Shown in pieces: positions 1-64,000 of a stretch of 64,000 nt of DNA. The stretch lies in assembly GCF_001456025.1 (NCBI RefSeq), contig NZ_LMTZ01000096.1, positions 1 to 64,000 of the forward strand. Reading direction: 5' to 3'. Under the pieces are notes generated by a model that did not search any database, had not been told where the DNA came from, and saw only the letters and a program-made list of their open reading frames with translations. The translations under genes were made by a program, and so were the position numbers. The stretch's first letter is position 1. Every line of letters starts with the position of its first letter. Origin of the DNA: Mastigocoleus testarum BC008. GTDB taxonomy: Bacteria; Cyanobacteriota; Cyanobacteriia; Cyanobacteriales; Nostocaceae.

Positions 1-1208
1 GTGGTAAAAAGTACTTTTTTACTCTTTTATTATTGATTTATTTAAGTAATTACCGATTGTGACAGTTAGAGTGCGGAAGATGGGTTGATTTAAACGATAT
101 AGAGACGTACTAATGTACGTCTCTAAAAAAATTTTTATACATAATCTTTAGATGACTCTTGCAGAATCAGAAACTCAGCTTTTCTAAAAATATTTTTGCC
201 TTCAAGTCATCATTTTGATATTTGGAATGATATATTTATCTACCAATAAAACTTCAACAGTTAATCATTCACCAACTTTTTTAGGATATGAAAATATTAA
301 CCTCTTCTTCTTCTATCTGGTCTACCGTTATTGGGTACGGGTTTTCTGTTTCCCCAGGATTTCAGCCAATCCATTGTTTTTGCGACAATATCTGTTGGTA
401 ATTTTTGTTGTGTCATGATTTTGATGCTCTGAATTAACTCCAAAATTTACTACATTTATTCATTTATAAATTCCAGAAAAAATAGCAAATAAAATCTAGT
501 ACCGTTGCGCAAAATTCATTAGCATGGGGTGTAGGTAGAACATGACAGACCATGCACACAGGGCTTTAAGACCCAGCGTAGCGCTATATTATGTGGTTTT
601 ATTTAATCAGAATAATGATTTCAGTAACTGGTACTCCACCACATTAATTTTGATAGGTTTGTAATTGCGCTTTAGCGTATAAAAATATATTAAACAGGGC
701 TAAAAGCCCAACTACTTACCAATAAATGACTTCTAAAAATCTCCATGGTGAACCACTAGATTTTTAGTAAGTTAAAAAAATATTGATTCAAACCTCAATA
801 CTCAAGAAGCATAAATAAAAAAATAGAGACGCTGTCTTTTGCGTCCCTAAATTAGAGGAAACCCGTTGCTTGATTAAACTTTTAATTAATATTTAAATAT
901 GATACTTGTACAGCTTTATCATGCTATCAAGTGGTAGTTTAAATAACTACTTCCAATCAGTAGTCATTCTGCTGAGTTCAACTGATATTTATTTGGTCAA
1001 CATCTATATTGAACTTTACCAGAGATGAAAATAATTGAAGTAGAAAGAAGGTTACTAAAGAAACAATCTATCTTTCTTAACTCTCTCTAAGATTGGATAC
1101 AGCAGGGCACCTTATCAATCCGGAAAAGTAAAAAAAAGAATCAGCACACGACCGAGTCAAAACCCTGTAAAGTGTGCGAATGCTTGTTTAATCAAGGATT
1201 TAAAGCTT

Positions 1209-1982
1209 TTAAGCGAATGTGGAAAAATCTGTATTAGGAGGAACATCTTGAATTCTTCCTGGACCAACAGCTTGCAAAGCTTCTAATAAAGAAATATCAC
1301 CCGTATATAAAGCGCGACCAACTATAGCGCCATTCACACCATATTGCTCTAAAGCTAATAAACTGAGTAAATCGGTAATTGAACTGACACCACCAGAAGC
1401 AATGATGGGAATTTTGATGGCTGCTGCAAGTTCCCGTAATGCATCGAAATTAGGACCAGATAAAGTCCCATCACGTTGAATATCCGTATAAATTATTGCG
1501 GAAGCACCAAACTCTTCCATTTGCACCGCCAGTTCAGTTGCTAAAACTTCCGAAGTTTCTAGCCAACCACGAGTCGCCACTTTACCATTTCGAGCATCAA
1601 TACCGATCGCAATTTTTCCAGGAAATGCTTGACAGAGTTCTCTGACTAATTGAGGTTGCTCAACTGCGATTGTCCCGAGAATTGCTCGCTGTACTCCCAG
1701 ATTAAATACTTGTTCGACTGTATCGCGATTACGTAGACCTCCTCCCAATTGAATTGGTACGGATACTTCCCTAGCAATAGCTTCTATCGCACTTTGATTA
1801 ACCACCGAACCAGCTTTAGCACCATCAAGATCGACTACATGTAATACAGTCGCACCTTGGTCTACCCATTCTTTAGCAACATCGACAGGATTTTCATTGA
1901 AAACTTGCGATTTATCGTAGTCACCTTGATATAGTCGTACGCAACGACCGTCTAGCAAGTCAATCGCTGGAATAACATCCAT
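1209..1982 (-). CDS. hisA: 1-(5-phosphoribosyl)-5-[(5-phosphoribosylamino)methylideneamino]imidazole-4-carboxamide isomerase
   Basis: 257 aa (beta/alpha)8 barrel protein. N-terminus [17 protein letters not shown], then SGGVSS and [11 protein letters not shown] motifs typical of HisA. Confidence 0.85.
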
Positions 1983-2308
1983 TACACAAAATACAATTTA
2001 TTGCAAAATTACTATAGATAACACGAAAAGATATAACAAACATCTTTTTCGGCTTTAGATTACATTTTAATTTAATGTGGCTTTTTAGGATATAAGATTA
2101 TTATCTTTGAGACTTACTTCTTTTTTCTAACAATACTCAATATATTTTTGTTGGTTGAGACTATACTTAAGCTTAAAATACTAAGTACACTTTATCTTCT
2201 CTGCTTCCCACTTCTAAAAATCATCTTAGAAATCAAACAAGATTAATATATGAGAGTATTAGTCAAAAAAATTGAAGGTAATTGAGTTACGCCATAGTTT
2301 ATTTATTC

Positions 2309-3259
2309 TTAATTCGTTTGACCCAAATTACTTGGACAAGAAAATAGATTTTCTAAGTATGTGTCATCTAGGGTTTTATGCCACTGATACAGTTGCATCA
2401 TCACACTTGTAAAAGTAAAAGTAACTTCTACAAAGTGTAAAGCACTATTAAGCTCTAAAATTTCATTTTTTTGCTTTTCTTGTTTCTCTTCCCTTCTAAT
2501 TAAATCCGTAAGTTTTTGAGTACGCTTTTGTAAACTAGAAATAAAGGAATTACTAAATGCCCAGCAACTAATACTCCAAAATTTTGCTAAATAATTTACT
2601 TCATTTTGTAGAGGTTGAAGCATTAACTCCTGTAATTCTCCTGTTGAATGTGCCATTAACCAAATATAAGTAGATATGGCATTCCACTGGTCGACAATAT
2701 TATTTAATGCATTATTATAAATCTCTTCTTTTAGGTGACCTTTTAGTTTATAGGTTTTAACAGACCCATATTGAATATTAAGTTCTTTCGCAGTTAACCT
2801 CTGATATATTTTCCTAAATAAATCTGATTCTTTATACTCCTTGCTTCTACTTGTCCTATTGAACATGGATTTTGTTTTACTTGGAGGTGAAATACTTTCT
2901 AAAAAACATGACATTCGTGGATTTACAGCTTGCAAATATGCTCGTATTTCTGTCTCGCTATCATGACATTTCATTTCTAACTTTGCAGCAGTAATGATTT
3001 TATTGAGAAATAAATCACTAGAAACACCTATAACTTGTTTAAAGTTAATGTTTTGCCAATTAAGTGATTGGTGGTGATGTGTGCTATATGGGGTTTTTAA
3101 GGAAGTGTAAAAATTATGTAAATGAGAATATAATATCCCTGCCGAGAGATAATTTCTTATGAGGTAGTTAATCCTTTCCCGCGTTTGTAGATAACTCGGA
3201 TTGATATATAAATTTCCAGCCAAATCACTTGCCAACACACCTGAATTACAGTCTGGCAT
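2309..3259 (-). CDS. hypothetical protein in a low-GC island
   Basis: 316-aa ORF with no recognisable motifs. Codon usage is very AT-rich and differs from neighbours. It is flanked by ORF-free AT-rich DNA. Confidence 0.4.
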   Translation of the reverse strand: MPDCNSGVLASDLAGNLYINPSYLQTRERINYLIRNYLSAGILYSHLHNFYTSLKTPYSTHHHQSLNWQNINFKQVIGVSSDLFLNKIITAAKLEMKCHDSETEIRAYLQAVNPRMSCFLESISPPSKTKSMFNRTSRSKEYKESDLFRKIYQRLTAKELNIQYGSVKTYKLKGHLKEEIYNNALNNIVDQWNAISTYIWLMAHSTGELQELMLQPLQNEVNYLAKFWSISCWAFSNSFISSLQKRTQKLTDLIRREEKQEKQKNEILELNSALHFVEVTFTFTSVMMQLYQWHKTLDDTYLENLFSCPSNLGQTN

Positions 3260-3942
3260 TTATTTATTCCCCTAATAAAAATTAATTCAAAGTTTTTACT
3301 ATGAAAAAGCTTTTTGATAGTTTTCTAATTGTATCCGGGTTTTCCCCAATACTCTCTAAAGATAAAATGAATAAAGTAAGTTGTAATTCATAGAAAGTTT
3401 AGAATAAAGTTTATCTATTAGGCAAATATATTGATACATTTGATATTTTTGGCTCTAGAGATACAGCCATTAAGAATTAACGCTTGGAAAAGTATTACAA
3501 GGGTTATTAAACTACAAAGATAGCCAAAGACTTACAGAGACTTGTGTTAATTACGAAAAAATATATAATGAACAATTCTATTTGTTATATATAAAACAAA
3601 ATTAACGTCAATAAAATAAGTGTATTCACATAGGGTAGATTACTTTGTGTGAATAATTTTTTGTAAGTAAAAATATTCAAAATTCTAATTTATAAGTTTT
3701 TTTGACTTTTGAAATGGAAATTATAAAGTTTGAATTATGAAGTCTTAAAGTTTAAATATTAAATAAAGTTTAAATATTAAATACTAACTTGTTTGGCTCA
3801 GGACTTACACGAAATAAACGTAATTACGTCATTACGTTAGTGCAAGCGCGTAAACATACCGGATTTGTTCCGTTCCGTAGGTAGCGCAGCTAAAGTAGCA
3901 CAGTTCTAGGTATTGGGTTTCCATAAAGAAAAGCGACAGTGA

Positions 3943-4085
3943 GGTATATGTCCTGCGGACACGCTTACACTAACGCCAAAGTCCCTGAGATTGCTATCTC
4001 CCTTTGGGAGACGCTTTGCTAACCCTACATGTAGTGACCGTCGCAATGACAAATCTATGTCCTACGGACACGCTATGCTTACGTT
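3943..4085. repeat. cluster of short dispersed hairpin repeats of two families (TGTCCTRCGGACACGC, and TCTCCCTTYGGGAGACGCT..CCTACAT)
   Basis: TGTCCTGCGGACACGC at about 3949 and 4059 also occurs at about 23751. CTATCTCCCTTTGGGAGACGCTTTGCTAACCCTACATGTAG at about 3995-4033 is near-identical to 11276-11317. Confidence 0.6.
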
Positions 4086-4104
4086 GCGTAGGTAAGTCCT
4101 GTGG

Positions 4105-4413
4105 CTAACTTTGTCCTTCTTCATTCTTTTGTTTTGCTTGAATAATTGCTTTCCGAAAACCCAGGACAATTAAAATGTTAGTCAGAGTGAGAAAAACTTC
4201 CGCACTTCCATGCAGCCAATCAACGTTTGCTAAGGATTTACCATAAGCAGATTGGGCGTATAGTTCTGCAGGAATAGTGATAGCCACAAATACCAAAGTC
4301 CCATAGAAACCGATGAGTGCTAAACGAGGTACCTGAGGAACGCGACTCAAAAACCACAAAAATCCTAAATAGGGAAACAACGAAAGAGCAAATAAAGTTT
4401 CTTTTGAAATCAT
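4105..4413 (-). CDS. small integral membrane protein, probably DUF3593 family
   Basis: 102 aa with three hydrophobic helices. It is paired with the next small membrane ORF, as is common in cyanobacteria. Family assignment is from memory only. Confidence 0.5.
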   Translation of the reverse strand: MISKETLFALSLFPYLGFLWFLSRVPQVPRLALIGFYGTLVFVAITIPAELYAQSAYGKSLANVDWLHGSAEVFLTLTNILIVLGFRKAIIQAKQKNEEGQS

Positions 4414-4501
4414 GGTGAGCAGTTAATGAGTAATTGATTAGATTGAATATCTTGTCCATCCAGTAAAGACTATTTTTGATTTCTTTATGGGTTTTTATTT
4501 T

Positions 4502-4822
4502 TTAAAGCTGTGAAGTATTCTCATCAAAAGATTTACTAGCTCGCCAAATCCACCAAGATGCAACCAAAAGGGTAAAGTTACCAAGTAAAGTCATACTGGC
4601 TTGCAAAATCACTAACCACTCCAAAAATTCGGCATTATCAAAAAAGTGCCAAGTACAAGCACACATCGCACTCACCAAAGCCGGTAACATAGCCAGAGAT
4701 AACGTCCACCAACTACGATTACCAGTTATTTCGCCATATTCCCAGATTAACCAGATCGCGGCGATCCACTCAATAACGCTTGAAACATGAATTATCCAGG
4801 TTGGGATTGAAAGTGCGTGCAT
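4502..4822 (-). CDS. small integral membrane protein, probably DUF2499 / Ycf49-like
   Basis: 106 aa, Trp-rich, with three predicted TM helices. Adjacent to the DUF3593-like ORF. Confidence 0.5.
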   Translation of the reverse strand: MHALSIPTWIIHVSSVIEWIAAIWLIWEYGEITGNRSWWTLSLAMLPALVSAMCACTWHFFDNAEFLEWLVILQASMTLLGNFTLLVASWWIWRASKSFDENTSQL

Positions 4823-5069
4823 ATTATTTATTAGTTTTAGATTATGGATTCTGAGCTACAAATTTGAATTGTAAAGCTCTGAGGTTATAGCTGTGAATTT
4901 AGTACAGCACAGTAGGACAGGTTAGGAACCAACAAGATACAGTTTGCTTTCTTTTAATAAGTTGTGGCAGAAGTGTCTTGTTTGTGGTCTATATTTATGC
5001 AAAATATCAGGTTGAAGACAAGTATTTGCGTCTTCTTCCAAAAAACCTTTGATTTAACTGAAATCCAAC

Positions 5070-6125
5070 ATGGCTATGCGAGCATTGTTATCTGGATATT
5101 ATGGTTTGGGGAACGGTGGAGATGAGGCTTTGCTAGCAACGCTCTTGCAAATGCTACCACCGTCAGTAACACCTGTAGTACTCTCCGGGAATCTAGAAGA
5201 AACCCGAAAGCGTTATGGGGTGGAAGTATACGAACGCAAATCTTTATTAGAAGTGACAAAAGCTTTACGCTCTTGTGATGCTTTTATTTGGGGTGGAGGA
5301 AGTTTAATTCAAGATGCGACTAGCGCTCTTAACCCCTTCTACTATGGAACAATAATGGCGATCGCCCAAAAAATGGGTTTAAAAACAGTTGCTTGGGGTC
5401 AAGGAATAGGTCCTTTACAGCGACCCATAACTCGTTGGTTAGCTAAAACAACTTTTGGTAGTTGCACTCGGGTGAGCGTTCGCGATCGCGTATCTGCTGC
5501 TTTGCTTTCAGAGTGGAAAATTCCTCATATCCTTGCTCCCGACCCAGTATGGGCGTTAGAATCCCAGCCGTTACCAGGGTTATCCGACCTACCAGCACCC
5601 AGAGTTGCTGTAACATTACGGAATCATTCACAACTTACCCCAGACCGTTTGCATAATTTAACTCGTGCTCTAGTTGACTTTCAAAAAGCCACAGAAACAT
5701 TTATTTTACTTTTACCTTTTCAAAAGAATAAAGACCTAAGTATTGCAGAAGGAATAAAAGCACAACTTACCGAGGACAGCAAAATTATCTGTGTAGAAGA
5801 GCCACAAATTCTCAAGGGTATTTATCGTGGAGTAGAAATGGCTATTGGAATGCGTTTACATAGTTTAATTATGGCAGCAGCAGAAGAATGTCGCTGTTTT
5901 GCTATCAGTTACGATCCTAAAATTAATCGACTAATGGAAGATTTAGATCTACCTGGTTGGGATTTAGCTTCCTTACCTGACGATCCCAACTTGATGAGCA
6001 AAGCATGGATAGAACATTACGCTAATGGAGAAGCACTTTCACAAGACCGCCTAAAGTTTATGTTGGATCGAGCACTGATACATCGTGAAATTTTATTTGA
6101 ATCTTTAGATACTCAAACTTCCTAG
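5070..6125 (+). CDS. csaB: polysaccharide pyruvyl transferase CsaB family protein
   Basis: N-terminus LLSGYYGLGNGGDEALL, then FIWGGGSLIQD and MRLHSLIMAA motifs of the PS_pyruv_trans / CsaB family. Confidence 0.7.
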   Translation: MAMRALLSGYYGLGNGGDEALLATLLQMLPPSVTPVVLSGNLEETRKRYGVEVYERKSLLEVTKALRSCDAFIWGGGSLIQDATSALNPFYYGTIMAIAQKMGLKTVAWGQGIGPLQRPITRWLAKTTFGSCTRVSVRDRVSAALLSEWKIPHILAPDPVWALESQPLPGLSDLPAPRVAVTLRNHSQLTPDRLHNLTRALVDFQKATETFILLLPFQKNKDLSIAEGIKAQLTEDSKIICVEEPQILKGIYRGVEMAIGMRLHSLIMAAAEECRCFAISYDPKINRLMEDLDLPGWDLASLPDDPNLMSKAWIEHYANGEALSQDRLKFMLDRALIHREILFESLDTQTS

Positions 6126-6786
6126 GTTTCAGTTTTGATCAAAATCCTACCTAATTATGTAGTGCTATATACGTATTTAAATCACAGTAGTTTCATTTCT
6201 TATTCCAGTCGCAACAAGACTTAGGCTTTAAGTTTATACTTGCTTTCAGTTAAAAACTACTGTTAATTAAGTATAAAATGTCTTAACATTCTGTTTTGTT
6301 ATATACTTTAGCATCAGGTAAAATTCTGTGTAAGTATAGTTATCTCATAACTCGGTAAATACTTATCGTTTTCACCTAATGATAAGAAGTAAAAACTGAA
6401 CAAAAGGATTACAATTTTCTTCTCATACTGCCCGCTTTGCCTTTACTTGTCTTCATCTGAAGCCATAAACACTCAACCGAAAGGAATTTAGATTGGGAGC
6501 ATCTCAAAACATAAGGCAAATTGAATAGCATTTAAGTATTATTTCTTATATGCAATTATAAAAGCTTTAAGATGACAGTTGTTTCCGATATCTTAGTAAC
6601 TTTCACTGTGGAATAAATATAATCTTATAGTTCGTTTAAAGTAAAACTACAATAGCTCTTAAATCAACCCTCGCACGTCAATGCTTCTAAATTAACGCTT
6701 GTATAAAAATCAGACAGCAAATATTGCTTTGCTAGGTCAATCCGGTATAACCGAAATTTATCTAGGCAAAAAATTGAGAATTAAAG

Positions 6787-8181
6787 ATGGAAAATATCAA
6801 CAAAGTTCAATTTAACTTAAGCGATCAGGAACCCGAGTTTGGGGAACATATTCCTAAAGGAGTTGATTTAAAATTATTAACTGAATCAAAATGGGTAAGA
6901 CTTGCGAACAACCCAGTCAAATCTGTTTTGTTAGTTGCGATCGCCTTACTATTTGTTGGAACGACAACACAAACAGCTTCAGCTCGGGAAAGGGGTCAGC
7001 AAGGTCAACAGGTTAGTTATATTCAAAGATGTTTAAAAAGATTAGGCTATTTTAACGCTAGGGTCACAGGGTTTTATGGCTCTGCGACTGAAGCTGCTGT
7101 AACAAGATTTCAAGCTGCTGTAGGTTTGCAACAGGTCGGTAAGGTCGGACCGCGCACTACAAGAGCACTCAATCGTAGGTGTGGTGGTACGAGAAGAGGT
7201 GGTGGTTTAAGAAATGGTAGTAGTGGTCCAACCGTAAGGCGACTACAACGAAATTTAAAAACATTGGGTTATTATAACGGACCAATCACCGGTCATTTTC
7301 GTAATTTAACTGAAGCAGCAGTTAGACGATTTCAGCGAGATAACGGTATATCTGCTATTGGGGTTGTCGGACCTAGGACTAATGCTGCAATTCGCAGGGG
7401 TTTAGAAACTGCTAGAGCACCCAGAATACAACCCGCAGCATCTAGACCTTCTAACGGTCGCTACTGTAATCCTGATTTTGAAGCTCTTTCTGTTGGTTGT
7501 AATGGTGAATGGGTGAGAGAGTTACAATCAAACTTACAACGCTTGGGAGTTTATAATGGTTCGGTGGATGGTTCCTTTGGTTCCCGTACTGAAAGAGCTG
7601 TAATGAGATTTCAGGAATACAGAGGTTTGCGTGCGAATGGAATAGCTGATCGCAATACTTTAATTGCAATTCGCACAGAAATTAATAATCGTTCTGGCGA
7701 TCAATCTTACGTTCCAAATACAATTCCAAATGATAATTTTAATGCCGGTATGGGTGGTTCGGAAGTACTCCTACGAGAAGGTGATAGGGGAAAAGGAGTA
7801 ACGCAACTCCAAAAACGTTTACAAGAGTTAGGATTTTTCCGACAGGAACCTACGGGTTATTTTGGTCCGACAACAAGGGAAGCTGTAGCTGCTTACCAAA
7901 GATTTAATGGTTTATCAATCACTGGAGCCGTAGATCGAGAAACATCAAAACAATTAGGCTTAAATCGTCGGCGAGGTGATAGGCGTTACGTGGTGGTAGT
8001 ACCCGTCAACGGACGTGATATTCTGTGGAGAGTACGCCAATTTATTCCCAACGCTTTTGCTGCTCGATCTCCACGGGGAGAGTACGTCAACGCCGGAGAA
8101 TTTGAAGATATTTCCCAAGCCCGAGAAGTTTCTAAAGAACTGCGCGAACGGGGTTTAGATGCACGAGTAGAATATTTATAA
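6787..8181 (+). CDS. peptidoglycan-binding protein with five PG_binding_1 repeats and a SPOR-like C-terminal domain
   Basis: An N-terminal TM helix is followed by five repeats of the LQxxLxxLGYYxGxxxGxFGxxTxxAVxxFQ type. The C-terminal YVVVVP...GEFEDISQAREVSKELRERGLDARVEY resembles a SPOR fold. Confidence 0.7.
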   Translation: MENINKVQFNLSDQEPEFGEHIPKGVDLKLLTESKWVRLANNPVKSVLLVAIALLFVGTTTQTASARERGQQGQQVSYIQRCLKRLGYFNARVTGFYGSATEAAVTRFQAAVGLQQVGKVGPRTTRALNRRCGGTRRGGGLRNGSSGPTVRRLQRNLKTLGYYNGPITGHFRNLTEAAVRRFQRDNGISAIGVVGPRTNAAIRRGLETARAPRIQPAASRPSNGRYCNPDFEALSVGCNGEWVRELQSNLQRLGVYNGSVDGSFGSRTERAVMRFQEYRGLRANGIADRNTLIAIRTEINNRSGDQSYVPNTIPNDNFNAGMGGSEVLLREGDRGKGVTQLQKRLQELGFFRQEPTGYFGPTTREAVAAYQRFNGLSITGAVDRETSKQLGLNRRRGDRRYVVVVPVNGRDILWRVRQFIPNAFAARSPRGEYVNAGEFEDISQAREVSKELRERGLDARVEYL

Positions 8182-8413
8182 TTTATTTTTCTGCTGCTAG
8201 TTTAACTATTAGTAAAACAAGCAATAAGACATCAGAAAACTTATTATCCTCAATATAGTTCATGCTTGTAGCATGGACATTTTTATAGTGGATTATTTTT
8301 TTCTGATTGTCCGTTCAGCATAAATTTATATCAAATTTATGGTCAAATCCCCAAAATCCCGTTTTAATCTCCTTTCAGCACCCATACAAAAGGCTTTAAA
8401 AACAGACTTAAAT

Positions 8414-9355
8414 TTAAATTGGTGCTCTACGGATCAAACGACCAATACCAGAACCGAAACGTAAGGCAAATTTATACCATTGAACTTTTATTTCTGAATA
8501 AATCTGAATGGGTCCTTGAGAATGTTGCCAATATGCTTTGTCGGTTAAGTTTGGACTGTCACCTTGCAAAGCATTCACAATAATTTTCTTACGCCAAGGT
8601 TTAACCTTTGGAGCCGCAGCATGGGACATGATATTACCACCAGGTAAAAAATCCATTCCTTCAGGACCAACCGTACTCAATGGATAAGAAGTCAGCATCA
8701 GCGCCAAGTTAAAGTAGGTCTGATCCGTATCAAGGTAAGGGTAAGTATCACCATTTCTATTGGTAAAATCTTCAATATCTGAATGTCCTGCAGCTGTACC
8801 AATCTCTATCAGCTTTTTCCAGAGCAAAAGAATAGATTTATAACTACGAGGAACACCAACAAAACCACTGTTGTAGTTAAAATCTAAATCGCGTTTGCAA
8901 TCAAAGCCATTATCCAGAGCAAATTCTTTCCAAGCTAAACGTCTGGGATGGTTTGCAGGAACCCTAAACCACGAATCTCCACAAAGAGCGATGCCGTGAC
9001 GAAACCAATTCTGATAAAATTCCCAATTAAATTTATTAACAATATCAGGATCGAAGTAACAAAGAGCATCGACTTCTGGACAGTATTTTTCTAGTAAATC
9101 CCACATAAAATCCGGTTTGTAGTAAGCCAGATGTTTTGTAGTCGTGAGCTCTACAAATCGGATAACGCAATCTTGTGCAATGGAAAATTCATGATAACCA
9201 TCTTTATTTTTCAGCAATTTTGCCCAAGGTGGTAAATTACCGCGATACCCAGCCCATACGACACCACGAAAACCGTAGTTATAGAGAGAATTAGTCAAAA
9301 CTCCCACACCATAGTGGTAGTCTCCTTCGTATAAAGTGCAAACGGCTGAAATCAT
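8414..9355 (-). CDS. hypothetical protein, possibly a nucleotide-sugar transferase-like enzyme
   Basis: 313-aa ORF with normal codon usage and Trp/Tyr-rich sequence. No confident motif. It is adjacent to envelope genes. Confidence 0.4.
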   Translation of the reverse strand: MISAVCTLYEGDYHYGVGVLTNSLYNYGFRGVVWAGYRGNLPPWAKLLKNKDGYHEFSIAQDCVIRFVELTTTKHLAYYKPDFMWDLLEKYCPEVDALCYFDPDIVNKFNWEFYQNWFRHGIALCGDSWFRVPANHPRRLAWKEFALDNGFDCKRDLDFNYNSGFVGVPRSYKSILLLWKKLIEIGTAAGHSDIEDFTNRNGDTYPYLDTDQTYFNLALMLTSYPLSTVGPEGMDFLPGGNIMSHAAAPKVKPWRKKIIVNALQGDSPNLTDKAYWQHSQGPIQIYSEIKVQWYKFALRFGSGIGRLIRRAPI

Positions 9356-9627
9356 TGTTGTACTTACACTCGCTTACAATGGCATTAATTAATTGATAGC
9401 AATAAAATCAATTATTGTTCATTAGAATTGCAGCAAATAATCTTTAAATCCATAGGGGATAATGATTTAACTGTAATCATACAAATTTCCTGTTGTGGCT
9501 ATAGTCATCTCGTATGATTTACCAACCGTTAATTATTGGAAATACCCCACCCATATCTCCAGAATTTAACCATTACCCAGTAAAATAATTGGGCAAATGT
9601 GCAAGCAAGAAAACAGGTTTATACCCC

Positions 9628-10500
9628 ATGGCAGAAGCTCGAATTGGTATTATTGGTGGCAGCGGTTTATACAAGATGGATGCCCTCAAAGATGTAGAGG
9701 AAATACAGATAGACACACCATTCGGTTCTCCATCTGATGCCTTAATTCTGGGTAGTTTAGAAGGAACAAAAGTAGCTTTTTTGGCGCGCCACGGTCGCAA
9801 TCATACACTTTTACCTTCAGAATTACCGTTTCGTGCCAATATCTACGCTATGAAAAAACTGGGTGTGGAGTACTTAATTTCCGCAAGTGCTGTAGGTTCC
9901 CTGAAAGCAGAGGTAAAACCGCTTGATATGGTGGTTCCAGATCAGTTTATTGATCGGACAAAAGGTCGCACTTCTACTTTTTTTGGTGAGGGAATAGTTG
10001 CTCATATCGCTTTTGGCGATCCGGTATGTAAAAATTTAGCTAACGTATTGAGTGAAGCGATCGCATCTTTAGATTTACCAGATGTATCCAGCCATAAGGA
10101 TGGTACCTATGTCTGCATGGAAGGTCCAGCATTTTCCACCAAAGCCGAATCCAATTTGTACCGTAGTTGGGACGCAACAGTAATTGGTATGACTAATCTA
10201 CCAGAAGCAAAATTGGCTCGGGAAGCGGAAATCGCTTATGCAACTTTAGCGCTAGTAACAGATTATGATTGCTGGCATCCCGACCATGATAGTGTGACAG
10301 TAGAAATGGTAGTGGAGAATTTGCAACGTAATGCTATCAATGCTCAGAAGGTTATTTTAGCTGCAGTACAAAGTTTGAGTAAGAATCCACCTGTAAGTGA
10401 TGCTCATTCGGCTTTAAAGTATTCAATTTTAACTCCTTTAGACAAAGCACCTACTGCAACTAAAGAAAAATTGAGACTACTATTGCAAAAGTATTTATAA
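9628..10500 (+). CDS. mtnP: S-methyl-5'-thioadenosine phosphorylase
   Basis: [15 protein letters not shown] and [30 protein letters not shown] are typical of the MTAP/PNP family. The start is taken at the internal ATG of the 9589 ORF. Confidence 0.8.
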
Positions 10501-10575
10501 ATATAACTGTATATCTTCCCTTTATTTCAACCTAAATTAGGTAAACAGAAATCTATATTTTGATTTTTGAAATAA

Positions 10576-10923
10576 TTGGGGTATAAAGGCATGTTTACTT
10601 TAGCTCAGATAAATCTTGGATTTAACCCAGCCAGCTTGATTGGGTTATTTTATATGCTTTTTAGCATAATTTATTTTATCTCCATGATAGTTTTCCTCAG
10701 AAGAAGTGCAAAGAAATTAAGTAATTCAGCAATTATTTTTTATGTGATTCAAGCTATATTTGCATCATTCTTAATGTTGATTTCTGGCGTAATTTTAACT
10801 TTTCAAGGTTGGCGTTTAGATCCAATACTTCAATTTGGAGAATTTTGCCTACTGATACTAGTAATTTATTTGAGCGTCAAAGATGTTGTAACTAATGTAA
10901 TCAAAAGTAGCAGGCGTCTTTGA
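10576..10923 (+). CDS. ycf66: Ycf66 family membrane protein
   Basis: TM helices plus the FQGWRLDPILQFGEF motif remembered from Ycf66. The true start may be the second ATG at about 10591. Confidence 0.6.
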   Translation: MGYKGMFTLAQINLGFNPASLIGLFYMLFSIIYFISMIVFLRRSAKKLSNSAIIFYVIQAIFASFLMLISGVILTFQGWRLDPILQFGEFCLLILVIYLSVKDVVTNVIKSSRRL

Positions 10924-11275
10924 TTATTACTTCTAAGGAACGAGAATTTAATAACTTATAATTCTGAAATTTGGAATGGTGCGTTACGCGATGCTAACAG
11001 CATCCTACTTTTATATTTTATTTAATCCACATTCCCAAATAATTCTATATTTTGTTTTTAAATGCTTTATCGAGCTTTCAAAGCGCATTAAAAAACCAAA
11101 AAACTTGCTTATATTTCTTTTTATGCTACATTTGTAGTATAGAAATAGATCGGTATCGCTGTAGTTCGGATTCTGTATATCTGACTGGTACGACAAGCAT
11201 TGCTTTGAGCGTATTCCGCGAAATACTTGAAACTATTTCAATAGCCTAAAGCATTGGTATATCGCCAATCAACGT

Positions 11276-11317
11276 GGGTATCTCCCTTCGGGAGACGCTA
11301 TGCGAACAATCCTACAT
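11276..11317. repeat. dispersed hairpin repeat (TCTCCCTTCGGGAGACGCT...CCTACAT family)
   Basis: Near-identical to the copy at about 3995-4033. It lies immediately upstream of the tRNA-like element. Confidence 0.6.
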
Positions 11318-11333
11318 TAGGCTTCCTTCAATC

Positions 11334-11408
11334 TAGAAGTTAGCTCACTGGCAGAGCAATAGACACTTAAGCTATTGGTGATAGGTTCGATTCCTATACT
11401 TTTAACCA
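11334..11408 (+). tRNA. tRNA-like element, probably a degenerate tRNA (anticodon CUU position, atypical anticodon loop)
   Basis: Manual fold gives an acceptor stem TAGAAGT/ACTTTTA with one G-U pair, a D-arm GCTC-ACTGGCA-GAGC, a T-arm ATAGG-TTCGATT-CCTAT and an encoded CCA. The anticodon stem has an A-G mismatch and A at position 33 instead of the universal U. Confidence 0.4.
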
Positions 11409-11997
11409 CAATACCCCAGTCCTGGGTTTTTGGGCACCTTATGTGGAATAAGGCGGCGAAAGCCACAAATTAATCACTCCCAACAAAGATGGAGAAATCT
11501 GTTTTTGGAAGGAAAACTCCGTGGTGTAGGTGCTTGCGACCGTTCGTTACCTCGTAGCGCTCGGTAGCTACAGTGAAGGAGCCAGAGCAACTGTGTTTCT
11601 CGTTAACTTGAGTGTGTCCTTTGTTTGCTGCATTCAGTTTTCCTGAGGGAATCCTGAAAAGTACAACAAACGCCATATTTGAGAACTGTTTGATAATTTT
11701 GGATTACCCCTGGGTACTCTAAACTTTGATGATAGTTATCTTAATCCAGTTATGGAGAAGCTTTTGTCCGCTGCGGAACTGTATTCGTACCTGCACTTAC
11801 GGAGCTTTTAATTTTAATGTAGTATACAGACTACATTTTGTCTGTGACTAAGAGTATCTCAATTTCTTGTAAAGATAGAAAGAATTGGGAATTTATTCCA
11901 TGTCCTTGAGTTCTTATCGCTGTCCTTACCTCAATATATTATTGTCTATTTGAATCGCTTCCAAAATTGAGATACTACCTTCTGAATACAGTTATTA

Positions 11998-13584
11998 ATG
12001 TTTATATCTAAAATTCGTTCTTGGTTGCAACAGATCAAATCATCGACCGATATATCTATGTGGAAAACTTTTTATATTAAACCGAACGAGATCGGAATTT
12101 TATATCACCGCAGTGACTTTAAAAAGATTTTGACTGCTGGAACTTATACTTATTTTGGTCGGCATTGGCGAGTTGAAAAATTTGATTTAAATAATCCAGA
12201 AGCAAAAATTGAAAACCTGGAATTACTCTTAAGGAATAATACTGCAGAACTACAAGAATATCTGTTAATAGTACGTACAAACTTTAATGAAACTGCTTTA
12301 GTGCGAATGGGTCAGAAATGGGTAAACATTTTACCCAACCAATTACGAGCATTTTGGCGTGGTTTTATTGAGGTAGAGTCACACATCTTTAACTTAGAAG
12401 AAAATCTAGAATTACCCACCCAATTCGTACAGCAACTACGTGGATTTAATTTTAGTGGATTAACAAAAATCTTCGTTAACGAATCTCAAATTGCTTTACT
12501 GTACGTACAAAATAACTTTGTGCGTCCCCTAGAACCTGGGGAATACGCTTTTTGGACAGCGCATAAGGGTATAACACATTATCTTATGAGTCGTTTGGAT
12601 CGTAATCCAAACTTTCCCCTGGAAGAGGTGCTGATTGACAAGCATCCAGAGTTTGTTGCAACTTATTGCGCGATCGTGGAAACCACTGCTCAACAGGTTG
12701 CAAATATCAGGTATCAAGGTAAGGTGATCTCCATATTACCTCCTACTAGTCGCAAATTATTTTGGCAAGGTGTTGATATTGAAATTATTGATATCAGTAA
12801 TGACGCTAAACTCTCAAATGCTTTAGCATCCGAACTAGTTTCGGGTTTACCAGAAACTGTAAGCTTGAGTTGTAATAATTTGCATGTTTGTCAAGTACCT
12901 TCCCAACATGTTGGTCTACTATATACGAACAAAGAATATCAAACACAACTCGAACCAGGAATTCATGCGTGGTGGGTATACGGACGTTCCTTTGAAACCG
13001 AAGTTATAGATTTGCGTTTGCAGAACATGGAAGTTTCGGGACAAGATATCTTATCCAAGGACAAAGTACCTCTGCGTTTGAATTTAACTGCTGGTTTTCG
13101 TATCCAAGATCCCTTGAGAGCAAAAAATGGATTGTCAGATATTACTGGTTTCTTGTACAAAGAACTGCAGTTTGCTTTACGTGCTGCAGTGGGAGAACAG
13201 GCTTTAGATCGTATTTTAGAAGATAAAGGAGCAATAGATAATAGTATTTCACAATATATCCGTCCTAAAGCAGCAGAATACGGAATAGAAATTGATTCTG
13301 TGGGAGTCAAAGACATTATTCTTCCCGGTGAAATCAAAAATATTCTTGGTAAAGTTGTAGAAGCTGAAAAATCAGCCCAAGCTAACGTTATACGACGGAG
13401 AGAAGAGACTGCTGCTACTCGCAGTATGTTGAATACAGCGAGAGTAATGGAAGATAATCCCGTTGCATTAAGATTGAAAGAGTTGGAAGTATTGGAAAGG
13501 ATTTCTGAGAAGATTGAGAAAATTCAAGTTAATGGTAGCTTGGATAGTATTTTGACTGAATTGATCCAAATCAATCGCCATTAG
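11998..13584 (+). CDS. SPFH/band-7 (stomatin/prohibitin-like) domain protein with three N-terminal truncated SPFH-like repeats
   Basis: The C-terminal 200 aa form a complete SPFH domain plus a coiled coil. The N-terminus carries three repeats of the SPFH beta-hairpin motif: IGILYHRS...TAGTYTYF, IALLYVQNNFVRPLEPGEYAFW and VGLLYTNKEYQTQLEPGIHAWW. Confidence 0.7.
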   Translation: MFISKIRSWLQQIKSSTDISMWKTFYIKPNEIGILYHRSDFKKILTAGTYTYFGRHWRVEKFDLNNPEAKIENLELLLRNNTAELQEYLLIVRTNFNETALVRMGQKWVNILPNQLRAFWRGFIEVESHIFNLEENLELPTQFVQQLRGFNFSGLTKIFVNESQIALLYVQNNFVRPLEPGEYAFWTAHKGITHYLMSRLDRNPNFPLEEVLIDKHPEFVATYCAIVETTAQQVANIRYQGKVISILPPTSRKLFWQGVDIEIIDISNDAKLSNALASELVSGLPETVSLSCNNLHVCQVPSQHVGLLYTNKEYQTQLEPGIHAWWVYGRSFETEVIDLRLQNMEVSGQDILSKDKVPLRLNLTAGFRIQDPLRAKNGLSDITGFLYKELQFALRAAVGEQALDRILEDKGAIDNSISQYIRPKAAEYGIEIDSVGVKDIILPGEIKNILGKVVEAEKSAQANVIRRREETAATRSMLNTARVMEDNPVALRLKELEVLERISEKIEKIQVNGSLDSILTELIQINRH

Positions 13585-13695
13585 TTAGGGACTTCCAATT
13601 AAAAAACATACCACTGGTTAGGGCGCACTTCGGTGCGCCCCTACTGTCAAAAAATCCTACTGTCAACAAATAATGATATTAATTTTTAGAAGTCC

Positions 13696-15042
13696 TTACA
13701 AAGTATAAGTAAAGTCTTTTACTAACATTCCTGGAACCATACTTCCGCCGAGTTGGCGATTTTCATAGGTACCCAAATTGGGAATAAACTCTTGAAAGTT
13801 AGTAAATTCTATTAAATTATTACCCCAGAAACGGTAAAGGGTTTCATCAAAACGCAAATCTTCAATAGGAGCAACTATTTCACCATCTTCGACCCAAAAA
13901 CATGCGTAGCGGGTCATACCGGTAATTCTACCAGTAGGTAAATCGCTCCAATTTAAATAATGCAAATTAGATACATATAAACCAGTGTCTAATGCATTGA
14001 GAATTTCTTCCGATTCTAAATTCCCTACTTCAATTTCCGGTGTACGTAATGATTCATTACGATTTGCACCGTTAGATTTTTTTTGATATTCTTTGGCGGA
14101 ACGACAATTAACTAAGCTATTAACTAAAACTCCTTTTTCAATAATCTTTATATCTGAAGTTGTTACCTCTCCCCATTCATTGAAACGCGGTACTGAACCT
14201 CGTTGAAAATTTTCTTTAAGATTAAACTTTGGAGATAACTGCTTTTCTTTTCGAGATAAAGTGGCTAAAGCACTATTTCCCTGTTGAATATCAGCTTCAC
14301 TAACACCACTCCAAGAAAGCATACTTAGCAATTCACTAACAGCAGCAGGAGCAAAATAAGTTTTGTAATTTCCCCGAGGAATATTTTTGGGTGGATGAGA
14401 AAGTAACTCTAGTTGCTGTTTTGCATTAGTGATTTTTGTTAGATATCTTTCTTCGTCCCAATTATTTCCAGCAAGAAAACCTTTTACAGCCTGTTCTTGA
14501 GGACTAAAAATAGAATAATCTAACGTAAAGGTATCGCTAGCAAACCAATGTTTATTACCACTAGAATCAGCATAGGCTCTAATAACAATACCTCCAGAAT
14601 AAATACCAGTAAAATCTAGTTCTTTTGCTGGTTCTAATACTGTTGATGCAACAGCATCTTCTGCTAATAAATTACCTGAATATATTTCTCGAGTGGGATT
14701 GGTTGCTGATGGTAAAACTAAATGTGGATCTAAAGCGAGTAGAGGAAGTTCTTTTCGTAATTCCACTAAAGCATTATGTGTTTCGCGCCAATCAATTTCC
14801 CAGTTACCCACTAAAGGGAATTTTCTAAAAGCAGTACGTCCATCTCTAATTAAAGTAAATTTTATCCAAGTATCTAATACAATACCTGTTTGACGTATTC
14901 TTGCATGATTAAAACGAGTGAACTGGCTAAACTCACTACTGAGTTTAAGAATAAATTCTTCGCTGGTTGCTTTTTTCTCCAGTAAACTTTCGATTAATTG
15001 GTTAAAACAAGTTTCTAAAACAGAGATATTTTCTTTATTCAT
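13696..15042 (-). CDS. TldE/PmbA-like protein (TldD/PmbA family, non-catalytic partner)
   Basis: TldD/PmbA-like length and composition, no HExxxH motif, adjacent to a TldD homologue. The start is taken at the internal MNKENIS. Confidence 0.6.
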   Translation of the reverse strand: MNKENISVLETCFNQLIESLLEKKATSEEFILKLSSEFSQFTRFNHARIRQTGIVLDTWIKFTLIRDGRTAFRKFPLVGNWEIDWRETHNALVELRKELPLLALDPHLVLPSATNPTREIYSGNLLAEDAVASTVLEPAKELDFTGIYSGGIVIRAYADSSGNKHWFASDTFTLDYSIFSPQEQAVKGFLAGNNWDEERYLTKITNAKQQLELLSHPPKNIPRGNYKTYFAPAAVSELLSMLSWSGVSEADIQQGNSALATLSRKEKQLSPKFNLKENFQRGSVPRFNEWGEVTTSDIKIIEKGVLVNSLVNCRSAKEYQKKSNGANRNESLRTPEIEVGNLESEEILNALDTGLYVSNLHYLNWSDLPTGRITGMTRYACFWVEDGEIVAPIEDLRFDETLYRFWGNNLIEFTNFQEFIPNLGTYENRQLGGSMVPGMLVKDFTYTL

Positions 15043-15271
15043 TACAAGCAAAGATAAGCGAAATAAAACAAGTAGAGAACACAAGAGAAAGAGAAATTAT
15101 TTATTTATAAATGTGTTCTACCACACCTCATAAGACTAACCTTCCCCAGGCTTTTTGATGGAATTTGTACTCCATTTAATACCTAGGTTACTCCGCTAAA
15201 TGAATATTTATAGAGGTTAAAAACTTATAAGATGCGGTAGCTCAAAAAATTAAAGCTGATTTTCCATCTTT

Positions 15272-16789
15272 TTACTTCCCACCACCAAAGACCTCAACGT
15301 TGGAAAACAAACATATGGGGGAACCATGTCCTACCCAAATAGCTTGATTTGGTTCTCCTTTCCCGCAGAAAGGGGTACCATAAATTTCCCAGGTAGATCG
15401 ATCCCCTACTTTGGTTAAACTGTGCCAGAAATCCGGTGTGGTGGCTCTATAATTAGGATTTCGCAGAGTTTTTGTAAGTTTTCCGTTTTCAATTAATTTG
15501 CCATATTCGCAACCAAATTGAAATTTATAGCGGCGATCATCAATAGACCAAGAACGGTTAGACTCCATATACACCCCATACTCAATACCGCTCAGTATTT
15601 CCTCCAATGAAGCCGTACCAGGTTCCAAATTAATATTCGCCATGCGGTCGATTGCGGGTCTGTTCCAAGAACAAGCACGAGCGCAAGCAACACCATCAAT
15701 TCCAGATCTGGCTTGACTTTCCAAACTACCCAAACCGCGCTGTAGTGCTCCCTCTCTAATTAAATACTCTCGTTTTGCTGTAGCCCCAGTATCGTCAAAA
15801 TTGTAGCTTGCCATTTCACCAGATATTGTCGGATCGAAAGTAATGTTCATCAAGGGAGAACCATATTCGAGTTTCCCAAAATCATTTTTATTAATAAAAC
15901 TTCCACCAGCATAGTTACGTTCATCCCCCAAAATTCTGTCAATTTCCAAGGGGTGTCCCACGCTTTCATGAATTTGTAACATCATTTGATCTGGAGCTAG
16001 TACCAGATTAGTGGAAGTTGTAGGACATTCTTGCGCTGATAATAGTTCTACAGCCTGCTTACCAATTGTTTCTACTTTTTCCCAAAGATTATCTTGTTTG
16101 AAAAGTTCTAAGCCACCTTGATAGGAATTTGCTTGCCAACCATTATTAGTACGCTGTTGTATATTACTACCATCCTGTGCGGTAACTCCATAATAAGTGC
16201 TCAGGAACAAAAACTTTTGATATATCTCTGAGCCATTACTGCTAACAAACCATGTTTCTCTTTCAGTTGTTACAGCTTCAGCAGTTGTTTGAACTATCTT
16301 TTCACTAATTTTTAGGGTCTTACAGATACGAACCAAAATATCATTTATTTCTCCAGGATTCAAAGTATCTAGTGATTCAACAAATGGAGAAAAATATTCA
16401 CCTACTACTTTGGGACGTTCTCTATCTACTTGAAATGGATACATCCACCACTTTTTGGCAGAATATGCTTGTTTACAGGCTTTTTCTGCTGCAAATTGTA
16501 AATTTTGGATGTCAAGATAATTAGTTGCTGCATAACCAATACAACCATCAATCGCAACTTCAATCATCGCCCCAAGTGTAATATTTTTACCATTCATTTG
16601 GGGCATTGCATCCCGAAAATGACGATGAATTTGAGTTTCTTTAACAACTCTTATACCCAACCAGTCAACAGGGACATTAATACTAGCGACCGCATAATTG
16701 AGATTCGATAATATGTCCTTGCGAGTTGTTTGAGAAGAAAAAAAAGAAGGTGAGGTTAAGGTGTGAGAAACAGATAAATTAACAGACAT
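15272..16789 (-). CDS. tldD: TldD-like metallopeptidase
   Basis: 505 aa with the HESVGHPLE (HExxxH) motif and a Gly-rich C-terminal region characteristic of TldD. Confidence 0.7.
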   Translation of the reverse strand: MSVNLSVSHTLTSPSFFSSQTTRKDILSNLNYAVASINVPVDWLGIRVVKETQIHRHFRDAMPQMNGKNITLGAMIEVAIDGCIGYAATNYLDIQNLQFAAEKACKQAYSAKKWWMYPFQVDRERPKVVGEYFSPFVESLDTLNPGEINDILVRICKTLKISEKIVQTTAEAVTTERETWFVSSNGSEIYQKFLFLSTYYGVTAQDGSNIQQRTNNGWQANSYQGGLELFKQDNLWEKVETIGKQAVELLSAQECPTTSTNLVLAPDQMMLQIHESVGHPLEIDRILGDERNYAGGSFINKNDFGKLEYGSPLMNITFDPTISGEMASYNFDDTGATAKREYLIREGALQRGLGSLESQARSGIDGVACARACSWNRPAIDRMANINLEPGTASLEEILSGIEYGVYMESNRSWSIDDRRYKFQFGCEYGKLIENGKLTKTLRNPNYRATTPDFWHSLTKVGDRSTWEIYGTPFCGKGEPNQAIWVGHGSPICLFSNVEVFGGGK

Positions 16790-17256
16790 TAGTAATCAAT
16801 AATTAGCCAGAGTAGGATTATCACTATTAATACAAAAGCTAACCTGTTCTACAGACTTATTTTCAACAATTTCTTCTTTACAATATGGACGTTACTTAAT
16901 AGCCAATTAAATTTACTGAATAATCCCAGACTGTAAGTATTATTTTTGACTAATAATTCTTTTCTGTAAAATTTGCTGTCTTCTAAAATTTGTTTGCAGG
17001 ATATTGCAGTTTTACAGGGGGTTATACCCCTCATTGATCTATTTATTTAGTCTTACCGCGTTCTAGGAAAACATATCCTATATTTCTACAGTAGTTGTTT
17101 TTAATACTTTTGGGTTATGAATATTAATTTTTCCATAATTTATTATCAAAACTGTATGCGGATGAAATCGTTAGTAAAAAAATGACATGAATCTGGGTTA
17201 GGGGTTACCCACTCATGACCAATTTATATAATTTGAGATTACTATTTCCTTCTGCT

Positions 17257-18447
17257 CTAAAGCTCAATCTTGCCTTTATCGTCGCAGTTTTCCATTGTAG
17301 AATTTACCGAATCTATATCTACTGAATCTATCTCCCGGTCAGAATTTAAAGAATTTAAGTTTGTAGTTAAAATAGCTTCTGCTTCCAGCTTTGGAGCCAA
17401 GTAAAGATTTTCTAATAAGACGGCAATTCCAGCCACCCAAGGGGGAACAACGATCGCACCAACAATACCTAACACTTGTGTTCCTCCTAATACACCTAAA
17501 AGCTGATATAAAGGATGGACTCTTACCGAAGAACCTACTAGTAAAGGATCCAGTACGTAAGTTTCTACATTTTGGATAACTACAAACAACAGTAATACCC
17601 ACAGGAAAGTAAAACCGCTTTGGGGAATAGCGACAATTAAAGCTGGGATCGCACCTAATACTGGACCAATAAATGGGATCAAATTGGTGAATGCAGCAAT
17701 TACCCCCAATGCTAAAGCAAACTCTGATAACCCCAAAATTCCTAAGCCTGCAGTAATTGCTACACCCAAAATTGCCGACACGACTACTCGACCTTGAATA
17801 TAACCACCCATCCGACGGGAAATAGGCGTAACTTGTGCCGCTAAGCGTTCGTTCCAAGGATAAGGAAACAGAGATACTAAACCTTCAATCAAGCTTTTGC
17901 TACCAGCCACCATATAGCCGGAAGTAATCAAAACTAAAATTAAACCTAAGAATATATTGATTACTCCACCTAAAACGCCAAAAGTTACTCCAAAAGAACG
18001 TGATAGTACCCTTTGAGTCGAACGAAATAACCAATTAACCAATGCTTGAACATCTTGGGTCTCAAAGAATTTTTCAATTGAGTCTGCTTCAGTGATCCCA
18101 ATTCTTGCTGCAAAGTTTTCTGCAAGTGTTCCCAAGCTGTCTAAATATCCCGGAAGTTTATTTGCTAGGCGTTGTATTTGGACTGCAACACTCGGACCAA
18201 TAATTAATCCCGCACCGATTAAAACCGCAATTAAACCTAGGTATACAACAATTACGCCCAACCAACGGGGCAAATGTAATCTTTTTTCTGCTGTGTCAAC
18301 TATTGGTGCGATCGCGGATGCAAAGACAATCGCAACCATTAGGATTAACAGCAAACTCCGTAATTGCCACAGTAAAATAACTAAAAAAAAGGTGGCAATT
18401 ACCAACACAATATTAATTAAGGGAATTGGATTGTGCTTTTGGGACAT
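17257..18447 (-). CDS. AI-2E family transporter (PerM/UPF0118)
   Basis: Polytopic membrane protein of about 8 TM helices. The N-terminal pattern LLLILMVAIVFASAIAPIVD is typical of the AI-2E family. Confidence 0.8.
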   Translation of the reverse strand: MSQKHNPIPLINIVLVIATFFLVILLWQLRSLLLILMVAIVFASAIAPIVDTAEKRLHLPRWLGVIVVYLGLIAVLIGAGLIIGPSVAVQIQRLANKLPGYLDSLGTLAENFAARIGITEADSIEKFFETQDVQALVNWLFRSTQRVLSRSFGVTFGVLGGVINIFLGLILVLITSGYMVAGSKSLIEGLVSLFPYPWNERLAAQVTPISRRMGGYIQGRVVVSAILGVAITAGLGILGLSEFALALGVIAAFTNLIPFIGPVLGAIPALIVAIPQSGFTFLWVLLLFVVIQNVETYVLDPLLVGSSVRVHPLYQLLGVLGGTQVLGIVGAIVVPPWVAGIAVLLENLYLAPKLEAEAILTTNLNSLNSDREIDSVDIDSVNSTMENCDDKGKIEL

Positions 18448-18451
18448 GATA

Positions 18452-18494
18452 TCAGTTGTCAGTTATCAGTTATCAGTTATCAGTTGTCAGTTAA
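18452..18494. repeat. STRR-type heptamer tandem repeat (TCAGTTA/TCAGTTG, about 6 units)
   Basis: Direct reading gives atcagttgtcagttatcagttatcagttatcagttgtcagttaat. Confidence 0.85.
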
Positions 18495-18662
18495 TAGCTA
18501 ACGCCGCGCCTTTACAGGCTACAGTTAATACGCTATGTACACTTACTTACCCGCAATTCCTGCGGTACGCTGTAGCTGCGCTACCTCCAGATCCACCAGC
18601 TGCTAACGCGCACGCTGTGCTAACAGATATCAATTTTTTACTATTATTAACATTCAACCGCT

Positions 18663-18725
18663 CACTGTTAACAGTTAACTGTTCACTGTTAACTGTTAAC
18701 TGTTAGCTGTTAACTGTCAACTGTT
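18663..18725. repeat. STRR-type heptamer tandem repeat (AACTGTT, about 9 units), near-reverse-complement of the 18452 array
   Basis: cactgttaacagttaactgttcactgttaactgttaactgttagctgttaactgtcaactgtt. Abuts the cysS stop codon. Confidence 0.85.
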
Positions 18726-18727
18726 CC

Positions 18728-20206
18728 CTAACTACGATGCCAACGGGTACCTTCTTTACTATCAATTAGTGCAACACCTTGGGCTTGTAATTGATCCCGA
18801 ATGCGATCTGCTTGGGCAAAGTCTTTTGCTGTTCTAGCTTCTTTTCTGCGCTGAATTAGTTCCTCGATGTCAGCATCACTTAAAACATTGCTATTATTAT
18901 TGCCACTTTCAGTATTGTTGACCTCATTAGTTGTTGCTACAGACTCAGCTTCCAAACCTAAAACTCCGGCTAAAGTAACCAGAGTTTGCCATTGCTGCTT
19001 TAGTTTTTCTGACGCAGTTAAAGTTTTACCTTCGTGAACGATAATATTACCTTCACGACCCAAGTCTTTGGCTAACTCAAATAATATGACTAAGCCACCA
19101 GGAAAATTAAAGTCATTATCAACTGTTTCTTTGAATCTTTCTACAGCTTCTGATATTGGAGATGAAGTATTTTCTTCTTTCCAACCTAGTTTTTTCCCAT
19201 AGCGCTCGCCAAAAATTAAACCTTCCTTAAGAGTGTGCCAGCCATTAGTTGCTCCCGCAATTGCCCGATCGCTAAAATCGATGGGTTTCCGATATTGGGT
19301 TTGCAATACCAATAACCTTAGAGCCATTGAATCTACACCCTTATCTAACAATTCTCGAATTGTAATGAAATTCCCCAAAGATTTGGACATTTTTTCCCCG
19401 TTCACCTTCACCATTCCGTTGTGCATCCAGTAACGAGATAAATCTTGTCCTGTCACCGCTTCAGATTGAGCAATTTCATTTTCATGGTGAGGGAAAATTA
19501 AATCTTCACCACCTGCATGAATATCAATGGTGTCACCCAGGCGATCGCGCACCATTGCCGAACATTCTATATGCCATCCCGGACGACCTTTACCCCAAGG
19601 TGATTCCCAAGCCGGTTCTCCCTCTTTTGCAGCTTTCCATAAAGCAAAATCAAATGGGTCTTTCTTCTTCTGATACTCAGTATTTTTGACATCCACCCGT
19701 TCGCTAGCACCTGCTTGTAAATCTTCTAACTTGCGTCCGGATAGTTTGCCATAATCTGAAAATTGTCTTACGGCATAATAAACATCACCTTCGGAAGGGT
19801 AAGCATAACCTTTATGTTCCAAATCGTGAATTAAACGCTGAATACCATTCATGGTGTGAGTTGCACGGGGATACTCATCAGCTTCCTTGACATTCAGGCG
19901 CGCCATATCCTCAAAGTAAGCGTCGATATATTTTTCGGCAACAGCTTTCATCGAGGAATCTTCTTTTCTAGCGCGATTAAGAATTTTGTCATCAATATCA
20001 GTAAAATTCTGGACGTAACGTACCTGATAACCACGAAAATCAAGATAGCGACGAACAACATCCCATACGATACAAGCCCTAGCATGACCCAAATGACAGT
20101 AATCATAAACTGTCACACCACAGTAATACATCTTTACCTTTCCAGGTTCTACTGTCTCAAATGCCTCTTGGCGACGGGTCAAGGAGTTGTAAACGCTAAG
20201 ACTCAT
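18728..20206 (-). CDS. cysS: cysteine--tRNA ligase
   Basis: HLGH (HIGH) and KMSKSLGN (KMSKS) class I motifs. The N-terminus MSLSVYNSLTRRQE..KMYYCGVTVYDYCHLGHAR matches CysS. Confidence 0.9.
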   Translation of the reverse strand: MSLSVYNSLTRRQEAFETVEPGKVKMYYCGVTVYDYCHLGHARACIVWDVVRRYLDFRGYQVRYVQNFTDIDDKILNRARKEDSSMKAVAEKYIDAYFEDMARLNVKEADEYPRATHTMNGIQRLIHDLEHKGYAYPSEGDVYYAVRQFSDYGKLSGRKLEDLQAGASERVDVKNTEYQKKKDPFDFALWKAAKEGEPAWESPWGKGRPGWHIECSAMVRDRLGDTIDIHAGGEDLIFPHHENEIAQSEAVTGQDLSRYWMHNGMVKVNGEKMSKSLGNFITIRELLDKGVDSMALRLLVLQTQYRKPIDFSDRAIAGATNGWHTLKEGLIFGERYGKKLGWKEENTSSPISEAVERFKETVDNDFNFPGGLVILFELAKDLGREGNIIVHEGKTLTASEKLKQQWQTLVTLAGVLGLEAESVATTNEVNNTESGNNNSNVLSDADIEELIQRRKEARTAKDFAQADRIRDQLQAQGVALIDSKEGTRWHRS

Positions 20207-20214
20207 AAATAAAA

Positions 20215-20289
20215 AATCCTAAAGTCAAATAATCCTAAAATCAAATAATCCTAAAATCAAATAATCCTAAAATCAAATAATCCTAAAAT
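20215..20289. repeat. 16-bp tandem repeat (AATCCTAAAATCAAAT x about 4.7) in the cysS/cobW divergent promoter region
   Basis: Direct reading of four and a half near-perfect 16-mers. Confidence 0.85.
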
Positions 20290-20407
20290 TGCAGATAAGC
20301 AATAATAATATGTAAAAGCAATGGAGTTAGTCCAGCATCCTTATCCTAGTGTTTTCTGGACTCTTTGCGCCACCATCAAATTCCCATCGCATTTCGATCC
20401 CAGGCTT

Positions 20408-21577
20408 ATGCAAGCAGTTACTTCTGAACAACAAGCAATAGATATCCCAAAACAAGGTTTGCCAGTCACCATTATTACTGGTTTCCTTGGTAGTGGTAAG
20501 ACAACATTACTCAACCATATCTTGAGCAATCAGCAGGGCGTTAAAACTGCTGTTTTGGTCAACGAGTTTGGTGAAATAGGCATTGATAACGAGTTAATCG
20601 TTTCCACCAATGAAGATAAAGACGATAACATGGTGGAATTAAGCAATGGCTGTATTTGCTGTACTATTAACAGCGACTTGGTAGATGCCGTCTATAAGGT
20701 TTTGGAACGCCAAGAAAACATTGATTACTTAGTTGTAGAAACAACTGGAATTGCCGACCCATTACCAGTTGCACTGACATTTTTAAGTACTGAGTTACGC
20801 GATCTCACTCGCTTGGATTCAATTGTCACCTTGGTGGATTCAGCTAATTTTAGTTTGGATTTATTTAATTCCGAAGCTGCACTCAAGCAAATAACTTACG
20901 GTGATGTTATTTTGCTAAATAAAGCTGACTTGGTAGATGAAGCAGATTTAGATGCTTTAGAAGTCAGAATAAAAGATATGAAGGAAGGTGCAAGAATTCT
21001 CCGCACTACAAATTCTCAAGTCGCTCTACCCTTGATTCTTAGTGTGGGTTTATTCGAAACAGATAAATATTTCCAAACTACTGAGAACGAAGGTCATAAC
21101 CACGATCATCACGACCATAGTCACGATCATCACAACCACGACCATCATGACCACGACCATTCTGAATGTAGTGACGAACATGATGAACACGACCATTCTG
21201 AGTGCGGTCACGACCATCATGACCACGACCACCACCATCATCATTCCCATCATTTAGAAAATGACGGTTTTAGTTCCATTTCCTTCCAGAGTGATAAACC
21301 CCTATCTATTAAGAAATTTCAATATTTCCTAGACAATCAACTACCCGAAACAATCTTTCGGGCAAAAGGGATTTTATGGTTTGATGAAAGCCCTGCACGT
21401 CATATTTTTCACCTATGCGGTAAACGCTTTACCTTAGATGACGATGAGTGGAAAACCGAGAAGAAAAATCAACTTGTACTTATTGGTCAAAACCTAGAAC
21501 AGGATAAATTACTGGAACAGTTGGAAAATTGTATTTGTCTTCCTTCTACACATCGAGGTCAAGGTTTTGGGAAATAG
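20408..21577 (+). CDS. CobW/ZigA-type GTPase metallochaperone (COG0523) with His-rich insert
   Basis: GFLGSGKTTLLNHIL P-loop, CICC metal-binding motif, and an HNHDHHDHSHDHHNHDHHDHDH... His stretch. The start is taken at the internal ATG (MQAVTSEQ). Confidence 0.75.
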   Translation: MQAVTSEQQAIDIPKQGLPVTIITGFLGSGKTTLLNHILSNQQGVKTAVLVNEFGEIGIDNELIVSTNEDKDDNMVELSNGCICCTINSDLVDAVYKVLERQENIDYLVVETTGIADPLPVALTFLSTELRDLTRLDSIVTLVDSANFSLDLFNSEAALKQITYGDVILLNKADLVDEADLDALEVRIKDMKEGARILRTTNSQVALPLILSVGLFETDKYFQTTENEGHNHDHHDHSHDHHNHDHHDHDHSECSDEHDEHDHSECGHDHHDHDHHHHHSHHLENDGFSSISFQSDKPLSIKKFQYFLDNQLPETIFRAKGILWFDESPARHIFHLCGKRFTLDDDEWKTEKKNQLVLIGQNLEQDKLLEQLENCICLPSTHRGQGFGK

Positions 21578-21727
21578 TTTTGGTAACTGGTAATTGGTAT
21601 GCGCCCGCACTGCTAGCGCAGTGTTAGCAAGGCGTGACGCGTAAGCGTCATATGGTAATTGGTAATTGCTTACTGGTTACCAGGGGTCTAATAATGACAA
21701 GAAAGCAATAAATAATCTCAAACAAAT

Positions 21728-22180
21728 ATGCGCGTCATCATCCAGCGAGTTAAATCATCCCAAGTTGTGGTTGAAGATAAAGTTGTCGGTAAAATTGGAC
21801 GCGGGCTTAACCTGCTTGTGGGTATTGCTGCAACTGACACTAATGTCGAGATCGACTGGATGGTACGCAAATGTTTGGATTTAAGATTATTTCCAGAACA
21901 TGAAGGTGGTGACCGTTGGGAAAAATCCGTAGAGGAAATTGGTGGCGAATTACTTGTTGTCAGTCAATTTACACTGTACGGAAATTGTCGCAAAGGTCGT
22001 CGTCCTTCTTTTGATCGTTCAGCAAAACCTCAGATTGCTGAGGAACTATATAATATTTTTATAGAAAAATTACGCGCTAGTAGTTTAAGGGTAGAAACTG
22101 GTAAATTTGGGGCGATGATGCAAGTAGCGATAGAAAATGATGGTCCTGTTACTTTGCTCCTGGAACGAGAAGCTGAGTGA
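21728..22180 (+). CDS. dtd: D-aminoacyl-tRNA deacylase
   Basis: MRVIIQRV...SQFTLYGN...NDGPVT are conserved Dtd motifs. Length is 150 aa. Confidence 0.85.
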
Positions 22181-22231
22181 GTCAGAATTGTGCGCGGTAG
22201 CGCACCGCTTTGCTAACAGAAGTCAGAAGTC

Positions 22232-22284
22232 GTAGAGACGTAGCAGAGCCTTTGGCGTCGGCGTAGCCTCTGCTACGTCTCTAC
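22232..22284. repeat. palindromic dispersed element (GTAGAGACG...CGTCTCTAC family) flanked by the 13-bp direct repeat AGAAGTCAGAAGT
   Basis: gtagagacgtagcagagcctttggcgtcggcgtagcctctgctacgtctctac, with agaagtcagaagt on both sides. Confidence 0.7.
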
Positions 22285-22437
22285 AGAAGTCAGAAGTGAT
22301 GACTTTTTCCCCAATCCCTAATCGCCATATGCCGCAAGGCGGCACGCAGTGCTATCGTCAATCCCCGATCGCCAGAGAACCCTAAATGATGAGAGAATAT
22401 TAGTTTAAGTATTAAATAAAGTTAAAATTCACTCATC

Positions 22438-22773
22438 ATGGCAAAAATTCAATTTTCAAGGGGTATAAACGAAGAAGTAATTCCTGAAGTTCGCCTAACA
22501 AGATCGAAAACTGGAAATAGCGGTACAGCAACATTTATTTTTCAAAATCCTACAGCTTTAAGTGAAGGTTATACAGAAGAGATCACGGGAATGTACATGG
22601 TTGACGAAGAAGGAGAGATTGTCACCCGTGAAGTTAAAGGAAAATTTATTAATGGGAAACCAGAGGCTTTAGAAGCAGTTCATCTAATGAAATCAGCCCA
22701 GGAATGGGAACGTTTCATGCGCTTTATGCAACGCTATGCAGAAGAAAATGGCTTGGGATTGAATAAATCTTAG
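22438..22773 (+). CDS. psb28: photosystem II reaction centre protein Psb28
   Basis: [33 protein letters not shown]...[13 protein letters not shown]...[18 protein letters not shown] matches Psb28 over its full 111 aa. Confidence 0.85.
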
Positions 22774-22917
22774 AACTTACCTATTGTTGGTTATTGGTCA
22801 TTAGTCACTAGTCATTTCTTTACGAATTGTCAGACAAATGGCTGATGACAGTAGCCGCTCGCAACGGTAATTCTGGGATATAGTAGTCCGCAATAATGCG
22901 CCTGGAAATAATTACTA

Positions 22918-23427
22918 ATGGCTAATATCCCTCATCCAGATAATTCAGAAATCAAAGTCAACTGTGCTGTGATTACCGTTAGCGATACAAGAACTCCACA
23001 AACAGATAAAAGCGGCGATCTAATACAGCAATTTCTCAGACAAGCCCATCACAATATTGAGACTTATAAAATTCTTAAGGACGAACCGGCAGAAATTCAA
23101 AAGTGTTTGACATTATTGGGCAAACAATCAAATTTAGATACTATCGTCCTGAATGGTGGTACTGGTATTGCACCGAGAGATACAACCTACGATGCGATTG
23201 AGAAATTACTAGAAAAAACATTACCTGGATTCGGCGAAATATTTAGATTTCTTAGTTATCAAGACATAGGTTCGCGGGCAATTGCGTCTCGTGCAGTTGC
23301 AGGAGTTTATCAACAGAAATTAATTTTCTCCCTTCCCGGTTCTAGCAATGCAGTACGTTTGGCAATGGAAAAGTTAATATTGCCAGAATTAGTTCATTTG
23401 GTTGGTCAATTGCACAAGAAAGATTAA
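22918..23427 (+). CDS. moaB: molybdenum cofactor biosynthesis protein B (MoaB/MogA family)
   Basis: AVITVSDTRT...GGTGIAPRDTT...FGEIFR are MoaB/MogA signature regions. Confidence 0.7.
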   Translation: MANIPHPDNSEIKVNCAVITVSDTRTPQTDKSGDLIQQFLRQAHHNIETYKILKDEPAEIQKCLTLLGKQSNLDTIVLNGGTGIAPRDTTYDAIEKLLEKTLPGFGEIFRFLSYQDIGSRAIASRAVAGVYQQKLIFSLPGSSNAVRLAMEKLILPELVHLVGQLHKKD

Positions 23428-23841
23428 ATACTTTGGGTAACAACAATTATGTTTTGTAACAACAACCATTTTGAACCGGCAGGCAGGAAGTAGAATACTG
23501 AAACATCAATTTAATATTTATGGGCTTATGACAATTAATCCATAATTAACAAAGTTATTTTTGATGGTTCTGAAGTGATGCTAAATTTTACGCGTCAAAT
23601 ATTGCAATAACTTTTGGACTATAGCACTACGTAATACGTAATAAAGTTAGGACATTGGTAAATTCCGCAAAGCTATGAGTATAAACTTTTTGTAGCCGGA
23701 CCCGCTGGTGACCTTAGTTATGGGCGCGATCTGTTTTTACTTTTTACTTTTGTCCTACGGACACGCAATAGCTAGATTAGAAGGGCGTCGGCGGATCCCC
23801 AAGGTGACGTTAGTCAGAGCCTTCGTCGGCGGCGTCGGCAT

Positions 23842-23865
23842 AGCCTCTAGCCTCTAGCCTCTAGC
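23842..23865. repeat. heptamer tandem repeat (CCTCTAG x3) within a repeat-rich spacer
   Basis: agcctctagcctctagcctctagc. The same spacer carries a TGTCCTACGGACACGC hairpin at about 23751. Confidence 0.7.
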
Positions 23866-24022
23866 TGCACTAAAGGCGGATCTGGCACGCTTACAACGAC
23901 TCGGGCATAGCGCTATATAATTGTTGATATCAAAAAACCCCCTCAATTTGAGGAGGTTAAGAATCAATCATTCAATTTTTATGAAAATGAATTAAAAACT
24001 AATTTTATTTATATTTGACCGT

Positions 24023-25177
24023 CTACATTTGAGCGCCAAACAAACTTATAACTCCTAAAATTGCACCAACCATATAAAATACAGCTACAACTTGTAATTC
24101 TGACCATCCAGATAATTCAAGATGATGGTGCAAAGGTGCCATCTTAAACAAACGTTTACCTTTCCCATCCGGTCCCTTTGTGGCTTTGTAGTAACTTACC
24201 TGCGCCATTACCGAAAGTGTTTCCACAAAGAATATACCGCTGAGGATGAAGAGTGATGCCAGGCTGTTAGTAAGCAAAGCTACTGAAGCTAAAGCTCCTC
24301 CTAACGCCAAAGAACCCGTATCGCCCATAAAAACGCGGGCTGGATTCCTATTATGTGCCAAAAATCCCAAACAACTACCGCTTAAAGAGGCACAGAAAAT
24401 CATCAAGCCAGGGGAATCAGGAGCAACAAGAGCACCCAAAACCAATAAAGCGATCGCAACCGTTCCTGCAGCTAAACCGTCAACTCCATCTGTGAGATTA
24501 GTAGCATTACTTTCTGCCACCAGCACAAAACCAGCTAGAGGCCAAAATAATAAACCCAAAGGCAGAGAAAAACCTAATGGTAAAGCTATATTAGTAATAT
24601 CGGAAGGTTGATTTGAGATTAGCCATAAACAAAACATTGCAGCAAAAATTACCTGCAATGCCAGCTTCATCTTAGGTGATATACCTTTATTTGATTTGCG
24701 ACGTAAAATTTGCCAATCATCTACCCAACCTATCAAACCATAACCCAGAGTTAGAGCAGAAACAGCAAGTACCTCTGGAGCAAAATTAGACCATACACAG
24801 GAAGCAAAAACGCCTACCGGTATAAAGAAAATACCACCCATAGTTGGGGTACCCGCTTTTTTCAAATGAGCTTGAGGACCTTCCTCCCGGATGATTTGCC
24901 CAGTTTTTAGCATTTGCAGTAAAGGTACGACCCAAAAGCCAATTGCAGCACAAGAGAGTGCGCAAAATAAAAGCGGTAAAGTTAGAGAATTTCCTTGCCA
25001 AGGCGATCTATTTGCGATCCCATCTAATACTAGTGAGGCAGTACCGAGGCCTACACCTAAAATAGAGACCAGACTGATGCCAGAGAGATTTATCCCTTGT
25101 TGAGGAGACAATTTAGCGTCCACGGATTTTTCCTTCACTCCACACTTCAAAAAGTTGACCACAGTGGTTATTTGCAC
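24023..25177 (-). CDS. mraY: phospho-N-acetylmuramoyl-pentapeptide-transferase
   Basis: Polytopic membrane protein. Carries the MGDTGSLALGGALA and MAPLHHHLELSGW MraY signature motifs. Confidence 0.9.
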   Translation of the reverse strand: MQITTVVNFLKCGVKEKSVDAKLSPQQGINLSGISLVSILGVGLGTASLVLDGIANRSPWQGNSLTLPLLFCALSCAAIGFWVVPLLQMLKTGQIIREEGPQAHLKKAGTPTMGGIFFIPVGVFASCVWSNFAPEVLAVSALTLGYGLIGWVDDWQILRRKSNKGISPKMKLALQVIFAAMFCLWLISNQPSDITNIALPLGFSLPLGLLFWPLAGFVLVAESNATNLTDGVDGLAAGTVAIALLVLGALVAPDSPGLMIFCASLSGSCLGFLAHNRNPARVFMGDTGSLALGGALASVALLTNSLASLFILSGIFFVETLSVMAQVSYYKATKGPDGKGKRLFKMAPLHHHLELSGWSELQVVAVFYMVGAILGVISLFGAQM

Positions 25178-25215
25178 CGACTCCCAAATCAGCCTTATCA
25201 GGATTAATTTAATGA

Positions 25216-25461
25216 TTACTCTTCTACAGCGATCTCTTCTTCATCATCATCATCTACATCATCGTCGTAACCAATCCCATCATCAGCACTCATTAGGGTT
25301 TCAATTTCTTCCTCTTCTTCAGAAAGTTCCTGTTCTTGAACAGTACGCGATATTAAACGTCCACTAGAACGCAACCAATCCAATAATGATGACTCTTGTT
25401 TGAGTGGAATTACAGCTGCTCTTTGATTGCGAGGCGCTTCACGTAAAGGAGAATTTAACAT
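25216..25461 (-). CDS. hypothetical small protein with strongly acidic C-terminal tail
   Basis: 81 aa with a C-terminal EEEEEIETLMSADDGIGYDDDVDDDDEEEIAVEE. It lies co-directional, 38 nt upstream of mraY. Confidence 0.4.
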   Translation of the reverse strand: MLNSPLREAPRNQRAAVIPLKQESSLLDWLRSSGRLISRTVQEQELSEEEEEIETLMSADDGIGYDDDVDDDDEEEIAVEE

Positions 25462-25724
25462 ACTGGGGAAGAGACAAATTCATGTTAACGAAACTAGACA
25501 ATTTAGAGTCTATCACTTGATGATTGAGAATGTTAGTTATTCATTCAACTCTTTTAAACAACAATCAGTGAAAAAATTAAATCCTTTGATAAATAATGGG
25601 CGAGCAAACACCACCAAATATTAATAATTTGTAGGATGCTACACATCTAATTTATTGATACATCTAAATAAAAGACTATTTCTGAATCTGTTTGAAATCA
25701 ACTTATTAATCTGGGATTGAACAA

Positions 25725-26312
25725 GTGATGATCGCAAAAACAAATCTTTTAAATACGATTGGCGGGAAAAATCGCGGTATATTAACAAATGAGACCGAAA
25801 AGCAAGCTATATTGGCTGCGATCGCCACCCTGGAAGATTTAAATCCAAACCCATATTTACTTGAATCCGTTCATCTGCTTGATGGTAACTGGCGTTTACT
25901 ATACACTACCAGCAAAGCATTACTAAGGCTCGATCGGCTACCCTTTTATAAACTTGGACAAATTTACCAGTGTATTCGCGTAGAGAGTCAACGAGTTTAC
26001 AATATAGCTGAGATCTATGGTTTGCCGTTTCTAGAGGGTTTAATTGGGGTTGCAGCCAAATTCGAGCCAGTTTCTCGTCGTCGCGTTAGTGTGAATTTTG
26101 AACGTTCCATCATCGGTTTGCAAAGCTTAATTCGCTATCAATCTCCCAGCGAATTCATTCGAGAAATTGAAACTGGTAAAAAGTTTACTGCGATCGATTT
26201 TATGTTCAAAAATAACGAACAACAAGGTTGGTTAGATATCACTTATATTGATAACGATTTACGAATTGGTAGAGGTAATGAGGGCAGCGTGTTTGTTTTA
26301 GTTAAAACATAG
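25725..26312 (+). CDS. fibrillin / plastid lipid-associated protein (PAP_fibrillin) family protein
   Basis: LDGNWRLLYTTS and LGQIYQCI are typical fibrillin motifs. Length is 195 aa. Confidence 0.6.
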   Translation: MMIAKTNLLNTIGGKNRGILTNETEKQAILAAIATLEDLNPNPYLLESVHLLDGNWRLLYTTSKALLRLDRLPFYKLGQIYQCIRVESQRVYNIAEIYGLPFLEGLIGVAAKFEPVSRRRVSVNFERSIIGLQSLIRYQSPSEFIREIETGKKFTAIDFMFKNNEQQGWLDITYIDNDLRIGRGNEGSVFVLVKT

Positions 26313-26648
26313 GATGGTCTATTCTATTGTTTGCGACCAAACATGTTATTTGACCCTTAAAGTTTTGTCAAGGATAAATATCTGTAATTTTTGAATCTGC
26401 ATTGCATTAATCAAAAATAAATAAAGCTTGGTTAACAGTTGAACTTCCTAAAATCATTAATAGTGTAGATAAGTAGTACAAATATTTTTAGGATTTAAGT
26501 ATTTACCCTGTCTTAACATCCAATACCTAATCTCCAATTTTCAAGAAAAATAACTTAACAAAGCCTCTGAAGGATGCCTTCAGGTTGTAGAGTGAAATCA
26601 ATTAGCCAAACATAAAATGGTAATTGATAACTAAAGGGTAAAAAACTT

Positions 26649-26972
26649 ATGGTTCAACGTGGTTCTAAAGTTCGTATTCTTCGTCGGGAATCTTACTGGT
26701 ACCAAGATGTGGGTACAGTGGCAACAATTGACAAAAGTGGTATCAAGTATCCTGCGATTGTGCGGTTTAACAAAGTTAACTACTCTGGCATTAATACCAA
26801 TAATTTTGCTCTTGATGAGTTGCTAGAAGTAGAAGCACCCAAAGGGAAGAAGAAAACTCCTACAGCTTCCGGTGGGAAACAAACTCCTGTGAATCCTACA
26901 GAAAGGAATACTGGAAAAGGAAGCAGCGCAAAAGTAGAGGGCGATCCCAATCAAGGTACCGAGTCCCGTTAA
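26649..26972 (+). CDS. psaE: photosystem I reaction centre subunit IV (PsaE) with about 35-aa Lys/Pro/Thr-rich C-terminal extension
   Basis: [61 protein letters not shown] matches the PsaE SH3-like core. The extra C-terminal [29 protein letters not shown]... is not part of canonical PsaE. Confidence 0.8.
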
Positions 26973-26975
26973 ATT

Positions 26976-27869
26976 GTGCCTGAACTACCTGAAGTTGAAA
27001 CTGTCAAACGGGGGTTAAACCAACTAACCCTCGATCAAAAAATAACGGGTGGGGATGTGTTGCTTCACCGCACCATCGCCTATCCTTTTTCTGCTGCTGA
27101 ATTTTTGGATGGGATTCAAGAAAGCAGAATTACTAGTTGGTACCGTCGCGGTAAGTATCTTCTCGCCGAACTTATGCCTGTAGCTCCCAGGAAACAGGAA
27201 AATGGAATACACAAGGACCAGATTTCTTATGACTCCCAAAAAAGCTGGCTGGGCGTACATTTGCGAATGACAGGTCAATTATTGTGGCTGCATCCTCAGG
27301 AACCAGTACATAAGCACACGAGAGTTAGAATATTCTTTGGTAAAGAACAGGAATTACGTTTTGTCGATCAACGCACTTTTGGTCAGATGTGGTGGGTTCC
27401 TCCAAAAGTTGAAATTGAAAGTGCGATTCCAGGTTTGAGTAAGTTAGCGGTAGATCCATTTGTATCAGAATTCACAACTAAGTACTTAGCAAATAAACTC
27501 CATAATCGCCGTCGTTCGATTAAAGCTGCACTATTAGATCAATCGGTAGTCGCCGGTTTAGGTAATATTTATGCAGATGAGGCACTGTTTAAAAGTGGTA
27601 TTTTACCAGAAACCTTATGCTTGAATTTGCAGGAAAAACAAATTAAGGACTTACGAATAGCAATTATTGAAGTCTTAAAAGCAAGCATTGAAGTCGGCGG
27701 TACAACATTTAGCAATTTCCTCAATGTCAAAGGTATTAACGGAAATTATGGTGGTTTGGCATTTGTTTATAACCGGGCTGGGGAACCCTGTAGGATTTGT
27801 GAGACACCCATTCAGAAAATTAGACTAGCAGGACGTTCTACTCATTTTTGCGATCAATGTCAGAAATGA
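26976..27869 (+). CDS. mutM: formamidopyrimidine-DNA glycosylase
   Basis: N-terminal PELPEVETV catalytic motif, H2TH region, and a C-terminal CRICETPIQKIRLAGRSTHFCDQCQ zinc finger. GTG start 3 nt after the psaE stop. Confidence 0.85.
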   Translation: MPELPEVETVKRGLNQLTLDQKITGGDVLLHRTIAYPFSAAEFLDGIQESRITSWYRRGKYLLAELMPVAPRKQENGIHKDQISYDSQKSWLGVHLRMTGQLLWLHPQEPVHKHTRVRIFFGKEQELRFVDQRTFGQMWWVPPKVEIESAIPGLSKLAVDPFVSEFTTKYLANKLHNRRRSIKAALLDQSVVAGLGNIYADEALFKSGILPETLCLNLQEKQIKDLRIAIIEVLKASIEVGGTTFSNFLNVKGINGNYGGLAFVYNRAGEPCRICETPIQKIRLAGRSTHFCDQCQK

Positions 27870-28110
27870 TCTGGAATGGGGCAGTTCGAGAAGAAAGAAT
27901 ATAAAGAGGTCTTTATAAGTCGTAGTTATACTCACCAGAATTAACGCTCGTAACTACCAGTAAAATTACCTTCAGATTTGCCAATTGCTTTTCCCACTAG
28001 GAAAAGTAAACTGATGACTAATTACCATATGCCGCAAGGCAGGCAAGACGCAGTGCTTATGGCTCTTAGCACAAGCGTGACGCCAGTCATACGCCACGCT
28101 TGTGCTAACA

Positions 28111-28175
28111 CCCATTACCCATTACCCATTACCCATTACCCATTACCAATTACCAATTACCAATTACCAATTACC
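28111..28175. repeat. STRR-type heptamer tandem repeat (CCCATTA x about 5 then CAATTAC x about 4)
   Basis: cccattacccattacccattacccattaccaattaccaattaccaattaccaattacc. Confidence 0.85.
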
Positions 28176-28245
28176 TGAGTAATTCAACTTCCCTAAAAGC
28201 TAAAATCTTTGAGAATACATTTCACTAGCCTCAAGAGGAATTGTA

Positions 28246-28461
28246 ATGCCGATCAAAAAAGGAACAATGGTTCGTGCAATCCGCGAGCAACTGGAAAATA
28301 GTACCGAAGCTACAGCCAGTGACTCCCGTTTCCCGTCCTATTTATTTGAAAGTCGCGGAGAAATTTTAGATCTTAAAGGTGATTATGCTCTGGTAAAATT
28401 TGGAAAGGTTCCAACCCCTAACATCTGGTTGCGCTTAGATCAACTGGAAGAATTTAAATAA
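28246..28461 (+). CDS. ndhO: NAD(P)H-quinone oxidoreductase subunit O
   Basis: 71 aa. [16 protein letters not shown]...[43 protein letters not shown] matches cyanobacterial NdhO. Confidence 0.8.
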
Positions 28462-29049
28462 AGAATTGTGTGACATTTGTGGATTCAATAATCCCATATC
28501 CACAAGGATTCCTATATGCTGTTTGAAGATGGTAATCATTTGCAGATAGGTAATTAAATATCCCTAGTTTAAAGATATGAAGTTTTCATTCCTTTAACTG
28601 GATCTATGAACCCCTTGAAAGAGGGGTTTTATACTGGAGTGGCATTCCCAAAACCCTATGATTACAAAGTTTTGATTGAATGAGATTTTTATTCAATCAT
28701 TCAACCTCAAGATTATTTGAATATTGGAGAAATCTTCGTTCTGCAATCTTAGATTATTTTCCAGTAAAGATTCTAGATATCATGACCTGAGTCACTGACG
28801 ATACTTTATACTCATGCCTTTATTTAAGAAAAATTCCTCAATACAAAGATTAACTCCAGGGAATAAATTTATCTTATTCTTTATTAAACTTAGTATCAGG
28901 CAAAATAGATTGTTTGCTCTCATTTTTTGTTAATAAAAATACTCCAGGGCAAAATACCTTAGAGAAATTTTCTTGATGTTTTTTGCCATACTCCAGAAAG
29001 ATAGATCGCTAGATTATCCTGGTTATGGAGGTAAAATTAAACACGCAAA

Positions 29050-30072
29050 ATGGCATCAAGAAAAACAACTTCTCAAAGTAGAAAATCTAAAATTAGTTCT
29101 AGTACTAACAGTAAGACTAAATCTAATCCTAAAACGACTACCCTAAAGTCTCGCACTAGAAAATCAAAAGATCAGAATTCCGTAAATGAAAGCGTTAGTG
29201 AAACTATGACTGTGGAGACAAAAACTAAGGCTAAAGCTAGCACTCAAAAGCAAGAACCTAAAAAAGCTAACGAAAAAAAATCTCTAACTAGTACCAAGCA
29301 AACTAGAGCCAAGTCTAACTCTAAGAAAACTGCTGCAAAGGCTAAGACTGAGCAAGCTCCAACTACAACTAAGAAGACCAAAGCTAAATCAACTTCCAAG
29401 AAAATTGCTACTGCTACAAAGGTAGCTACCGAGGAAGCTCCAGTTACAACTAAGAAGACCAAAGCTAAATCAACTTCCAAGAAAACTGCTACTGCAAAAG
29501 CTTCTATCGAGAAAGCTCCAGTTGCTACCAAAAAAACTAGAAGTAAATCAACTTCCAAGAAAACTTCTACAAAAGCCAATACTGAGAAAGCTCCAAGCAC
29601 AACTAAGCAGACCAAAGCTAAATCAGCTTCTGAAAAGGTTAGTGCGAAGGTTGGCGAGCAAGTAAAAGCTAAGTCCAATAGCAAAAAGACAACCAAAACT
29701 AAAGCTACAGCAAAGAAAGATAACGCTCAAACTCTCTTATTATTAGCTTTGTGGGATTCTGGAGCCCAAACTAAAGAAGTTAATACTTCAGATTTAATTA
29801 CCCGAATCAAGCGAAAAAATGAAAGAATCGGTGCATACCAACGTGTCTTCAGACAGCTAATGAAAGTTGGAGCAATCAAAAGCAGCGGTCAAAATAATGT
29901 GACCTTAACCGACAAAGGCTCCCAAATGTTACTTGAAGGGATTACTAGCCTTAACATTGCATTTGATGGTAGACAGGTCGCGAGCAAAGTTGCAAATGCA
30001 TATTTAAATGCACTTTTAGCTTGGATACGAGAAATGAATCGTACGTCTGTAGCAGAACTTTCAAATCAATAA
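29050..30072 (+). CDS. Lys/Thr/Ala-rich repetitive (histone H1-like) protein with conserved globular C-terminal domain
   Basis: The N-terminal 220 aa is low-complexity, with about 20-aa tandem repeats (TTKKTKAKSTSKKTATA...) encoded by about 60-bp DNA repeats. The C-terminal 120 aa is non-repetitive. Confidence 0.55.
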   Translation: MASRKTTSQSRKSKISSSTNSKTKSNPKTTTLKSRTRKSKDQNSVNESVSETMTVETKTKAKASTQKQEPKKANEKKSLTSTKQTRAKSNSKKTAAKAKTEQAPTTTKKTKAKSTSKKIATATKVATEEAPVTTKKTKAKSTSKKTATAKASIEKAPVATKKTRSKSTSKKTSTKANTEKAPSTTKQTKAKSASEKVSAKVGEQVKAKSNSKKTTKTKATAKKDNAQTLLLLALWDSGAQTKEVNTSDLITRIKRKNERIGAYQRVFRQLMKVGAIKSSGQNNVTLTDKGSQMLLEGITSLNIAFDGRQVASKVANAYLNALLAWIREMNRTSVAELSNQ

Positions 30073-31255
30073 TCTAGCTACTTCGTTATTCTCACTTCCT
30101 TAAATTAGGGATAATACCTTCCACTGCACAACGATTTACTCTGATACCTAAGATAGGGGAATTGTAAAAATGCAGATGAGCAAAGCTTAAGTGGCTTCTG
30201 CAAATCAGATATTATGGAGCATATACCAGGGTCAATCTGTCTCAAAATATTTATCTTAGGTAAGTAAAACAAATGTATTTGTTCTTAAAAGAATACGACC
30301 GCCACGTTTTTTGATGGAATGTGAAATACATTCATGATTTTACTTTTAGCTGCACCTACTCTCAAATGCCATAGCCAATATCAAATTAAAAGGGTGCAAT
30401 GGCACTGAGAATAGATCGGTATTTCAATTTCAATTAATCTCTTACTTGTTGCAGTATCTTATGACTTTATTAGATTCCTGCATACAAGACAGCATAGAAA
30501 TAGTTACTATCTTACTTCAGACATTTGGGTGTAGATTCTCCGCCAGTTCCTCACATCTCAGGGCGGAATATTCATAAATAATCAACAGATAGTCAAGTTT
30601 TATGCAGACTTGATGTATTCATCCTTATCGAAAATTTTCTGTTTGGGGTATTCATAAATTCTCTTTATCAAGAAAGATAGAGATACTTATGCTATTCTTG
30701 CTTGTCATTTCATTTCCTATTTTTGAAGCTAAATAAAAGTCTTATTAAATTTTACGTAAATTTTATATTCAAAAATAAATCTTTTTTTTATAAATTACTG
30801 AAACCTTCCGGATATTTAATTATTTACATTGAATAAATTATTCATAAAAATAATAGCATCATACAAACTTCATTTTTATCGATCTTATTTTTATCGATCC
30901 TATAGATATTAAAATTAGCCTTCAATTTTTAGATTAGAAAATAATTTTTGATTTTTTTGTCAATTACAAGTGTAAACGCGTAACATTAGCTATAAAGAAG
31001 ATATCTAATTTTACTCCCTACTATAGTTTGCGAATAAGTATATGTAATTTTATAAACATATTTAAATAGAATTTCCCCGCACTTACTTAGTGAATTGACT
31101 AATACAGCCAGAATCACCAATACTTGCGGGGAAGATAAATCAAATTGGGAATTTTATAGATTTTGGGGACTAATAGTTTTCCCTGAACTTATTGGTTTAT
31201 AATTATTCCCTCAAAAGCCCAAAGAATACCCAACTAGGCGGCACTAGAGTCTCAG

Positions 31256-31741
31256 TTAGGACATTGCTTGAATGATGTAATCAAAGTAAGGTGCGGCTTC
31301 ATTGGCATCTTCTGTGCTAAGTAATTCCAAGGAAGCTTTTTTCAAACAGTTAATTGCTTCGACCATTCCAGGAACGGGTACTCCCAAAGAATTATACATT
31401 TCACGTACGCCGACTAGGCCAATGTCTTCAATAGGATCCACATCTCCAGCAAGAACACCGTAAGTAATCAAGCGCAAATACCAGCCAAAATCACGGATAC
31501 AAAGGGAACGCTCCTTCTGTCCGTAAGCATTACCGCCAGGAGAGATAAAATCAGGTCGCTTTTGCCATAATTGTTTAGTTGCTTGATCAACTATTTTTTT
31601 CTCGTTTTCAGAAAGGGTTGTGGCAATTCTTACTCTTTGTTGTCCAGTTTGTAAAAAATCTTGGATATTCTTAAGTTCGCCACTGCTGGGGTAACGCAGT
31701 TCGTCATCAGCTTTCAGAATAACTTGGCTTACTACAGTCAT
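31256..31741 (-). CDS. apcD: allophycocyanin alpha-B subunit
   Basis: Phycobiliprotein globin fold: ...[40 protein letters not shown]...[12 protein letters not shown]. Closest to ApcD rather than ApcA ([22 protein letters not shown]). Confidence 0.85.
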
Positions 31742-32216
31742 GATTATTTCGATTGTCTTAAATGAAATATTATTAGCTAGTTTAACGAGTCTAAGGGGTA
31801 GAAGTGAACAGTTATTAATTAAGGCTTACTACAGTTCTGTTCAAATTGTTCAATTTTGCCCAGAGGTTTTCAAGGTACTGGTGCTTGAGAAAATTGTAAT
31901 AATTACCCCTTCATCCAAAAATACAGAGCATGATTTGGTCGATGATAAAAACCGATGGGATAAGCCGAAACGTATGATTTTTCAGTACTTTACACGCCAA
32001 GATACTTAAAATATGTCAATAAAGTTTATGCGATCGCAACACTGCAAAATGGCTACTAAAAATTTTATTTGGACATATGGCAGCTGTTACGGGTAAAATG
32101 AACAATCTTACTCCTTGCTCATAACTTTTACCCGTTATCCATTAACTATTAGCTTATAACGCTGCAACTATTGAATGTAAGCAGTGAAAATGAACTAAAT
32201 AAACAGCTAAATAGCA

Positions 32217-33638
32217 ATGACTGAAACCAAATGGCGACAGGGTGAATTAATCGAAGTTGAGATTGTTGATTTGAATGATACAGGAGATGGAGTTGGTAAA
32301 AAGGATGGACGAGTAGTATTTGTAGCAGATACAGTTCCGGGCGATAGGGTTATTGCTAGACTGCGACATGTGAAACCTAAATATGCCCATGGCAAGTTAC
32401 AGGAAATTAGACAGCCATCACCCAATCGTATTCGGCCATCATGTATTGTGGCAGACAAGTGTGGTGGTTGTCAGTGGCAACATATCAATTATCAATTACA
32501 GCTAGAAGCAAAGCGCAATCGAGTAATTCAAGCCTTGGAACGAATTGGAGGTTTTGCGAACCCTCCGGTTGCTCCAGTTTTAAAAGCACTTGAAGCGCTG
32601 GGTTATCGCAATAAAGCGACCTATCCTGTGGGTACTTCTGGTAACGGTAAATTTATTGCTGGTTACTATCAAAAAAATAGCCACAAATTAATTAATTTGA
32701 ATCATTGCCCTATACAAGACGTTCGCTTGGAACCTTTACTCAAAAGGGTTAAACAAGACATAGAGCGACGGGGTTGGAAACCATACAACGAAAAGCTACA
32801 CCAAGGAGAAATTCGTCACATCAGCTTCCGGATCGGTCGTCGGACTGGCGAAATCTTATTAACAATAGTAGCTAAACAAGTAAATATACCAGGAATAGAA
32901 GAACAAGCACAAGAGTGGTTAGACCACTATCCCCCGCTTGTAGGAGTGATGTTAAACCAGAATGGCGAACGTACGAATGTCATATTTGGATCTGATACTC
33001 GTTGTATCGCTGGCAGACCTTATCTGCGAGAAAAATTTGCCGGTTTGGAATTTCAAATTCAAGCTGAAACTTTTTTCCAAGTATATACAGAGACAGCTGA
33101 ATCTCTGTTGCAAATTATTCAGTCAGAACTGAATTTACAAGGTAATGAATTGCTTCTTGATACTTACTGTGGCATTGGCACATTAACTCTGCCACTTGCC
33201 AAACAAGTAGGACAAGCCGTGGGTCTAGAAATGCAAGTCAAAGCTGTAGAACAAGCAAAATTGAACGCCCGAATCAACAACATTGACAATGTTACATTTT
33301 ATGCAGGTAAAGTAGAGGAATTGCTACCTAAAATGGATTTGACTCCAGATATTGTTTTACTCGACCCTCCACGCAAGGGATGCGACATCCAAGTGATTGA
33401 AACACTTCTTATGTCAAAGCCAGAGCGTATTGTATACGTTAGCTGCAAAGCTTCAACCTTAGCTCGAGACTTGAAATTACTTTGCCAAGATAAAGTATAT
33501 AATATAACTAGGATAGTGCCCGCCGATTTCTTTCCACAAACCGCTCACGTCGAAGCAGCAGCTTTCGCTGTATTATCACAAATAGATGCGGGAAGTAAGT
33601 CCTTTACAAAAAAGTCAAATTCCAAATTTGTAGCCTAG
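32217..33638 (+). CDS. rlmD: 23S rRNA (uracil-C5)-methyltransferase RlmD/RumA
   Basis: N-terminal TRAM domain, a CGGCQWQH Fe-S cysteine cluster, and a C-terminal SAM-MTase (DTYCGIGT, LDPPRKG). Confidence 0.8.
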   Translation: MTETKWRQGELIEVEIVDLNDTGDGVGKKDGRVVFVADTVPGDRVIARLRHVKPKYAHGKLQEIRQPSPNRIRPSCIVADKCGGCQWQHINYQLQLEAKRNRVIQALERIGGFANPPVAPVLKALEALGYRNKATYPVGTSGNGKFIAGYYQKNSHKLINLNHCPIQDVRLEPLLKRVKQDIERRGWKPYNEKLHQGEIRHISFRIGRRTGEILLTIVAKQVNIPGIEEQAQEWLDHYPPLVGVMLNQNGERTNVIFGSDTRCIAGRPYLREKFAGLEFQIQAETFFQVYTETAESLLQIIQSELNLQGNELLLDTYCGIGTLTLPLAKQVGQAVGLEMQVKAVEQAKLNARINNIDNVTFYAGKVEELLPKMDLTPDIVLLDPPRKGCDIQVIETLLMSKPERIVYVSCKASTLARDLKLLCQDKVYNITRIVPADFFPQTAHVEAAAFAVLSQIDAGSKSFTKKSNSKFVA

Positions 33639-34032
33639 CGTATAGTAAAAATGCTAAAATTGAACTAATCTGAAAATATGATTCCTTTTGAGTAAATAAA
33701 TTAAAGCTGCATGGACTTCTTAAAAGTTATAAATTTAGTTGTTTAAATTACAAATCAGCAAAAGTAAAGAGTATATGAACACTCTTTTGGCTTAAAAGTA
33801 ATTTTTAGTTATGAACTGCAGTTGCAGATAAATATACAAAAATCTGATTTGTTATCAACTTAATTCAAGAACTTAATTCTATAAAAGATAGTCAGTGTAA
33901 TAAGCATTTTCAAAATTTATTTCTAAAGATTAAAACTTGCTTGAAGGAAAGAAGACCACCTAAATTTTAATCAGGGTGCCTGTGACAGCTTGCCTGATGT
34001 CTAGCTAACTCTGAAGCTACGGGGTTTCTCTT

Positions 34033-34494
34033 GTGATTACTATTTCACTCCGTCCTGTCGGACGTAATTGGGGCACTATTAGTTTCGCCTCAACTCTATA
34101 TCTCTGCCCAATTTTAGATTTACTCCTGGCAGAAATACCAAACAAAATGCAAGCCGAACTGCGTTTAGGGCTTCAAGAAGCCTTAGTTAACGCAGCGAAA
34201 CATGGGAACAATTTAGATCCTAGTAAAAAGGTAGTTGTTCGTTTTTCTTTGATAGACGACAGGTACTGGTGGATCATTTCAGACCAAGGATGTGGCTTCA
34301 ACCCGAATTGTCAATATCGTGACGATCCTGAGGAGTATCTTCCTCCAGATGAGTCAGAAAGTGGTCGTGGTTTGAGTATCTTGCATCTAATATTCGATCG
34401 AGTTGAGTGGAATAGAACTGGTACCGAATTAAGACTTTGTAAACAATTAGAAAGTCGTCCTAGGATACCTTTACTTTCACGTAATAACAATTAA
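34033..34494 (+). CDS. anti-sigma regulatory factor-type serine kinase (HATPase_c, RsbW/SpoIIAB-like)
   Basis: EALVNAAKHGN (N-box) and DQGCGF...SGRGLSIL (G-boxes) in a protein of about 150 aa. Confidence 0.5.
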   Translation: MITISLRPVGRNWGTISFASTLYLCPILDLLLAEIPNKMQAELRLGLQEALVNAAKHGNNLDPSKKVVVRFSLIDDRYWWIISDQGCGFNPNCQYRDDPEEYLPPDESESGRGLSILHLIFDRVEWNRTGTELRLCKQLESRPRIPLLSRNNN

Positions 34495-34917
34495 TTTCCG
34501 CAATGCTACTATTCTCGAGGACGAGAACATAGGTATTGTCTGGAATAATAAAAAGGAATCTCTATTGTATGTTGTTTATTAGATTTCTGAAGCACTCCTA
34601 AATTTAATTTAGGAGATTGCTTACTTTACTATCGAAATAAACATACTTAATAATAAATCTTGAATATTGGAAGGCAGAGCACTCAGATACACACAGTAGA
34701 GTCAGTGAGATTCTAACACTTATCTAACGCTTACAAATATATACAACATGGGATTGGGGGATGTCTGTGATGTATATCATACTGAAATCAAATCTAGGTT
34801 AAGAACTTTGATAACCAATAATTGACGGTTAACTTACCTCAGTCGAGTTCTAAGTGTCAACCGTCAAATGCTACCTAAATCTAAATAAACAAAGATAAAG
34901 ATAGCGATTAACAATGC

Positions 34918-35208
34918 CTACTCTTTATTTTTCTTATGACCGTGGGTAGGACAAGGTGGCGCACTGATAGACTTGTCTAGCCAGCCAGTAGCTTGTTGCA
35001 GCCTCGGAAGGGCTTCTTGTTGAGAGTCTTTAAGTAGAAAAACTAATGCTGCTGCTGTCTGTTCGCAAGCACGAGCTTTGCGGTTAGACTTGAGTCGATG
35101 CCAATCGTTAGGAGAAATACTCAATCTCTCCATTAAAGCTTGAGCTAGTTCTAGAGTACTAATTTCACTTAATTGATTACTTTGGTTCAAATGGGTAGCT
35201 TGAGACAT
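34918..35208 (-). CDS. hypothetical protein
   Basis: 96-aa ORF with normal codon usage and no motif recognised. Confidence 0.35.
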   Translation of the reverse strand: MSQATHLNQSNQLSEISTLELAQALMERLSISPNDWHRLKSNRKARACEQTAAALVFLLKDSQQEALPRLQQATGWLDKSISAPPCPTHGHKKNKE

Positions 35209-35255
35209 GACAGGTAGGCATTATTTAGGCGTTTTCCTTTACTTTACAACCTTGT

Positions 35256-35681
35256 ATGAATTTACCTGATCGACCATCTAAACAGTCTGAAGAAGAAAAT
35301 CTCCTAGAGGTATTTGAAGGATTAATTGTTGAAGCTGAACAAACACTTCAAGTCTTAAAAAACCGCTACAGTAAAATACTTACTGAGCGACAACGTCAAA
35401 ATGAACTAGCTCAGCGCTTAGAGCAACTAAAGAAACAAAATAAAAAACAAACCCTTCAAAAGAACTCGAAGCAAGAATTAAAATTAAATTTGGAACAGGT
35501 TAAAGCACAACTAGAAACCTTAGAAGATAATTTGGGTTTATTTTCCAGGAGTTATCTGGCGCTATTTGGTGGTATTATCATTTTTTCCAAGAGTGGCTTA
35601 AAAGATGCCTTCTGGCAAGTCATCCGCTTTGCTGGATTGGGCGTTATCATAGGCTGGTTATTAAAAAGTTTTGCTGGTTAA
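35256..35681 (+). CDS. hypothetical coiled-coil protein with C-terminal membrane anchor
   Basis: 141 aa with a Gln/Lys-rich coiled coil and a C-terminal hydrophobic segment. Its stop lies 1 nt before the asnS ATG. Confidence 0.4.
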
Positions 35682-35682
35682 G

Positions 35683-37074
35683 ATGATAAATCGACGGATT
35701 AAAGACATACTGCACAGTGGGGAAGCTGAAGAGAAACTCACAGCATGTGGTTGGGTGCGAACCAAACGAGAATTAAAAGGATTTGCTTTTATAGAAGTCA
35801 ACGATGGTTCTTCCTTAGCTGGTCTGCAAGTAGTTTTGGACGAAAATACATTAGATTATGAAGCTGTTCTAAAGAAACTAAATACAGGTGCTTCAGTAGA
35901 AGTTACGGGAGTATTAGTACCTTCCCAAGGAAAAGGACAGCGAATCGAACTCAAAGCACAAACTATCAAAGTTTACGGTGAAGCAGATCCGGAAACCTAC
36001 CCCTTACAAAAGAAGCGTCATTCCTTTGAATTTTTACGCACTATTGGACACCTACGTAACCGTACCAACTCTTTAGGTGCTGTTTTACGGGTGAGAAATG
36101 CTTGCGCTACAGCAATTCACCAATTCTTCCAAGAACGGGAATTTTTATGGGTACACACACCTATTATCACCGCAAGTGACTGTGAAGGTGCGGGTGAACT
36201 TTTCAACGTTACTAATTTAGATTTAAAAAATGTTCCACTTACGGATAAAAAGGAAGTAGACTACAGCAAAGATTTTTTTGCAAAACCTACATATTTGACC
36301 GTGAGCGGTCAGTTAGAAGCTGAAGTTATGGCGATGAGCTTCAGTAACGTCTATACCTTCGGTCCTACTTTCCGTGCAGAGAATTCCAATACCTCCCGAC
36401 ATTTAGCAGAATTTTGGATGGTCGAACCAGAGATGGCTTTTTGCGATCTTAACGGAGATATGGATTTAGCCGAGGAGTTTCTCAAGTATATCTTCCAATA
36501 CGTTTTAAAACATTGTTCCGAAGATATGGAATTTTTTAATCTGCGGATAGATAAAACTGTATTGGAAACGGCTAACAATATTATTGACAATAAATTTGAA
36601 CGTGTTACTTACACTGAAGCCATCAAGCTTCTAGAAAAAGCCAAGGTTAAATTTGAATATCCAGTAAGTTGGGGTTTAGATTTACAATCTGAACACGAAC
36701 GCTATCTCTGCGAAAAATTATTTAAAAAACCAACGATTGTTACTGATTACCCCACAGAAATTAAAGCGTTTTATATGCGTCTGAATGACGACGAAAAAAC
36801 TGTGGCTGCAATGGATATTCTTGCACCCAAAATAGGTGAAATAATTGGCGGTTCTCAACGGGAAGAACGGTTGGATGTGTTGGAGAGACGAGTCAAAGCT
36901 CAAGGACTTGAACCAGAAGATTTGTGGTGGTATATGGATTTACGACGTTATGGAACTGTCCCCCATGCAGGGTTTGGACTTGGCTTTGAAAGGTTGGTTC
37001 AATTCATGACTGGTATGACTAATATTCGTGATGTAATTCCATTTCCCAGAACACCACAGAGTGCTGAGTTTTAG
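35683..37074 (+). CDS. asnS: asparagine--tRNA ligase
   Basis: Class II aaRS motifs ([21 protein letters not shown]) and an AsnS-type N-terminal OB fold. The true ATG is at 35683, since the track ORF began at an upstream TTG. Confidence 0.9.
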
Positions 37075-37173
37075 CTTTCAGTTTAAGTTTTGTGTCTGAG
37101 TGCTTTAGTTAAAATAGTACTTTCAATTAGATAAGGTACGAACTTTTAGGTGTTGGGAAATAGGAACGATGGG

Positions 37174-37238
37174 TTAGAAGCATCCTCATAGATGAACGCG
37201 TCAGGATGCTTCTAACGCGAAACGCCTGTACGGCGTTT
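37174..37238 (+). terminator. putative asnS terminator: 13-bp stem hairpin followed by a short GC hairpin
   Basis: TTAGAAGCATCCT-(16 nt)-AGGATGCTTCTAA, then AACGCC-tgtac-GGCGTT followed by a weak T tract. Confidence 0.4.
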
Positions 37239-37570
37239 ATCACAAAAATTTCTGGTATTAATCATTATGAAGTAATCACACTCTTCCTGAGTGGAATTTG
37301 GAATGAGCTGAATTATATAAGGCTTTAGTATTCATAGTTATAAATTTTGTAGTCAAACATAACATCGACTATAAAACTTATTTGTGAGGAGTAATGCTCA
37401 GTAGGGGAACTACAACCCCCTTTATCACTTCTGCAAAAGACGTCTTGAACTACTTTCTTATGATATTTCCACAATCCTTAAAGATTTAATTATTAGCCTG
37501 AAAACCTTAGGTTAATAACTGCCTAGCTCTATCTGATATCAATTCCCACGTCACTATAAGAAACCGATTG

Positions 37571-37612
37571 AAGAAAATAAAAAACCGACAGTCTTTGGTG
37601 GAAGGCTGTCGG
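37571..37612 (-). terminator. intrinsic terminator on minus strand (hairpin CCGACAG-N14-CTGTCGG followed by U-rich tract on minus strand)
   Basis: Plus strand reads gaaaataaaaaaCCGACAGtctttggtggaaggCTGTCGG. On the minus strand this is stem-loop plus TTTTTTATTTTC. The nearest upstream minus-strand CDS is about 1 kb away. Confidence 0.5.
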
Positions 37613-38666
37613 CAATTAGTGTGTTCCCTATTAATGACTCGGCTAGAGTTCAGTTATACGTATTATGCCCAGTACAACTATTTCAGGGGAGGATCTTAAT
37701 CATAAGTTTTTGTGATTGTCATCACATAATTCTTGTCGTGAAACTGCATCCTTCTAAGCAGCTAATTACAATGGTTTCATTAAATTATTGAAGTCATTGC
37801 ATAATTCAAAAAAGTAATCTTAGTTATAATTTAAATTTATTTAAAGCACCACGTTCTGAGTATAATGACGGAAATTTAATATAAAAATACTTTAAAGCAC
37901 TTAATAATTTCTCCAGTATCTGACTGAGATAAATAAAAACCCTAACAAATATAAATACTTTTCATACATTCGCTGAATATGAATGCCTGAAAAGCAACAG
38001 ATATAACAATACTCACTTGTTATAGAGTGTAGTGAAGTTGTTTATCTAATACTTAGACAAATAATCTTGACGGTAGGAAATAATTCTGGTTAATTTGGGG
38101 TAAATAGTAGTAATTGCACGAAAATATAGATATTTTGAGCAAATTACTTATACCTTCTAAATTTAAACAGCATTAATTCCTATTTACTATCACTTAAATT
38201 ATAATCTATTTACCCCTACAAACAGTAACTTTCGTTACTTGTATGCGATATAAGCTCAGTGATATATAGACATTTAGACATCTAAAAGATAAATTAACTG
38301 ATTCAAATATACGGAGTTAATTGTTTATAAAAAAGTAATTTACTATGCCAATGGAGTGGCTGATTTTTAGCTCCTTAACTAATTAGATATAAAGTTTTTA
38401 AGCACCATTGTAAGGGTCTAAAAATATATCCAAAATAAATCTGTAGATTGCATTTACCTGTCTACGAGTTGGGAGTAACTTTCATTCAGCAAGCTCTATC
38501 AACACATGTGCAAGTAACCTCCAGCAAATCAAATAGATAAGTGACTCTTACCAGTAAGTAGGACTATGCTACGTTGAGAAGATTATATTAGAAGTACTAT
38601 ATTGCCTGAAAACTCCCAAAAGATAGAAATTATGAGTAAATTTTCTAGCTAGAGGTTAATTAACAG

Positions 38667-40061
38667 CTAAAAACGATAAGCTAAAAATGGGGTTATCATT
38701 TCAGCGCGGCTTAAACCACCATGAACTCCAGTCGGTCCATGATGACGCTCTTCCTTAGTAACTTGCTGACGACACATCCATTCTCCACGTGGAATAACTA
38801 ACAAATCGCCAATTCTGTCCTTGGATTCCATATTCATTTCTTTACCGGGAATTCCAAACAAACCTAACTCAATAGCTTCTGAAGTAGTTACGATTAAGAA
38901 TTCTTCGCTAAAATTTTGCTGCATATAGTTAAGAACAGCAGCTTCTGCTCCATGCTTGACGTGTAAAAAACGAATTCGCGACTCACCCGTTACCGCTGGG
39001 ACCGATAGAAATTTAGTTAAATCCGGATGTTCGTCAAGCCATAAAATTTTATCTGGGAATGACTGACGTTGTCCGTGGTCTGCTGTTAGTAGCATAACAG
39101 TATCACTGTGACCCGCTAGGGGATCTAAAAGTTCGCGTTTAAGGGCAAAATCAATTGCAGCAATTTCTGCCCGATATGAAGGAGTTAAAGGTCCGTAGCG
39201 ATGAGAAACTCCATCGATGTTAGGCAAATATATGTAAGTAAAGCTTTTTGTTTGATTGTTACTGGCTAGCAAACGTTGACGTAACTGAGCGAAAGCATCA
39301 GCAGCAGTCATGTAACCTTTAAAGTTACTGGTTCCGGCTTGACTACCTCCGCTAGTATAACGGCTGATACTTGTTTGTTTGAATCGATAAAAATTGATAA
39401 TTTCTACATCCACACCAGCTTTCTCCATCCGCAAATAAATATTAGGTACGGGTAGTAAGGTGTCTGGATTAAGTTGAGTATCAAGAAAAGATGCAGAAGT
39501 TGGAGCTATATTAGGACAAAAACCAATCAGGTTAACAACGCTACCAATTTCTCGGAAATAAATATTAGTGCCCATTATGCCATGTTGAGCCGGTGCGTAA
39601 CCTGTTGCAGCTGAAGTTAATGCAGTGACCGTTGTGCTGGGATAAACGGAAGTTATCGGCATAAAAAAAGCTTGCTGTTTATGGGAAGCGATCGCAAGCT
39701 CTGGAGTATCTTTTGCATCCATCAAGCTTTGCAACTGATCGAAACCCAAGCCATCCATAATTAATAACACCATATGATTAATTGGGGCTTGTCGCAGCCA
39801 TTCTTCCCAAGCAGAAGCGATCGTGTCAACTCCTAATAATTTGGGATTAAAAGCTGGTAATGTTGCTTGCTCGCTTAAACTTGGCGCATCAAGACAAAGT
39901 TGTTCGATAGCCAGAGCCGCGATATTCGCCAATCCTAATCCTTCGTAGTTGGGGCGTACTGCATCTGAACCAAAGGTTGACGGTAATTGTTGCTTAGCCA
40001 AAAGCGCTTTTTGTGCTGCGGCAATTGTACTGTTATTCATTTTGTTTTGTAAGGCCACCAT
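38667..40061 (-). CDS. alkaline phosphatase superfamily protein (type I phosphodiesterase/nucleotide pyrophosphatase-like)
   Basis: MVLLIMDGLGFDQL (metal-binding Asp region), LLTADHGQ and HGG motifs typical of the AlkP-like sulfatase/phosphodiesterase fold. Confidence 0.55.
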   Translation of the reverse strand: MVALQNKMNNSTIAAAQKALLAKQQLPSTFGSDAVRPNYEGLGLANIAALAIEQLCLDAPSLSEQATLPAFNPKLLGVDTIASAWEEWLRQAPINHMVLLIMDGLGFDQLQSLMDAKDTPELAIASHKQQAFFMPITSVYPSTTVTALTSAATGYAPAQHGIMGTNIYFREIGSVVNLIGFCPNIAPTSASFLDTQLNPDTLLPVPNIYLRMEKAGVDVEIINFYRFKQTSISRYTSGGSQAGTSNFKGYMTAADAFAQLRQRLLASNNQTKSFTYIYLPNIDGVSHRYGPLTPSYRAEIAAIDFALKRELLDPLAGHSDTVMLLTADHGQRQSFPDKILWLDEHPDLTKFLSVPAVTGESRIRFLHVKHGAEAAVLNYMQQNFSEEFLIVTTSEAIELGLFGIPGKEMNMESKDRIGDLLVIPRGEWMCRQQVTKEERHHGPTGVHGGLSRAEMITPFLAYRF

Positions 40062-40333
40062 GTACTACTTTAGCGAAAGCAAGAAAAGCATGTAATATCA
40101 TCTTAAAAGTAGGTTTTTAACTTAAAGACAAACAACCTTCTAATAAACCTATTCAAGAATTGATTAACGATAGCCATTAATTACCTCTAGTTTGCGAAAA
40201 TTAGAATTACATTTTGTGATGTTTGCGTACTATGATAGTTTTATAGGGAGATGTGAACGACCCCAACTGAGCTAAGTTATAGTTGGGGGTTAGAAGCAAT
40301 GCTTACAGAAATTTTCTTAATTAAAGCTCCCAG

Positions 40334-40537
40334 CTACAAATCGTCTGGAATAACCCATTTGGGAGGTTCCATCATTTTCTTCATTCTTGCAGCTTCTGCC
40401 ATCTCTAACATTTTATCTAAAGAGGTATTCTCAATAAATTTTGTCGCTTCTTCTCTGTACTCGGTATTAGGACATTTATCACCTAAAACACAGCCATTAA
40501 TACAGGCTTCTTTGCAATTGATTTCGGTGCTCTCCAT
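40334..40537 (-). CDS. small Cys-rich protein (C-x3-C-x3-C-x5-C), probably a metalloprotein
   Basis: 67 aa MESTEINCKEACINGCVLGDKCPNTEY. The regular Cys spacing argues for this strand over the overlapping plus-strand ORF. Confidence 0.5.
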   Translation of the reverse strand: MESTEINCKEACINGCVLGDKCPNTEYREEATKFIENTSLDKMLEMAEAARMKKMMEPPKWVIPDDL

Positions 40538-40822
40538 TTCAGGTTTCCTTGTTTATTTTCTCTTTGGATCTCTAATCGCGCATCATCTTAAAGCGCCTAC
40601 TGTAGAAGGTAATCCGGAATTGTAGACCGGATAAGTAGAAATACCCTTCTCCTACCTAAATATTTTATCGCTAGTCAGATTTGCTCTGGGAATGAACTCC
40701 AATTTGATAAATTACCTATTACATCAACTCTGATATCAACTAAAGTAATCTGAAAAGAAAACACAAAATTGCTAATCTAACCAATATCAATTACAAATAT
40801 TGAATCTCAATTAAAGGCGCTG

Positions 40823-42217
40823 ATGTCGGAAATATTTGCCACCACTGGAACTATTACAGCCATTGCTACTGCTGTTGTCCCCCAACAAGGTAGTGTAGGA
40901 ATCGTGCGCGTCTCTGGTTCAGAAGCAATGAAAATTGCTGAGACTATTTTTCATACCCCGGGAAATCAAGTTTGGGAAACTCACCGCATTCTTTATGGTT
41001 ATATCCGCCATCCCCAAACAAAACAAACTGTGGATGAAGCACTTTTATTAATTATGAAAGCACCTCGTTCCTATACCCGCGAAGATGTGGTGGAATTTCA
41101 CTGTCATGGCGGAATTATGGCGGTACAACAAGTATTGCAACTATGCTTGGAAAATGGTGCGAGGCTCGCCCAACCTGGAGAATTTACCCTCCGCGCCTTT
41201 TTAAATGGGAGGCTAGATTTAACTCAAGCTGAAAGCATAAAAGATTTGGTAGGTGCAAAATCTCCTCAAGCAGCACAAGCAGCACTTGCAGGTATACAAG
41301 GTAAATTAGCTGTTTCTATCGGAAAATTACGCGCCCAATGCTTGGATGTTTTAGCAGAAATTGAAGCCCGAATAGATTTTGAAGATGATTTACCGCCTTT
41401 AGATTGTGATGGGATATTAGTACAAATTGAAAATTTTATTGCTGAAATTGCTAAATTGTTAGCAACAGCAAATAAAGGTGAAATGTTGCGGAGTGGTTTG
41501 AGAGTTGCAATTGTTGGACGCCCCAATGTAGGAAAATCTAGTCTGTTAAACGCTTGGAGTCGCACTGATAAAGCAATTGTAACTAATTTACCTGGAACTA
41601 CTCGGGATGTTGTGGAATCCCAGTTAGTTGTTGGTGGAATACCAGTACAAGTACTAGATACCGCAGGAATTAGAGATACAGAAGACCAAGTTGAAAAAAT
41701 TGGTGTCGAGCGTTCTGAGGGTGCAGCAAAAGCAGCAGATTTAATATTATTTACTATTGATGCTTCTGTTGGTTGGACAGATGCGGATGGAGAAATTTAC
41801 GATCGCATCAAACATCGTCCTGTAATCTTAGTGGCGAACAAAATTGATTTGTTACCAGAAAATGAAATAATAAATCTTGAATCTCAAATTCAGGAGTCAC
41901 ACTCTAGAGTCATGACAGCTGCTGCCCAAAATCAAGGTATTGATGCTTTAGAAGCAGCGATTTTAGAGAAAATTGGTTTGGGTAAACTACAAGCTGCAGA
42001 CTTAGATATTGCCATTAATCAACGACAAGCTGCAGCACTGGTTAGAGCGAAAAAATCTTTAGAACAGGTACAAATTACAGCCCAACAACATTTAGCTTTT
42101 GATTTTTGGTCAATTGATTTACGGGGTGCTATTCAAGCTTTAGGAGAAATTACAGGTGATGAGGTGACAGAATCAGTTTTGGATCGCATATTTAGTAAAT
42201 TTTGTATTGGGAAGTAG
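40823..42217 (+). CDS. mnmE: tRNA modification GTPase MnmE
   Basis: [13 protein letters not shown]1 motif, DTAGIR G3 motif, and a C-terminal FCIGK tetrapeptide characteristic of MnmE/TrmE. Confidence 0.85.
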
Positions 42218-42223
42218 GTATTA

Positions 42224-42288
42224 CTGGGGATTAGCGACTGGGGACTGGGGATTGTGAATTATTTACTTCTTACTTCTTACTTCTTACT
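42224..42288. repeat. STRR-type heptamer repeats (ACTGGGG x about 3, then TACTTCT x about 4)
   Basis: actggggattagcgactggggactggggattg ... ttacttcttacttcttacttcttact, lying between mnmE and the HAD gene. Confidence 0.8.
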
Positions 42289-42296
42289 CAAGATCG

Positions 42297-42962
42297 ATGT
42301 CTAAATTTAAAATGTTGGCGACTGACTATGATGAGACAATTGCTACAAAAGGTACATTGACTAACAGTGCCGAAAAAGCTTTATTACTTGCAAAAGAAGC
42401 AGGTTATCTTCTGAGTATAGTTACAGGAAGGGGATTTGATAGTTTATTATATGCCTGCCCCCAAATTGAAATGTTTGACTCAGTTGTTGCTGAAAATGGA
42501 GCAATCCTATACTTTCCATCTACTGGAAAACTAGAATTTTTAGCAAATAGTCCTCCCTTAGAATTTCTCGGTCAATTAATGAAAAATGGCGTCCCATTTC
42601 ATCAAGATAGAGTTGTGACGGCAGTTTACAGTCAATATGCTGAAAAAGTAAATGCTATAGTCAATGAATTTAAATTTCCTCTACAGATTATTCCCCATAA
42701 AAACCGACCTTTGATTTTACCTGCAGGAATAGATAAAGCAAAGGGACTAGAAAAAGCATTATTACATTTTGATTTTACAAGTGAGCGAGTAATTGCTATT
42801 GGCGATGCAGAGAATGATTTACAACTTTTCGATATTTGTGGATTTAAAGTTGCTGTTGGTAACGCACAAGATGTAGTCAAAGCAAAAGCTAATTGGGTTG
42901 CAACTAAAGTTCATGGTGATGGAGTTTCAGAGTTTATCAAGGAATATTTACTTGCTCCGTAG
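42297..42962 (+). CDS. HAD-IIB family hydrolase (Cof/sucrose-phosphatase-like)
   Basis: DYDETI motif I (DxDxT), a central cap region, and GDAENDLQLF motif IV. Confidence 0.6.
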   Translation: MSKFKMLATDYDETIATKGTLTNSAEKALLLAKEAGYLLSIVTGRGFDSLLYACPQIEMFDSVVAENGAILYFPSTGKLEFLANSPPLEFLGQLMKNGVPFHQDRVVTAVYSQYAEKVNAIVNEFKFPLQIIPHKNRPLILPAGIDKAKGLEKALLHFDFTSERVIAIGDAENDLQLFDICGFKVAVGNAQDVVKAKANWVATKVHGDGVSEFIKEYLLAP

Positions 42963-43076
42963 GTCTATTCATTATTTTCGCCATATTCTAGAGACAGGAC
43001 ATATCGCGTCTCTAAGACTTGTGACAAGCAGTAATTTATAAATTAACTACAAAGAATAAGAACAAAGGAAAAAGTA

Positions 43077-44126
43077 ATGGGTAGTTTTTTTCGTTCTAAT
43101 ATTGATGCAATGACCGGATATATCCCCGGAGAACAACCCAAACCTGGGAGTAAAATTATTAAGCTTAATAGTAATGAAAATCCCTATTCCCCTTCACCTG
43201 CGGTGGAAAAAGTGTTGCAAAATTTTGACTGGAAACGTTTACGCAGGTATTCCGATCCTTTTGCAAATGAATTCCGTAATGCTGTGGGTGAAGTGTTAGA
43301 TGTTCCCCCTGATTGGATAATTGTTGGTAACGGTAGCGATGAAGTTTTAAATTTAGTAATTCGCGCTTGTGCTGAACCAGGACGAAAAGTAGTTTACCCC
43401 ATGCCAACTTATGTACTTTATCGTACTTTGGCATCGATGCAACCAGCTGAAGTTATTGAAATTCCCTACCCAGAAGATTATCGTTTACCTGTTGAAGAAA
43501 TTATTCGGGCTGATGGTGCTATTACATTCATCGCTACACCCAATAGTCCTTCTGGACATGTAGTACCGTTAAAAGATTTGCGATCGCTAGCTACAAATCT
43601 GTCCGGTGTGTTAGTTGTTGATGAGGCTTATGTTGATTTTACAACGGAAGATGCATTGTCTATTGTTAAAGAGTTTGACAATGTAATTTCAATCCGGACT
43701 TTATCGAAAGGATATTCTCTTGCAGGGATTAGGCTGGGTTTTGGGATTGCGAATCCTAAACTATTGACAGGTTTGTATAAAATCAAAGACAGTTACAATA
43801 TAGATGCGATCGCCTGTGCTGTTGGTGCTGCTGCAATCCTAGATCGAGCTTATAAGAATGCTTGCATAGAAAAAATTACAACATCAAGGGAAAAGTTAGC
43901 ATCAGAATTCAGAGAACTAAGCTTTCGCGTTTGGGACTCCCAAACAAACTTTTTGCTCGTTCAACCACCCCGAGATAATGCTGAAGATATATACTTAAAA
44001 CTTAAAGCCCAAGGAATTTTAATTCGTTATTTTAAACAACCCGGTCTAAAAAATAAGTTACGCATCACCGTAGGTACAGATGAACAAAATCAAGAACTTA
44101 TAGCGAGTTTAATGCCTTTAGTTTAA
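43077..44126 (+). CDS. hisC: histidinol-phosphate aminotransferase
   Basis: Class II aminotransferase with the LNSNENPY start motif and an SKGYSLAGIRLGF PLP-lysine region. Confidence 0.85.
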   Translation: MGSFFRSNIDAMTGYIPGEQPKPGSKIIKLNSNENPYSPSPAVEKVLQNFDWKRLRRYSDPFANEFRNAVGEVLDVPPDWIIVGNGSDEVLNLVIRACAEPGRKVVYPMPTYVLYRTLASMQPAEVIEIPYPEDYRLPVEEIIRADGAITFIATPNSPSGHVVPLKDLRSLATNLSGVLVVDEAYVDFTTEDALSIVKEFDNVISIRTLSKGYSLAGIRLGFGIANPKLLTGLYKIKDSYNIDAIACAVGAAAILDRAYKNACIEKITTSREKLASEFRELSFRVWDSQTNFLLVQPPRDNAEDIYLKLKAQGILIRYFKQPGLKNKLRITVGTDEQNQELIASLMPLV

Positions 44127-44179
44127 TATCTTGAATTTATTTATTTAATATCTGTAATTTTACTTGGCTCATCTCAGGT

Positions 44180-46915
44180 TTATCTTGAATGCAAGCGAAA
44201 TAAGGAATGAGTTATTGGTATTTCGATAGTGAAGCTAGCACCTGTTCCTAGAGTTGATTCAAACGATAAATTTCCACCATGTTCATCCACAATAATTTGA
44301 TAACTAATTGACAAACCTAATCCAGTACCTTTACCTACATCTTTGGTGGTGAAAAATGGGTCAAATAGCTTAGCAAAAATTCCTGGTTCGATCCCAGCAC
44401 CGTTGTCTGTAATATTAACAGAAATCCTGTTTTGATTTATTTTTTTAGTTTGGATGTAAATCTGAGGGCTTGGAAATTCTGGTAAATGATTATAATTATC
44501 AGCTATATCTGACTCCAAAGAATCAATAGCATTAATCAAGATATTCATAAATACTTGGTTGAGTTGACCGGGATAACATTCAACTTGAGGAAGGTCACCA
44601 TAATTTTTGAACACCTTAATTTCTGGGCGATTTGATTTTGCTTTAAGACGATTTTGCAAAATCATTAATGTACTTTCAATACCTTCATGGATATCAACCT
44701 GCTTAAATGAAGCCTCATCAAGACGAGAAAAATTACGCAGAGAAATTACAATTTCTCGGATGCGTCGTGTACCTTCTTCCATGGAACGAAATAGTTTTGT
44801 CAAATCGTGAATGAGAAAATCAAGTTCGATAGATTCGATTTCTCGTTTAATTTCTTGGGGAGGATTAGGGTATTTTTTTTGATAAAGTTCCAAAAGACCC
44901 AATAAATCTCGAGTATATTCTCTTGCATGGGTGAGATTACCATAGATAAAATTAGCAGGATTATTAATCTCATGGGCAACACCTGCAACCATTTGACCCA
45001 AGGAAGACATCTTCTCACTTTGGATCAATTGTGCTTGAGCATGTTTTAACTCGTGTAAAGTCTTTTCTAACTCATTTGCTTTGTGATGCAACTGAATTTC
45101 TGCTTGTTTGCGACTGATACCGAGAGATATTTCATTTGCAACGAAAGATAACTCATTTAAAACAGATTCTGATAATTCATGGCGGGCGAACATTGCGATG
45201 ACCCCAACCAATTTGTGGTTAAATATCAGAGGATAGCCTGCAAAAGCAACCATAGATTCTTCTCTTGCCCACTTTTTATCGGTAACTCTTGGGTCAGTTT
45301 GTACAGAATTAGTTAAATGTGGCTGGCGTTCTTGAGCAATTAAACCAATTTTGTACTTACCTACAGGTACGCGACCGTGAAACCCATTAATATGGGTATA
45401 TATCCCGGCACTGGCTTGTAACTCTAAAACATTTTCTTGTGGATTTAGGGTCCAAATCCGAGCAAAAGCAGCATCGAGATATTTAACAACTAGTTCGGTA
45501 CAATGTTGCAGAATATGCTGTAAATTACCACTTGCTATCAGTGTAGAATTTATAGAAGCACGAAAAACAGAGAGTTGTATTTGTTCTTTAAGAGCTGCTT
45601 CTACTTTTTTACGTTCGCTAATATCTACAGATAACCCAGTAACCCCTATAATTTCACCTGCTTGGTTTCGCTGGGGGGAGTAATGACTTTCAAAAAATAT
45701 TCCATTTACTTTCACAACATCAGTTACTTCTTGTCCTGCAAAAGCTGAATCAATTTGGGCAAGAATTTCAGGAAAATCTTGGTAGAATTCATAGACAGAA
45801 ACCCCAATGACTTCTCCTGATTTAAGTCCCAAAGCTTGTAAACCTTTACCATCAGAAAAAGTAAAGCGAGCTTCTCGATCTAAAGCAAACAGAATAATTG
45901 GAGCATAGGAAATAACAGTTCGCAGTCTTTTTTCACTTTGGCGTAGTTCTAGAGTGCGCTCTTCTACTCTGGCTTCTAATTTCTCATTGAGTTCTTTGAG
46001 TTCTGCTTCAGCTTTCTTACGTTTGGTGATTTCAACGATACAACCATCCCAGACAATAGAACCATCTAATTGTAATTCGGGTTTAGACATTCCCCTTAAC
46101 CACTTCTGTTGACCGGAGATAGTAGTAATTCGCCACTCATATTCCCATTTTTCTAGTGTTAGAGCAGAAGTCAAAATACTTTCTTCTAAACCAGGGAAGT
46201 CACTTGGATGGACGCAATTATAGAGCAATTCATAGTTTTGCTGTACTTGTTGCGGCTCAAGTCCATAAATTTCCCGACATCCAGAGGAAATATAAGGAAA
46301 TGATACACTACCATCGGAATCGAGGCGAAACTGATAGATCATTCCTGGTAAGTTGTCTGTAATTCGGGAAAGACGTGTTTCTACTTGACGAAGTTGTGTA
46401 GTGCGTTCTTCTATTTTTGCCTCTAAGGTGTTCTTTAATTTTTTTAAGCTTTCTTCACCTTGTTTGCGTTCAGTTATATCCTCATAAGTACCGAGAATAC
46501 CAACTATATTACCCTGATAGTCTCGGAGTGGAATTTTATTGGTATCCACCCAAAATTGTTTTCCATCTGCTTGTTGCTGAGTTTCATGAATATGGAGTTG
46601 GGGTATTCCTTCCTCCATCACACGTCGATCGCATTCTCGGTACCATTCGGCTTCCTCGCATGTCCAAGGTAAATCGTAATCTGTTTTACCAATAATATTT
46701 TCCGGTTCTCCAACACCTGCATCGCGAGCAAAATTGCGGTTGCAACCCAGATAAACACCGTTACAGTCTTTCCAGAATATGGACTGGGGAATATTATCCA
46801 TTACTAGTTGCAATAATTGTTGCGACTGCGGAAATTCCATCTTTACTTGATGATTGTGTACTTCTAGTTGCTTATGAGGAATAAGTTGACCCAACTTGTT
46901 ACCTAAATCTGTCAT
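44180..46915 (-). CDS. multi-sensor signal transduction histidine kinase (PAS/PAC x3-4, GAF, HisKA, HATPase_c)
   Basis: Repeated PAS-like segments, a GAF-like region, an H-box [10 protein letters not shown], and N/G boxes ([24 protein letters not shown]). No receiver domain. Confidence 0.8.
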
Positions 46916-47537
46916 TATCTACATCAAGTTAAGAGCATCTTAAATCTCTAGATGTTACTGTAATTGTTTCAGAAATAACGCAATTTTTGCTGCGTTTTAA
47001 AGAGATTTTGGGAGCATAAACAACCTTAAGACTATATATTATTCCATTCAAACACGCGCAGCTACTATGTTTATTCTGAGTTATTTACATCAGTAAACAT
47101 AATGGTTCTGCAAATTACCCCTCCGTCATCATACCAGGGATACATCTCACTACTTATAGCTAATTAAAAGCTACTTATAGCTAATTAAAAGTAAGTAAGG
47201 TATAACTAACCTTCCAGAAAGCAGGTGCAAAGAGATTCCAATTCTGGCTCCTATCTCCCAAATTCTGTTAGCAAAGCAGTGGACTACCGGGCACAATTCT
47301 GCTCTCAATTATTTAATTTTTTCATCTACATTAGTAAAAATATACTTGAATGAGAAAGTTTTTGCTCCCTATTTTCTGTTACTTATAGCAATCATATTTG
47401 ATTAGCAGATAAAGTAAAGACATTGCAGAGGTTAAGCCAAAGCTTCAGGCTCTGCAACGCCTCTACAATATTGATTTTCATGAATCTCATAAATGATTTG
47501 GAATTGCTGATTGCTATATTCCCCGTTTAAATAATAA

Positions 47538-48737
47538 TTAAACAAACTTTTGACTGAACTCTTGGAGTAAATCTACTCTTCCTTTACGCAACATTGCTGG
47601 GTCTAATCTTTCAGTAGTGTTACAAGTCATCAAAACCACTAATCTTTGTCGCATTTGTATGCCAGAATGATCAATAACACTCTGGTATAGAGTTCCATCA
47701 AGTAAACTCAAAATATGCTCTGTTTTATTACTATATTGTGCTACTTCACTAGCGCGATCTTGAGCTAAATTATCTGCTTCGTTGATAATGAGACAAATTC
47801 TTTCTAAGTAAGATGGTGGAACAAAGTTGGAAATAGCATCATGATCCAAGATGAAGATAACATAACCCAAAGGTGCAAGGATTTCTTTCGCAACAGCTTG
47901 AGTCCAAGCTGTTTTCCCCGTCCCAGGTTTTCCGTGTACCAGAACAGCTAACTGGTTTTGATTAAGAATTGCTTGCTGTACTGAGTCAGTAAAAGTTTGG
48001 ATATTTGCTCCAAAAGTTTTGATGGGGAATTCACTATGAATTTTTCCCACACGACTTTGGTATCCACTCAGCATCACAGCTAAGTCGTAGGTTGCTTTAT
48101 TGATTAGTGGCTGTATATCTTTCGCCATTAAGGTATATTGTCTTCGACCTCTGTCATAGGGATCGATTTGGAGCCAAACATCATGTTGAGACCAATAAGC
48201 GTACACACTGTTGACAACATCCAAACGCTCCCAACCATTAAATTTTTCTACAGGAAAATAAAAGTCACGTTCTAAATAATATTGGGTAATAACATCCGGA
48301 CAACCTAGTAAATCTAAAACTCTGAATACAGCAATCTCCTGGAGACGGTTGAGGACATAGTCAATTGGAATACTATTACGGCTTACAAACTGAACTATGG
48401 GAGTCTCAGTGCTTAGAATATCTTTGTAACGATAGTCCGGCGATAAAGGTTCTGGTGTAATGTAATTCCAAAATTTTTCAACTTCATAACGCGTATCTTC
48501 AGAGAAAATATTTAATAAGTTTGCCCACCAAGCATAATTATTTCTACCTAAGTTTTCTCCAACACGACTTGCTAAATTCAAACTTTTTTGAGTTAACTCT
48601 TGCGTGTCTTGATGAAATAATTGCCACAAAAAATCCCAATCAAATTCACGATTAAATGGTCTCCAACCATTAGCAAGTAGGCTAGGTTGATTTTTGTTTC
48701 GATAGTCGTCACTTTTACCAAAATAATCAAATCCCAT
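47538..48737 (-). CDS. AAA-family ATPase with unassigned 230-aa N-terminal domain
   Basis: Walker A GKPGTGKT, Walker B LIINEAD, second region of homology/Arg finger MLRKGRVD. The N-terminal domain is Trp-rich and carries no known motif. Confidence 0.65.
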   Translation of the reverse strand: MGFDYFGKSDDYRNKNQPSLLANGWRPFNREFDWDFLWQLFHQDTQELTQKSLNLASRVGENLGRNNYAWWANLLNIFSEDTRYEVEKFWNYITPEPLSPDYRYKDILSTETPIVQFVSRNSIPIDYVLNRLQEIAVFRVLDLLGCPDVITQYYLERDFYFPVEKFNGWERLDVVNSVYAYWSQHDVWLQIDPYDRGRRQYTLMAKDIQPLINKATYDLAVMLSGYQSRVGKIHSEFPIKTFGANIQTFTDSVQQAILNQNQLAVLVHGKPGTGKTAWTQAVAKEILAPLGYVIFILDHDAISNFVPPSYLERICLIINEADNLAQDRASEVAQYSNKTEHILSLLDGTLYQSVIDHSGIQMRQRLVVLMTCNTTERLDPAMLRKGRVDLLQEFSQKFV

Positions 48738-49553
48738 ATTTGAATTTATGCAGCAATCAAAAATTAAGGAATCAAGATTTACAGATGATAATCTATTTTC
48801 AAATTTAAATGTTACGTATCCGAGTATTTTCTATCAAATTTGAAAAATTACTCGGAAGATATTTATGTATAAAAATTTTGTTATGTGTAATTTGCTATCG
48901 TTCAGATATCAATAAATAAGTAAGCCCTTAATATCGTAAAAATCTTATTGTTTCATATTGGAACTGTTAGACAGAGATTTAATTAGATAGAGATTTAAAT
49001 AGCTAGACAAATAAATTAGTCTAGTTAGCATGCAAATATATTTTTCAAGTAATATTGGTGTCACAACTCTATGAAAATTAGTAAGCAACACCAGAATCTT
49101 TTTGTAATGTAGTAATTGGATGGTAAAGTTACTTTAACTTTATAATTAAAGACTTATATTTAAATATTATTGGGATTCAATATTTTTAAGATTCAATATT
49201 TTATCCACATATCATGTATTACAATGTAATGCAAAACACTCTAGGTGTCAAGGCACTAAGTTATCTATTGATTAATAGTCAGGGAATTAGTTTTCATATA
49301 TTTAATCCCCAACTATTTTATTTACATTTCTTGTTACAAAAACGTTCGAGTAATAATTAATATTAAAAACTAATACCAATAATTTGCATTAGCTAACTAA
49401 ACACAGGAATAGTTAGTAAATTAACAATTTTTAATCTTTTCTTAAACCAGCTACTACCCGGTTTTATTTGTGGTTTTTTTAAGTAATAGTTAAAAATTGT
49501 ACAACAAAAAATACCTGTTAATATTTTGCTTACGACTAATTTAAGGATTTAAT

Positions 49554-50264
49554 TTAAGGATTAACATTCACTGTCCCCTTACATGCAAGTATTCCTTTAC
49601 TCAAATTCAAATATTGAATATCTACATCGTCTCCTAAATCAATATATTCTGTATGATTTTTTATTATATTTTCATCAGATTTAGTGATATGGATCGGAGA
49701 CAATTGTAACTTCTGAGAGCCCAATAAACTTAAGCCAATAACAATATCTACTTGCTCGTAAATACTTTGTTTACATAAATTTCCATTGAGCAATATTTTC
49801 CTTTCTTCAATAATGATTTTTTGCCAATTAGTTAACTTGGATTTAGCAATATCTTCTGGTAAAATCTGAGTCATGACATCGTTTAAAGCTGCGGATAATA
49901 ATGTTGATGGAAGAGAAGCGTTCAGGTCGCTTTCTTCAATTCTCAACTCACCAAACACTCGGACTGTTTCTAGTAGCTGTAGTGGTTGACCTTTGAGTAC
50001 TGAGCCAATATTAATGCGAATATTTTCTGCTATCAGCTGGACTTCGGTCAGGTGAATACCTTGATACACTGCGTCACTAGCAAGAATTGATACCCAGGGT
50101 ATGCAACCAGAAAGTATTTCACCATCGTTGGCTTTTATTTCCAGTTCTAATTGGGATATTTGACTTACTTGCGATCGCAGCCACAATTTAAGAGCCGCTG
50201 TGAGTACTTTGGTGAATACACGAATTTTTCTGGATTTTTTTTTCTTTGAGGTATTATGTGACAT
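49554..50264 (-). CDS. DUF2993 (LmeA-like) family protein
   Basis: Basic N-terminus plus TM. LKGQPLQLLETVRVFGELRIEESDLNASL resembles the DUF2993 family. Confidence 0.5.
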   Translation of the reverse strand: MSHNTSKKKKSRKIRVFTKVLTAALKLWLRSQVSQISQLELEIKANDGEILSGCIPWVSILASDAVYQGIHLTEVQLIAENIRINIGSVLKGQPLQLLETVRVFGELRIEESDLNASLPSTLLSAALNDVMTQILPEDIAKSKLTNWQKIIIEERKILLNGNLCKQSIYEQVDIVIGLSLLGSQKLQLSPIHITKSDENIIKNHTEYIDLGDDVDIQYLNLSKGILACKGTVNVNP

Positions 50265-50404
50265 TTGTTTACTCTAGCTTTATAAATGTGAAGTTACGAT
50301 TTAAATGTACTCGAGCAGAATTTAAATGTAGCGATTATCGCTATCAATAATTCATAAGCAGTATATACACTAATTTTCTAGATATAAAATATACCAGGTA
50401 TCAG

Positions 50405-51142
50405 ATGGGGGTGAAAATACAGAAAATACTATCACAGTGGGGAGTTGCTTCGCGAAGAAAAGCCGAAGAAATGATTAGGCATTCTCGCGTAAAAGTTAAT
50501 AATGAGCTAGCACATATAGGACAAAAAATAGACCCACAAATTGACATAATTGAAATTGATAATAATCCAGTATTACCTAAGAATAATCCGGAAAAAGTGT
50601 ACTTATTGTTACATAAACCTAAAGGTGTTGTAACAACATGTGATGACCCACAGGGAAGACAAACGGTTTTAGATTTATTACCACAAGAACTGAGAAAAGG
50701 AAAAGGAATTCATCCTGTTGGTCGTCTAGATGCTGATTCTACAGGAGCATTATTATTAACTAATGATGGCGAACTAACATTTCGACTGACTCATCCTCGT
50801 CACAGTGTCCCCAAGACTTATCGAGTAGTAGTAAAAGGATTTCCCCCGGAAGAAGTATTAGAACAATGGCGTCAGGGTGTGCTTTTAGATGGAAGGAGAA
50901 CTAGACCAGCAAAGGTGCGTCTGCTGAGAAAATTGGCTGCGACTAGTGAACTCGAAATTATTCTCAAGGAAGGAAGAAAACGCCAAATTCGCCTTGTGGC
51001 GAAACAAATGGGATACCCAGTAATCAAGCTGCATCGTACCGCTATTGGTCAAATCAAATTAAATACATCAAAAAAAGAGAGTCTATCTCCAGGACAATAC
51101 CGTTATCTCAAAGACTTTGAAGTTAATTTTTTGTACCAATAA
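50405..51142 (+). CDS. rRNA pseudouridine synthase (RsuA/RluB family)
   Basis: N-terminal S4 domain (KILSQWGVASRRKAEEMIR), catalytic HPVGRLDADSTGALLLTNDG, and KTYRV motif. Confidence 0.75.
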   Translation: MGVKIQKILSQWGVASRRKAEEMIRHSRVKVNNELAHIGQKIDPQIDIIEIDNNPVLPKNNPEKVYLLLHKPKGVVTTCDDPQGRQTVLDLLPQELRKGKGIHPVGRLDADSTGALLLTNDGELTFRLTHPRHSVPKTYRVVVKGFPPEEVLEQWRQGVLLDGRRTRPAKVRLLRKLAATSELEIILKEGRKRQIRLVAKQMGYPVIKLHRTAIGQIKLNTSKKESLSPGQYRYLKDFEVNFLYQ

Positions 51143-51233
51143 TTTGTATCAATAATTTGTGCGAATAATTTGTGCGAATAATCCCCGTATATCCCCATTA
51201 ATGATTAAGGTATTCCAAGGAGTCAAACCAAAG

Positions 51234-52034
51234 ATGAAGTGGTTTAAAAAGCAGGAAAAACAGCAGTCGAATATATCACTAGAAGAGCAAAGAGCAGAAA
51301 GATTAACGGAGATGGGTGCCCAACTACGCACTTGTCGTGAAGAAAAAGGTTTTTCGCTGGATGAAATTGTTGCAATGACAAGGATTTCACGTCGGTTATT
51401 GCAAGCAATAGAACAAGCGAATTTAGCGGAGCTTCCAGAACCAATTTATACTCAAGGTTTGATTAGAGAATTTGCTAATGTCCTTGGTTTTAATGGAGCG
51501 GAATTTGCTAGTACTTATCCTTTAGGTTCGAGTAAAATTACGATTAATTCACCCTGGGTTGTCAGACCAATTGGACAATTAAGCTCGGTACATCTTTATC
51601 TTATTTATATTTTCTTAATTTTATTTTCTATAAGTGGTTTATCTACTTTCTTAAATACTGCATCATTAAGTGCTAATAGTAATGTAAATGATTCGCAGTT
51701 GCAATTATCTCAAAATCCAGAAAAATCTCAGATAAATTCTGAAAAAGATTCCTCTGTTGGGAATCAAAAAAATAATCAACCATCCCAAAAACAAGTACAA
51801 GTAGGAATCACTTTGAAAGAAGAATCTTGGATTCGGGTGGTAGCGGATGGCAAAGTTAAATATGAAGGTAAATTAGCGAAGGGAAGTAAACGTAATTGGA
51901 AAGCAAATAAGGAACTTACAGTTCGTGCTGGGAATGCAGGGGGAGTTTTAGTAAGTGTCAATCAAGAAATGGCGAAAACAATGGGGAGATCGGGCGCGAT
52001 TGAAGAGGTGAAAGTTGCTACTTCTAGACAGTAA
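51234..52034 (+). CDS. rodZ: RodZ-like cytoskeleton protein (HTH_25 + TM + DUF4115)
   Basis: HTH region LRTCREEKGFSLDEIVAMTRIS, a TM helix (LYLIYIFLILFSI), and a C-terminal DUF4115-like beta domain. The start is taken at the ATG preceded by AAGGAG. Confidence 0.6.
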   Translation: MKWFKKQEKQQSNISLEEQRAERLTEMGAQLRTCREEKGFSLDEIVAMTRISRRLLQAIEQANLAELPEPIYTQGLIREFANVLGFNGAEFASTYPLGSSKITINSPWVVRPIGQLSSVHLYLIYIFLILFSISGLSTFLNTASLSANSNVNDSQLQLSQNPEKSQINSEKDSSVGNQKNNQPSQKQVQVGITLKEESWIRVVADGKVKYEGKLAKGSKRNWKANKELTVRAGNAGGVLVSVNQEMAKTMGRSGAIEEVKVATSRQ

Positions 52035-52107
52035 TTAGATGATTTATTTGTAATGACGACTATAGCGGTTTCTATTTGAATCAAATACATTTTCATATTC
52101 CCACTCT

Positions 52108-52157
52108 GTAGAGACGTTGCATGTATTCTGTAGAGACGTTGCATGCAACGTCTCTAC
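52108..52157. repeat. palindromic dispersed element, one partial plus one full copy (GTAGAGACGTTGCATGCAACGTCTCTAC)
   Basis: gtagagacgttgcatg tattct gtagagacgttgcatgcaacgtctctac. The same 28-mer occurs in-frame inside the giant CDS at about 57586. Confidence 0.8.
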
Positions 52158-52213
52158 GGGATTTATCTATTTACAAATCAAATATGATTGCTACAACACC
52201 GAGCAAGACCCAC

Positions 52214-52381
52214 TGGGAGCATCTCAATTTTTAAAATTTACCGAGAATATAGCTTGTCATTGCGAATGCAGCGAAGCAGAATGAAGCAATCGCAACATCT
52301 AGAATTTGTGATTGCTGAGGACGCGCTCCGCGAACGCTTCATTTCATTACGCTCGCAATGACAAAATTTGAGATGCTCCCA
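52214..52381. mobile_element. MITE-like imperfect palindromic element of about 170 bp with 13-bp terminal inverted repeats
   Basis: TIRs are GGGAGCATCTCAA ... TTGAGATGCTCCC. Internal arms are mutually complementary (cttgtcattgcgaatgcagcgaagc ... gcttcatttcattacgctcgcaatgacaa). The CGCAATGACA motif is shared with repeats at about 4040 and 54950-55060. Confidence 0.6.
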
Positions 52382-52473
52382 GAAGCACTGGCGTATTTGT
52401 GGTAGTGAAAATTCTTTTTACAATAATTTTTACAATAAAAGCAAGTTAATAAAATTATTTATATGTATGATTT

Positions 52474-55400
52474 ATGACTGCATTTTCCTGCCACCGCCCC
52501 AAGGTTGCTCCCATTTGGGTTTTCTTGGTTACTTTTTTATTAATTATTTCTTTGTCCTTACCCTCGGTTAGCGCTCAAGAAGAAAAGCCAAAACCGCCGA
52601 AAGAATGGGAAATGAAAGGTATAGTAGCAGCGCTAAAAGACCCTTATGCAGTAGTAAGGCTGGAAGCTGCAAATAGATTAGGAACATATAAATTAGACCA
52701 TCCCAAAAACCAAATTCCCAACTATAAAGAAGTTGAGAATCTATTGCTTGAACAGTTATCACCTCCAGATAAGGAAGATAAAAAAGAAAAGAACTTTTCC
52801 CGTAGAGCTGCAGCAACAGCACTGGGGAATATAAAAGCGAAAGAATTTGCACCCCAAATTGCCCTACTCCTTAAAGATTCTGACTCGGATGTGCGTAATT
52901 CTGCAGCAACAGCACTGGGGAATATGAAAGCGAAAGAATTTGCACCCCAAATTGCCCTACTCCTTAAAGATTCTGACTCGGATGTGCGTAATTCCGCAGC
53001 AACAGCACTGGGGAATATGAAAGCGAAAGAAATTGCACCCCAAATTGCCCTACTCCTTAAAAGTTCTGAGTCTTCTGTGCGTAATTCCGCAGCAACAGCA
53101 CTGGGGAATATGAAAGCGAAAGAAATTGCACCCCAAATTGCCCTACTCCTTAAAGATTCTGACTCGGACGTGCGTAATTCCGCAGCAACAGCACTGGGGA
53201 ATATGAAAGCGAAAGAATTTGCACCCCAAATTGCCCTACTCCTTAAAGATTCTCAGTTTTATGTGCGTAATTCCGCAGCAACAGCACTGGGGGAGATGAA
53301 AGCGAAAGAATTTGCACCCCAAATTGCCCTACTTCTTAAAGATTCTAAGTCTTCTGTGCGTAATTCCGCAGCAACAGCACTGGGGGAGATGAAAGCGAAA
53401 GAAATTGCACCCCAAATTACCCTACTCCTTAAAGATTCTGAGTCTTCTGTGCGTTATTTCGCAGCAACAATACTGGGGAATATGAAAGCGAAAGAAATTG
53501 CACCCCAAATTGCCCTACTCCTTAAAAGTTCTGAGTCTTCTGTGCGTTATTCCGCAGCAAGAGCACTGGGGGAGATGAAAGCGAAAGAATTTGCACCCCA
53601 AATTGCCCTACTCCTTAAAGATTCTCAGTCTTCTGTGCGTTATTTCGCAGCAACAGCACTGGTGCAGATGAAAGCGAAAAAATTTGCACCCCAAATTGCC
53701 CTACTCCTTAAAGATTCTGAGTCTTCTGCGCGTAATTCTGCAGCAACAGCACTGGGGAATATGAAAGCGAAAGAATTTGCGCCCCAAATTGCCCTACTCC
53801 TTAAAGATTCTGAGTCTTCTGTGCGTAATTCCGCAGCAACAGCACTGGGGAATATGAAAGCGAAAGAATTTGCACCCCAAATTGCCCTACTCCTTAAAGA
53901 TTCTCAGTTTTATGTGCGTAATTCCGCAGCAACAGCACTGGTGCAGATGAAAGCGAAAGAATTTGCACCCCAAATTGCCCTACTTCTTAAAGATTCTAAG
54001 TCTTCTGTGCGTAATTCCGCAGCAACAGCACTGGGGGAGATGAAAGCGAAAGAAATTGCACCCCAAATTACCCTACTCCTTAAAGATTCTGACTCTTTTG
54101 TGCGTGATTTCGCAGCAAGAGCACTACCAAAGTTAGAAAAACAAGGTTTATCGGTCACTGTGCAAATTCTGAATGCAGTGCATTATTATCCTTCAGAAAT
54201 TAATCGATTGAGATTTTTAGCCCATTTTATCGGTGGTGGAGAGCAAGATGTAGAAACTCTAATGAAATGGATTGGTAAACCCAAAGTTAAAACTACACCA
54301 AATGATTTAACTGTTGCTCAAGGCAGGAAAATCATGAAATTATTTGAACGAAGTTGGAAACTGTGTGATTCCCTACCAGACTTACAACGGGAATTAGCAC
54401 GACAGATTGCTAGGGTTTCCAAAAAAGTTTCTTGGGAAGCATGGGACATCAATTTACTTCAACGTCACCATAAAAACCTTAAAGATGGCAGATCTCACTA
54501 TGCTGACACTGTGCATAGTGTTATTAATGATCTGGAATTTTGGAAATGGTTTTTTATTGCCAGAAATATTATCCTGATTCACCTTGCGATTTGGCTTACC
54601 CTGATTCTTCTTTACCCCAAATTTACTCCAGTTCTTGCACCTTTGTTATGGAATCCTTGGCTGAGACGAATTCTTGGTTTTGGTTATATTGGCTTACTGC
54701 TAACTTTGGTTCCCTGGTTCCGTGAAAGATTGTTACAACCATTTAAACCTTTGCTGTTAGCAGATGCACGATTAGATAATTTCGTTGAGCAAGGTTATTT
54801 TGGAGAATCTTATGTGAAGGTTCCACCGGGTAGTGTTCAAATTTTAAATTCAAGTCGGGATTTACGCAGGAATAAGAGATTTAGAGTTATTGGGAGCATG
54901 GGAAGTAATCACAGGGTCGAAATCTTAGGGGGATTGCTTTACTACGCTGGCGCTCCGTTCGCAATGACGAGTAGGTTTTTGAATCGCAAGGTCCATATGC
55001 TAAGGGGATTGCTTCACTACACTGGCGCTCCACTAGCCCGCAGCAAGCTGAACGCAATGACAGTAAATAACTATTCCCCAAAATATATTACGTCAAAAGT
55101 TCAACCAATTACTCAAGCAATCCCAAGTCTTCAAGGACAAATTGTCTTAGAAGGTGAATCTGGCTTGGGTAAATCAATGTTTCTGCGCCATTTAGCGAAT
55201 AATTCCCAGCGTATTCTTGTTTATCTCCCCGCTCAAAAGTGTGATAAAGGGGTAATCAAGGCAATTTCTGCCAAATTAAAAGAACAAGTAAATGATTTCA
55301 AGTTCCTAAAAAACCTGATTTACAATGGAGCCTTAGATATCTGCATCGACGGACTCAACGAAGTTACAGCAGACACTCGAGCAAAAATTTCCCAGTTTGC

Positions 55401-58113
55401 AGAAAGCTATTTCCGGGGCAATATAATTATGACAACCCAGCCCCTAGACTGGATACCGCCTTCCACTGCGAAGAAATACGAATTGCAGCCTTTAGAACGC
55501 GAACAGATTGAGCAATTTTTGCTGTTGCGTGGTGAGACGATTGGGGATTGGAGACTGGGGACTGGAGAAGACAAAGGAGTTAACGCATCATTTACACAAT
55601 ATGACCAAGCTTGTTCAAACTATCTTGCGGAAGCTTTCAACGAACAACAATCCCCAGAAGATTTAGCAGCAACCAAGCGAATTCTTTCTAACCCAATGGA
55701 TTTAACTTTGGTTGCCCTGATGCTATCACAAGGACAGCAACCAAATTTATTCCGCCTGCAAGAACAACAATATCAACTGATGGCGGCTGAATATCAGCGA
55801 GAATATCAGCGGGAATTTCCTTTAAAAAGGTTTTCTGAAGCTGTTTATCAAATGCGATTGTATGACGAAACCATTATACCCAGCAAGGAATTTGGTTCGG
55901 AATTAGTATGCTTGGGAAATGAAAAATATAAGATGGTTATCAGTCGTCAGTGGGAGAGTGACAAAGGGGAACCAGAGAAAACCTGGTATTTTCGCCACGA
56001 TAAAATTATGGAATTCTTCTTGGTACAAAACTTTCGCGGTGCAGATAAAGCAGTTCAAGAACGGATTCAAAAACACATTAGTGACCCTAGGTTTCGCGGC
56101 GTTTATTTATTATTAGCTAATTTACTTCCTTTAGATTATGCAGTTGAACTGCGAGAAAGAATTATCGATTATGCTGCTAACAGCAAAGACCATACATTAA
56201 GCGATAAGTTTGTTCAGTTATTACAGTTGCGCTTACCCCTAAAATGGACGCAAGGTGCAAAAGTAAAGTCATTATTACAACAACACGAACAAAAAACCCA
56301 GTATTTAGATTTAGTAGCAAAATTTTTAGAACAGGTCGATGCGACGGTCAAACGGGAGCAAAAACTATACCTGACCATTGAAAATATCGAAAGCAGTTTG
56401 AGGAATTATGCGCCTTTCCCGGTTGCGATCGCGATCGATACCCCAACAGATGAAGATATTAGTCATTTGGTAAAACTTTCCCAACAATTGAAAGCAGAAT
56501 CGACAGCAGAAACAGAAATAACAACAGAGCGATCGCCCAAAGCTGGCTTACTAATCTACAAAATTCCTCCAGATCCTGCAGCCAGAATGGAAATTGCTAA
56601 GGTGCGGTTGCGGGATAATTTTCTCTTAATTCCCATTCCCATCACATCAGTGGAAAAAGCCTTAAGCGATAAAGACAATTGTATTGGCTTGCTGGATGAG
56701 TATATTGATCGATATCTCCAACATGCTGACTTCTTTGATGATCGCAATGCCATTACTGACACATTATCATTTTTCGGTCGTACAGAAATCTTACAACGCT
56801 TAGGAGAAGAACTACTAAGACATCAAGCATTAGGGCTTTTTGGATTGCGTAAATCAGGTAAAACCTCAGTTTTGATCCAATTGGGTTTTATGTTGCGGGA
56901 ATATCCAATCATACATATTGATTTGCAAAGCTATGGCGGTTCTCGTTACGCTGTGGATTTATTTAACAAGATTATTGATGGTTTATCTAGCTTAGAAAGT
57001 GAAACTCCCTTTCCCCAATTTGCACCATTTCCTCGAGAGCAACCTGCTGCTGAGTTAACAACTGAATTTATTCAACGGGTGAATGAATATGTCAGTGTGA
57101 TCCAAAACCAAACAAAATATCACAACCAAAAGAAATATAAACTACCCATCCCGTGCTTTTTAGACGAAGTAGAAAGAATTATTCCCACACCAGAACATGA
57201 TCGCGAAAAAGCTGAAGAATTCAATGCTTTTTTTGGAGCGTTGCGAGTATTATGTCAAGAAAAGAAAATTTCATTACTGGTTGCTGACGTACATCCCGAT
57301 TGCAATCGGATTAATTCCTGGACGCAAGCAGGAGTTGCAACAAACCCAGTTTTTAGCTTCTTCAAAGAAATATTTTTACCACCTTTCTCAGAGGAAGAAA
57401 CCCAAGAGATGTTGGTAAATCTTGGTAAATTAATGGGTTTAGAGTTTGATGCAGCTACACCCCAACAAATCCATTACCAAAGTGGCGGACATCCCTTCGT
57501 TTCTCGTCAAATTGCCCGTTTTCTCACAAATAAAATTAAAGATCAATACAGTTCAGTTAAGAATTCTTTTGAAACAAATAACGCTGTAGAGACGTTGCAT
57601 GCAACGTCTCTACCAAGAAATTCAGGTTTATCTGAACCATATTTGATTAAAAATAAGCAGGACTTACCTCATCAAAACAATAACATGCTCATTGAGTGGG
57701 GAATGGTAGAAAAATATTTAAAGAAAACCTTAACCCAAAGAGGTCAGTTAAAAAATTATCTAGAAAAAAGTATTTGGGAAGATTTAGAGAAACGCAACTT
57801 TCAAGTTGCTATTGCTGTGCTGCAATGCATCGCCTGTAACGAAGATTCACATCGGAAAATAACACAAACAGCCTTATTTAACCAACTAAAAAGCCAATTT
57901 ACAACCAACCGGTTATTAAATGCTTGCAATTGGCTGATAAGTGTTGGATTGTTATATGAGGAGGAAGTTGAAGAACTAAAAGTGGAAGATTCAGAAATTC
58001 AAACCCAAGAAGCTCAAAGTAACGAACTTTACCATATCCGAATTCCTCTCTTATCAAGGTGGATCTACATGCAGATGACAGAAGAGGAAATTGAGCAATG
58101 TACGATTCCGTAG
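52474..58113 (+). CDS. giant multidomain protein: signal peptide, 14 HEAT(PBS-lyase-type) repeats, TM segments, NACHT-type STAND NTPase, second STAND-like P-loop ATPase module
   Basis: Signal-peptide-like MTAFSCHRPKVAPIWVFLVTFLLIISLSLPSVSA. 14 copies of a 31-aa repeat (AATALGNMKAKEFAPQIALLLKDSDSDVRNS). Hydrophobic helices at about aa 690-750. Walker A GESGLGKS and Walker B ICIDGLNEV (NACHT hhhDGhDE). NPMDLTLVALM and WYFRHDKIMEFFLVQ NACHT-like motifs. A second module runs FFGRTEILQRL...GLRKSGKTS...GGHPFVSRQIARFL. Confidence 0.8.
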   Translation: MTAFSCHRPKVAPIWVFLVTFLLIISLSLPSVSAQEEKPKPPKEWEMKGIVAALKDPYAVVRLEAANRLGTYKLDHPKNQIPNYKEVENLLLEQLSPPDKEDKKEKNFSRRAAATALGNIKAKEFAPQIALLLKDSDSDVRNSAATALGNMKAKEFAPQIALLLKDSDSDVRNSAATALGNMKAKEIAPQIALLLKSSESSVRNSAATALGNMKAKEIAPQIALLLKDSDSDVRNSAATALGNMKAKEFAPQIALLLKDSQFYVRNSAATALGEMKAKEFAPQIALLLKDSKSSVRNSAATALGEMKAKEIAPQITLLLKDSESSVRYFAATILGNMKAKEIAPQIALLLKSSESSVRYSAARALGEMKAKEFAPQIALLLKDSQSSVRYFAATALVQMKAKKFAPQIALLLKDSESSARNSAATALGNMKAKEFAPQIALLLKDSESSVRNSAATALGNMKAKEFAPQIALLLKDSQFYVRNSAATALVQMKAKEFAPQIALLLKDSKSSVRNSAATALGEMKAKEIAPQITLLLKDSDSFVRDFAARALPKLEKQGLSVTVQILNAVHYYPSEINRLRFLAHFIGGGEQDVETLMKWIGKPKVKTTPNDLTVAQGRKIMKLFERSWKLCDSLPDLQRELARQIARVSKKVSWEAWDINLLQRHHKNLKDGRSHYADTVHSVINDLEFWKWFFIARNIILIHLAIWLTLILLYPKFTPVLAPLLWNPWLRRILGFGYIGLLLTLVPWFRERLLQPFKPLLLADARLDNFVEQGYFGESYVKVPPGSVQILNSSRDLRRNKRFRVIGSMGSNHRVEILGGLLYYAGAPFAMTSRFLNRKVHMLRGLLHYTGAPLARSKLNAMTVNNYSPKYITSKVQPITQAIPSLQGQIVLEGESGLGKSMFLRHLANNSQRILVYLPAQKCDKGVIKAISAKLKEQVNDFKFLKNLIYNGALDICIDGLNEVTADTRAKISQFAESYFRGNIIMTTQPLDWIPPSTAKKYELQPLEREQIEQFLLLRGETIGDWRLGTGEDKGVNASFTQYDQACSNYLAEAFNEQQSPEDLAATKRILSNPMDLTLVALMLSQGQQPNLFRLQEQQYQLMAAEYQREYQREFPLKRFSEAVYQMRLYDETIIPSKEFGSELVCLGNEKYKMVISRQWESDKGEPEKTWYFRHDKIMEFFLVQNFRGADKAVQERIQKHISDPRFRGVYLLLANLLPLDYAVELRERIIDYAANSKDHTLSDKFVQLLQLRLPLKWTQGAKVKSLLQQHEQKTQYLDLVAKFLEQVDATVKREQKLYLTIENIESSLRNYAPFPVAIAIDTPTDEDISHLVKLSQQLKAESTAETEITTERSPKAGLLIYKIPPDPAARMEIAKVRLRDNFLLIPIPITSVEKALSDKDNCIGLLDEYIDRYLQHADFFDDRNAITDTLSFFGRTEILQRLGEELLRHQALGLFGLRKSGKTSVLIQLGFMLREYPIIHIDLQSYGGSRYAVDLFNKIIDGLSSLESETPFPQFAPFPREQPAAELTTEFIQRVNEYVSVIQNQTKYHNQKKYKLPIPCFLDEVERIIPTPEHDREKAEEFNAFFGALRVLCQEKKISLLVADVHPDCNRINSWTQAGVATNPVFSFFKEIFLPPFSEEETQEMLVNLGKLMGLEFDAATPQQIHYQSGGHPFVSRQIARFLTNKIKDQYSSVKNSFETNNAVETLHATSLPRNSGLSEPYLIKNKQDLPHQNNNMLIEWGMVEKYLKKTLTQRGQLKNYLEKSIWEDLEKRNFQVAIAVLQCIACNEDSHRKITQTALFNQLKSQFTTNRLLNACNWLISVGLLYEEEVEELKVEDSEIQTQEAQSNELYHIRIPLLSRWIYMQMTEEEIEQCTIP
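52810..54115 (+). repeat. 93-bp tandem repeat array (about 14 near-identical units) encoding the HEAT repeats
   Basis: Units differ at only a few nt. There is a higher-order duplication: units 5-7 resemble units 12-14, DSQFYVRNS...DSKSSVRNS...ITLLLK. Confidence 0.85.
54890..55075 (+). repeat. two tandem in-frame copies of a MITE-arm-like segment embedded in the giant CDS
   Basis: GGGATTGCTTtACTACgCTGGCGCTCCgttCGCAATGACg and GGGATTGCTTcACTACaCTGGCGCTCCa...CGCAATGACa, related to the right arm of the 52214-52381 element. Translated as GLLYYAGAPFAMTS / GLLHYTGAPLARSKLNAMT. Confidence 0.5.
57586..57613 (+). repeat. 28-nt perfect palindrome GTAGAGACGTTGCATGCAACGTCTCTAC inserted in-frame in the giant CDS (encodes VETLHATSL)
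   Basis: Exact copy of the intergenic palindrome at about 52130-52157. Confidence 0.8.
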
Positions 58114-60536
58114 GAGAACGTCCTTTTGACAATTACCGCACCCCCATAACAGAACCCTCCTACTTCTTTGGACGTAGTGAATTAATTCATACCATGCTCA
58201 AATTCCCCTTTCAGGTGCGGATACTCTTAGGTGGAAGACGTTTGGGTAAAACCAGCGCCTTACGTGCTGTCGAATGGAACTTGCTCGATCCTAATAATAA
58301 TCCCGATCGCAATCCCAATTCTAAATATTTTCGTCGTGCTTTCCCGGTATTAATCGATCTCAAGCTAGAACAACCTAAAGACTTAGATAATCTACGTTAT
58401 ATCCTGATCGCCAGACTCCGAGAAGCAATGGAACGCTGGCGAGAAATTCCTGTAACATACATTAACCAAATGTACCCCGAGTTTCTCAATCAAGTTAAGG
58501 GTGCTGAAGTTACTTTGAATTTCCTCTCAAGTTTAGGTATTAATTGTAACAGTAATAATTCCGATACCGAAAAACGGTTAAACAACGATAACTTTCGACT
58601 CGCTTTCTTAAAAACAAAAGAAGAACTACGAAAACAAAAAGAATTAAACTTTCAAGGCGTCTGCTTCCTGATTGATGGTGCTGAATTCATTGTCCGTCAA
58701 ACTTGGGCTACTGATGCTTGGTCTTATCTACGGGGTTTGAAAGATACCGACATCGCCATCAAATCAGCTTTAGGTTTGTTACTTTCCGGTTACCGAGACT
58801 TAAAAGAATATCAGCAACGCGTCGGTTCGCCATTATTGAATATAGCAGAAATTGAATGGTTAACCACATTAAGTGAAGAAGATACCAGAAAATTGGTATG
58901 TGACCGCATTTCGCACATGTTGCAGACTTATGACACCGAAAAAGAAAAAATTTTTTTGAGTGAAGACGCGATCGCACAAATTATCGAATGGTCTGGATGT
59001 CATCCCTACTTGATCCAACAATTGCTCAACATGATTTTTGACTCCAACCAGCAATTTGAGCTTGAGCAGCAATGCTTAGATACTCATCTCATCAACAAAT
59101 TATTACAGCATCACGATAAAGATTTCTCTTCCTGGTGGAACACCGAACACCTCTCTGGTTGCTTTAGTGAAGACGAACGCAAAATTTACTGTACCTTAAT
59201 CGAACAACGCCAAGCGACCCCCAAGGATTTAGCAAAAAATACAAGTTTCAGCCGATTTAAAGTATCAGAAGCATTAGAAGTAATGGCTGGTACCGGTGTA
59301 ATTCACCTACTAGATGATGAATCTTACATATTAGGTTCTCGTCTATTTCAAGAATGGGTAAAAGATTTAACTTCTAATACTTTAAGTCCTAATACATCTG
59401 AGTCAGACTCTGAAAAGCAATCGCAACAAGTTTTATTAGATAAACAATTATGTAAACAAAATCAAATTCAAAATCAAACTCAAATTAATTACCAGGATTT
59501 TCAAATCATAGTTGATAAAAATCATTATATTCGTGCTTCCTCAGAACAAGGGGAAGTTAAAAACCAATTATTATTAGATATCAATAAAATAAAACTGACA
59601 TTAAAACTAGTCGAACTCAATCAGACAGATACAGAACTGCTCAAAGCACTAGGTCACGAGCTTTACCAAGCACTCTTTCCCGATAAAATTAACGCTCGAT
59701 TCCACGCTACATTAGCAAGCGCACAAACAAAAAAAGAAAGCGTCCGCTTACGTCTAATATTTGAATCGCCCGAATTAGCTTCTCTACCTTGGGAATTCCT
59801 CTACGACGAAGATACCAACACTTTTTTAGGAAACAACACCGAAACCGTTCTTTCTCGTTATATCGATCTTCCCTTAAGAAAAAGCGATCTAAAAGCCGTT
59901 AGTTTACCTCTGAAAGTCCTATTAGTCATTTCCACCCCCACTGACTTAGCCACATTAGACGTTGCTGGAGAAGAAAAACTAATTCAAGAAGCCTTAAAAA
60001 CACACATAGAAACAAAAAACATTGAGTTAGATATCTTACAAACAGCAACGAGACGAGAAATCCAGCAAAAGCTAAATGAGAAGCATTACGATGTGTTTCA
60101 CTTTATCGGTCATGGTGAATTTGAGAATAACAAAGGTTACATCATTCTTGTAGATGAAGCAAGAAAAGCGAAATATATGGATGATGAAAACTTCGCTAAC
60201 TTCTTTTTAGGTAGTCATAATGTGGGATTAGTTATTCTAAATTCCTGTCAAGGAGCAAAAGTAGCTTCAAATCAAGCGATGAGGGGTACAGCACCAAACC
60301 TAGTGCGTCGGGGAATACCCGCAGTAATAGCAATGCAGTATTCTATTTTCGACAACACAGCAAAACTTTTTGCAGACGAATTTTATCGTACTTTAGCACT
60401 AGGTTATCCCATAGATGCAGCAATCCAGAAAACTCGGAATGCAATTTCTATGGAATGTGGACTCAATACACGGGACTTTGCAACACCAGTGCTGTACATG
60501 CGAGCCAAAGACGGAATTATTTTAAGTGGATTATGA
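58098..60536 (+). CDS. STAND-like P-loop ATPase fused to a CHAT (caspase-like) protease domain
   Basis: FFGRSELIHTML...GGRRLGKTS (Walker A), FLIDGAEF (Walker B), GCHPYLIQQL (GxP). The C-terminal CHAT carries a His/Cys dyad in FHFIGHGEF and LVILNSCQGAK. Its ATG overlaps the upstream gene by 16 nt, and GAGGAAA lies 7 nt upstream. Confidence 0.8.
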   Translation: MYDSVGERPFDNYRTPITEPSYFFGRSELIHTMLKFPFQVRILLGGRRLGKTSALRAVEWNLLDPNNNPDRNPNSKYFRRAFPVLIDLKLEQPKDLDNLRYILIARLREAMERWREIPVTYINQMYPEFLNQVKGAEVTLNFLSSLGINCNSNNSDTEKRLNNDNFRLAFLKTKEELRKQKELNFQGVCFLIDGAEFIVRQTWATDAWSYLRGLKDTDIAIKSALGLLLSGYRDLKEYQQRVGSPLLNIAEIEWLTTLSEEDTRKLVCDRISHMLQTYDTEKEKIFLSEDAIAQIIEWSGCHPYLIQQLLNMIFDSNQQFELEQQCLDTHLINKLLQHHDKDFSSWWNTEHLSGCFSEDERKIYCTLIEQRQATPKDLAKNTSFSRFKVSEALEVMAGTGVIHLLDDESYILGSRLFQEWVKDLTSNTLSPNTSESDSEKQSQQVLLDKQLCKQNQIQNQTQINYQDFQIIVDKNHYIRASSEQGEVKNQLLLDINKIKLTLKLVELNQTDTELLKALGHELYQALFPDKINARFHATLASAQTKKESVRLRLIFESPELASLPWEFLYDEDTNTFLGNNTETVLSRYIDLPLRKSDLKAVSLPLKVLLVISTPTDLATLDVAGEEKLIQEALKTHIETKNIELDILQTATRREIQQKLNEKHYDVFHFIGHGEFENNKGYIILVDEARKAKYMDDENFANFFLGSHNVGLVILNSCQGAKVASNQAMRGTAPNLVRRGIPAVIAMQYSIFDNTAKLFADEFYRTLALGYPIDAAIQKTRNAISMECGLNTRDFATPVLYMRAKDGIILSGL

Positions 60537-60549
60537 TTAAATACGGTTG

Positions 60550-60603
60550 GTAGAGACGTTGCAGAGGCTAACGCCGACGCCGCAGGCTCTGCAACGTCTC
60601 TAC
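60550..60603. repeat. palindromic dispersed element (GTAGAGACGTTGCAGAGGC...GCAGGCTCTGCAACGTCTCTAC), probable bidirectional terminator between the convergent CHAT gene and malQ
   Basis: A long-inverted-repeat variant of the 28-mer. A related partial copy lies at about 47425-47466. Confidence 0.7.
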
Positions 60604-60660
60604 ACGCCCAAAATAATCATGGTTCAACCTTAACTGAACTGTATTGGATTATGAGTCTGT

Positions 60661-60688
60661 GGAATAAACTACCCCAACTAAACTGTCT
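60661..60688. repeat. hairpin repeat CCCCAACTA-N10-TAGTTGGGG
   Basis: ccccaactaaactgtcttatagttgggg. A similar CCCCAACT...AGTTGGGG hairpin lies at about 40258-40288. Confidence 0.6.
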
Positions 60689-60713
60689 TATAGTTGGGGA
60701 CTTACAGCATTTT

Positions 60714-60798
60714 TGTTAATCACCGTTAACTGTTAACTGTTAACTGATAATTGATAACTGTTAACTGATAACTGATAACTGATAACTGTTAACTGTTA
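60714..60798. repeat. STRR-type heptamer tandem array (AACTGTT/AACTGAT, about 11 units) overlapping the malQ stop codon
   Basis: ccgttaactgttaactgttaactgataattgataactgttaactgataactgataactgataactgttaactgttaactgtt. The final units encode the last codons and the TAA stop of malQ on the minus strand. Confidence 0.8.
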
Positions 60799-62304
60799 AC
60801 TGTTCTCAGGAGCGCGTCCAAATAAAACAGTCAGATTTTTCAGGCGATCGCTCAACTCTTCATTTAAAGCCTCAGCATAATAACGCCATTCCCAATTACC
60901 TTCACCCTTAGAAGGAACATTCATGCGTGCTTGAGTAGATAAACTCAAAATATCTTGTAAAGGAATAATCGCTTGATTCGCCACAGAACTTAAAGCTAGG
61001 CGAATTAAATCCCAATGAACCCCATCAGGACTAATGCTTCCTAAATAAAGCCATAGGTTACGTTTTTCCCAATCTGAAGCTGTATTGTACCAACCAATAC
61101 TTGTGTCATTATCGTGAGTTCCCGTGTAAATCACACAATTTTGGGGCACATTGAAAGGTAAATAAGGGTTAGTCGGGTCGGAACCAAAAGCAAACTGTAA
61201 AACTTTCATTCCCGGAAACTCGAATTTATCTCTCAATGCAAGTACTTCTGGGGTAATTGTTCCTAAATCTTCTGCTAGTACTGGTAATTTACCTAACTTT
61301 TGCCGGATAGTTTCAAATAATTCATCTCCTGGTGCTTTCACCCATTCCCCATTAACTGCAGTCTCTTCACCTTGGGGTACCGACCAAAACGCCTCAAATC
61401 CCCGAAAGTGATCGATGCGAATAATATCGACATAGTCAAGCATCGCTTCAAAGCGTTTTACCCACCAATCAAAATCTTGTTCTTGTAAAGCTTCCCAATC
61501 GTAAACGGGGTTACCCCACAATTGTCCGGTTTCGCTAAAGTAATCCGGTGGTACCCCAGCCATTTGTGCGGCTTCTCCTGTCTCTTCATCCAGAGAAAAA
61601 ATATCTCGATTTGCCCAGACATCAGCGCTATCATGTGCGACATAAATGGGAATATCACCGATAATGTTCACACCCCGTTCGTTAGCATAATTTTTCAGTT
61701 CCGACCACTGACGGAAAAATTCATACTGAACAAACTTGTAGTAAAAAATACTTTCAGATAATTCTTCTTGAACTTTTTGAATCGCTTCTGTCTCATGACG
61801 AGCAATCTCTGTTTCCCAAGTATGCCAGCTGGCACCTTCATTACGATCTTTTAGTGCCATGAATAAGGCAAAATCATCTAGCCAAGAAGACTTATCGCTG
61901 CAAAAATCGGCAAATTCTTGGTTTTTTTCTGGCGAAGCATGATGCTTAAAATTATTACAGGCTTTTTGTAATAAAGGGATTTTAGTATCCACAACTAATT
62001 CATAATCTACCCTATCTCCAGGAAATGCAGGTAGATTATCAAAATCTTCTTCTGTTAATAAACCCTCATCCTTTAACTTTTCAGGGCTAATTAAAAGGGG
62101 GTTACCAGCAATGGCAGAGTAGCACATATAAGGCGAATTACCATAACCTGTCGGTCCTAAAGGTAAAATCTGCCAGTATTGTTGATTACTTTGTTGCAGA
62201 AAATCGATGAAGCGATAAGCATCTGCACCTAAGTCGCCAATACCGAAGCGACTGGGGAAACAGGTAGGGTGAAGTAAAATTCCACTGGATCTAGGAAAAG
62301 GCAT
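60796..62304 (-). CDS. malQ: 4-alpha-glucanotransferase
   Basis: MPFPRSSGILLHPTCFPSRFGIGDLG N-terminus, GH77 catalytic regions (IIGDIPIYV, RIDHFRGF, VYTGTHDND). Confidence 0.85.
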   Translation of the reverse strand: MPFPRSSGILLHPTCFPSRFGIGDLGADAYRFIDFLQQSNQQYWQILPLGPTGYGNSPYMCYSAIAGNPLLISPEKLKDEGLLTEEDFDNLPAFPGDRVDYELVVDTKIPLLQKACNNFKHHASPEKNQEFADFCSDKSSWLDDFALFMALKDRNEGASWHTWETEIARHETEAIQKVQEELSESIFYYKFVQYEFFRQWSELKNYANERGVNIIGDIPIYVAHDSADVWANRDIFSLDEETGEAAQMAGVPPDYFSETGQLWGNPVYDWEALQEQDFDWWVKRFEAMLDYVDIIRIDHFRGFEAFWSVPQGEETAVNGEWVKAPGDELFETIRQKLGKLPVLAEDLGTITPEVLALRDKFEFPGMKVLQFAFGSDPTNPYLPFNVPQNCVIYTGTHDNDTSIGWYNTASDWEKRNLWLYLGSISPDGVHWDLIRLALSSVANQAIIPLQDILSLSTQARMNVPSKGEGNWEWRYYAEALNEELSDRLKNLTVLFGRAPENS

Positions 62305-62721
62305 AAATAAATCTAAGCTATAAGACTGTTAGTATAAGAACGACACATCAACCGAATTTATCATAAGAGATATTTATTTGCTTTAAACTGCTAATTCTCA
62401 ACTGTTAAAATTTTTAACTATTAATTTTAAACGTTTAACTAAGCAGTTAATTAAAAAATTAATTTTTGAACCACCGTTTTTAATTATCTATATTCTTGGT
62501 TAGAGCGGTGAAAATTTGCTATGAGTATTACATATTGTAACTACATGTTAGTAAGGATATTATGTTTTGGTCTCAAGAAAAAAAGGGAAAAAAATAGATA
62601 TAGTCAAATTTTTGCTACTGCGATAAATTATGGAACATAGCTTATCCAAGATAGCTGATCAAACATAGCTTATGAGACATAAATTGTGAGATACAGATTA
62701 CTAGGATATAAAACATAAGTT

Positions 62722-63153
62722 ATGAATTATCGTAACCCAATTCCCACTGTCGATATTATTATTGAACTCATCGATCGACCACACCGACCAATAATTTTAA
62801 TTGAAAGACAAAATTCACCATTTGGTTGGGCGATACCGGGTGGTTTTGTTGATTATGGCGAGCAAGTAGAAGTAGCTGCACGTCGAGAAGCTTTAGAAGA
62901 AACTAGTCTAGAAGTGGAGCTAATCGAACAATTTCTGGTATATTCCAACCCAGAACGCGATCGTCGCAAACATACTATAAGTATAGTTTTTATCGCTACT
63001 GCACAAGGTGAAGCAAAAGCTGGTGATGATGCAAAAAACTTAGGCATTTTTGAACCTTGGCAAGTACCAACAAATTTGTGTTTCGATCACGATCGAATTT
63101 TGTACGATTATTGGCTTTACCGAAATAATAGGATAAGACCAAGGTTAGGATAA
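62722..63153 (+). CDS. NUDIX hydrolase
   Basis: Nudix box [26 protein letters not shown] (GX5EX7REUXEEXGU). Confidence 0.7.
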
Positions 63154-63403
63154 TTAATTTTTTGCTTTTCTTGATTTCTTTGATTTATTGATTTTGATTT
63201 TTTGGGTCTTCTCGAACTTTTTGCTTCAATGAATATGATTCTATGAACTCGATACCTTTCTATAAAATTAGTACTACAACTTCTATAGGATACATCACAA
63301 TCAACTACATAGAGTATTGGTAATCGCAAGAAAAAATATTAATAAATATTGGGTGGGAATGTGAACAAATATTAGGTAAAGTATACTAATACAAAGGAAA
63401 AAA

Positions 63404-63793
63404 ATGGATAAAGAAATTATTCGCACACCTAACGCACCAGCACCTGTTGGACCCTATAATCAAGCGATCGCTGTCGCGGGAAAAATGCTATTTGTTGCTG
63501 GACAAATCCCCCTCAATTCTGCTACAGGAGAAATAGTCGGTCTGGATGATGTATCAACTCAGACACAGCAGGTAATGGAAAATATTAAAGCAATTTTAGA
63601 AGCTTCCGGAGCTAATTTTCATAATGTTGTCAAAACCGGTGTATTTTTGGCAAATATGAATGATTTTGCTGCTGTGAATACTGTTTACGCGAAATATTTT
63701 GACGAAGAAACTGCACCTGCTCGTGCTTGCGTTGAAGTTTCGCGTTTACCAAAAGATGTTTTAGTCGAAATCGAATGTATTGCAGTCATTTGA
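63404..63793 (+). CDS. ridA: RidA family protein (reactive intermediate/imine deaminase)
   Basis: 129-aa YjgF/TdcF fold protein with [21 protein letters not shown] and VEIECIA. Confidence 0.8.
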
Positions 63794-64000
63794 GAAATTG
63801 ATTACACTCATTCAATCACAGCTAAGATACTATCAAAGAAAGTGTGAAAAACCAAATAGTTGCCATTTTGGCAGCAAATTTGTAGACATAAACTGATATA
63901 AACTAAATTATAGATTTTAATTTAAAACCTTCTAAGCTAAATTCAAAGTTTGATGTATCACTTTGAACTCGTAAGCGAAGAAGGATTTTTGTATTTACTT

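Follow-up and report, generated by a model that had tools for sequence, protein, structure and literature searches.

A candidate membrane-anchored, NLR-like two-gene module in the cyanobacterium Mastigocoleus testarum BC008

bNACHT proteins are NLR-related antiphage proteins that carry repeat-containing 'antigen receptor' domains, HEAT repeats among them (Kibby et al., 10.1101/2022.07.19.500537). NACHT domains are defined by a D[GAS]hDE Walker B motif, the bNACHT genes are enriched in multicellular cyanobacteria, and one category possesses transmembrane (TM) regions, for which a role in detecting signals from the membrane or periplasm has been proposed (Kibby et al., 10.1101/2022.07.19.500537). 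Multicellular bacteria also harbour the nSTAND1 conflict systems (Kaur et al. 2021, PMC8195603; Dore et al. 2024, PMC10907252).

In the window analysed here, a 64,000-nucleotide stretch of Mastigocoleus testarum BC008, two overlapping genes form a new combination of known parts. The original prediction considered this not to be a described system type, which holds for the exact combination, since PADLOC recognised no system in the gene pair and no published match was present in the literature searched; yet each part belongs to described STAND/CHAT conflict-system families. The genes and their predicted features are as follows.

52106..52365, strand not assigned: upstream intergenic dispersed repeats, namely the palindrome (52130-52157) with a partial copy (52106), plus a GTCATTGCGA...TCGCAATGAC element (about 52250-52365)
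52474..58113, + strand: gene 1 (1879 aa; KST66441.1, annotated 'HEAT repeat domain-containing protein / PBS lyase'), encoding a signal peptide, HEAT array, juxtamembrane domain, hydrophobic hairpin, NACHT-like NTPase, N-domain and nSTAND1-like ATPase
52474..52575, + strand: Sec-type signal peptide, aa 1-34, with n-region HRPK, a 19-aa hydrophobic core, and SVSA followed by QEE (hydropathy 2.51)
52612..54141, + strand: HEAT-repeat array of about 15 units, with a core of 14 near-identical 93-nt tandem repeats at 52810-54111
54142..54543, + strand: helical juxtamembrane domain (aa 557-690), a conserved feature of the HEAT-TM-NACHT family
54547..54723, + strand: conserved hydrophobic hairpin, with helix a at aa 692-714, a positive loop YPKF..WNPWLRR, and helix b at aa 733-750
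54920..55070, + strand: in-frame insertion of dispersed repeats into the linker that joins hairpin and NACHT, made up of two GGGATTGC...CGCAATGAC units
55081..56238, + strand: divergent NACHT-like STAND NTPase, aa 870-1255, with Walker A GESGLGKS (55153), Walker B IDGLNE (55339), TTQP, SNPMDLT, and the winged-helix motif WYFRHDKIxEFF
55542..55568, + strand: in-frame GGGGACT-type heptamer stretch in the NACHT helical region, aa ~1023-1032, encoding GDWRLGTGE
56257..56736, + strand: modA N-domain, aa 1262-1421, confidently modelled as alpha/beta (helix, three strands, helix, strand, helix, strand)
56737..58110, + strand: modA ATPase and winged helix, nSTAND1/ATPase_2-like, with Walker A GLRKSGKTS (56842), Walker B CFLDEVE (57154) and GGHPF (57484)
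57586..57613, + strand: in-frame copy of the 28-nt palindromic repeat, encoding part of a low-confidence modA loop (pLDDT <50 at model residues 451-474)
58098..60536, + strand: gene 2 (812 aa; KST66442.1, annotated 'CHAT domain-containing protein'), encoding the modB ATPase, winged helix, linker and CHAT protease
58098..59372, + strand: modB ATPase and winged helix, aa 1-425, a modA paralogue with Walker A GGRRLGKTS, Walker B FLIDGAEF and GCHPYL
59484..60533, + strand: CHAT caspase-like protease domain, with candidate catalytic residues His672 (60111-60113) and Cys717 (60246-60248)
60533..60620, strand not assigned: imperfect 37-nt inverted repeat of the GTAGAGACGTTGCA family, immediately 3' of the gene 2 stop codon

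Both ORFs and their 16-nt overlap are present as first predicted, the quoted motifs of the two proteins are all in place, and the order of the domains matches. Gene 2 is translationally coupled to gene 1 through this overlap. The genes surrounding the pair are housekeeping genes (rluB-like, rodZ, malQ, NUDIX and ridA), with no phage or defence-island context among the neighbours examined. Across homologous loci the genomic context varies between genera, and the 3' flank differs even between two Mastigocoleus strains.

The C-terminal ATPase of gene 1, modA, carries the motifs FFGRTEIL (aa 1433), GLRKSGKTS (aa 1457) and GGHPFV (aa 1671) expected of the second STAND-like module claimed for this protein, although Pfam nSTAND1 (PF20703) scores only 22.6-24.5 bits on gene 1, just below the cut-off of 27.1; 18 of 24 modA members match this family. 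The N-domain that precedes it contains no invariant residues of catalytic look. For modB, the corresponding motifs are FFGRSEL (aa 23), GGRRLGKTS (aa 45) and GCHPYL (aa 300) of gene 2, and the best Foldseek match is 2qen (E=5e-9), followed by ORC/Cdc6, Roq1 and Avs3. The proposal that the two modules share an ATPase type is borne out by hhalign, which aligns them over 344 columns (97.8% probability, E=7e-13).

A scan with a modB profile, in which most loci were cyanobacterial, found a modA-bearing ORF directly upstream of modB in about 50 of 61 loci, often overlapping it; gene 2-type ATPases almost always adjoin a gene 1-type partner. Some of the homologous loci are split or frameshifted (for instance, L004, L005, L035, L056 and L062). 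The pair is widely kept in filamentous cyanobacteria, and many loci encode HEAT-TM-modA together with modB but no NACHT, as in Cylindrospermum stagnale PCC 7417. The conserved unit is the modA-modB gene pair; gene 2 had been paired with the NACHT, and its obligate partner is instead modA. Paralogy, adjacency and gene overlap suggest that modA and modB may also interact physically. The fusion partners of modA vary from genome to genome and include HEAT, TIR, CHAT, caspase, WD40, pentapeptide, cyclase, KAP/ATPase_2, NACHT and EAD8 domains, while those of modB are CHAT or TIR, a modularity typical of conflict systems.

In the case of the first NTPase of gene 1, the motifs GESGLGKS (aa 894), ICIDGLNEV (aa 956), NPMDLTL (aa 1073) and WYFRHDK (aa 1171), together with matches of the family profile to the NACHT of NLRC4 (E=2.4e-5) and to the winged-helix region of NLRP14 (E~9e-3), indicate a NACHT-like protein. 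The assignment as a NACHT proper is less secure, as Pfam NACHT matches just the P-loop, at 18.7 bits where 26.7 are required, and the Walker B is DGLNE rather than the NACHT-defining D[GAS]hDE; the domain is best regarded as a divergent relative. The HEAT-TM-NACHT protein is also a large stand-alone family, with no partner nearby in Nostoc punctiforme, for example, and the NACHT module, found in heterocystous cyanobacteria, is an add-on.

At the other end of the protein, where about 14 HEAT repeats had been predicted, there are about 15 units (Pfam HEAT_2, E=3.9e-60), with 14.2 copies of the 93-nt unit at 52810-54125 (92% matches). Substitutions cluster at six hypervariable positions of the repeat (7, 13, 25, 27, 30 and 31), and the between-repeat pN/pS is 1.93, a ratio that compares repeats of one gene and is not a formal test. 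In the Tolypothrix orthologue, positions 25 and 27 are again the most variable, and the between-repeat pN/pS is 0.61. The juxtamembrane domain matched no Pfam family. In the sister strain Mastigocoleus sp. MO_188.B34, the ectodomain is completely different despite ~93% identity elsewhere. DNA identity is 93% across the NACHT, modA, gene 2 and the rodZ flank and 88% across the signal peptide and hairpin, whereas nucleotide comparison found no similarity over the BC008 HEAT array and juxtamembrane domain, and the juxtamembrane domains of the two strains share only 40-43% protein identity; the repeat insertion at 54920-55070 is likewise without alignment. A putative sensor role for the HEAT array gains support from the hypervariable positions, from this ectodomain swap, and from NACHT-less relatives that consist of signal peptide, HEAT, one TM and modA.

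Whether such a sensor faces outwards depends on the hydrophobic segments. The signal peptide segment spans aa 11-29, and the helices predicted at about aa 690-750 correspond to a strong segment at aa 695-713 and a weaker one at aa 728-746. The latter form a hairpin, W.xH..FW..LIF.YPKSPQIQAIFFWNPWVRRI.GLGYVGF.LTWVPFLR.KLF.PFK, that recurs throughout the family and, NTPase motifs aside, is its most conserved stretch. If both hairpin helices span the membrane behind a signal peptide, the NACHT would end up outside the cell together with the HEAT array, an arrangement that cannot be squared with a cytoplasmic NTPase below an exported array; if the outside-in model is right, just one of these segments spans. 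Alternatively, all soluble domains may be cytoplasmic, with the N-terminal segment and hairpin forming a three-helix anchor whose N-terminus is outside, and sensing being intracellular or at the inner membrane face. This arrangement, which we consider rather unlikely, would suit two helices of similar length joined by a short loop, placing HEAT array and NACHT on the same side, and HEAT/PBS-lyase-type repeats are usually cytoplasmic. The conserved hairpin could then itself be the effector, for instance by membrane disruption on oligomerisation, and it would then make sense that a protease is dispensable in most relatives; the stand-alone HEAT-TM-NACHT proteins and most pairs lack an enzyme effector. 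Against it, the family N-tail is positive (K+R 2.95 versus D+E 0.59 in 78 representatives) and the printed N-termini end in classical AXA cleavage motifs; the strong positive charge of the loop between the helices (K+R 3.4, D+E 0.2) argues that this loop is cytoplasmic; and most of the 16 NACHT-less loci examined encode an N-terminal hydrophobic signal/anchor segment, HEAT, and a single strong TM ~35 aa before modA, forcing the array outside. The predicted outside-in topology, with an exported HEAT array, gains support from the N-termini and the NACHT-less relatives, and the original claim of an extracytoplasmic sensor coupled to a cytoplasmic NACHT would hold with a single spanning hairpin helix.

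The CHAT domain of gene 2 is well supported (Pfam CHAT, E=9.1e-32; its 111 bits exceed the cut-off of 24). Its motifs HFIGHG (aa 668) and LNSCQGA (aa 714) align with HFIGHG and LNAC of the solved chain 8tl0, and the His/Cys dyad, as predicted, is intact and invariant in seven orthologues. The CHAT partner is not a constant of the architecture, however, being present in only about six loci and replaced by TIR in one relative. Most orthologous pairs, including that of the 1935-aa Tolypothrix orthologue of gene 1, have a ~400-aa modB without protease; since they possess no recognisable effector, protease activation cannot be the general output.

Effector-less pairs with a TrmB-like winged helix (21 of 25 modB members) are suggestive of a transmembrane signalling or developmental regulator, in which an envelope-sensing STAND switch acts through the modB winged helix or limited CHAT proteolysis rather than in immunity or cell death. 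MalT and AfsR are STAND regulators, and the CHAT protease HetF acts in heterocyst differentiation and cell division. Among NCBIfam models, HetF fits the CHAT domain of gene 2 best (E=5.7e-39), the neighbourhood is housekeeping with rodZ adjacent, and filamentous cyanobacteria have widely kept the pair. We nevertheless regard this as improbable. HetF scores 134 bits where its cut-off is 1200, a winged helix is what STAND/ORC ATPases normally have as their third domain and is no sign of DNA binding, and genomic context shifts between genera and, 3' of the pair, between the two Mastigocoleus strains. The TIR, caspase, CHAT and EAD8 fusions, the ectodomain swap and the hypervariable repeats characterise conflict systems rather than conserved regulators.

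As predicted, mini-repeats border the locus and interrupt it in-frame, with three insertions in gene 1 and elements on both flanks. For instance, the 28-nt palindrome GTAGAGACGTTGCATGCAACGTCTCTAC occurs upstream (52130-52157) and inside gene 1 (57586-57613), and the Tolypothrix orthologue has a far longer insertion at the site of the GGGGACT-type heptamers. Such invasion, and the split or frameshifted homologues, could reflect a decaying, non-functional locus, but this is very improbable: both ORFs are unbroken over 8 kb, with NTPase motifs and protease dyad all intact, the insertions preserve frame and affect one linker and two loops, of which one belongs to the helical region and the other is modelled with low confidence, and both genes are kept in MO_188.B34 at ~93% DNA identity.

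We therefore favour, at about even confidence, a membrane-anchored NLR-like two-gene module of the conflict or cell-death type found in multicellular cyanobacteria. The function we infer from the sequences would begin with a HEAT array exported to the periplasm or thylakoid lumen, where it would bind a variable foreign or non-self ligand. The first hydrophobic helix would span the membrane, the second being re-entrant or at the cytoplasmic face, and ligand binding would free the cytoplasmic NTPases from autoinhibition. modA and modB may then form a hetero-oligomer, like a sensor/helper NLR pair, clustering CHAT domains such that the protease becomes active by induced proximity, as caspases do on apoptosomes and inflammasomes; through target cleavage the cell would stop growing, die or send a downstream signal. 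In CHAT-less relatives the modA-modB switch would drive another output, with TIR, caspase, CHAT or cyclase fused to modA in some.

Compared with described systems, the module shares with bNACHT proteins a P-loop NTPase followed by a winged helix, NACHT-like motifs, repeat domains, TM regions and an enrichment in multicellular cyanobacteria. Unlike in bNACHT, the NACHT lies C-terminal to the repeats, which carry a signal peptide; it has DGLNE as Walker B, does not reach the Pfam cut-off, and shares its polypeptide with a second STAND ATPase, while the coupled gene that follows encodes a third. With nSTAND1 systems the module shares a constant NTPase core (PF20703 in 18/24 modA members) and very variable effector or sensor fusions (TIR, caspase/CHAT, EAD8, repeats); neither an obligate paralogous partner such as modB, encoded by an overlapping gene, nor an N-terminus of signal peptide, HEAT and TM finds mention in the passages retrieved from PMC8195603 and PMC10907252. 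The archaeal ATPase_2 proteins (PF01637; PABY2304, PDB 2qen, and SSO1545, PDB 2fna) are single soluble proteins of unknown function, unlike this pair, and likeness in sequence is marginal (7/24 modA and 3/25 modB members matched).

By analogy, two paralogous STAND ATPases side by side, one bearing a caspase-fold protease, may be likened to eukaryotic paired sensor/helper NLRs and to the apoptosome and inflammasome, as may candidate-sensor repeats that combine high internal conservation with hypervariable positions. The Mastigocoleus proteins would differ in being membrane-anchored, with an extracytoplasmic repeat domain, and their protease is fused rather than recruited by death-fold adaptors. 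The CHAT domain is homologous to those of SAVED-CHAT and CRISPR/CBASS-type effectors (PDB 8tl0; PADLOC SAVED_CHAT), with HFIGHG and LN[SA]C aligned. Unlike SAVED-CHAT, the Mastigocoleus locus lacks nucleotide-sensor domains, SAVED included, as well as CRISPR and cyclase genes, and activation of its CHAT protease would come from the ATPase switch.

The module consists of two overlapping genes on the forward strand, lying exactly at the coordinates that the original prediction had given them and sharing 16 nt between the end of gene 1 and the start of gene 2:

52474-58113, forward strand: gene 1, 1879 aa (KST66441.1), annotated 'HEAT repeat domain-containing protein / PBS lyase'
58098-60536, forward strand: gene 2, 812 aa (KST66442.1), annotated 'CHAT domain-containing protein'

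Both accessions are M. testarum BC008 records, as established by exact look-up. The neighbours are housekeeping genes, with an rluB-like pseudouridine synthase and rodZ upstream, and malQ (opposite strand), a NUDIX hydrolase and ridA downstream. A 399-aa ORF (47538-48737, reverse strand) found ~4 kb upstream of the module and on the opposite strand carries a C-terminal AAA ATPase domain (E=3.4e-12), with weak similarity to AAA_16 and nSTAND5.

The HEAT repeats of gene 1 (Pfam, E=3.9e-60) are encoded by a 93-nt unit in 14.2 tandem copies with 92% matches. Differences between the 14 units fall mostly at six of the 31 positions (7, 13, 25, 27, 30 and 31), and pairwise codon differences are predominantly non-synonymous (468 vs 84 synonymous), with a pN/pS of 1.93 (pooled Nei-Gojobori, between repeats). 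In the Tolypothrix orthologue, repeat variability also peaks at positions 25 and 27, with a pN/pS of 0.61. Sensor repeats of fungal and other NLRs are known to combine strong internal conservation with hypervariability at a small number of positions. The pattern in the HEAT units resembles that of NLR sensor repeats, a likeness that is suggestive and not a formal test. Within the array (52810-54111), repeats 5-7 are closely similar to repeats 12-14 (DSQFY, DSKSS and ITLLL units), suggesting that a block of seven units (651 nt) was duplicated recently.

The window was compared with the sister strain Mastigocoleus sp. MO_188.B34, a metagenome-assembled genome. DNA identity is 93.4% in the rodZ flank and again across the NACHT-like module, the C-terminal ATPase cassette of gene 1 (modA) and gene 2 (55061-60532), and it is 88% both in the signal peptide region and in the hydrophobic hairpin that precedes the NACHT-like module. 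The HEAT array and juxtamembrane domain between them (52632-54501; positions 3273-4344 of the sister locus, L010) are not alignable in DNA. Six HEAT units, of another type, make up the array in the sister strain, and the juxtamembrane domains of the two strains are only 40-43% identical, whereas that of the window shares 61-65% identity with its counterparts in Nostoc sp. T09 and Tolypothrix. Neither the change of repeat type nor the divergent juxtamembrane domain can be put down to collapsed repeats in the metagenome assembly. The ectodomain has thus been exchanged as a whole by recombination beside unchanged cytoplasmic machinery, as would be expected for a receptor domain under diversifying pressure. 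On the 3' side of gene 2, the sister locus (L010 10504-17201) carries a dienelactone hydrolase, uvrA and a kinase-pentapeptide protein, in place of malQ, NUDIX and ridA, so that synteny between the two strains breaks off where the module ends on its 3' side.

Residues 1-34 of gene 1 resemble a Sec signal peptide, with a positive n-region, a 19-residue hydrophobic core (hydropathy 2.5) and the ending SVSA/QEE; its signal-peptide features are strong, and the family N-termini given as examples end in classical AXA motifs. After the ~130-aa juxtamembrane domain come two hydrophobic stretches, a strong one at aa 692-714 (helix a) and a weaker one at aa 733-750 (helix b), forming a hairpin that is strongly conserved in the family (W.xH..FW..LIF.YPKSPQIQAIFFWNPWVRRI.GLGYVGF.LTWVPFLR.KLF.PFK). 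Among 78 family representatives, K+R and D+E amount to 2.95 and 0.59 in the N-tail, 3.4 and 0.2 in the inter-helix loop, and 3.3 and 1.9 just after helix b. If the signal peptide were cleaved and both helices crossed the membrane, the NTPase would lie outside the cell, an arrangement that is not credible; with two hydrophobic segments, the odd count needed for a transmembrane receptor demands that one be non-spanning. An arrangement with the HEAT array outside, helix a spanning and helix b re-entrant or interfacial would fit all of these sequence features. One main rival is an all-cytoplasmic, membrane-tethered device with the hairpin as effector. Replacement of the HEAT array by an exclusively periplasmic or cytoplasmic domain, which could fix the topology, was found in none of seven long family members, all of which carry HEAT. 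The relatives lacking a NACHT-like module provide independent support for an exported array: in most of 16 such loci the protein begins with a hydrophobic signal or anchor segment, which in some resembles a lipobox, followed by HEAT repeats and exactly one strong transmembrane segment ~35 aa before the ATPase. For gene 1, we infer an exported HEAT array and activation of the module across the membrane.

The first NTPase of gene 1 had been predicted to be a NACHT. The match to Pfam NACHT (PF05729) scores 18.7 bits against a gathering cut-off of 26.7 and is confined to the P-loop (aa 890-910), and none of seven family representatives matches this profile at E<1e-4. The Walker B motif, DGLNE, keeps the Asp, the Gly and the final Glu, but at the first acidic position it has Asn, a residue invariant across 25 aligned members of the family, such that the motif differs at one residue from the NACHT signature D[GAS]hDE (Kibby et al., 10.1101/2022.07.19.500537). 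A single-sequence search against PDB sequences returned nothing useful, and a family profile was therefore needed. When a profile of the module built from 25 members was compared with 177,635 PDB sequences, the top matches were NLRC4 (E=2.4e-5, profile positions 5-117), with the alignment running through its NACHT from Walker A to sensor 1, and NLRP14, which aligned over the winged-helix region around an invariant FRHDK (FRHDKIxEFF; E~9e-3, positions 272-330). At the profile level, the similarity to proven NACHT modules thus includes a winged helix with the conserved His. We class aa 870-1255 as a divergent NACHT-like module.

An exhaustive search for this module yielded 740 cluster representatives (50% identity), nearly all of which consist of an N-terminal hydrophobic segment, HEAT repeats, the hairpin and the NTPase, and then stop. 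For instance, Nostoc punctiforme has a HEAT-hairpin-NACHT protein with no C-terminal extension and with no ATPase or CHAT partner nearby. Hundreds of HEAT-TM-NACHT-like proteins (e.g. family members P0114, P0053 and P0074) are publicly named 'PBS lyase' or 'HEAT repeat protein'. Their scores fall well short of the curated CpcE, CpeY and NblB cut-offs, which makes the lyase name a misannotation caused by the repeats. In the case of gene 1, identity as a phycobilin lyase or NblB was rejected as all three NCBIfam equivalog cut-offs were missed (CpcE, 104 bits vs 330; CpeY, 56 vs 600; NblB, 96 vs 300); these matches are to generic HEAT repeats, and by sequence its 'PBS lyase' label is a repeat-driven misnomer. 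Such names, which most of the stand-alone family bears, conceal a large NLR-like family.

The C-terminal ATPase of gene 1, modA, belongs with homologues that form a ~550-600-aa cassette of an alpha/beta N-domain and an ATPase. On the window protein (aa 1422-1879), nSTAND1 (PF20703) scores 24.5 bits against a cut-off of 27.1, over profile positions 12-216 and hence beyond the P-loop alone; the same profile matches 18 of 24 modA homologues at E<0.01 (best 1.6e-7), and many homologues have a precomputed PF20703 match. UvrA of the sister locus (L010 11576-14542) exceeds the nSTAND1 cut-off, at 28.4 bits, from its P-loop alone, which means that borderline scores against this profile need a check of profile coverage. 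The N-terminal ATPase of gene 2, modB, has homologues that are mostly free-standing 'ATP-binding proteins' of ~400 aa. Pairwise BLASTP aligned modA and modB over the P-loop region only, making profile-profile comparison necessary; this aligned 344 columns (probability 97.8%, E=7e-13), bearing out the claim that both genes carry the same ATPase type and indicating that modA and modB are paralogues. AlphaFold models of modA and modB (pLDDT 81.9 and 74.8) have a predicted STAND/ORC-type AAA+ fold, with P-loop core, helical lid and winged helix, the nearest structures being the archaeal ATPase_2 proteins PABY2304 and SSO1545, followed by plant NLR resistosomes, Cdc6/ORC, CED-4 and Avs3. A similarity between the NACHT-like and modA profiles (hhalign) was rejected as an artefact because the match covered only N-terminal extension columns from longer members of the modA alignment, with no window residues aligned. 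All three NTPases of the module retain intact Walker A and Walker B residues.

A scan with the modB profile, using one genome per species, gave 61 loci, onto whose ORFs the window modules were mapped. In ~50 of the 61, a modA-bearing ORF lies immediately upstream of modB, often overlapping it; the remainder are contig ends or fragments. The layouts of the pair are of three classes:

Class i: HEAT-hairpin-NACHT-modA with modB, ~30 loci in heterocystous genera
Class ii: signal peptide-HEAT-one TM-modA with modB, in Cylindrospermum, Stenomitos, Coleofasciculus, Okeania, Microcoleus, Lyngbya and Dapis
Class iii: other N-termini on modA, in various genomes, including CHAT-modA in Xenococcus

The predicted pairing is therefore sound for modB, which is nearly always beside a modA partner, but it does not extend to CHAT and NACHT, which are not part of every pair. 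A few non-cyanobacterial loci occur in Pyrinomonadaceae and Entotheonella, and protein databases contain further modA fusions, to TIR, caspase, WD40, pentapeptide repeats, cyclase, KAP/ATPase_2, canonical NACHT and EAD8. Some loci depart from the simple layout. In Cylindrospermum stagnale PCC 7417 (L006 3665-5113), a 482-aa protein with an N-terminal TM and no Pfam domain is encoded 6 nt upstream of the HEAT-TM-modA gene, and it may be a third component of the NACHT-less class. In Tildeniella nuda (L046 7959-12037), modB and modA are fused in that order in one protein, with a second modB after it, and in Scytonema sp. PCC 10023 (L058 2-3169) one ORF runs from NACHT into a truncated modA joined to modB.

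The C-terminal part of gene 2 (aa 463-812) matches CHAT (PF12770) with a score of 111.1 bits (cut-off 24; E=9.1e-32), covering profile positions 2-270 of 289. Its HFIGHG and LNSC motifs align with HFIGHG and LNAC of the solved chain 8tl0, and H668, H672 and C717 are invariant in seven CHAT-bearing orthologues, the candidate catalytic His/Cys dyad being H672 and C717. Identity as HetF (NF045509) was rejected, the match of 134 bits being limited to the CHAT domain and far from the equivalog cut-off of 1200. CHAT is found on modB only in Mastigocoleus, Calothrix rhizosoleniae, Rivularia, Richelia and two metagenomic or MAG contigs; one modB has TIR instead, and the 1935-aa Tolypothrix orthologue of gene 1 is accompanied by a 398-aa, protease-free modB.

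The module also contains dispersed repeats, which had been read as consistent with an accessory conflict locus. A 28-nt palindrome lies upstream at 52130 and again, in frame, at 57586, where it encodes a loop modelled with low confidence in modA. Two GGGATTGC...CGCAATGAC units, unalignable with MO_188.B34, are in frame between the hairpin and the NACHT-like module, the helical region of which has a GGGGACT heptamer stretch (with a larger insertion there in Tolypothrix), and an inverted repeat of related type is found after the stop codon of gene 2. In heterocystous cyanobacteria, small dispersed repeats are known to spread in frame. The in-frame and flanking repeats are present as predicted, but alone they do not mark a conflict locus. 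Arrays of 7-nt tandem repeats (GTTAACT / TTATCAG type), typical of heterocystous cyanobacteria, occur at 18435-18740 and at 60725-60804, the latter abutting or overlapping the 3' end of malQ (60796-62304, reverse strand).

The analysis establishes the domain architecture and its homologies, the conserved adjacency of modA and modB, intact catalytic motifs and a variable sensor. In the favoured interpretation, modA and modB would hetero-oligomerise, CHAT would be activated by induced proximity, and the module would act in defence or cell death; the other main rival is a non-immune signalling role. A bolder, rather doubtful reading of the whole is a prokaryotic 'outside-in' NLR, in which an exported, rapidly exchangeable HEAT receptor feeds a three-NTPase platform and a fused caspase-like protease. 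The receptor would recognise a non-self ligand outside the cell or in the periplasm; examples would be phage tail or receptor-binding proteins, factors from predators or competitors, and foreign filaments. It would signal directly across the membrane into the NACHT-like module and a sensor/helper-like pair of paralogous STAND ATPases. The platform would then activate the protease. No catalogued anti-phage system of PADLOC-DB v2.0.0 matches the module, nor does any Avs, bNACHT or other NTPase model, the only matches being to general HEAT models and, over its CHAT part, to SAVED_CHAT. The papers searched treat nSTAND1, CHAT effectors and those bacterial NACHTs that have TM or HEAT sensor regions in general terms, and neither the modA-modB pair nor the signal peptide-HEAT-TM-NACHT family is described in them. 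The suggestion of an undescribed system type thus applies, within these sources, to the assembly but not to its component classes.

If the outside-in reading is correct, the jobs of a surface pattern-recognition receptor and a cytosolic inflammasome, which are split in eukaryotes, would be united in a two-gene unit that is also a bacterial example of paired NLR-type ATPases. As the modA-modB pair was found in ~50 cyanobacterial and a few non-cyanobacterial genomes and has many alternative fused domains, it offers a comparative system for the input and output wiring of STAND switches. The bacterial STAND/NLR-like defences Avs and bNACHT sense intracellular ligands with a single protein, and obligate pairs of paralogous STAND ATPases are a layout so far linked to plant sensor/helper NLRs. 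Should the module work as proposed, bacteria would have, in addition, NLR-type receptors that span the membrane and carry an exported, swappable sensor, and would use obligate pairs of paralogous STAND ATPases.

Follow-up and report, generated by a model that had tools for sequence, protein, structure and literature searches.

Near-identical HEAT repeats with variation on a binding face form the predicted ectodomain of a receptor-like cyanobacterial protein

A gene of Mastigocoleus testarum BC008 encodes a tandem array of almost identical 31-residue HEAT repeats, and the variation among its units sits on one face of helix B, at the six positions that serve for binding in alphaRep proteins. We consider it probable that this array accounts for most of the ectodomain, and would bind the ligand, in a receptor that crosses the membrane once and has an NLR-like (STAND) cytoplasmic switch; the sensor role of the repeats is inferred. 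The gene lies in a window of 64,000 nucleotides (contig NZ_LMTZ01000096.1 of RefSeq assembly GCF_001456025.1, positions 1 to 64,000 of the forward strand), and all coordinates below refer to this window.

Results

A tandem array of 93-bp units

Tandem Repeats Finder identifies 52810–54125 as a single tandem array with a period of 93, 14.2 copies, 92% matches, 0% indels and a score of 2156. Cutting the sequence in 93-nt steps from 52810 gives 14 in-frame units of 31 amino acids with the consensus AATALGNMKAKEFAPQIALLLKDSESSVRNS; at array position 15 divergence sets in after 14 nt, and this position forms the C-terminal cap. This agrees with an earlier note, written from the DNA sequence alone, which had described a near-identical array encoding 14 HEAT repeats, and all the short motifs that it quoted (DSDSD, SSESS, DSQFY, DSKSS, GNMK, GEMK, VQMK, EF and EI) are present. 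The pairwise nucleotide identity of the units averages 91.6%, with 0–12 differences between any two units (mean 7.8) and 25 variable positions out of 93, and the identity of the protein to itself at a lag of 31 residues is 0.82.

Some units are more alike than others. Unit 5 differs from unit 12 at 0 nt, unit 6 from unit 13 at 2 nt and unit 7 from unit 14 at 3 nt, giving 5 differences in 279 nt between the two three-unit blocks, and an equally good pair of blocks is found in only 0.8% of random unit orders (permutation p = 0.008). In addition, all four gametes occur at 14 of the 78 site pairs within the array. The re-use of units 5–7 as units 12–14 had been proposed before, as had a recent duplication and reshuffling of units, and the block pair and the reassortment of sites support both. 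The substitutions include C/T, G/T, G/A and G/C, so they are not adenine-specific; the signature of a diversity-generating retroelement (DGR) was thus lacking in the array, and no reverse-transcriptase domain was found in the eight neighbouring ORFs scanned. The antisense ORF within the array (Table 1) is simply the repeats read in reverse, in a frame that has 8 stops over the array, and is an artefact of the repeats as previously suspected.

Unit number, unit order and the block duplication rest on short reads, since the BC008 assembly was made only from Illumina 2×150 and 2×300 reads, by merging two assemblies and scaffolding the result (PMC4732328). It could be argued that the array is real but that these three features are assembly errors: units 5 and 12 are identical over all 93 nt, many contigs in related genomes terminate within the array, and the nearest relatives were assembled from metagenomes, a setting in which the number of repeats can collapse (L002, a MEGAHIT assembly of this kind, has only 3 units). 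However, a 300-nt read covers about three units and neighbouring units differ, so that the unit order can in principle be resolved; units 4 and 11, which precede the identical pair, differ at 7 nt, and units 6 and 13, which follow it, at 2 nt. With short-read assemblers such arrays usually end up collapsed, not expanded, and arrays of equal size and equal identity are present in complete genomes and a chromosome-level assembly (15 units in L003, 14 in L004, 12.4 copies in L009 and 13.1 in L040). We therefore regard an assembly artefact as unlikely.

Highly identical tandem repeats are prone to recombination, and the earlier note had raised the possibility of a contingency locus, in which repeat slippage would act as a phase-variable on/off switch. 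This is contradicted by the period of 93 nt (3 × 31), by the 0% indels and by the fact that all 14 units are in frame: gain or loss of such units alters the length of the protein but never its reading frame. There is also no short simple-sequence tract within or ahead of the coding region. A classical contingency locus is thus very improbable.

Domain structure of the protein

The 1879-residue protein is 100% identical to P0001, annotated as a HEAT repeat domain-containing protein of Mastigocoleus testarum. It consists of a signal peptide, the HEAT array, a juxtamembrane domain, a membrane helix, NTPase 1 and NTPase 2, in that order (Table 1). The AlphaFold2 model places four helices in the N-terminal cap (H10–20, H25–38, H50–61 and H69–85). 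The juxtamembrane domain matched no family in a Pfam search; it is retained in the protein family at 44–75% identity and exists in two types, which track the type of repeat. The linker ahead of NTPase 1 has a pLDDT below 50 at residues 241–325 of the model.

Table 1. Features of the receptor-like gene and its partner gene (positions in the window)
Feature	Position	Strand	Basis or remark
Gene for receptor-like protein, 1879 aa	52474–58113	+	ORF list; domain searches, models
Sec-type signal peptide, aa 1–34; predicted signal peptidase I site between VSA and QEE	52474–52575	+	Hydropathy, family motif
Two degenerate HEAT repeats (N-cap), aa 47–112	52612–52809	+	Sequence, AlphaFold2 helices
Replaced cassette (mature ectodomain)	52632–54501	+	blastn against L001
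Repeat array, 14 full units of 93 bp	52810–54111	+	Each unit a 31-aa alphaRep-like HEAT repeat
Duplicated three-unit block, first copy (units 5–7)	53182–53460	+	Nucleotide comparison of units
Duplicated three-unit block, second copy (units 12–14)	53833–54111	+	Nucleotide comparison of units
Antisense ORF, 82 aa; repeat by-product, no gene	53910–54158	-	Translation is the repeats read backwards
C-cap HEAT repeat and helical juxtamembrane domain, aa 547–691	54112–54546	+	AlphaFold2 helices
Confident transmembrane helix, aa 692–714	54547–54615	+	Kyte-Doolittle 2.14, AlphaFold2
Second hydrophobic segment, aa 733–749	54670–54720	+	Kyte-Doolittle 1.27, AlphaFold2
Variable, probably disordered cytoplasmic linker	54866–55060	+	No nucleotide alignment to L001; low pLDDT
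NTPase 1, NACHT-like STAND module (moderate confidence), aa 854–1253	55033–56232	+	AlphaFold2, Foldseek, Walker motifs
NTPase 2, nSTAND1-like, aa 1254–1879	56233–58113	+	Pfam nSTAND1 below cut-off, PF20703 in orthologues
Partner gene: third P-loop NTPase, winged helix-turn-helix (wHTH) and CHAT protease	58098–60536	+	Pfam, motifs

Membrane topology

The topology was predicted from hydropathy, charge bias and the pattern of the signal peptide. Only two segments pass the hydropathy threshold of 1.6, namely the h-region of the signal peptide (Kyte-Doolittle peak 2.51) and residues 692–714. The N-terminal motif occurs in 71 proteins of the family; most of them have such a signal peptide, in which a basic n-region precedes an h-region some 18 residues long and the sequence PWV(S/N)A followed directly after the presumed cleavage site by (K/E)E, and a few are truncated at the N-terminus; cleavage of the peptide is what this pattern would predict. 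Residues 692–714 belong to one continuous helix of 37 residues in the AlphaFold2 model, and the loop that follows carries mean charges of +2.9/−0.1 in 38 homologues. The HEAT repeats are almost certainly outside the cytoplasm, because they are N-terminal and follow a signal peptide, which sets them apart from the sensor domains of NLRs.

The second hydrophobic segment, residues 733–749, has a hydropathy below the threshold both here and in the family (mean 1.20), is broken into three short helices by AlphaFold2 and has basic residues on both flanks. If it spanned the membrane, the NTPases would be on the wrong side. We take it as probably associated with the membrane or re-entrant, and not as a full span.

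We note that the earlier note had mentioned neither the likely extracytoplasmic position of these N-terminal repeats nor the exchange of ectodomains and the family-wide occurrence described below.

Fold of the array and location of the variable residues

The protein scores well above the Pfam cut-offs for HEAT_2 (200.6 bits, cut-off 27.7), HEAT (156.7, cut-off 23.5), HEAT_EZ (149, cut-off 27) and HEAT_PBS (83.2, cut-off 20.9). Its best sequence matches in the PDB are artificial alphaRep proteins, which align without gaps and with the same 31-residue period (E = 4e-44). AlphaFold2 models the ectodomain with a pLDDT of 85–95 over the array, as alternating helices of 11–14 residues, and a Foldseek search with this model returns as best matches alphaRep structures (6fsq, and 6bzx with a target-normalised TM-score of 0.81) and the A subunit of PP2A. 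The units are 31-residue HEAT repeats of the alphaRep type, arranged in a regular solenoid, with helix A at unit positions 11–21 and helix B at positions 26–31 plus 1–7.

The database name of P0001 and of several homologues, "PBS lyase" or "HEAT repeat-containing PBS lyase", would suggest a phycobilisome lyase or degradation protein of the CpcE, NblB or PBS-lyase type, and there are partial matches to the NCBIfam models for CpcE and NblB. Measured against the curated cut-offs, however, the scores are much too low (CpcE 104.4 against 330, NblB 95.9 against 300, CpeY 55.8 against 600), and nothing beyond the generic HEAT repeats is matched. Nor does a cytoplasmic lyase fit with a signal peptide, a membrane helix, three NTPases and a CHAT protease. 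An identity as phycobilin lyase or NblB is contradicted by these scores and by the layout of the protein, and we find it hardly credible.

In alphaRep, positions 18, 19, 22, 23, 26 and 30 were randomised and form the concave binding face (PMC3754942). These correspond to unit positions 26, 27, 30, 31, 3 and 7, all six of which vary in the array studied here. They hold 5.8 of its 11.9 bits of entropy (permutation p = 0.003), and 6.1 of 13.2 bits as an average over four arrays (p = 0.0003). The variability has a helical moment of 0.61 on helix B (p = 0.0003) and none on helix A, and the polar residues K9, K11, E12, Q16 and K22, in helix A and the inter-repeat loop, are invariant or nearly so. 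Unit position 25, just ahead of helix B, is also highly variable. In ten arrays with 35-residue units the same six helix B positions are the most variable, making 14 loci with this pattern when 31- and 35-residue arrays are taken together. The earlier note had named a buried location of the variable residues as evidence against its reading; they map instead to the exposed binding face.

Selection on the array and on the cytoplasmic domains

Within the array pN/pS is approximately 1.9, which is not significantly greater than 1 (binomial p = 0.12). Three other arrays have values of 1.23, 0.46 and 1.45, none of them significantly different from 1, and for the four arrays pooled the comparison of dN/dS with 1 gives p = 0.54. 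NTPase 1, NTPase 2 and the CHAT gene have pN/pS values of 0.07–0.15; the value for the array is about 13–27 times that for the rest of the gene (p = 4e-11 by Fisher's exact test, with approximate counts). Purifying selection on the cytoplasmic part is strong. Among the analyses that the earlier note had proposed, that of variability by position showed clustering, and that of dN/dS returned no significant excess over 1; a relaxed constraint on the surface, with no adaptive diversification, is therefore compatible with these ratios.

Turnover of the array and exchange of the ectodomain

For the syntenic gene of a sister Mastigocoleus strain (L001), blastn gives 88–93% identity in the flanks and in the remainder of the gene, and 91–93% if only the flanks and the portion coding for the cytoplasmic domains are considered. 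The segment listed as the replaced cassette in Table 1, by contrast, has no nucleotide alignment, and the ectodomain in L001 is composed of unrelated 35-residue units. Similarly, the ectodomain of L055 is 81% identical to that of L009 and only 63–66% identical to that of its own paralogue, L070. The entire ectodomain is thus exchanged as a cassette between close relatives, and this has happened at the same locus in the two Mastigocoleus strains.

Between Tolypothrix strains the arrays are 85–89% identical in every register and the flanks 93–95%, and comparison of these arrays gave no positional unit-by-unit correspondence. Nucleotide identity is 0.87–0.92 within arrays, as against 0.69–0.72 between units of the window and units of Tolypothrix, and the synonymous difference is 0.05 among units of the array, as against 0.13–0.26 for the gene between sister strains.

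Clustered at 50% identity (E ≤ 1e-30), the family falls into at least 411 groups of sequences. Nearly all its cyanobacterial members have arrays, with a period of 93, 99, 102 or 105 bp, 2–15 copies and matches that are mostly 80–99%, with a few at 71–79%; such arrays are present in complete genomes and in one chromosome-level assembly. The repeat-array design is a property of the whole family across filamentous cyanobacteria, beyond this single gene. Repeat number and order differ throughout the family, as seen in the cassette of L001, in the lack of correspondence in Tolypothrix and in the range of 2–15 copies, although the nearest relatives are metagenome-assembled and the window itself is from Illumina reads only. 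An old and stable array, for which the earlier note had expected relatives to share repeat number and order, with divergence in proportion to that of the flanks, does not fit these comparisons well.

These observations can also be read as neutral concerted evolution, in which the array would serve in the periplasm as a spacer, ruler or scaffold, with units that are similar only because they recombine and variable sites that are simply the least constrained ones on the surface, and with no diversity of recognition. The ratios of nonsynonymous to synonymous change within the arrays fit neutrality (including the single array at 0.46), and the copy number of 2–15 in the family follows no obvious rule. 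Against this, the variation is limited to one face of helix B, while other exposed polar residues are nearly invariant; the same positions vary in arrays of both unit lengths across 14 loci; these positions are ones at which binding by alphaRep is experimentally proven; and whole ectodomains are swapped between strains while the cytoplasmic part is strongly purified by selection. We judge a neutral solenoid to be rather unlikely, and retain the ligand-binding ectodomain as the preferred interpretation.

NTPase modules and the CHAT partner gene

NTPase 1 has a Walker A motif, GESGLGKS, at 55153–55176 and a Walker B motif, DICIDGLNE, at 55336–55362. The Walker residues G347, S349, G352, K353, S354, D408, D412 and G413 are invariant in 38 homologues. 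In STAND proteins of the NACHT clade, a sensor-1 arginine is found in a TSRP-like motif after strand 4. In NTPase 1 the sequence at 55423–55443 is IIMTTQP, with TTQP replacing the usual TSRP, so that this arginine is absent; T441 and Q442 of the motif are invariant in the family. Matches to Pfam NACHT reach 18.7–21.2 bits, below the cut-off of 26.7, and cover only the P-loop region.

The AlphaFold2 model of NTPase 1 consists of a nucleotide-binding domain (five strands plus helices), a helical bundle and a winged helix (a β-hairpin plus helices). The top Foldseek matches to this model are NLRC4 (6e-6), NOD2, NLRP3 and NAIP5-NLRC4, over 367–459 aligned columns. The TM-scores are low, at 0.24–0.26, and the structural support for a relationship to NLRs is therefore only moderate. 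With moderate confidence, we assign NTPase 1 as a NACHT-like STAND module; the likeness to NLRC4, NOD2 and NLRP3 favours the suggestion of the earlier note that the repeats are on the ligand-binding side of an NLR-like protein.

NTPase 2 has the motifs GLRKSGKTS (Walker A, 56842–56868) and CFLDEVE (Walker B, 57154–57174). It scores 24.5 bits against Pfam nSTAND1, below the cut-off of 27.1, and PF20703 is precomputed for many orthologues. Short-form paralogues lack NTPase 2 and end at the residue that matches amino acid 1253 here.

The partner gene overlaps the receptor gene by 16 nt, across the stop codon; in L001 and L002 its position is conserved and the overlap has the same length. Its product has a P-loop NTPase with a winged helix-turn-helix at residues 1–425 and a CHAT protease at residues 517–787; CHAT scores 111.1 bits in Pfam (cut-off 24), and a TrmB-like wHTH scores 24.2–25.2 bits, slightly under the cut-off of 25.6. 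The motifs GGRRLGKTS, CFLIDGAE, HFIGHG and LNSCQG are present, of which the last two would, by analogy, hold the catalytic His/Cys dyad of CHAT. The Tolypothrix orthologues of the partner retain the NTPase part (69% identity) and lack CHAT. In the receptor, PADLOC picks out the HEAT part and nothing else; in the partner gene it gives a single match, to the CHAT-type model SAVED_CHAT.

Discussion

Proposed function

We propose that unequal crossing-over and gene conversion between units continually rebuild the array, of which the duplicated units 5–7 and 12–14 and the reassorted variable sites would be traces. Such rebuilding would keep the scaffold uniform while a few surface residues recombine and the solenoid changes in length, and both the recombined residues and the changed length could alter binding by the concave face. 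A ligand bound in the periplasm (or lumen) would then send a signal across the membrane to NTPase 1, which would switch or oligomerise and engage NTPases 2 and 3, with activation of the CHAT protease as the output. By analogy with known systems, the role is likely to be non-self sensing, either of phage and other invaders or between filaments.

A bolder and tentative interpretation, which we put forward as a possibility, is that the protein is a bacterial transmembrane NLR: an outside-in receptor for immunity or allorecognition, equipped with a natural alphaRep-like library and acting through a three-NTPase cascade and a caspase-like CHAT protease. Unequal crossing-over, together with exchange of ectodomain cassettes of the 31- and 35-residue types, would re-sort the periplasmic solenoid, whose ligands could be parts of phages as they enter, effectors of foreign origin or molecules on the surface of other filaments. 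The single membrane helix would relay the signal to the NACHT-like switch, and thence via the three NTPases to CHAT. If this is true, one widespread family of filamentous cyanobacteria would unite a topology like that of Toll-like receptors with the NLR switch and with diversification by repeat shuffling as in fungal NLRs.

Comparison with known systems

The fungal NLRs with repeats of high internal conservation (HIC; HET-D, HET-E and NWD of Podospora, with WD40, ANK, TPR or HEAT repeats; Dyrka et al., 2014, PMC4986451; PMC11761791) likewise combine a STAND NTPase with tandem repeats that are 80–90% identical and vary at few positions on the binding surface. In the fungi, and probably also here, strains differ in the number and order of repeats, short-read assemblies fail on the arrays, and the reshuffling of units both underlies their high identity and results from it. 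The fungal proteins are cytosolic with C-terminal repeats, whereas the repeats described here are N-terminal, with a signal peptide before them and a membrane helix between them and the NTPase, and are probably extracytoplasmic. Positive selection has been demonstrated in the fungal NLRs; in our array, which has a bacterial host, dN/dS is not significantly greater than 1.

Bacterial NLR-like proteins with highly repetitive WD40 or TPR sensors (Dyrka et al., 2020, bioRxiv 10.1101/2020.01.06.895854; Hu et al., 2017, PMC5587647) also occur in filamentous or multicellular bacteria, above all cyanobacteria, have units that are 80–90% identical, and limit their diversity to residues predicted to be interaction hotspots. 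Their sensors are cytoplasmic and C-terminal and are built of WD40 or TPR repeats, and the word HEAT is absent from the 2020 preprint; the exchange of ectodomain cassettes and the three-NTPase module are not in these reports (Dyrka et al., 2020; Hu et al., 2017). Also comparable are the DGR-diversified sensors of STAND and ternary systems in multicellular bacteria (Dore et al., 2024, PMC10907252), which also join putative antigen sensors to NACHT or nSTAND1 NTPases with CHAT or peptidase effectors, and in which variability is again targeted to the binding surface; some of them are predicted to be periplasmic. They differ in that our proposal involves recombination of repeats rather than mutagenesis by a reverse transcriptase, and a HEAT solenoid rather than a C-type lectin.

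With the animal NACHT NLRs (NLRC4, NOD2, NLRP3) and the bacterial antiviral STAND proteins (bNACHT, Avs), NTPase 1 shares a predicted order of nucleotide-binding, helical and winged-helix domains, the Walker A motif and a Walker B motif of the DGhxE type, and its association with a caspase-like CHAT protease recalls the NLR-caspase inflammasomes. Unlike them, it is below the Pfam threshold for NACHT, has TTQP for TSRP, and is accompanied by an N-terminal sensor that is probably extracytoplasmic and by two extra NTPases. Toll-like receptors and the LRR receptor proteins of plants likewise hold a repeat solenoid outside the cytoplasm, cross the membrane once and signal through a cytoplasmic module. 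The resemblance to these is an analogy of topology and not a homology, since they use LRR with TIR or kinase modules, as against HEAT repeats with STAND NTPases.

Finally, the alphaRep binders were derived from natural thermostable HEAT-like (PBS_HEAT) repeats (Guellouz et al., 2013, PMC3754942). The array shares with them the 31-residue unit, the scaffold LKD..xxVRxxAAxALGx, the six variable library positions and a variable number of repeats, and differs in that unit position 25 is highly variable as well. Whereas alphaRep is man-made and soluble and draws on a synthetic library, the array of M. testarum is natural, and its combinations would come from recombination between the repeats themselves.

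Repeat array of the receptor gene

Tandem Repeats Finder identified a single array in the receptor gene, with a period of 93, 14.2 copies, 92% matches and 0 indels, in frame with the 1879-residue ORF. Cutting the sequence every 93 nt from position 52810 gives 14 full 31-residue units with the consensus AATALGNMKAKEFAPQIALLLKDSESSVRNS, preceded by two degenerate HEAT repeats and followed by a diverged cap. The units have a mean pairwise nucleotide identity of 91.6%, and 25 of the 93 positions are variable. These results confirm the 93-bp HEAT array described in the earlier note. All the residue variants that it listed are found among the units, and the antisense ORF that it took for an artefact of the repeats is a real ORF but merely the repeat in reverse reading.

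The re-use of units 5–7 as units 12–14, also proposed there, is borne out: the three pairs differ at 0, 2 and 3 nt, compared with an overall mean of 7.8, and a three-unit block pair as good as this one arises in only 0.8% of random unit orders. Within the 93-bp unit, 14 of 78 informative site pairs carry all four allele combinations, evidence of reassortment among the units. The protein is that of Mastigocoleus testarum (100% match to the database protein P0001). Since the published BC008 assembly is based on Illumina 2x150 and 2x300 reads only (PMC4732328), the exact number and order of the units need long-read confirmation.

Coordinates of the receptor locus and neighbouring features, as window positions
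Feature	Position	Strand	Description
AAA+ ATPase gene	47538-48737	-	399 aa
Pseudouridine synthase gene	50405-51142
13-bp tandem repeat	51130-51182		TTTGTACCAATAA x 4.1
rodZ-like ORF	51159-52034
Palindrome, first copy	52130-52157		28 bp, perfect
Receptor gene	52474-58113	+	1879 aa
Segment not aligning to L001/L055	52632-54501		No nucleotide alignment
Array, Tandem Repeats Finder	52810-54125		Period 93
Array, full units	52810-54111		14 units
Antisense ORF	53910-54158	-	Repeat in reverse reading
Cytoplasmic linker	54866-55060		aa ~798-862
Alignment gap to L002	57544-57671		Contains second palindrome copy
Palindrome, second copy	57586-57613		aa 1705-1713 of receptor
Partner gene	58098-60536	+	16-nt overlap with receptor gene

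Domain architecture and predicted topology

Residues ~100–550 of the receptor fall firmly in HEAT families (Pfam; HEAT_2, 200.6 bits). The 'PBS lyase' label, under which such arrays often appear in current annotation, is unsupported, the models for CpcE, NblB and CpeY scoring far under their cut-offs. The protein begins with a Sec-type signal peptide (…LSLPSVSA↓QEE). A basic n-region, a hydrophobic core and a PWV(S/N)A↓(K/E)E site are present in most of the 71 family members with the N-terminal motif, a few of which have truncated N-termini. Starting translation at M47 instead would make the HEAT domain cytoplasmic; this alternative was rejected because the signal peptide is kept across the family.

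Hydropathy is above the usual threshold in only two segments, the core of the signal peptide (2.51) and residues 692–714 (2.14). A second membrane helix after the HEAT domain was considered for residues 733–749 and set aside, because this stretch is below the threshold (1.27; family mean 1.20), is split into short helices in the AlphaFold2 model and has basic residues on either side. The loop directly after residue 714 has a mean charge of +2.9/-0.1. Given the hydropathy, the broken second stretch and this basic loop, the simplest topology would be that of a type I receptor: the HEAT array would lie outside together with a 145-residue juxtamembrane domain, and all else inside.

A PDB sequence search with the cytoplasmic part gave nothing significant (the best match was RuvB, E = 0.06), so that structure prediction was needed for classification. 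The AlphaFold2 model of residues 548–1253 (pLDDT 75.9) comprises a P-loop domain, a helical domain and a winged helix. The best PDB matches of this module, NTPase 1, are NLRC4, NOD2, NLRP3 and NAIP5-NLRC4, with 367–459 aligned columns and E values of 6e-6 to 5e-4 (Foldseek). Its Walker A and B residues do not vary among 38 homologues and its sensor-1 motif is TTQP; the Pfam NACHT model is below threshold on it. NTPase 2 (residues 1254–1879) is a second P-loop module, nSTAND1-like at 24.5 bits against a Pfam cut-off of 27.1, and the partner gene encodes a third P-loop NTPase with a winged helix-turn-helix and a CHAT protease. Among the PADLOC defence models, the receptor is matched by generic HEAT models only, with none downstream of the array, and the partner gene by a CHAT-type model only; the receptor can therefore be assigned to no named defence system.

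We note that the cytoplasmic linker joining the membrane region to NTPase 1 fails to align to the sister strain, has a pLDDT <50 and contains an internal near-duplication (LLYYAGAPFAMTSR / LLHYTGAPLARSK). It forms a second fast-evolving patch of the receptor.

Location of the variable residues

By sequence, the array is matched best in the PDB by artificial alphaRep binders, which align without gaps and have the same 31-residue period. In the alphaRep library, positions 18, 19, 22, 23, 26 and 30 are randomised and make up the concave binding face (PMC3754942). They correspond to positions 26, 27, 30, 31, 3 and 7 of the unit, and all six are variable in the window array, where they account for roughly half of the amino-acid entropy (permutation p = 0.003; 0.0003 over four arrays). 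Ten arrays of 35-residue units likewise vary most at the equivalent positions.

The single-sequence AlphaFold2 model of the ectodomain is confident across the array (pLDDT 85–95), and in structure it comes closest to alphaRep and the PP2A A subunit. Helix A consists of unit positions 11–21, and helix B of positions 26–31 plus 1–7. Variability in helix B is strongly one-sided (moment 0.61, p = 0.0003), with no such pattern in helix A. Mapped onto the HEAT model, the variable positions thus lie on the alphaRep-type binding face of helix B and not on the buried face.

The distinct changes among the window units comprise 28 nonsynonymous and 5 synonymous. The resulting pN/pS of 1.9 is far over that of the rest of the system but not significantly above neutrality (p = 0.12), and pooling four arrays gives a neutral-looking ratio (p = 0.54; single arrays 0.46 to 1.93). 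We therefore make no claim of positive selection, and whole-unit dN/dS was discarded as proof of it. In NTPase 1, NTPase 2 and the CHAT gene, pN/pS is 0.07–0.15, and the contrast with the array is highly significant (Fisher p = 4e-11, from approximate counts). DGR-type mutagenesis was rejected, as the substitutions are not adenine-specific.

Turnover of the array between relatives

In the sister strain Mastigocoleus sp. MO_188.B34, the syntenic locus (L001/L055) shares its upstream neighbours and CHAT partner with the window, with 91–93% nucleotide identity in the flanks and in the cytoplasmic-domain part of the gene. No nucleotide alignment exists across the array region (see table); the ectodomain of L001/L055 has about six 35-residue HEAT units and a different juxtamembrane domain. 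That it is an assembly chimera with L070, a paralogue in the same metagenome-assembled genome, is unlikely, since it is 63–66% identical to L070 and 81% identical to L009, the orthologue on a Rivularia chromosome.

Three Tolypothrix loci (L003, L004 and L005) are 93–95% identical in their flanks and cytoplasmic parts, whereas their arrays align at only 85–89%, roughly equally in every register. Units were extracted from the orthologues by motif anchoring, HMM-based extraction having been dropped because it truncated most of them. Compared one by one, the Tolypothrix units have no positional correspondence, with 14.4 differences on the diagonal and 12.8 off it. Identity within arrays (0.87–0.92) is much higher than between window and Tolypothrix units (0.69–0.72). 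The synonymous difference among the window units (0.049) is well below the values for the remainder of the gene when the Mastigocoleus strains are compared (0.13–0.26), so the units were homogenised or duplicated after the lineages split.

Judged by these relatives, the array is not old and stable. The evolutionary pattern of repeat shuffling proposed in the earlier note holds, in that the relatives compared share no order of units and in one case the ectodomain has been replaced; the sensor function attached to it is putative. The main risks to this analysis are that the nearest relatives are known from metagenome-assembled genomes, that the window comes from an Illumina-only assembly and that the topology is a predicted one. 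A search of JGI metagenome contigs with a 27-nt unit pattern for other alleles of the array gave no matches, and L005 and L006, 100% identical over 12 kb, are uninformative as a strain comparison. We also note that the arrays of L003 and L008 are 87% alike and the cytoplasmic parts of the same genes 82%, reflecting either conservation of the unit scaffold at the DNA level or movement of arrays between genomes.

Distribution of the family

A scan of species-representative genomes found 73 loci with the NTPase 1 module, mostly in filamentous cyanobacteria (Nostocales, Leptolyngbyales, Phormidesmis and Oscillatoria), with scattered members in Planctomycetota, Flavilitoribacter, Ca. Parabeggiatoa, Chryseolinea, Kofleriaceae, Nitrospina and Alphaproteobacteria. 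At 50% identity, an exhaustive profile-free search yielded 739 clusters when the cut-off was E <= 1e-3 and 411 when it was E <= 1e-30. Near-identical arrays are present in almost every cyanobacterial member, with a period of 93, 99, 102 or 105 bp, 2–15 copies and matches mostly of 80–99% (a few 71–79%); complete genomes and a chromosome-level assembly are among them. Many short-read contigs of the family end in the array interior, and because arrays break or collapse in such assemblies they are under-represented in current annotation.

The receptor occurs in a short form, which ends after NTPase 1, and a long form with a fused NTPase 2 and a downstream NTPase 3 gene. In the long form, the type of ectodomain (31-residue or 35-residue units, each with its own juxtamembrane domain) does not track relatedness in the cytoplasmic part, a mismatch that fits repeated cassette exchange. 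The fusion of CHAT to NTPase 3 is found only in the window, L055, L007 and L009. In the three Tolypothrix loci, the third NTPase and the winged helix-turn-helix are still encoded by the partner gene, at 69% identity to aa 1–422 of the window partner, but the CHAT protease is missing; the output module is therefore lineage-dependent.

Relatives of NTPase 1 also occur on plasmids, with 55% identity on Calothrix sp. PCC 7716 plasmid p3 (L073) and ~33% in Rhizobium and Mesorhizobium. For two of the four plasmids, conjugative transfer is predicted. The plasmid-borne relatives fit horizontal spread of the family.

Other elements near the locus

Two copies of the perfect 28-bp palindrome GTAGAGACGTTGCATGCAACGTCTCTAC are present, against a chance expectation of none. 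The first makes a terminator-like hairpin downstream of the rodZ-like gene. The second, which reads in frame as VETLHATSL within the receptor gene, falls in a gap of the alignment to L002, a relative from a metagenome-assembled genome. The palindrome resembles a small dispersed element that has been inserted into coding sequence. The 13-bp tandem repeat is located at the junction of the pseudouridine synthase gene and the rodZ-like ORF. The AAA+ ATPase has weak nSTAND5, TRIP13 and IetA-like matches and is syntenic in L001; possibly it represents a defence-type gene of its own, close to the receptor locus.

Proposed mechanism and comparison with known systems

A mechanism can be proposed around the observed architecture, location of variability, turnover between relatives and strong constraint on the NTPases. 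Recombination between units, by unequal crossing-over and gene conversion, would keep the scaffold uniform while re-sorting a small alphabet of surface residues and altering the length of the solenoid, and whole ectodomains would be swapped via homologous recombination in the conserved signal-peptide and membrane-proximal segments. Binding of a ligand outside would act on the NACHT-like switch, and through it on NTPases 2 and 3 and the CHAT protease. By analogy with NLRs and the conflict systems of multicellular bacteria (PMC7159879, PMC8195603, PMC10907252), the biological role may be defence or self/non-self recognition. The description as a contingency locus, also offered in the earlier note, does not fit.

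NLR-type receptors are usually regarded as cytosolic sensors. The locus and its several hundred related clusters suggest that filamentous cyanobacteria place a shuffling repeat sensor outside the cytoplasm. Its coupling partners across the membrane appear to be a NACHT-like NTPase and, in certain lineages, a caspase-like protease. Such an arrangement, if borne out, would add an outside-in branch to bacterial STAND immunity, and would provide a tractable system for recognition diversity arising from repeat recombination without a dedicated mutator.

The principle of repeat shuffling is already known. Highly internally conserved repeats diversified by shuffling are established in fungal NLRs, HEAT-type repeats included (PMC4986451), and WD40 or TPR repeats of 80–90% identity have been reported in bacterial NLR-like proteins (bioRxiv 10.1101/2020.01.06.895854; PMC5587647). 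Hypervariable sensors are likewise known on NACHT or nSTAND1 proteins of multicellular bacteria, although theirs are diversified by retroelements (PMC10907252). Our literature search, of incomplete coverage, found no description of a family combining HEAT repeats, a membrane helix and a NACHT-like NTPase, or of its ectodomain exchange. What is new is that a HEAT/alphaRep-type array occurs in a bacterium, that it precedes the NTPase in the protein and is predicted to lie outside the cytoplasm, and that the ectodomain has been swapped as a cassette. If confirmed, the receptor would be a natural counterpart of the engineered alphaRep binders, varied at the same six positions.

Follow-up and report, generated by a model that had tools for sequence, protein, structure and literature searches.

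A palindrome at the core of an IS4-type MITE inserted in frame in a cyanobacterial STAND NTPase gene

Hairpin repeats of 21–27 nt called SDRs, which Elhai et al. are said to have described in 2008, reportedly occur in Nostoc and Anabaena and are thought to be mobile. They are said to be often nested, or embedded in heptamer repeats or minitransposons, to form eight consensus families and to be confined to the Nostocaceae. All three contexts (nested, heptamer repeats, minitransposon) are found in the 64-kb stretch of Mastigocoleus testarum BC008 DNA analysed here (the window), the likeness being one of description; unlike the SDRs, however, the motif dealt with below occurs in many phyla.

A conserved GT[AG]G tetranucleotide at the 5′ foot, complemented by C[TC]AC on the 3′ side, defines REPs (PMC6006769). 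The double-foot REPs described by Quentin et al. 2018 (PMC6006769) resemble the present motif in having 5′ GTAG and 3′ CTAC feet on one long hairpin. In the same account, TnpA_REP subclass 2.4 has double-foot REPs that lie in frame inside tnpA_REP, between the HuH and Tyr motifs, and in other genomes our motif takes this same position. The likeness extends to the distribution (Cyanobacteria, Bacteroidetes and scattered phyla) and to the RAYT motifs NHVH, WQ and YIxNNP; it is a likeness of description, and the copy studied here differs in lying within an IS4-type MITE of a STAND-NTPase gene. In-frame intragenic REPs encoding 10–30 aa in otherwise normal genes were described by Di Nocera et al. 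2013 (PMC3733652), according to whom the GTAG-15 dimers of A. variabilis lie within palindromes TATAGGAnTnnnATTTGATT...AATCAAAT...TCCTATA. That paper reports no IS4-type carrier with a 10-bp duplication, in contrast to the present MITE. A further relative by description is the Nezha MITE (Zhou et al. 2008), a small, hairpin-forming element with AT-rich targets and terminal and direct repeats, whose ends are given as matching a Nostoc IS; Nezha is ISNpu3-related and 130–170 bp long, whereas the MITEs of the window, of the CAATACAGTTCAGTTAAG family, measure 101–108 nt. The Rickettsia palindromic elements (RPE), as summarised in PMC3733652, are likewise selfish palindromic DNA read in frame and tolerated in proteins, although their sequence, host lineage and presumed mobilising enzymes are all unrelated.

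The sequence GTAGAGACGTTGCATGCAACGTCTCTAC is a perfect 28-nt palindrome present exactly twice in the window, at 57586–57613 and at 52130–52157 (neither copy assigned a strand). The identity of the two, claimed in the original prediction, extends over 28/28 positions; no third copy was found in the 64 kb even with up to three mismatches allowed, and dinucleotide-preserving shuffles gave matches in 0 of 100 cases. The host of the first copy is a plus-strand gene of 1879 aa (52474–58113) with HEAT repeats, a predicted membrane segment, a NACHT-like ATPase and a second STAND NTPase module. As 57586 − 52474 is divisible by 3, this copy is in frame, and translation returned VETLHATSL at codons 1705–1713, as had been proposed. 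A Pfam scan of the neighbours revealed a RodZ-like gene upstream and CHAT and MalQ genes downstream, the CHAT-protease gene (58098–60536) being overlapped by the host gene.

Folded as DNA, the 28-mer pairs over 12 bp around a 4-nt loop (−11.3 kcal/mol, z = −6.55), which places it among the stable stem-loops of 20–50 nt expected of REPs. The GTAG...CTAC feet were present on every copy in the window, where two exact, three long and two divergent copies were counted; other genomes hold several, on separate contigs. The further members listed in the original prediction all proved real (22232–22284, 47414–47466 and 60550–60603), with the outer arms in common and an inner hairpin of 25–26 nt. Judged by its sequence, the palindrome is a double-foot REP, 5′ GTAG...CTAC 3′, of the type tied to TnpA_REP subclass 2.4 (RAYT group 4).

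The original claim that a member of a dispersed palindromic family lies in frame in a coding sequence is supported. The motif was found in more than 119 stretches of GTDB genomes, belonging to Cyanobacteria, Chloroflexi, Bacteroidota, Patescibacteria, Chlorobiota, Proteobacteria and others; the family is large and not limited to the copies first listed. Three viral contigs, and only three, carried the motif. A sequencing adaptor or assembly artefact was suspected from the identity of the motif in many MAGs, and was rejected because isolates have the motif too, diverged and degenerate copies of it exist, and in conserved genes it is read in frame. The attC, dif and CRISPR-repeat identities did not fit the motif and were dropped, as was the N. 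punctiforme REPIN family (Bertels and Rainey 2011, Table S2), which has a different sequence, GTTGGGTTTCGTTCCTCAACCCAAC. An Rfam scan of 51900–61000 at E ≤ 1 gave no match, a full-text literature search with the palindrome sequence returned unrelated papers only, and one with the encoded peptides found no paper.

In 10 of 119 loci examined, from the more than 119 matches, the motif lies inside a gene of ~190 aa with NHVH, WQ and YIxNNP motifs, and this gene, which carries the same sequence in other phyla, matches Pfam Y1_Tnp and NCBIfam REP_Tyr_transpos. A RAYT search with the linker deleted from the query retrieved 1898 homologues; among the best 120 of these, 49 had VETL.CNVST, RDVACNVST or VETLHATSL in the linker. 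No internal REP was present in the closest RAYTs of Calothrix, Richelia and Rivularia-type genomes. The association with RAYTs was thus seen in other genomes, and within the 64-kb window neither a RAYT gene nor an IS4 transposase gene was found; the cognate enzymes are therefore assumed to be in the genome, and the RAYT that recognises the REP core presumably has its gene in another part of it. According to PMC8266576, binding and cleavage assays on RAYTs concern group 2 and group 3 enzymes only.

When the protein was aligned with its homologues, 37 residues (111 nt) at the site of the palindrome were missing in 15 of 15 (49–84% identity over the region). That VETLHATSL might be a conserved functional peptide, with the palindrome incidental to it, has nothing more than the open frame in its favour and is refuted by this absence; moreover, the same nucleotides are read in another frame, as RDVACNVST, in other host genes, and the segment is of low confidence in the AF2 model, so that we give this idea practically no credence. 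DNA alignment with the orthologous loci L120 and L122 revealed a clean 111-nt gap, that is, an empty site. In the window, AATTAAAGAT and GATTAAAAAT border the gap, at the place where the orthologue in L120 has a single GATTAAAGAT.

The inserted unit is therefore 111 nt and not 27–28 nt: a 101-nt IS4-type MITE plus a 10-bp target duplication, with the palindrome as its core. The MITE occupies 57544–57644 on the plus strand, is derived from the IS4 family with the REP in central position, and is missing from L120 and from the aligned homologues. Its left terminal inverted repeat, CAATACAGTTCAGTTAAG, lies at 57544–57561 and its right one, TTATCTGAACCATATTT, at 57628–57644, both on the plus strand; drawn slightly more narrowly, the two repeats are 57545–57560 and 57628–57643. 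The two 10-bp copies of the target, delimited by alignment with the closest orthologue, are AATTAAAGAT at 57534–57543 and GATTAAAAAT at 57645–57654 (no strand assigned), and only 8 of their 10 bases match.

The family to which the coding MITE belongs, CAATACAGTTCAGTTAAG...CTGAACCGTATTG, is large and cyanobacterial, and the element aligns along its length with metagenomic copies (L135, L194, L237 and L127). A metagenome scan for the left repeat gave more than 120 loci, 56 of them with the right-hand repeat nearby, and the resulting elements were 57–376 bp long, small, non-coding and multi-copy. The target duplication, scorable in 54 elements, was perfect (10/10) in 28 and matched at 9/10 in another 10 (38/54 at ≥9/10). 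The ends of the MITE recur on a 1488-bp element in L126 that encodes an IS4-family transposase, detected by NCBIfam NF033592 (200.9 bits against a cut-off of 115) and by Pfam Nterm_IS4 and DDE_Tnp_1.

A second MITE of the family, 108 nt long, lies in the window at 60537–60644 on the minus strand and carries the long, 54-nt version of the REP (60550–60603). It is bounded by a perfect 10-bp duplication, TGGATTATGA, at 60527–60536 and 60645–60654, and its insertion point is directly 3′ of the stop codon of the CHAT gene. The left repeat of the coding MITE, AATACAGTTCAGTTAAG, is found again here at 60629–60645 on the minus strand.

Another possibility is that the REP alone was inserted directly into the coding sequence, mobilised on single-stranded DNA by a RAYT. 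This appears to be the origin of bare 28–29-nt copies in other phyla, which lie in frame, between unrelated flanks, in genes for Mfd, PurD-PurM, PFOR and histidine kinases. A target duplication was looked for around these bare copies and none was found. The only signal in their flanks was a 5′ T (63%) and a 3′ A (61%); a preference for CT before GTAG, CT being the cleavage site of the E. coli TnpA_REP, did not emerge, as T was enriched and CT (12%) was not above TT or AT. At the present locus, however, 111 nt have been added, complete with terminal repeats of IS4 type and a duplication of 10 bp, and Y1 HUH enzymes (IS200/IS605 and TnpA_REP families) are not known to make target duplications. 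Direct insertion of the REP is thus very unlikely here.

By contrast, we hold it very probable that the REP reached the gene as the core of an IS4-type MITE, which was pasted in frame and survived in a variable linker. The REP sits as cargo in the middle of this non-autonomous transposon of 101 nt and would not have been a lone arrival. An IS4-type DDE transposase would have pasted this MITE, whose terminal inverted repeats match the ends of an IS4-family insertion sequence, into the AT-rich 10-bp target GATTAAAGAT, duplicating the target and adding 111 nt, or 37 codons. Only one of the three forward frames of the insert is free of stop codons and it is the one in use, so that the copy would have been kept as an in-frame addition to the variable linker of the C-terminal STAND module. 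In the AF2 model (mean pLDDT 83), residues 309–335 were the sole internal stretch below 50, with both flanks above 85; they correspond to the distal part of the insertion, which the model draws as a loop of low confidence joining modules that are well folded. The added peptide is, on this model, probably neutral or tolerated.

Folded as RNA, the whole insertion gave a single long hairpin (−32 kcal/mol, z = −5.65). This, together with the reported influence of REPs on mRNA stability (PMC8266576), could speak for a selected cis-regulatory element of the mRNA, acting in translation attenuation, as an RNase III site or as a stability element. Yet the element is missing from every one of the 15 aligned homologues and is therefore not a conserved regulatory feature of the gene family; similar REP modules occur in unrelated places, and the coding copy has no T-tract on its 3′ side. 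We regard such a selected role as unlikely, and any effect on the mRNA would be incidental.

The identical intergenic REP at 52130–52157 is located 317 nt upstream of the ATG of the host gene and is nested in a larger palindromic carrier (about 52060–52194) with the ends TATAGC...AATCAAATATGATTGCTA. Just upstream of it there is a half-REP (52105–52126, plus strand) that arose by tandem duplication of 22 nt, with TCTGTAGAGACGTTGCATG at both 52105 and 52127; the half copy spans 52108–52123. Half-copy duplications of a like kind were also seen in other genomes and within RAYT genes. Of the remaining copies (no strand assigned), the degenerate long REP at 47414–47466 lies in a palindromic carrier, TATAGCAATCA...TGATTGCTATA (47384–47518), and the long variant at 22232–22284 is surrounded by AGAAGTC heptamer repeats.

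The two 28-mers, about 5.4 kb apart, might also be regarded as partners in a programmed switch that inverts or deletes the gene, being 28/28 identical and palindromic, and so able to pair in either orientation. However, an inversion or deletion between them would invert or remove most of the ORF and destroy the gene, and the Pfam scan of the immediate neighbours found no gene for a recombinase. In addition, 28 bp is close to the shortest length that RecA can recombine, and the identity of the two copies is accounted for by their membership of a family whose 28-mer is common to many phyla. A switch is therefore extremely improbable. The carriers at 47384–47518 and about 52060–52194 match the A. 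variabilis palindrome consensus given in Di Nocera et al. 2013 (PMC3733652) and, going by this carrier consensus, the REPs within them are probably GTAG-15.

A central GTAGAGACG...CGTCTCTAC module was present in 11 of 120 MITE copies. In an alignment of 12 sequences (the two window copies and 10 of the module-bearing metagenomic copies), the foot of the REP was nearly invariant, with at least one change in two copies, and the upper stem varied in a compensatory manner (GTTGCA/TGCAAC, GCGACA/TGTCGC, GCGAAA/TTTCGC and GTAGCA/TGCTAC). A tentative reading, which may well not hold, is that IS4-derived MITEs can carry, in their centre, one or another REP module with an invariant GTAGAGACG/CGTCTCTAC foot as exchangeable cargo, and that this foot has remained nearly unchanged over more than 10 phyla because the REP travels within its own RAYT gene. 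If this were true, a REP dependent on a single-copy RAYT would gain a second means of spread, driven by a DDE transposase and reaching coding regions as well, in a two-level parasitism involving a nearly pan-bacterial rather than a lineage-specific REP.

The basic phenomena are already published, and the present case is a clear but ordinary example of selfish DNA tolerated by a protein, because a 101-nt MITE happened by chance on an in-frame site in a flexible linker. It is a fully delimited instance of such DNA adding a peptide segment to a large bacterial protein, as the empty site, the target duplication and the transposase family have all been identified, and it stacks two mobile-element systems, with a RAYT-type REP within an IS4-type MITE. 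For annotation, it serves as a warning that the strings VETLHATSL, RDVACNVST and VETL[HQ]CNVST in proteins are read-through of REPs and not motifs. The constancy of the REP foot across phyla and its presence in housekeeping genes such as mfd, purD and PFOR may merit a systematic survey.

The sequence GTAGAGACGTTGCATGCAACGTCTCTAC is a perfect 28-nt palindrome with two copies in the window, at 57586-57613 and 52130-52157. As the original prediction had proposed, the window search and the reading of the ORF at 52474-58113 placed the former in frame within a coding sequence (VETLHATSL, codons 1705-1713) and the latter, identical, upstream of it. No third copy was found in the whole 64-kb window with up to three mismatches allowed, and matches to the 28-mer appeared in none of 100 dinucleotide-preserving shuffles. 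The other family members named in that prediction are real, and all share the outer arms GTAGAGACGT(T/A)GCA...TGC(A/T)ACGTCTCTAC, which enclose an inner hairpin of 25-26 nt. Two divergent relatives, at 99-126 and 823-850, one of them ATAGAGACGTACTAATGTACGTCTCTAA and the other degenerate, reveal a wider TAGAGACG...CGTCTCTA superfamily in the genome of Mastigocoleus testarum BC008. The member at 22232-22284 sits within an AGAAGTC heptamer array; tandem arrays of GTTAACT and related heptamers, typical of heterocystous cyanobacteria, were also seen at 60725-60804 and 18647-18725. Such arrays, together with HIP1 sites in the sequence, suggest a cyanobacterium of Nostocales type.

The ORF at 52474-58113 (+ strand) encodes a protein of 1879 aa in which Pfam detected HEAT repeats, AAA_22/NACHT-like matches and an nSTAND1/nSTAND6 module. 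This ORF overlaps a CHAT-protease gene downstream of it, and the pair is presumably a STAND/CHAT conflict-type system. The best homologues came from Rivularia, Rhizonema, Scytonema and a TARA marine sample. In the HEAT-repeat region of the large gene (52810-54125), a 93-nt unit is tandemly repeated 14.2 times at 92% identity, which suggests recent expansion or homogenisation.

When 15 homologues with regional identities of 49-84% were aligned with the protein, the nine palindrome codons were present in none of them, so these codons are not conserved at the protein level, and a stretch of 37 residues, YSSVKNSFETNNAVETLHATSLPRNSGLSEPYLIKNK, was missing from all 15. The nucleotide sequences of the closest orthologue locus (L120) and of a second one (L122) aligned cleanly on either side of a gap of 111 nt. 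Across the junctions, the window has ...AATAA-AATTAAAGAT-CAATACAG...CCATATTT-GATTAAAAAT-AAGCAG..., whereas L120 has one GATTAAAGAT. The insertion therefore comprises a 101-nt element, at 57544-57644, and a target-site duplication of 10 bp. Imperfect inverted repeats, AATACAGTTCAGTTAA and TTATCTGAACCATATT, form the ends of the element, whose RNA is predicted to fold into a single long hairpin (-32 kcal/mol, z = -5.65) tipped by the palindrome. Stop codons interrupt two of the three forward frames through the insertion; the third, open one is the frame in use.

The left repeat of this element, a MITE, was found again on the opposite strand at 60629-60645, as part of a second copy (60537-60644) with a perfect 10-bp duplication, TGGATTATGA, and a long version of the REP inside. 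This second copy (60527-60654 with its duplications) is inserted exactly after the TGA of the CHAT gene, the stop codon lying in the left TGGATTATGA copy. A metagenome scan with AATACAGTTCAGTTAAG returned at least 120 loci, the majority of them MITEs of cyanobacterial appearance, structured as CAATACAGTTCAGTTAAG...CTTAACTGAACCGTATTG, with measured lengths of 57-376 bp for complete elements. Among the matches listed, the right-hand repeat was nearby in 56 of 120 loci, and the target duplication could be scored in 54 elements, being identical at 10 of 10 bases in 28 and at 9 of 10 in 10. The coding copy aligned over its full length with four metagenomic loci (L135, L194, L237 and L127). A 1488-bp element with the same ends as the MITE encodes a 403-aa IS4-family DDE transposase (matching NCBIfam NF033592 at 200.9 bits, where the cut-off is 115, and also Pfam Nterm_IS4 and DDE_Tnp_1); no transposase gene of this kind was found in the 64-kb window. 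Y1 HUH enzymes are not known to duplicate their target.

Within the MITE family, the central GTAGAGACG...CGTCTCTAC module was carried by 11 of 120 copies among the matches listed. When ten of these were aligned with the two window copies (12 sequences), the REP foot was nearly invariant, with changes in loci L148 and L202, and the upper stem varied in a compensatory manner. Other copies of the shell hold different cargo, including a GTAGGTTGGG...CCCAAC hairpin; a GTAG-footed hairpin of this different kind (GTAGGTTGGG...CCCAACCTAC) was seen in L131, L142, L151, L180, L184, L186 and L220. A REP of the GTAGGTTGGG...CCCAAC type flanks the Nostoc punctiforme RAYT gene Npun_F5543 (Bertels and Rainey, 2011), and, since the MITE shells also hold this type, the family seems to pick up different REPs.

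The palindrome itself was searched for in GTDB representative genomes as two 14-nt arms 0-30 nt apart, giving at least 119 stretches. The matches listed came from Cyanobacteria, Chloroflexi, Bacteroidota (isolates including Runella, Flavobacterium, Adhaeribacter and Taibaiella), Patescibacteria, Chlorobiota, Ignavibacteria, Gemmatimonadota, Actinobacteriota, Desulfuromonas and Gammaproteobacteria, among others. In these listed matches the centre holds zero or one extra base, the flanks are unrelated except for a 5' T (63%) and a 3' A (61%), and about one-third of sites lie within larger imperfect palindromes. No target duplication was found around bare copies in other genomes. In IMG/VR, only three viral contigs carried the REP (L123, L124 and L125), one holding two within 6.2 kb.

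All-against-all clustering of ORFs from the listed loci revealed one dominant family, represented at 10 loci that span at least seven phyla, and in all 10 the palindrome lies inside the ORF. These proteins, of about 190 aa, carry the motifs ...VMPNHVHGI..., ...RSYKS..., ...WQ.RF.DH.IR... and ...YI.NNP..., match Pfam Y1_Tnp (IS200-like) and match the NCBIfam model 'REP-associated tyrosine transposase' (RAYT) at E ~1e-17, under its equivalog cut-off. So that the REP-encoded peptide would not bias the homologue search, the linker was cut from the query; 1898 homologues were retrieved at E<=1e-10, many of them called RayT by JGI. Among the best 120 of these 1898, the linker between the HuH and Tyr motifs reads VETL.CNVST in 37, RDVACNVST in nine and VETLHATSL in three. 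Some RAYT linkers hold tandem half-copies, as in the homologue P0122, with five VETLRPQN units. Tandem half-REP duplications (left arm plus a few bases) were noted at 52105-52145 of the window, in P0122 and in L006, L024, L082 and L115, a recurrence which suggests that the hairpin repeatedly undergoes slippage or processing. No RAYT gene was found in the 64-kb window.

This family agrees with TnpA_REP subclass 2.4, equivalent to Bertels group 4, as described by Quentin et al. (2018; PMC6006769). There, the subclass has the motifs NH[IFV]H, WQ and YIxNNP, occurs in Cyanobacteria, Bacteroidetes and various phyla, has 'canonical long' or 'double foot' REPs (5' GT[AG]G, 3' C[TC]AC), and is the only one whose REPs lie in frame inside tnpA_REP itself, in the stretch that separates the HuH motif from the Tyr motif. 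Di Nocera et al. (2013; PMC3733652) describe GTAG- and CGTC-tagged REPs in frame in many genes, notably for DNA repair, and Anabaena variabilis 'GTAG-15 dimers' within palindromes TATAGGAnTnnnATTTGATT...AATCAAAT...TCCTATA, a consensus matched by two carriers in the window (47384-47518 and about 52060-52194).

The 28-29-mer was also found in frame in other ordinary genes, encoding Mfd in Tannerella (L073), a PurD-PurM fusion in an Anaerolineae (L080:4117-4145), PFOR (L117), two paralogous histidine kinases in Haliscomenobacter (L093:2129-2156 and 4600-4627) and a TPR-CHAT protein in Coleofasciculus (L022). In the PurD fusion, VETLQCNVST stands at the position of a native PurD segment, the protein being a net ~1-2 residues longer than solved PurD structures, and the REP seems to have replaced PurD sequence rather than merely being added. 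The two kinases are neighbours, with the REP at the same HATPase_c position and different adjacent residues.

The last 480 aa of the host protein, modelled with AlphaFold2 from 40 aligned sequences, gave a mean pLDDT of 83 and a pTM of 0.81. The insertion corresponds approximately to model residues 293-329; its first part extends the preceding helix, with confidence dropping along it, and the rest forms a loop. Residues 309-335 are the only internal stretch with pLDDT <50, and the flanking modules exceed 85 on both sides. Aligned homologues differ in length at this point. These features support the insertion as a probably tolerated linker addition, but they are no proof of a working protein.

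Effects of the hairpin on mRNA and recombination between the copies had also been proposed. Because the coding copy is absent from orthologues, there is no sign of a selected regulatory role for it. The intergenic copy with its flanks (52125-52162, +) resembles an intrinsic terminator, with a 17-bp stem and the tail TTATCTATTT, ~90 nt past a RodZ-like gene; this is a weak signal, with one such site found versus 0.7 expected. Recombination between the 52130 and 57586 copies would destroy the host gene, and no recombinase gene was found among the neighbours scanned.

The palindrome is a double-foot REP of a RAYT group 4/subclass 2.4 system, carried as cargo of an IS4-derived MITE. The MITE landed in frame in a variable linker of the STAND-NTPase gene and duplicated 10 bp of its target. 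Every component is of an already published kind; only mildly new are the stacked REP-in-MITE arrangement and the constancy of the REP foot across phyla.

Follow-up and report, generated by a model that had tools for sequence, protein, structure and literature searches.

A CHAT protease protein as the probable executor half of a two-gene STAND NTPase pair

In a window of 64,000 nucleotides from the cyanobacterium Mastigocoleus testarum BC008, we found that gene 2 ("B-CHAT") encodes an NTPase-winged helix module (B), a linker and a CHAT protease module, and that it overlaps gene 1, whose C-terminal module (A) is, judged from profile comparison, a full-length paralog of B. Gene 2 is probably the executor in an NLR-like switch of the STAND type that is formed by two proteins, with gene 1 on the sensor side, and the A/B pair is most likely a split sensor/executor module for cell death or immunity. 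A preliminary description had called the gene 2 product a stand-alone ATPase-CHAT effector. Its architecture was borne out by the Pfam CHAT match (PF12770, aa 517-787, 59646-60458, E 9.1e-32, 111 bits against a cut-off of 24) and the N-terminal NTPase-winged helix, but "stand-alone" is misleading, as the protein belongs to a pair. The checkable elements of the earlier interpretation were otherwise supported, with the exceptions given below. No earlier description of the A/B two-gene pair was found in the literature examined.

Table 1. Positions of the features of genes 1 and 2 within the window.
Feature	Position	Strand	Residues	Remarks
Gene 1	52474..58113	+	1879 aa	
Additional hydrophobic segment, gene 1	52504-52560	+	11-29	Hydropathy scan
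HEAT tandem array	52810..54125	+		14.2 x 93 nt = 14 x 31-aa repeats
Membrane-spanning-like hydrophobic segments, gene 1	54535..54723	+	688-750	Hydropathy scan
Middle NTPase module, gene 1	55057..56280	+	862-1269	Walker A 55153-55179; DICIDGLNE 55336-55362
A module, gene 1	56281..58110	+	1270-1879	nSTAND1-like NTPase + winged helix
A module motifs	Walker A 56842-56868; Walker B 57154-57180; GxP 57481-57501	+		
Shine-Dalgarno-like GAGGAAA	58084..58090	+		Within gene 1 codons of the conserved E-E-E-I tail
Gene 1 end/gene 2 start overlap	58098..58113	+		16 nt; gene 2 in -1 frame relative to gene 1
Gene 2 (B-CHAT)	58098..60536	+	812 aa	ATG start; ORF, Pfam, dN/dS
B module, gene 2	58098..59372	+	1-425	AAA+/STAND-type NBD, helical lid, winged helix
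FFGRSEL before P-loop	58164..58184	+	23-29	F23, G25 invariant (106 sequences)
Walker A GGRRLGKTS	58230..58256	+	45-53	G46, R48, G50, K51, S53 invariant
Walker B CFLIDGAEF	58662..58688	+	189-197	D193, E196; ends predicted strand 187-193
LLSGYRD	58779..58799	+	228-234	Predicted strand 225-231, then conserved R233
GxP-type motif SGCHPYL	58992..59012	+	299-305	G300, H302, P303 invariant
Winged helix, gene 2	59163..59309	+	356-404	
Low-complexity S/Q/N-rich linker	59373..59483	+	426-462	
Q/N stretch QNQIQNQTQINYQDFQ	59457-59504	+	454-469	
CHAT cassette	59484..60533	+	463-812	
H672 codon (GHG)	60111..60113	+	672	Predicted catalytic His; invariant in CHAT alignment; aligns with SAVED-CHAT H375
C717 codon (LNSC)	60246..60248	+	717	Predicted catalytic Cys; invariant; aligns with SAVED-CHAT C422

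The nucleotide-binding motifs of the B module (Walker A, Walker B, R233 and GxP) were invariant or nearly so across 106 B sequences. By its position R233 would correspond to the STAND sensor-1 arginine, and SGCHPYL sits between the lid helices 289-299 and 303-316. The winged helix is TrmB/ArsR-like, and structurally the N-domain is nearer to archaeal ATPase_2 and ORC/Cdc6 proteins than to canonical NLR NODs. Pfam searches found no sensor domain belonging to gene 2 itself.

Gene 1 consists of an N-terminal hydrophobic anchor, 14 HEAT repeats, hydrophobic segments, a NACHT-like P-loop module and the A module. Its HEAT cassette is hypervariable relative to the closest strain: between the strains this part shares 8-50% identity, against 91-98% for the NACHT-like and A modules. 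For the middle NTPase Pfam gave 30.5 bits with AAA_22 and 18.7 bits with NACHT; a P-loop match thus underlies the earlier label "NACHT protein", which was overstated, as the match covers only the P-loop and lies below the cut-off of 26.7. The A module carries FFGRTEI (aa 1433-1439), GLRKSGKTS (1457-1465), CFLDEVERI (1561-1569) and SGGHPFV (1670-1676), and its NTP-binding motifs are also invariant among A modules. It is 42-50% identical to A modules that follow TIR, HEAT or B-like N-termini, and it scored 24.3 bits with Pfam nSTAND1 (cut-off 27.1).

It had been pointed out that the gene 2 N-terminus and the gene 1 C-terminal module share a P-loop, a GxHP motif and an unusual FFGR(S/T)E(I/L) opening. 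All three motifs are indeed common to B and A, but the last is not unusual, as it falls in the N-terminal part of the nSTAND1, ATPase_2 and AAA_16 profiles. The kinship runs through the entire NTPase and the winged helix: hhalign aligned A and B over 345 columns (97.5% probability, E 6.6e-12), and BLASTP detected the similarity weakly (48 aa, E 3e-4). As a control, the middle NTPase of gene 1, which is a paralog of neither, gave only 4% probability against B and 0.2% against A. A and B are co-inherited. Of the 62 B-type modules surveyed, 57 are immediately preceded by an A-module ORF on the same strand, and the distance matrices of A and B correlate with a Mantel r of 0.956, reached by none of 2000 permutations. 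In one database the two families were of similar size (224 B and 219 A matches). One natural protein (P0021, L006) fuses B' to A, with a separate B following it, and double-ATPase proteins occur in the wider family.

The signals proposed for translational coupling were confirmed, both the 16-nt overlap of the ATG with the upstream stop and GAGGAAA 7 nt (58091-58097) before the ATG. Family-wide, both the overlap and the Shine-Dalgarno sequence are conserved, with a bias in the choice of synonymous codons. Overlapping junctions made up 49 of 57, and exactly 16 nt was the commonest length (24/57); overlaps of 1, 4, 10, 46, 55 and 88 nt were also seen, and loci of Coleofasciculus and Okeania have spacers of 39-447 nt instead. 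In the 16-nt, 19-nt and 31-nt classes B is always in the -1 frame. GAGGA, GGAGG or AGGAG was present in 41 of the 47 non-identical overlapping junctions, retained through GAG codons, which account for only 29% of the Glu codons in A genes. The gene 2 start is considered real because homologues start at the same position (M-x-D-x-x-x-E-RPFDN[FY]R). Near-stoichiometric production of the two proteins, as suggested before, may follow from this arrangement.

The Q/N-rich linker described before the CHAT domain was found at aa 454-469. Selection on the linker is relaxed (dN/dS 0.45-0.72), and its length differs from that in the closest relative (L008). Gene 2 as such is under purifying selection, with dN/dS values against L008 of 0.14 overall, 0.13 for the NTPase and 0.14 for CHAT, and of 0.11-0.19 for both domains against three orthologs. 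The proposed caspase-like dyad in FHFIGHG (aa 667-673) and LNSCQGA (aa 714-720) aligns with the experimentally proven H375 and C422 of SAVED-CHAT, with the same 47-residue spacing in the PDB chain, and this places the predicted catalytic His at the second H of FHFIGHG. The dyad is invariant among CHAT proteins of only 21-29% identity. At 79% identity the CHAT cassette is also found elsewhere, N-terminal on an AAA_35 ATPase. Fusion of CHAT to B occurred in a single derived clade, and the Rivularia ortholog (L010) has a frameshift within the domain. Most B family members have no protease, which makes the CHAT domain an addition specific to one lineage.

The A/B pair is found mainly in filamentous cyanobacteria, with a patchy distribution and outliers in Acidobacteriota, Entotheonella and Variovorax. 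Two Nostoc plasmids carry copies, and several divergent copies per genome occur in Rhizonema PD37 (L027, L033) and Entotheonella (L047, L062). Conflict-type effector and adaptor domains have been swapped on both partners. The N-termini of A vary between HEAT, TIR, CHAT, caspase, EAD1, pentapeptide, WD40 and a second ATPase, with HEAT repeats only in most A proteins; the C-termini of B, when present, are CHAT, TIR, PNP_UDP_1 (nucleosidase) or Metallophos (phosphoesterase). Wider relatives bear Peptidase_C14 with EAD9, TIR or alpha/beta-hydrolase domains. Most B proteins are bare (about 400 aa) and without effector; given this and the HEAT-only majority of A proteins, the output of the family as a whole need not be proteolysis or death. 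No conserved flanking genes were found around the pairs. In the window the neighbours are housekeeping genes (rluB-like, rodZ-like directly upstream, malQ), the base composition is unremarkable, and no recognisable defence island, CRISPR or CD-NTase gene, or candidate protease substrate gene adjoining gene 2 was detected. None of the PADLOC defence models matched the NTPase parts.

In the mechanism we propose, genes 1 and 2 would be co-transcribed, and ribosomes terminating or re-initiating at the 16-nt overlap would translate gene 2, assisted by the Shine-Dalgarno sequence in the end of gene 1. The gene 1 product, presumably membrane-anchored, would sense a cue, most likely derived from an invader or non-self. 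NTP-dependent opening of A could then nucleate a hetero-oligomer with B through homotypic ATPase-ATPase contacts, so that signalling would run from A to B in a physical complex. Such homotypic coupling, put forward earlier, is strongly favoured on indirect grounds: the near-obligate A-then-B order, the correlated A and B distances, the natural fusion and double-ATPase proteins, and the published precedent of the nSTAND2 pair (PMC8195603). Clustering of the CHAT domains would activate the protease by induced proximity, as in the apoptosome with caspase-9, NAIP-NLRC4 and the cA3-driven SAVED-CHAT filaments, and the cleavage of cellular targets would lead to growth arrest or cell death, which may give the pair an immune role.

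Alternatively, gene 2 might homo-oligomerise alone as a STAND-CHAT protein, with gene 1 a duplicated neighbour and at most a regulator of expression. The motif set of the B NTPase is complete, and the wider family has single chains of an NTPase with a C-terminal caspase, TIR or Metallophos domain. At one related locus (L001), moreover, the A NTPase core is deleted in frame and B-CHAT is intact, so that either this copy is decaying or B-CHAT is able to work without the A NTPase. However, the upstream gene there still keeps the A N-terminal subdomain, the last 34 residues and the 16-nt overlap. Autonomy is also difficult to reconcile with the A-then-B order of nearly all B modules, the conserved overlap, the correlated distances, the lack of a sensor of its own and the fused and double-ATPase proteins, and we consider it unlikely. 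That gene 2 is an inactive relic of domain shuffling, as the loss at L001 and the frameshift in Rivularia could suggest, is highly improbable in view of the intact 812-aa ORF, the low dN/dS of both domains against three orthologs and the retention of all catalytic and NTP-binding residues. We give equally little credence to programmed ribosomal frameshifting into a single gene 1-gene 2 polypeptide. The conserved overlap length of 3n+1, the constant -1 frame and the natural double-ATPase fusions would fit it, but a slippery X_XXY_YYZ heptamer is absent from 58080-58113, the other overlap lengths and the spacers exist, B is conserved from its Met on, and a conserved ATG behind a selected Shine-Dalgarno sequence points to independent initiation.

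A role outside immunity is also rather doubtful. The pair could act in filamentous cyanobacteria as an NTP-dependent regulator associated with the membrane, controlling for instance the envelope, cell division or differentiation. Its winged helix might contact DNA like that of STAND regulators of the MalT type, and CHAT in the gene 2 clade would be a processing protease akin to HetF. This would agree with the absence of a toxic effector from most pairs, the housekeeping and rodZ-like neighbours, the TrmB/ArsR-like fold, the lack of PADLOC matches for the NTPases, and HetF as the top NCBIfam match of the CHAT part. Against it stand the HetF score of 134 bits, the patchy, non-core spread with multiple divergent and plasmid copies, the hypervariable HEAT cassette between near-identical strains and the flanking genes that are not conserved, as well as fusion partners characteristic of conflict systems (TIR, caspase, PNP nucleosidase, Metallophos and EAD1).

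HetF, likewise from cyanobacteria, is a CHAT protease that acts in heterocyst differentiation and in cell division. Its match to gene 2 (E 5.7e-39) is far below the equivalog cut-off of 1200 bits and covers only the CHAT region (positions 70-378 of 836), and HetF lacks an NTPase module. In the NAIP-NLRC4 inflammasome and in the sensor/helper NLR pairs of plants, NOD-NOD contacts allow a sensor NLR to nucleate its paralogous executor, with caspase activation or cell death as output. The A/B pair shares this logic by analogy only, without sequence-level membership; its executor itself carries the caspase-like protease as a direct fusion, and its genes form an overlapping bacterial operon. The antiviral Avs and bNACHT proteins likewise combine sensor, NTPase and effector in a bacterial NLR-like concept. 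They do so within one chain, with the effector at the N-terminus and the sensor at the C-terminus, whereas the A/B pair splits the sensor and effector sides over two paralogous NTPases with the effector C-terminal, and no PADLOC Avs or bNACHT model matched it. With the archaeal ATPase_2 proteins PABY2304 (2qen) and SSO1545 (2fna), which lack both an effector fusion and a known function, the identity is 13-17%, and Pfam ATPase_2 gave no significant match for gene 2.

A CHAT protease is also the effector in SAVED-CHAT (type III CRISPR/CBASS), which is activated by ligand-driven oligomerisation (10.1101/2023.06.23.546230), and in TPR-CHAT/Csx29 (Craspase). In addition to the aligned dyad, gene 2 matched the PADLOC SAVED_CHAT model (E 3.4e-17), but it pairs CHAT with an NTPase instead of SAVED or TPR. 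Similar in organisation is the mobile two-gene nSTAND2 operon (Kaur, Iyer, Burroughs, Aravind 2021, eLife e70394, Fig. 6C; PMC8195603), with a constant core of paralogous STAND NTPase modules, two in number, for which a hetero-multimer is predicted, and with variable effectors on one partner. Unlike there, neither window module matches Pfam nSTAND2, both A and B have intact Walker A and B motifs where one nSTAND2 partner is eroded, the A partner has large variable N-termini (HEAT, TIR, caspase, EAD1), and the effectors are CHAT, TIR, PNP and Metallophos as opposed to GT4 and HEPN. The NTPases of nSTAND1 conflict systems (Pfam PF20703) were defined in PMC8195603, and no obligate downstream paralog was found described for them in the papers examined; the window A module is below threshold and B has no nSTAND1 match. 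Still, the profile matches the A module over about 240 residues and gives a Pfam match in many A orthologs, A carries N-terminal EADs, TIR and caspase as nSTAND1 proteins do, and the B profile reaches nSTAND1-positive proteins with E 1e-24 to 1e-32.

The reading frame of gene 2, its 16-nt overlap with gene 1 and the spacing of the GAGGAAA ahead of its start were confirmed in the sequence as the preliminary description had them, and all the motifs that it quoted for the two genes were found in place. The dN/dS of gene 2 was 0.14 against the ortholog of Mastigocoleus sp. MO_188.B34 (locus L008; NTPase part 0.13, CHAT 0.14, linker 0.72) and 0.12-0.17 against two remoter orthologs. Because the frame is real and dN/dS is low, we consider gene 2 a functional gene and neither a chance reading frame nor a relic. 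Both flanks of the locus had 93-95% DNA identity to the L008 contig, and the window very likely stems from a branching cyanobacterium like Mastigocoleus.

Features of the two-gene locus and of other parts of the window, with nucleotide and residue positions
Feature	Window position (nt)	Residues (aa)	Strand	Remarks
tRNA gene	11334-11405		+	only Rfam match in the window at the gathering threshold
399-aa protein	47538-48737		-	C-terminal classical AAA domain, Pfam AAA E 3.4e-12
Gene 1	52474-58113		+	1879 aa; stop 16 nt beyond the gene 2 ATG
Gene 1, hydrophobic N-terminal segment	52504-52560	11-29		signal-anchor-like helix, then VSA-Q
Gene 1, HEAT array	52810-54125	~113-551		14 near-identical 31-aa repeats, 93-nt tandem units
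Gene 1, hydrophobic segments	54535-54723	~688-750		two or three, between HEAT array and NTPases
Gene 1, middle P-loop module		~862-1269
Gene 1, A module		1270-1879		C-terminal NTPase module
Gene 1, A-specific subdomain	56281-56715	1270-1414		~145 residues ahead of FFGR
Gene 1 A, FFGRTEI		1433-1439
Gene 1 A, GLRKSGKTS		1457-1465
Gene 1 A, CFLDEVERI		1561-1569
Gene 1 A, SGGHPFV		1670-1676
GAGGAAA	58084-58090			7 nt ahead of the gene 2 ATG
Gene 2	58098-60536		+	812 aa, ATG start
Gene 2, FFGRSEL		23-29
Gene 2, GGRRLGKTS		45-53		Walker A
Gene 2, CFLIDGAEF		189-197		Walker B
Gene 2, SGCHPYL		299-305
Gene 2, Q/N stretch		454-469
Gene 2, FHFIGHG		667-673
Gene 2, LNSCQGA		714-720

A CHAT domain had been proposed for gene 2, and the Pfam search bore this out with a PF12770 match far above the cut-off (E 9.1e-32, 111.1 bits against 24, aa 517-787). 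In an eight-sequence alignment with CHAT domains of other architectures (21-29% identity) the invariant columns included H668, G671, H672 and C717. With phmmer, HFIGHG and LNSC of gene 2 were aligned to HFIGHG and LNAC of PDB 8tl0_A, which is SAVED-CHAT. H672 and C717 fell on chain indices H355 and C402, corresponding to H375 and C422 of SAVED-CHAT, and the aligned His-Cys spacing in the deposited chain is 47 residues, the same as from 375 to 422. By mutation, H375 and C422 are the catalytic dyad of SAVED-CHAT; they lie approximately 4 A apart in the active filament, and the protease is turned on by oligomerisation (10.1101/2023.06.23.546230). As they align to these residues, H672 and C717 are the predicted dyad of gene 2. 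The caspase-like dyad suggested earlier stood for the cysteine of LNSCQGA, and also for the histidine once this is specified as the second H of FHFIGHG. All sequence features of the CHAT family were found and gene 2 is therefore assigned to it, and the CHAT domain on B in this clade is an intact predicted caspase-like protease. An identity as HetF was rejected, as the match to NCBIfam NF045509 was partial and reached 134.1 bits against an equivalog cut-off of 1200. Membership of SAVED-CHAT was also rejected: no SAVED Pfam match was found in gene 2, and the PADLOC SAVED_CHAT model (E 3.4e-17) was confined to the CHAT region (aa 511-782). SAVED-CHAT has a SAVED cyclic-oligonucleotide sensor domain, whereas gene 2 is without one.

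The N-terminal 425 residues of gene 2 gave no significant ATPase match in Pfam, NCBIfam or PADLOC, and the sole profile match of this domain was a sub-threshold TrmB winged helix (aa 356-404). An AF2 model of aa 1-432, built from a 106-sequence alignment, was confident (pLDDT 87.5, pTM 0.88). It has a five-stranded P-loop core (strands 40-44, 81-87, 187-193, 225-231 and 251-254) and a helical lid with the invariant G300-x-H302-P303, followed by a winged helix. Among the best structural matches to the model were the NLR NODs, with WRR4A (16.4), a wheat NB-ARC resistosome (16.1), CED-4 (14.9), ZAR1 (13.0), MalT (12.2) and NLRP3 (11.7). The Walker A residues G46, R48, G50, K51 and S53, the Walker B hhhhD193-x-x-E196, R233 after strand 4 and the GxP were invariant or nearly so in the 106 sequences. 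Leipe et al. 2004 is reportedly the reference for the STAND/NLR-type NTPase class. Of the features of this class, gene 2 has a P-loop NTPase in which Walker A and Walker B are conserved, and the order of NBD, helical domain with GxP and winged helix; Pfam found no sensor repeats in gene 2, and HEAT repeats are carried by gene 1 instead. The earlier label 'STAND-like' is fair, given the domain order of the model and the conserved NTP-binding motifs, and the N-terminal domain has the appearance of an active ORC/STAND-type NTP switch, which may belong within STAND proper or next to it, with ATPase_2. Gene 2 is predicted to act like an NLR/STAND executor, and it is not assigned to a named STAND clade.

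Three motifs had been noted as shared between gene 2 and the C-terminal module of gene 1, and these proved to be the visible tips of a full-length homology. In a profile-profile alignment, the N-terminal NTPase module of gene 2 (B) matched the C-terminal module of gene 1 (A) with 97.5% probability (E 6.6e-12) over 345 columns, spanning FFGR, Walker A and B, GxP, the winged helix and a final amphipathic helix. BLASTP of B against A gave a 48-aa match only, and the profile comparison was needed to reveal the homology. The middle NTPase of gene 1, taken as control, reached 4% against B and 0.2% against A with hhalign and was rejected as a third paralog; A and B are specific paralogs since their match stands against this low control. 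The FFGR motif was previously called unusual; it is ordinary for the superfamily, as it lies within the nSTAND1, ATPase_2 and AAA_16 profiles.

From its sequence, gene 1 is a putative membrane-anchored NLR-like protein. Its HEAT tandem array has 92% matches, with repeats differing at few positions each. The middle module passed the Pfam cut-off for AAA_22 (30.5 bits against 27). The name NACHT given to gene 1 was not supported by Pfam, as the NACHT match remained below the cut-off (18.7 against 26.7 bits) and covered the P-loop only (aa 890-910); the Walker B of this middle module, DICIDGLNE, presumably resembles the DGxDE signature of NACHT. The A-specific subdomain has no Pfam match; every A module has it (e.g. 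PFPV..ID.P.D, VRLRD.F.LIP), and B is without it. The A module of gene 1 was 42-50% identical to the C-terminal ~550 residues of the L002, L004 and P0021/L006 proteins, and the N-termini of these relatives are TIR (L002), HEAT (L004) or a B-like module (P0021, L006). When gene 1 was compared with L008 (3115-8016), from the closest strain, the NACHT-like and A modules (aa 900-1800) were 91-98% identical and aa ~45-700 and 800-890 only 8-50% identical, and the HEAT repeats differed in type and number. The HEAT region is thus a place of sharp, cassette-like hypervariability in a putative sensor. The giant architecture with HEAT repeats, hydrophobic segments, NACHT-like module and A is common to many Nostocales loci, and was found in Nostoc, Tolypothrix, Scytonema, Calothrix, Rhizonema, Brasilonema and Mojavia.

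An exact 28-nt palindrome, GTAGAGACGTTGCATGCAACGTCTCTAC, was found twice in the window (52130-52157 and 57586-57613; 0 expected by chance). The first copy is a terminator-like hairpin 3' of the rodZ-like gene. The second is in frame within the A module of gene 1, where it encodes VETLHATSL as part of an insertion of ~45 aa that other A modules do not have. The palindrome has the appearance of a small dispersed repeat that is tolerated within a coding region.

Homology searches detected at least 224 B-type and at least 219 A-type proteins. When 1.84 billion representatives were searched exhaustively with a profile, 75 B representatives were found at E <= 1e-30, and the wider superfamily around B came to 618 at E <= 1e-10. 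The survey of gene order covered 62 B-type modules from genomic and metagenomic loci, and an A-module ORF was directly upstream on the same strand in 57 of them. The two frames overlapped in 49 of the 57 pairs; 16 nt was the commonest length of overlap (24 pairs), followed by 88 nt (8), 19 nt (6), 31 nt (4) and 46 nt (3). The remaining 8, from Coleofasciculus, Okeania and Symploca, had spacers of 39-447 nt. The five B modules without a detected A were those at contig ends, the B-like part of P0021, L001, and L058, for which the survey found no A by the B module. GAGGA, GGAGG or AGGAG was present within 25 nt of the B ATG in 41 of 47 non-identical overlapping junctions, which are phylogenetically related, so that the count is no formal probability. 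The SD at these junctions lies in the codons for the conserved E-E-E-I tail of A, with GAG at the critical codon, and GAG makes up only 29% of the Glu codons in the same A genes. This bias among synonymous codons points to selection on the SD and to functional coupling. Pairwise distances of A and B were correlated over 51 loci (Mantel r 0.956, with 0 of 2000 permutations as high), and the two modules are passed on as one unit, by inheritance or transfer. In the protein P0021, B' and A are joined in a single chain, and a separate B comes next with the usual overlap of 16 nt; the wider family also includes double-ATPase proteins. Taken together, A and B are two paralogous, apparently active NTP switches in a coupled operon.

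Some loci deviated from this arrangement. In four Coleofasciculus loci (L048, L049, L050 and L052) the overlap was replaced by heptamer-repeat spacers, (TGACAAA or TCAATTA)n, ~20-120 nt ahead of the B start, with no SD-like sequence. In L001 (metagenome contig ERZ25039505:contig_17257; 7308-10016) the B-CHAT is 71% identical to gene 2. Its upstream gene matches aa 543-1401 and the last 34 residues of gene 1, with the whole A NTPase and winged-helix core deleted in frame and the 16-nt overlap and the intact B-CHAT kept; the HEAT part is a separate gene. In P0023 (540 aa) and P0024 (598 aa), from short metagenome contigs, the first two-thirds of an A module are connected to the middle or C-terminal part of a B module at non-equivalent positions; these proteins may be deletion variants or assembly chimeras.

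The variability of the family is sensor- or adaptor-like on A and effector variability on B. HEAT repeats were the commonest N-termini of A, which also included a second ATPase (AAA_22, ATPase_2, KAP or NACHT-like), TIR, CHAT, 'caspase family protein', EAD1 (PF19955), pentapeptide repeats and WD40, as well as guanylate cyclase, Band 7 and a receiver domain. B was mostly a bare protein of ~400 aa annotated as 'ATP-binding protein', 'TrmB family regulator' or 'hypothetical'. A C-terminal CHAT on B was seen in the window, in L008, in L001, and in loci of Richelia (L011), Rivularia (L010, frameshifted) and Calothrix rhizosoleniae (L009, cut by the contig end). Other C-terminal additions to B were TIR (P0020), a PNP_UDP_1 nucleosidase (L002) and a calcineurin-like phosphoesterase (L067), and wider B relatives add Peptidase_C14 with EAD9, TIR or an alpha/beta-hydrolase. 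The CHAT-bearing B modules formed one clade nested among bare Nostocales B in the B-module tree, and the fusion is accordingly a single derived event. A CHAT cassette 79% identical was also found in another cyanobacterium (L087, 6001-11352), N-terminal to an AAA_35 ATPase (P0010) and beginning at the same N-Y-Q-D-F-Q boundary as in gene 2; the presence of the same cassette on an AAA_35 ATPase indicates that it moves between ATPase scaffolds. The P0010 gene is followed by a second AAA_35 gene, AAA_35-GUN4, and L087 is a second kind of ATPase pair with the same protease cassette.

The A/B family is centred on filamentous cyanobacteria, with outliers in Xenococcus, Crocosphaera, Candidatus Entotheonella (two loci), a Pyrinomonadaceae acidobacterium and Variovorax rhizosphaerae. 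Two copies are carried by Nostoc plasmids, some genomes have two divergent pairs (e.g. Rhizonema PD37, L027 and L033), and no A/B homologues were found in phages. The L004 pair adjoins an integrase, and the genes around the L006 pair are phage- or plasmid-like. The operon of the window is flanked by rluB-like and rodZ-like genes on one side and by malQ, NUDIX and RidA on the other. A recent horizontal arrival of this locus was rejected on the basis of its ordinary base composition and the lack of phage homologues. A third conserved gene 3' of B, encoding a substrate or effector, was also rejected, the downstream genes being unrelated housekeeping genes (2-hydroxyacid dehydrogenase, UMP kinase/RRF, PurF-like). 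A DUF6671 gene lies 3' of B-CHAT in two loci of the CHAT clade (L001, 12502-13360; L010, 10497-11363), and nothing in the window matched it significantly (best tblastn E 4.9). The opposite strand, ~3.7 kb upstream of gene 1, encodes the 399-aa AAA protein, with 250 uncharacterised N-terminal residues.

The apoptosome, NAIP-NLRC4 and the resistosomes are established STAND/AAA+ switch models, and the mechanism proposed here is modelled on them and on SAVED-CHAT with its oligomerisation-driven protease. A cue would act on gene 1, the A module would swap its nucleotide and nucleate B, and the clustered CHAT domains would turn active and cleave cellular targets, leading to growth arrest or death. 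By this analogy we regard it as the best-supported mechanism and as probable on balance; the contact between A and B, the direction of signalling, the mode of activation and the biological role are all what we infer. Several findings count against it. L001 keeps its B-CHAT though the A NTPase core is lost, and the A/B overlap is lost in some lineages; that B-CHAT works autonomously is nonetheless unlikely in our judgement. Most A/B pairs are without a recognisable effector, the window has neither a defence-island context nor a PADLOC match to the NTPases, and no substrate gene adjoins gene 2; we give similarly little weight to the pair being a non-immune regulatory module. A fusion of gene 1 and gene 2 by programmed frameshifting is very improbable, as there is no slippery site and the ATG and SD are conserved, and the low dN/dS against its orthologs makes gene 2 hardly credible as a relic.

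A more far-reaching and doubtful reading takes the window locus as the prokaryotic equivalent of a sensor/helper NLR pair like NAIP-NLRC4, with NOD-NOD templating switching on a fused protease. Gene 1 would be a membrane-anchored receptor with a strain-specific, fast-diversifying HEAT cassette, and the signal would be relayed through three NTPase modules, from the NACHT-like module to A and from A to B. Heterotypic A/B NOD-NOD templating would directly activate the fused caspase-like protease, and the hypervariable cassette might serve phage sensing, or even allorecognition between filaments. To our knowledge, studies of NLR-like immunity in bacteria (Avs, bNACHT) have so far dealt with single-chain proteins, and we know of paired or helper NLRs experimentally from plants and animals only. 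If true, the NAIP-NLRC4-like reading would describe a previously unnamed paired bacterial NLR family with both NTPases active.

The A/B family itself is a compact, genetically tractable two-gene case, in which sensor-side and executor-side paralogous NTPases are co-inherited and translationally coupled and the output domain can be exchanged (CHAT, TIR, nucleosidase, phosphoesterase or none). It offers an experimental handle on heterotypic NOD-NOD nucleation, on the switching of a caspase-like protease by an NTPase scaffold and on the diversification of sensor cassettes. B in addition flags an NTPase family of ~400 aa for which Pfam, NCBIfam and PADLOC have no model.

In comparison with known systems, nSTAND1 (Pfam PF20703) reached 24.3 bits for the A module of the window (cut-off 27.1) and 25.0-27.4 bits for its relatives; many A orthologs carry a precomputed PF20703 match, and the N-terminal domain of gene 2 had none. 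PADLOC-DB v2 gave no match to the NTPase modules, its matches being only SAVED_CHAT (CHAT part) and HEAT-repeat models. The defining features of Avs, bNACHT, SAVED-CHAT and HetF are missing from gene 2. No description of the A/B pair was found in the searchable literature, of which the coverage is incomplete, and absence from it is no proof. Conflict systems that centre on NTPases and have swappable effectors are known already, two-gene STAND pairs among them, and the A/B pair is not categorically new. Of the published systems, the two-gene nSTAND2 operon comes closest as a precedent, and its products were predicted to form a toroidal hetero-multimer (PMC8195603). Like this operon, A and B are adjacent genes with paralogous STAND modules and variable effectors on one of them. 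However, nSTAND2 (PF20702) had no match at E <= 1 for A or B of the window, and P0021 reached 16 bits (cut-off 24) on a 70-residue stretch only. Furthermore, one partner in the nSTAND2 operon has eroded NTP-binding motifs, whereas A and B of the window both keep Walker A and Walker B.
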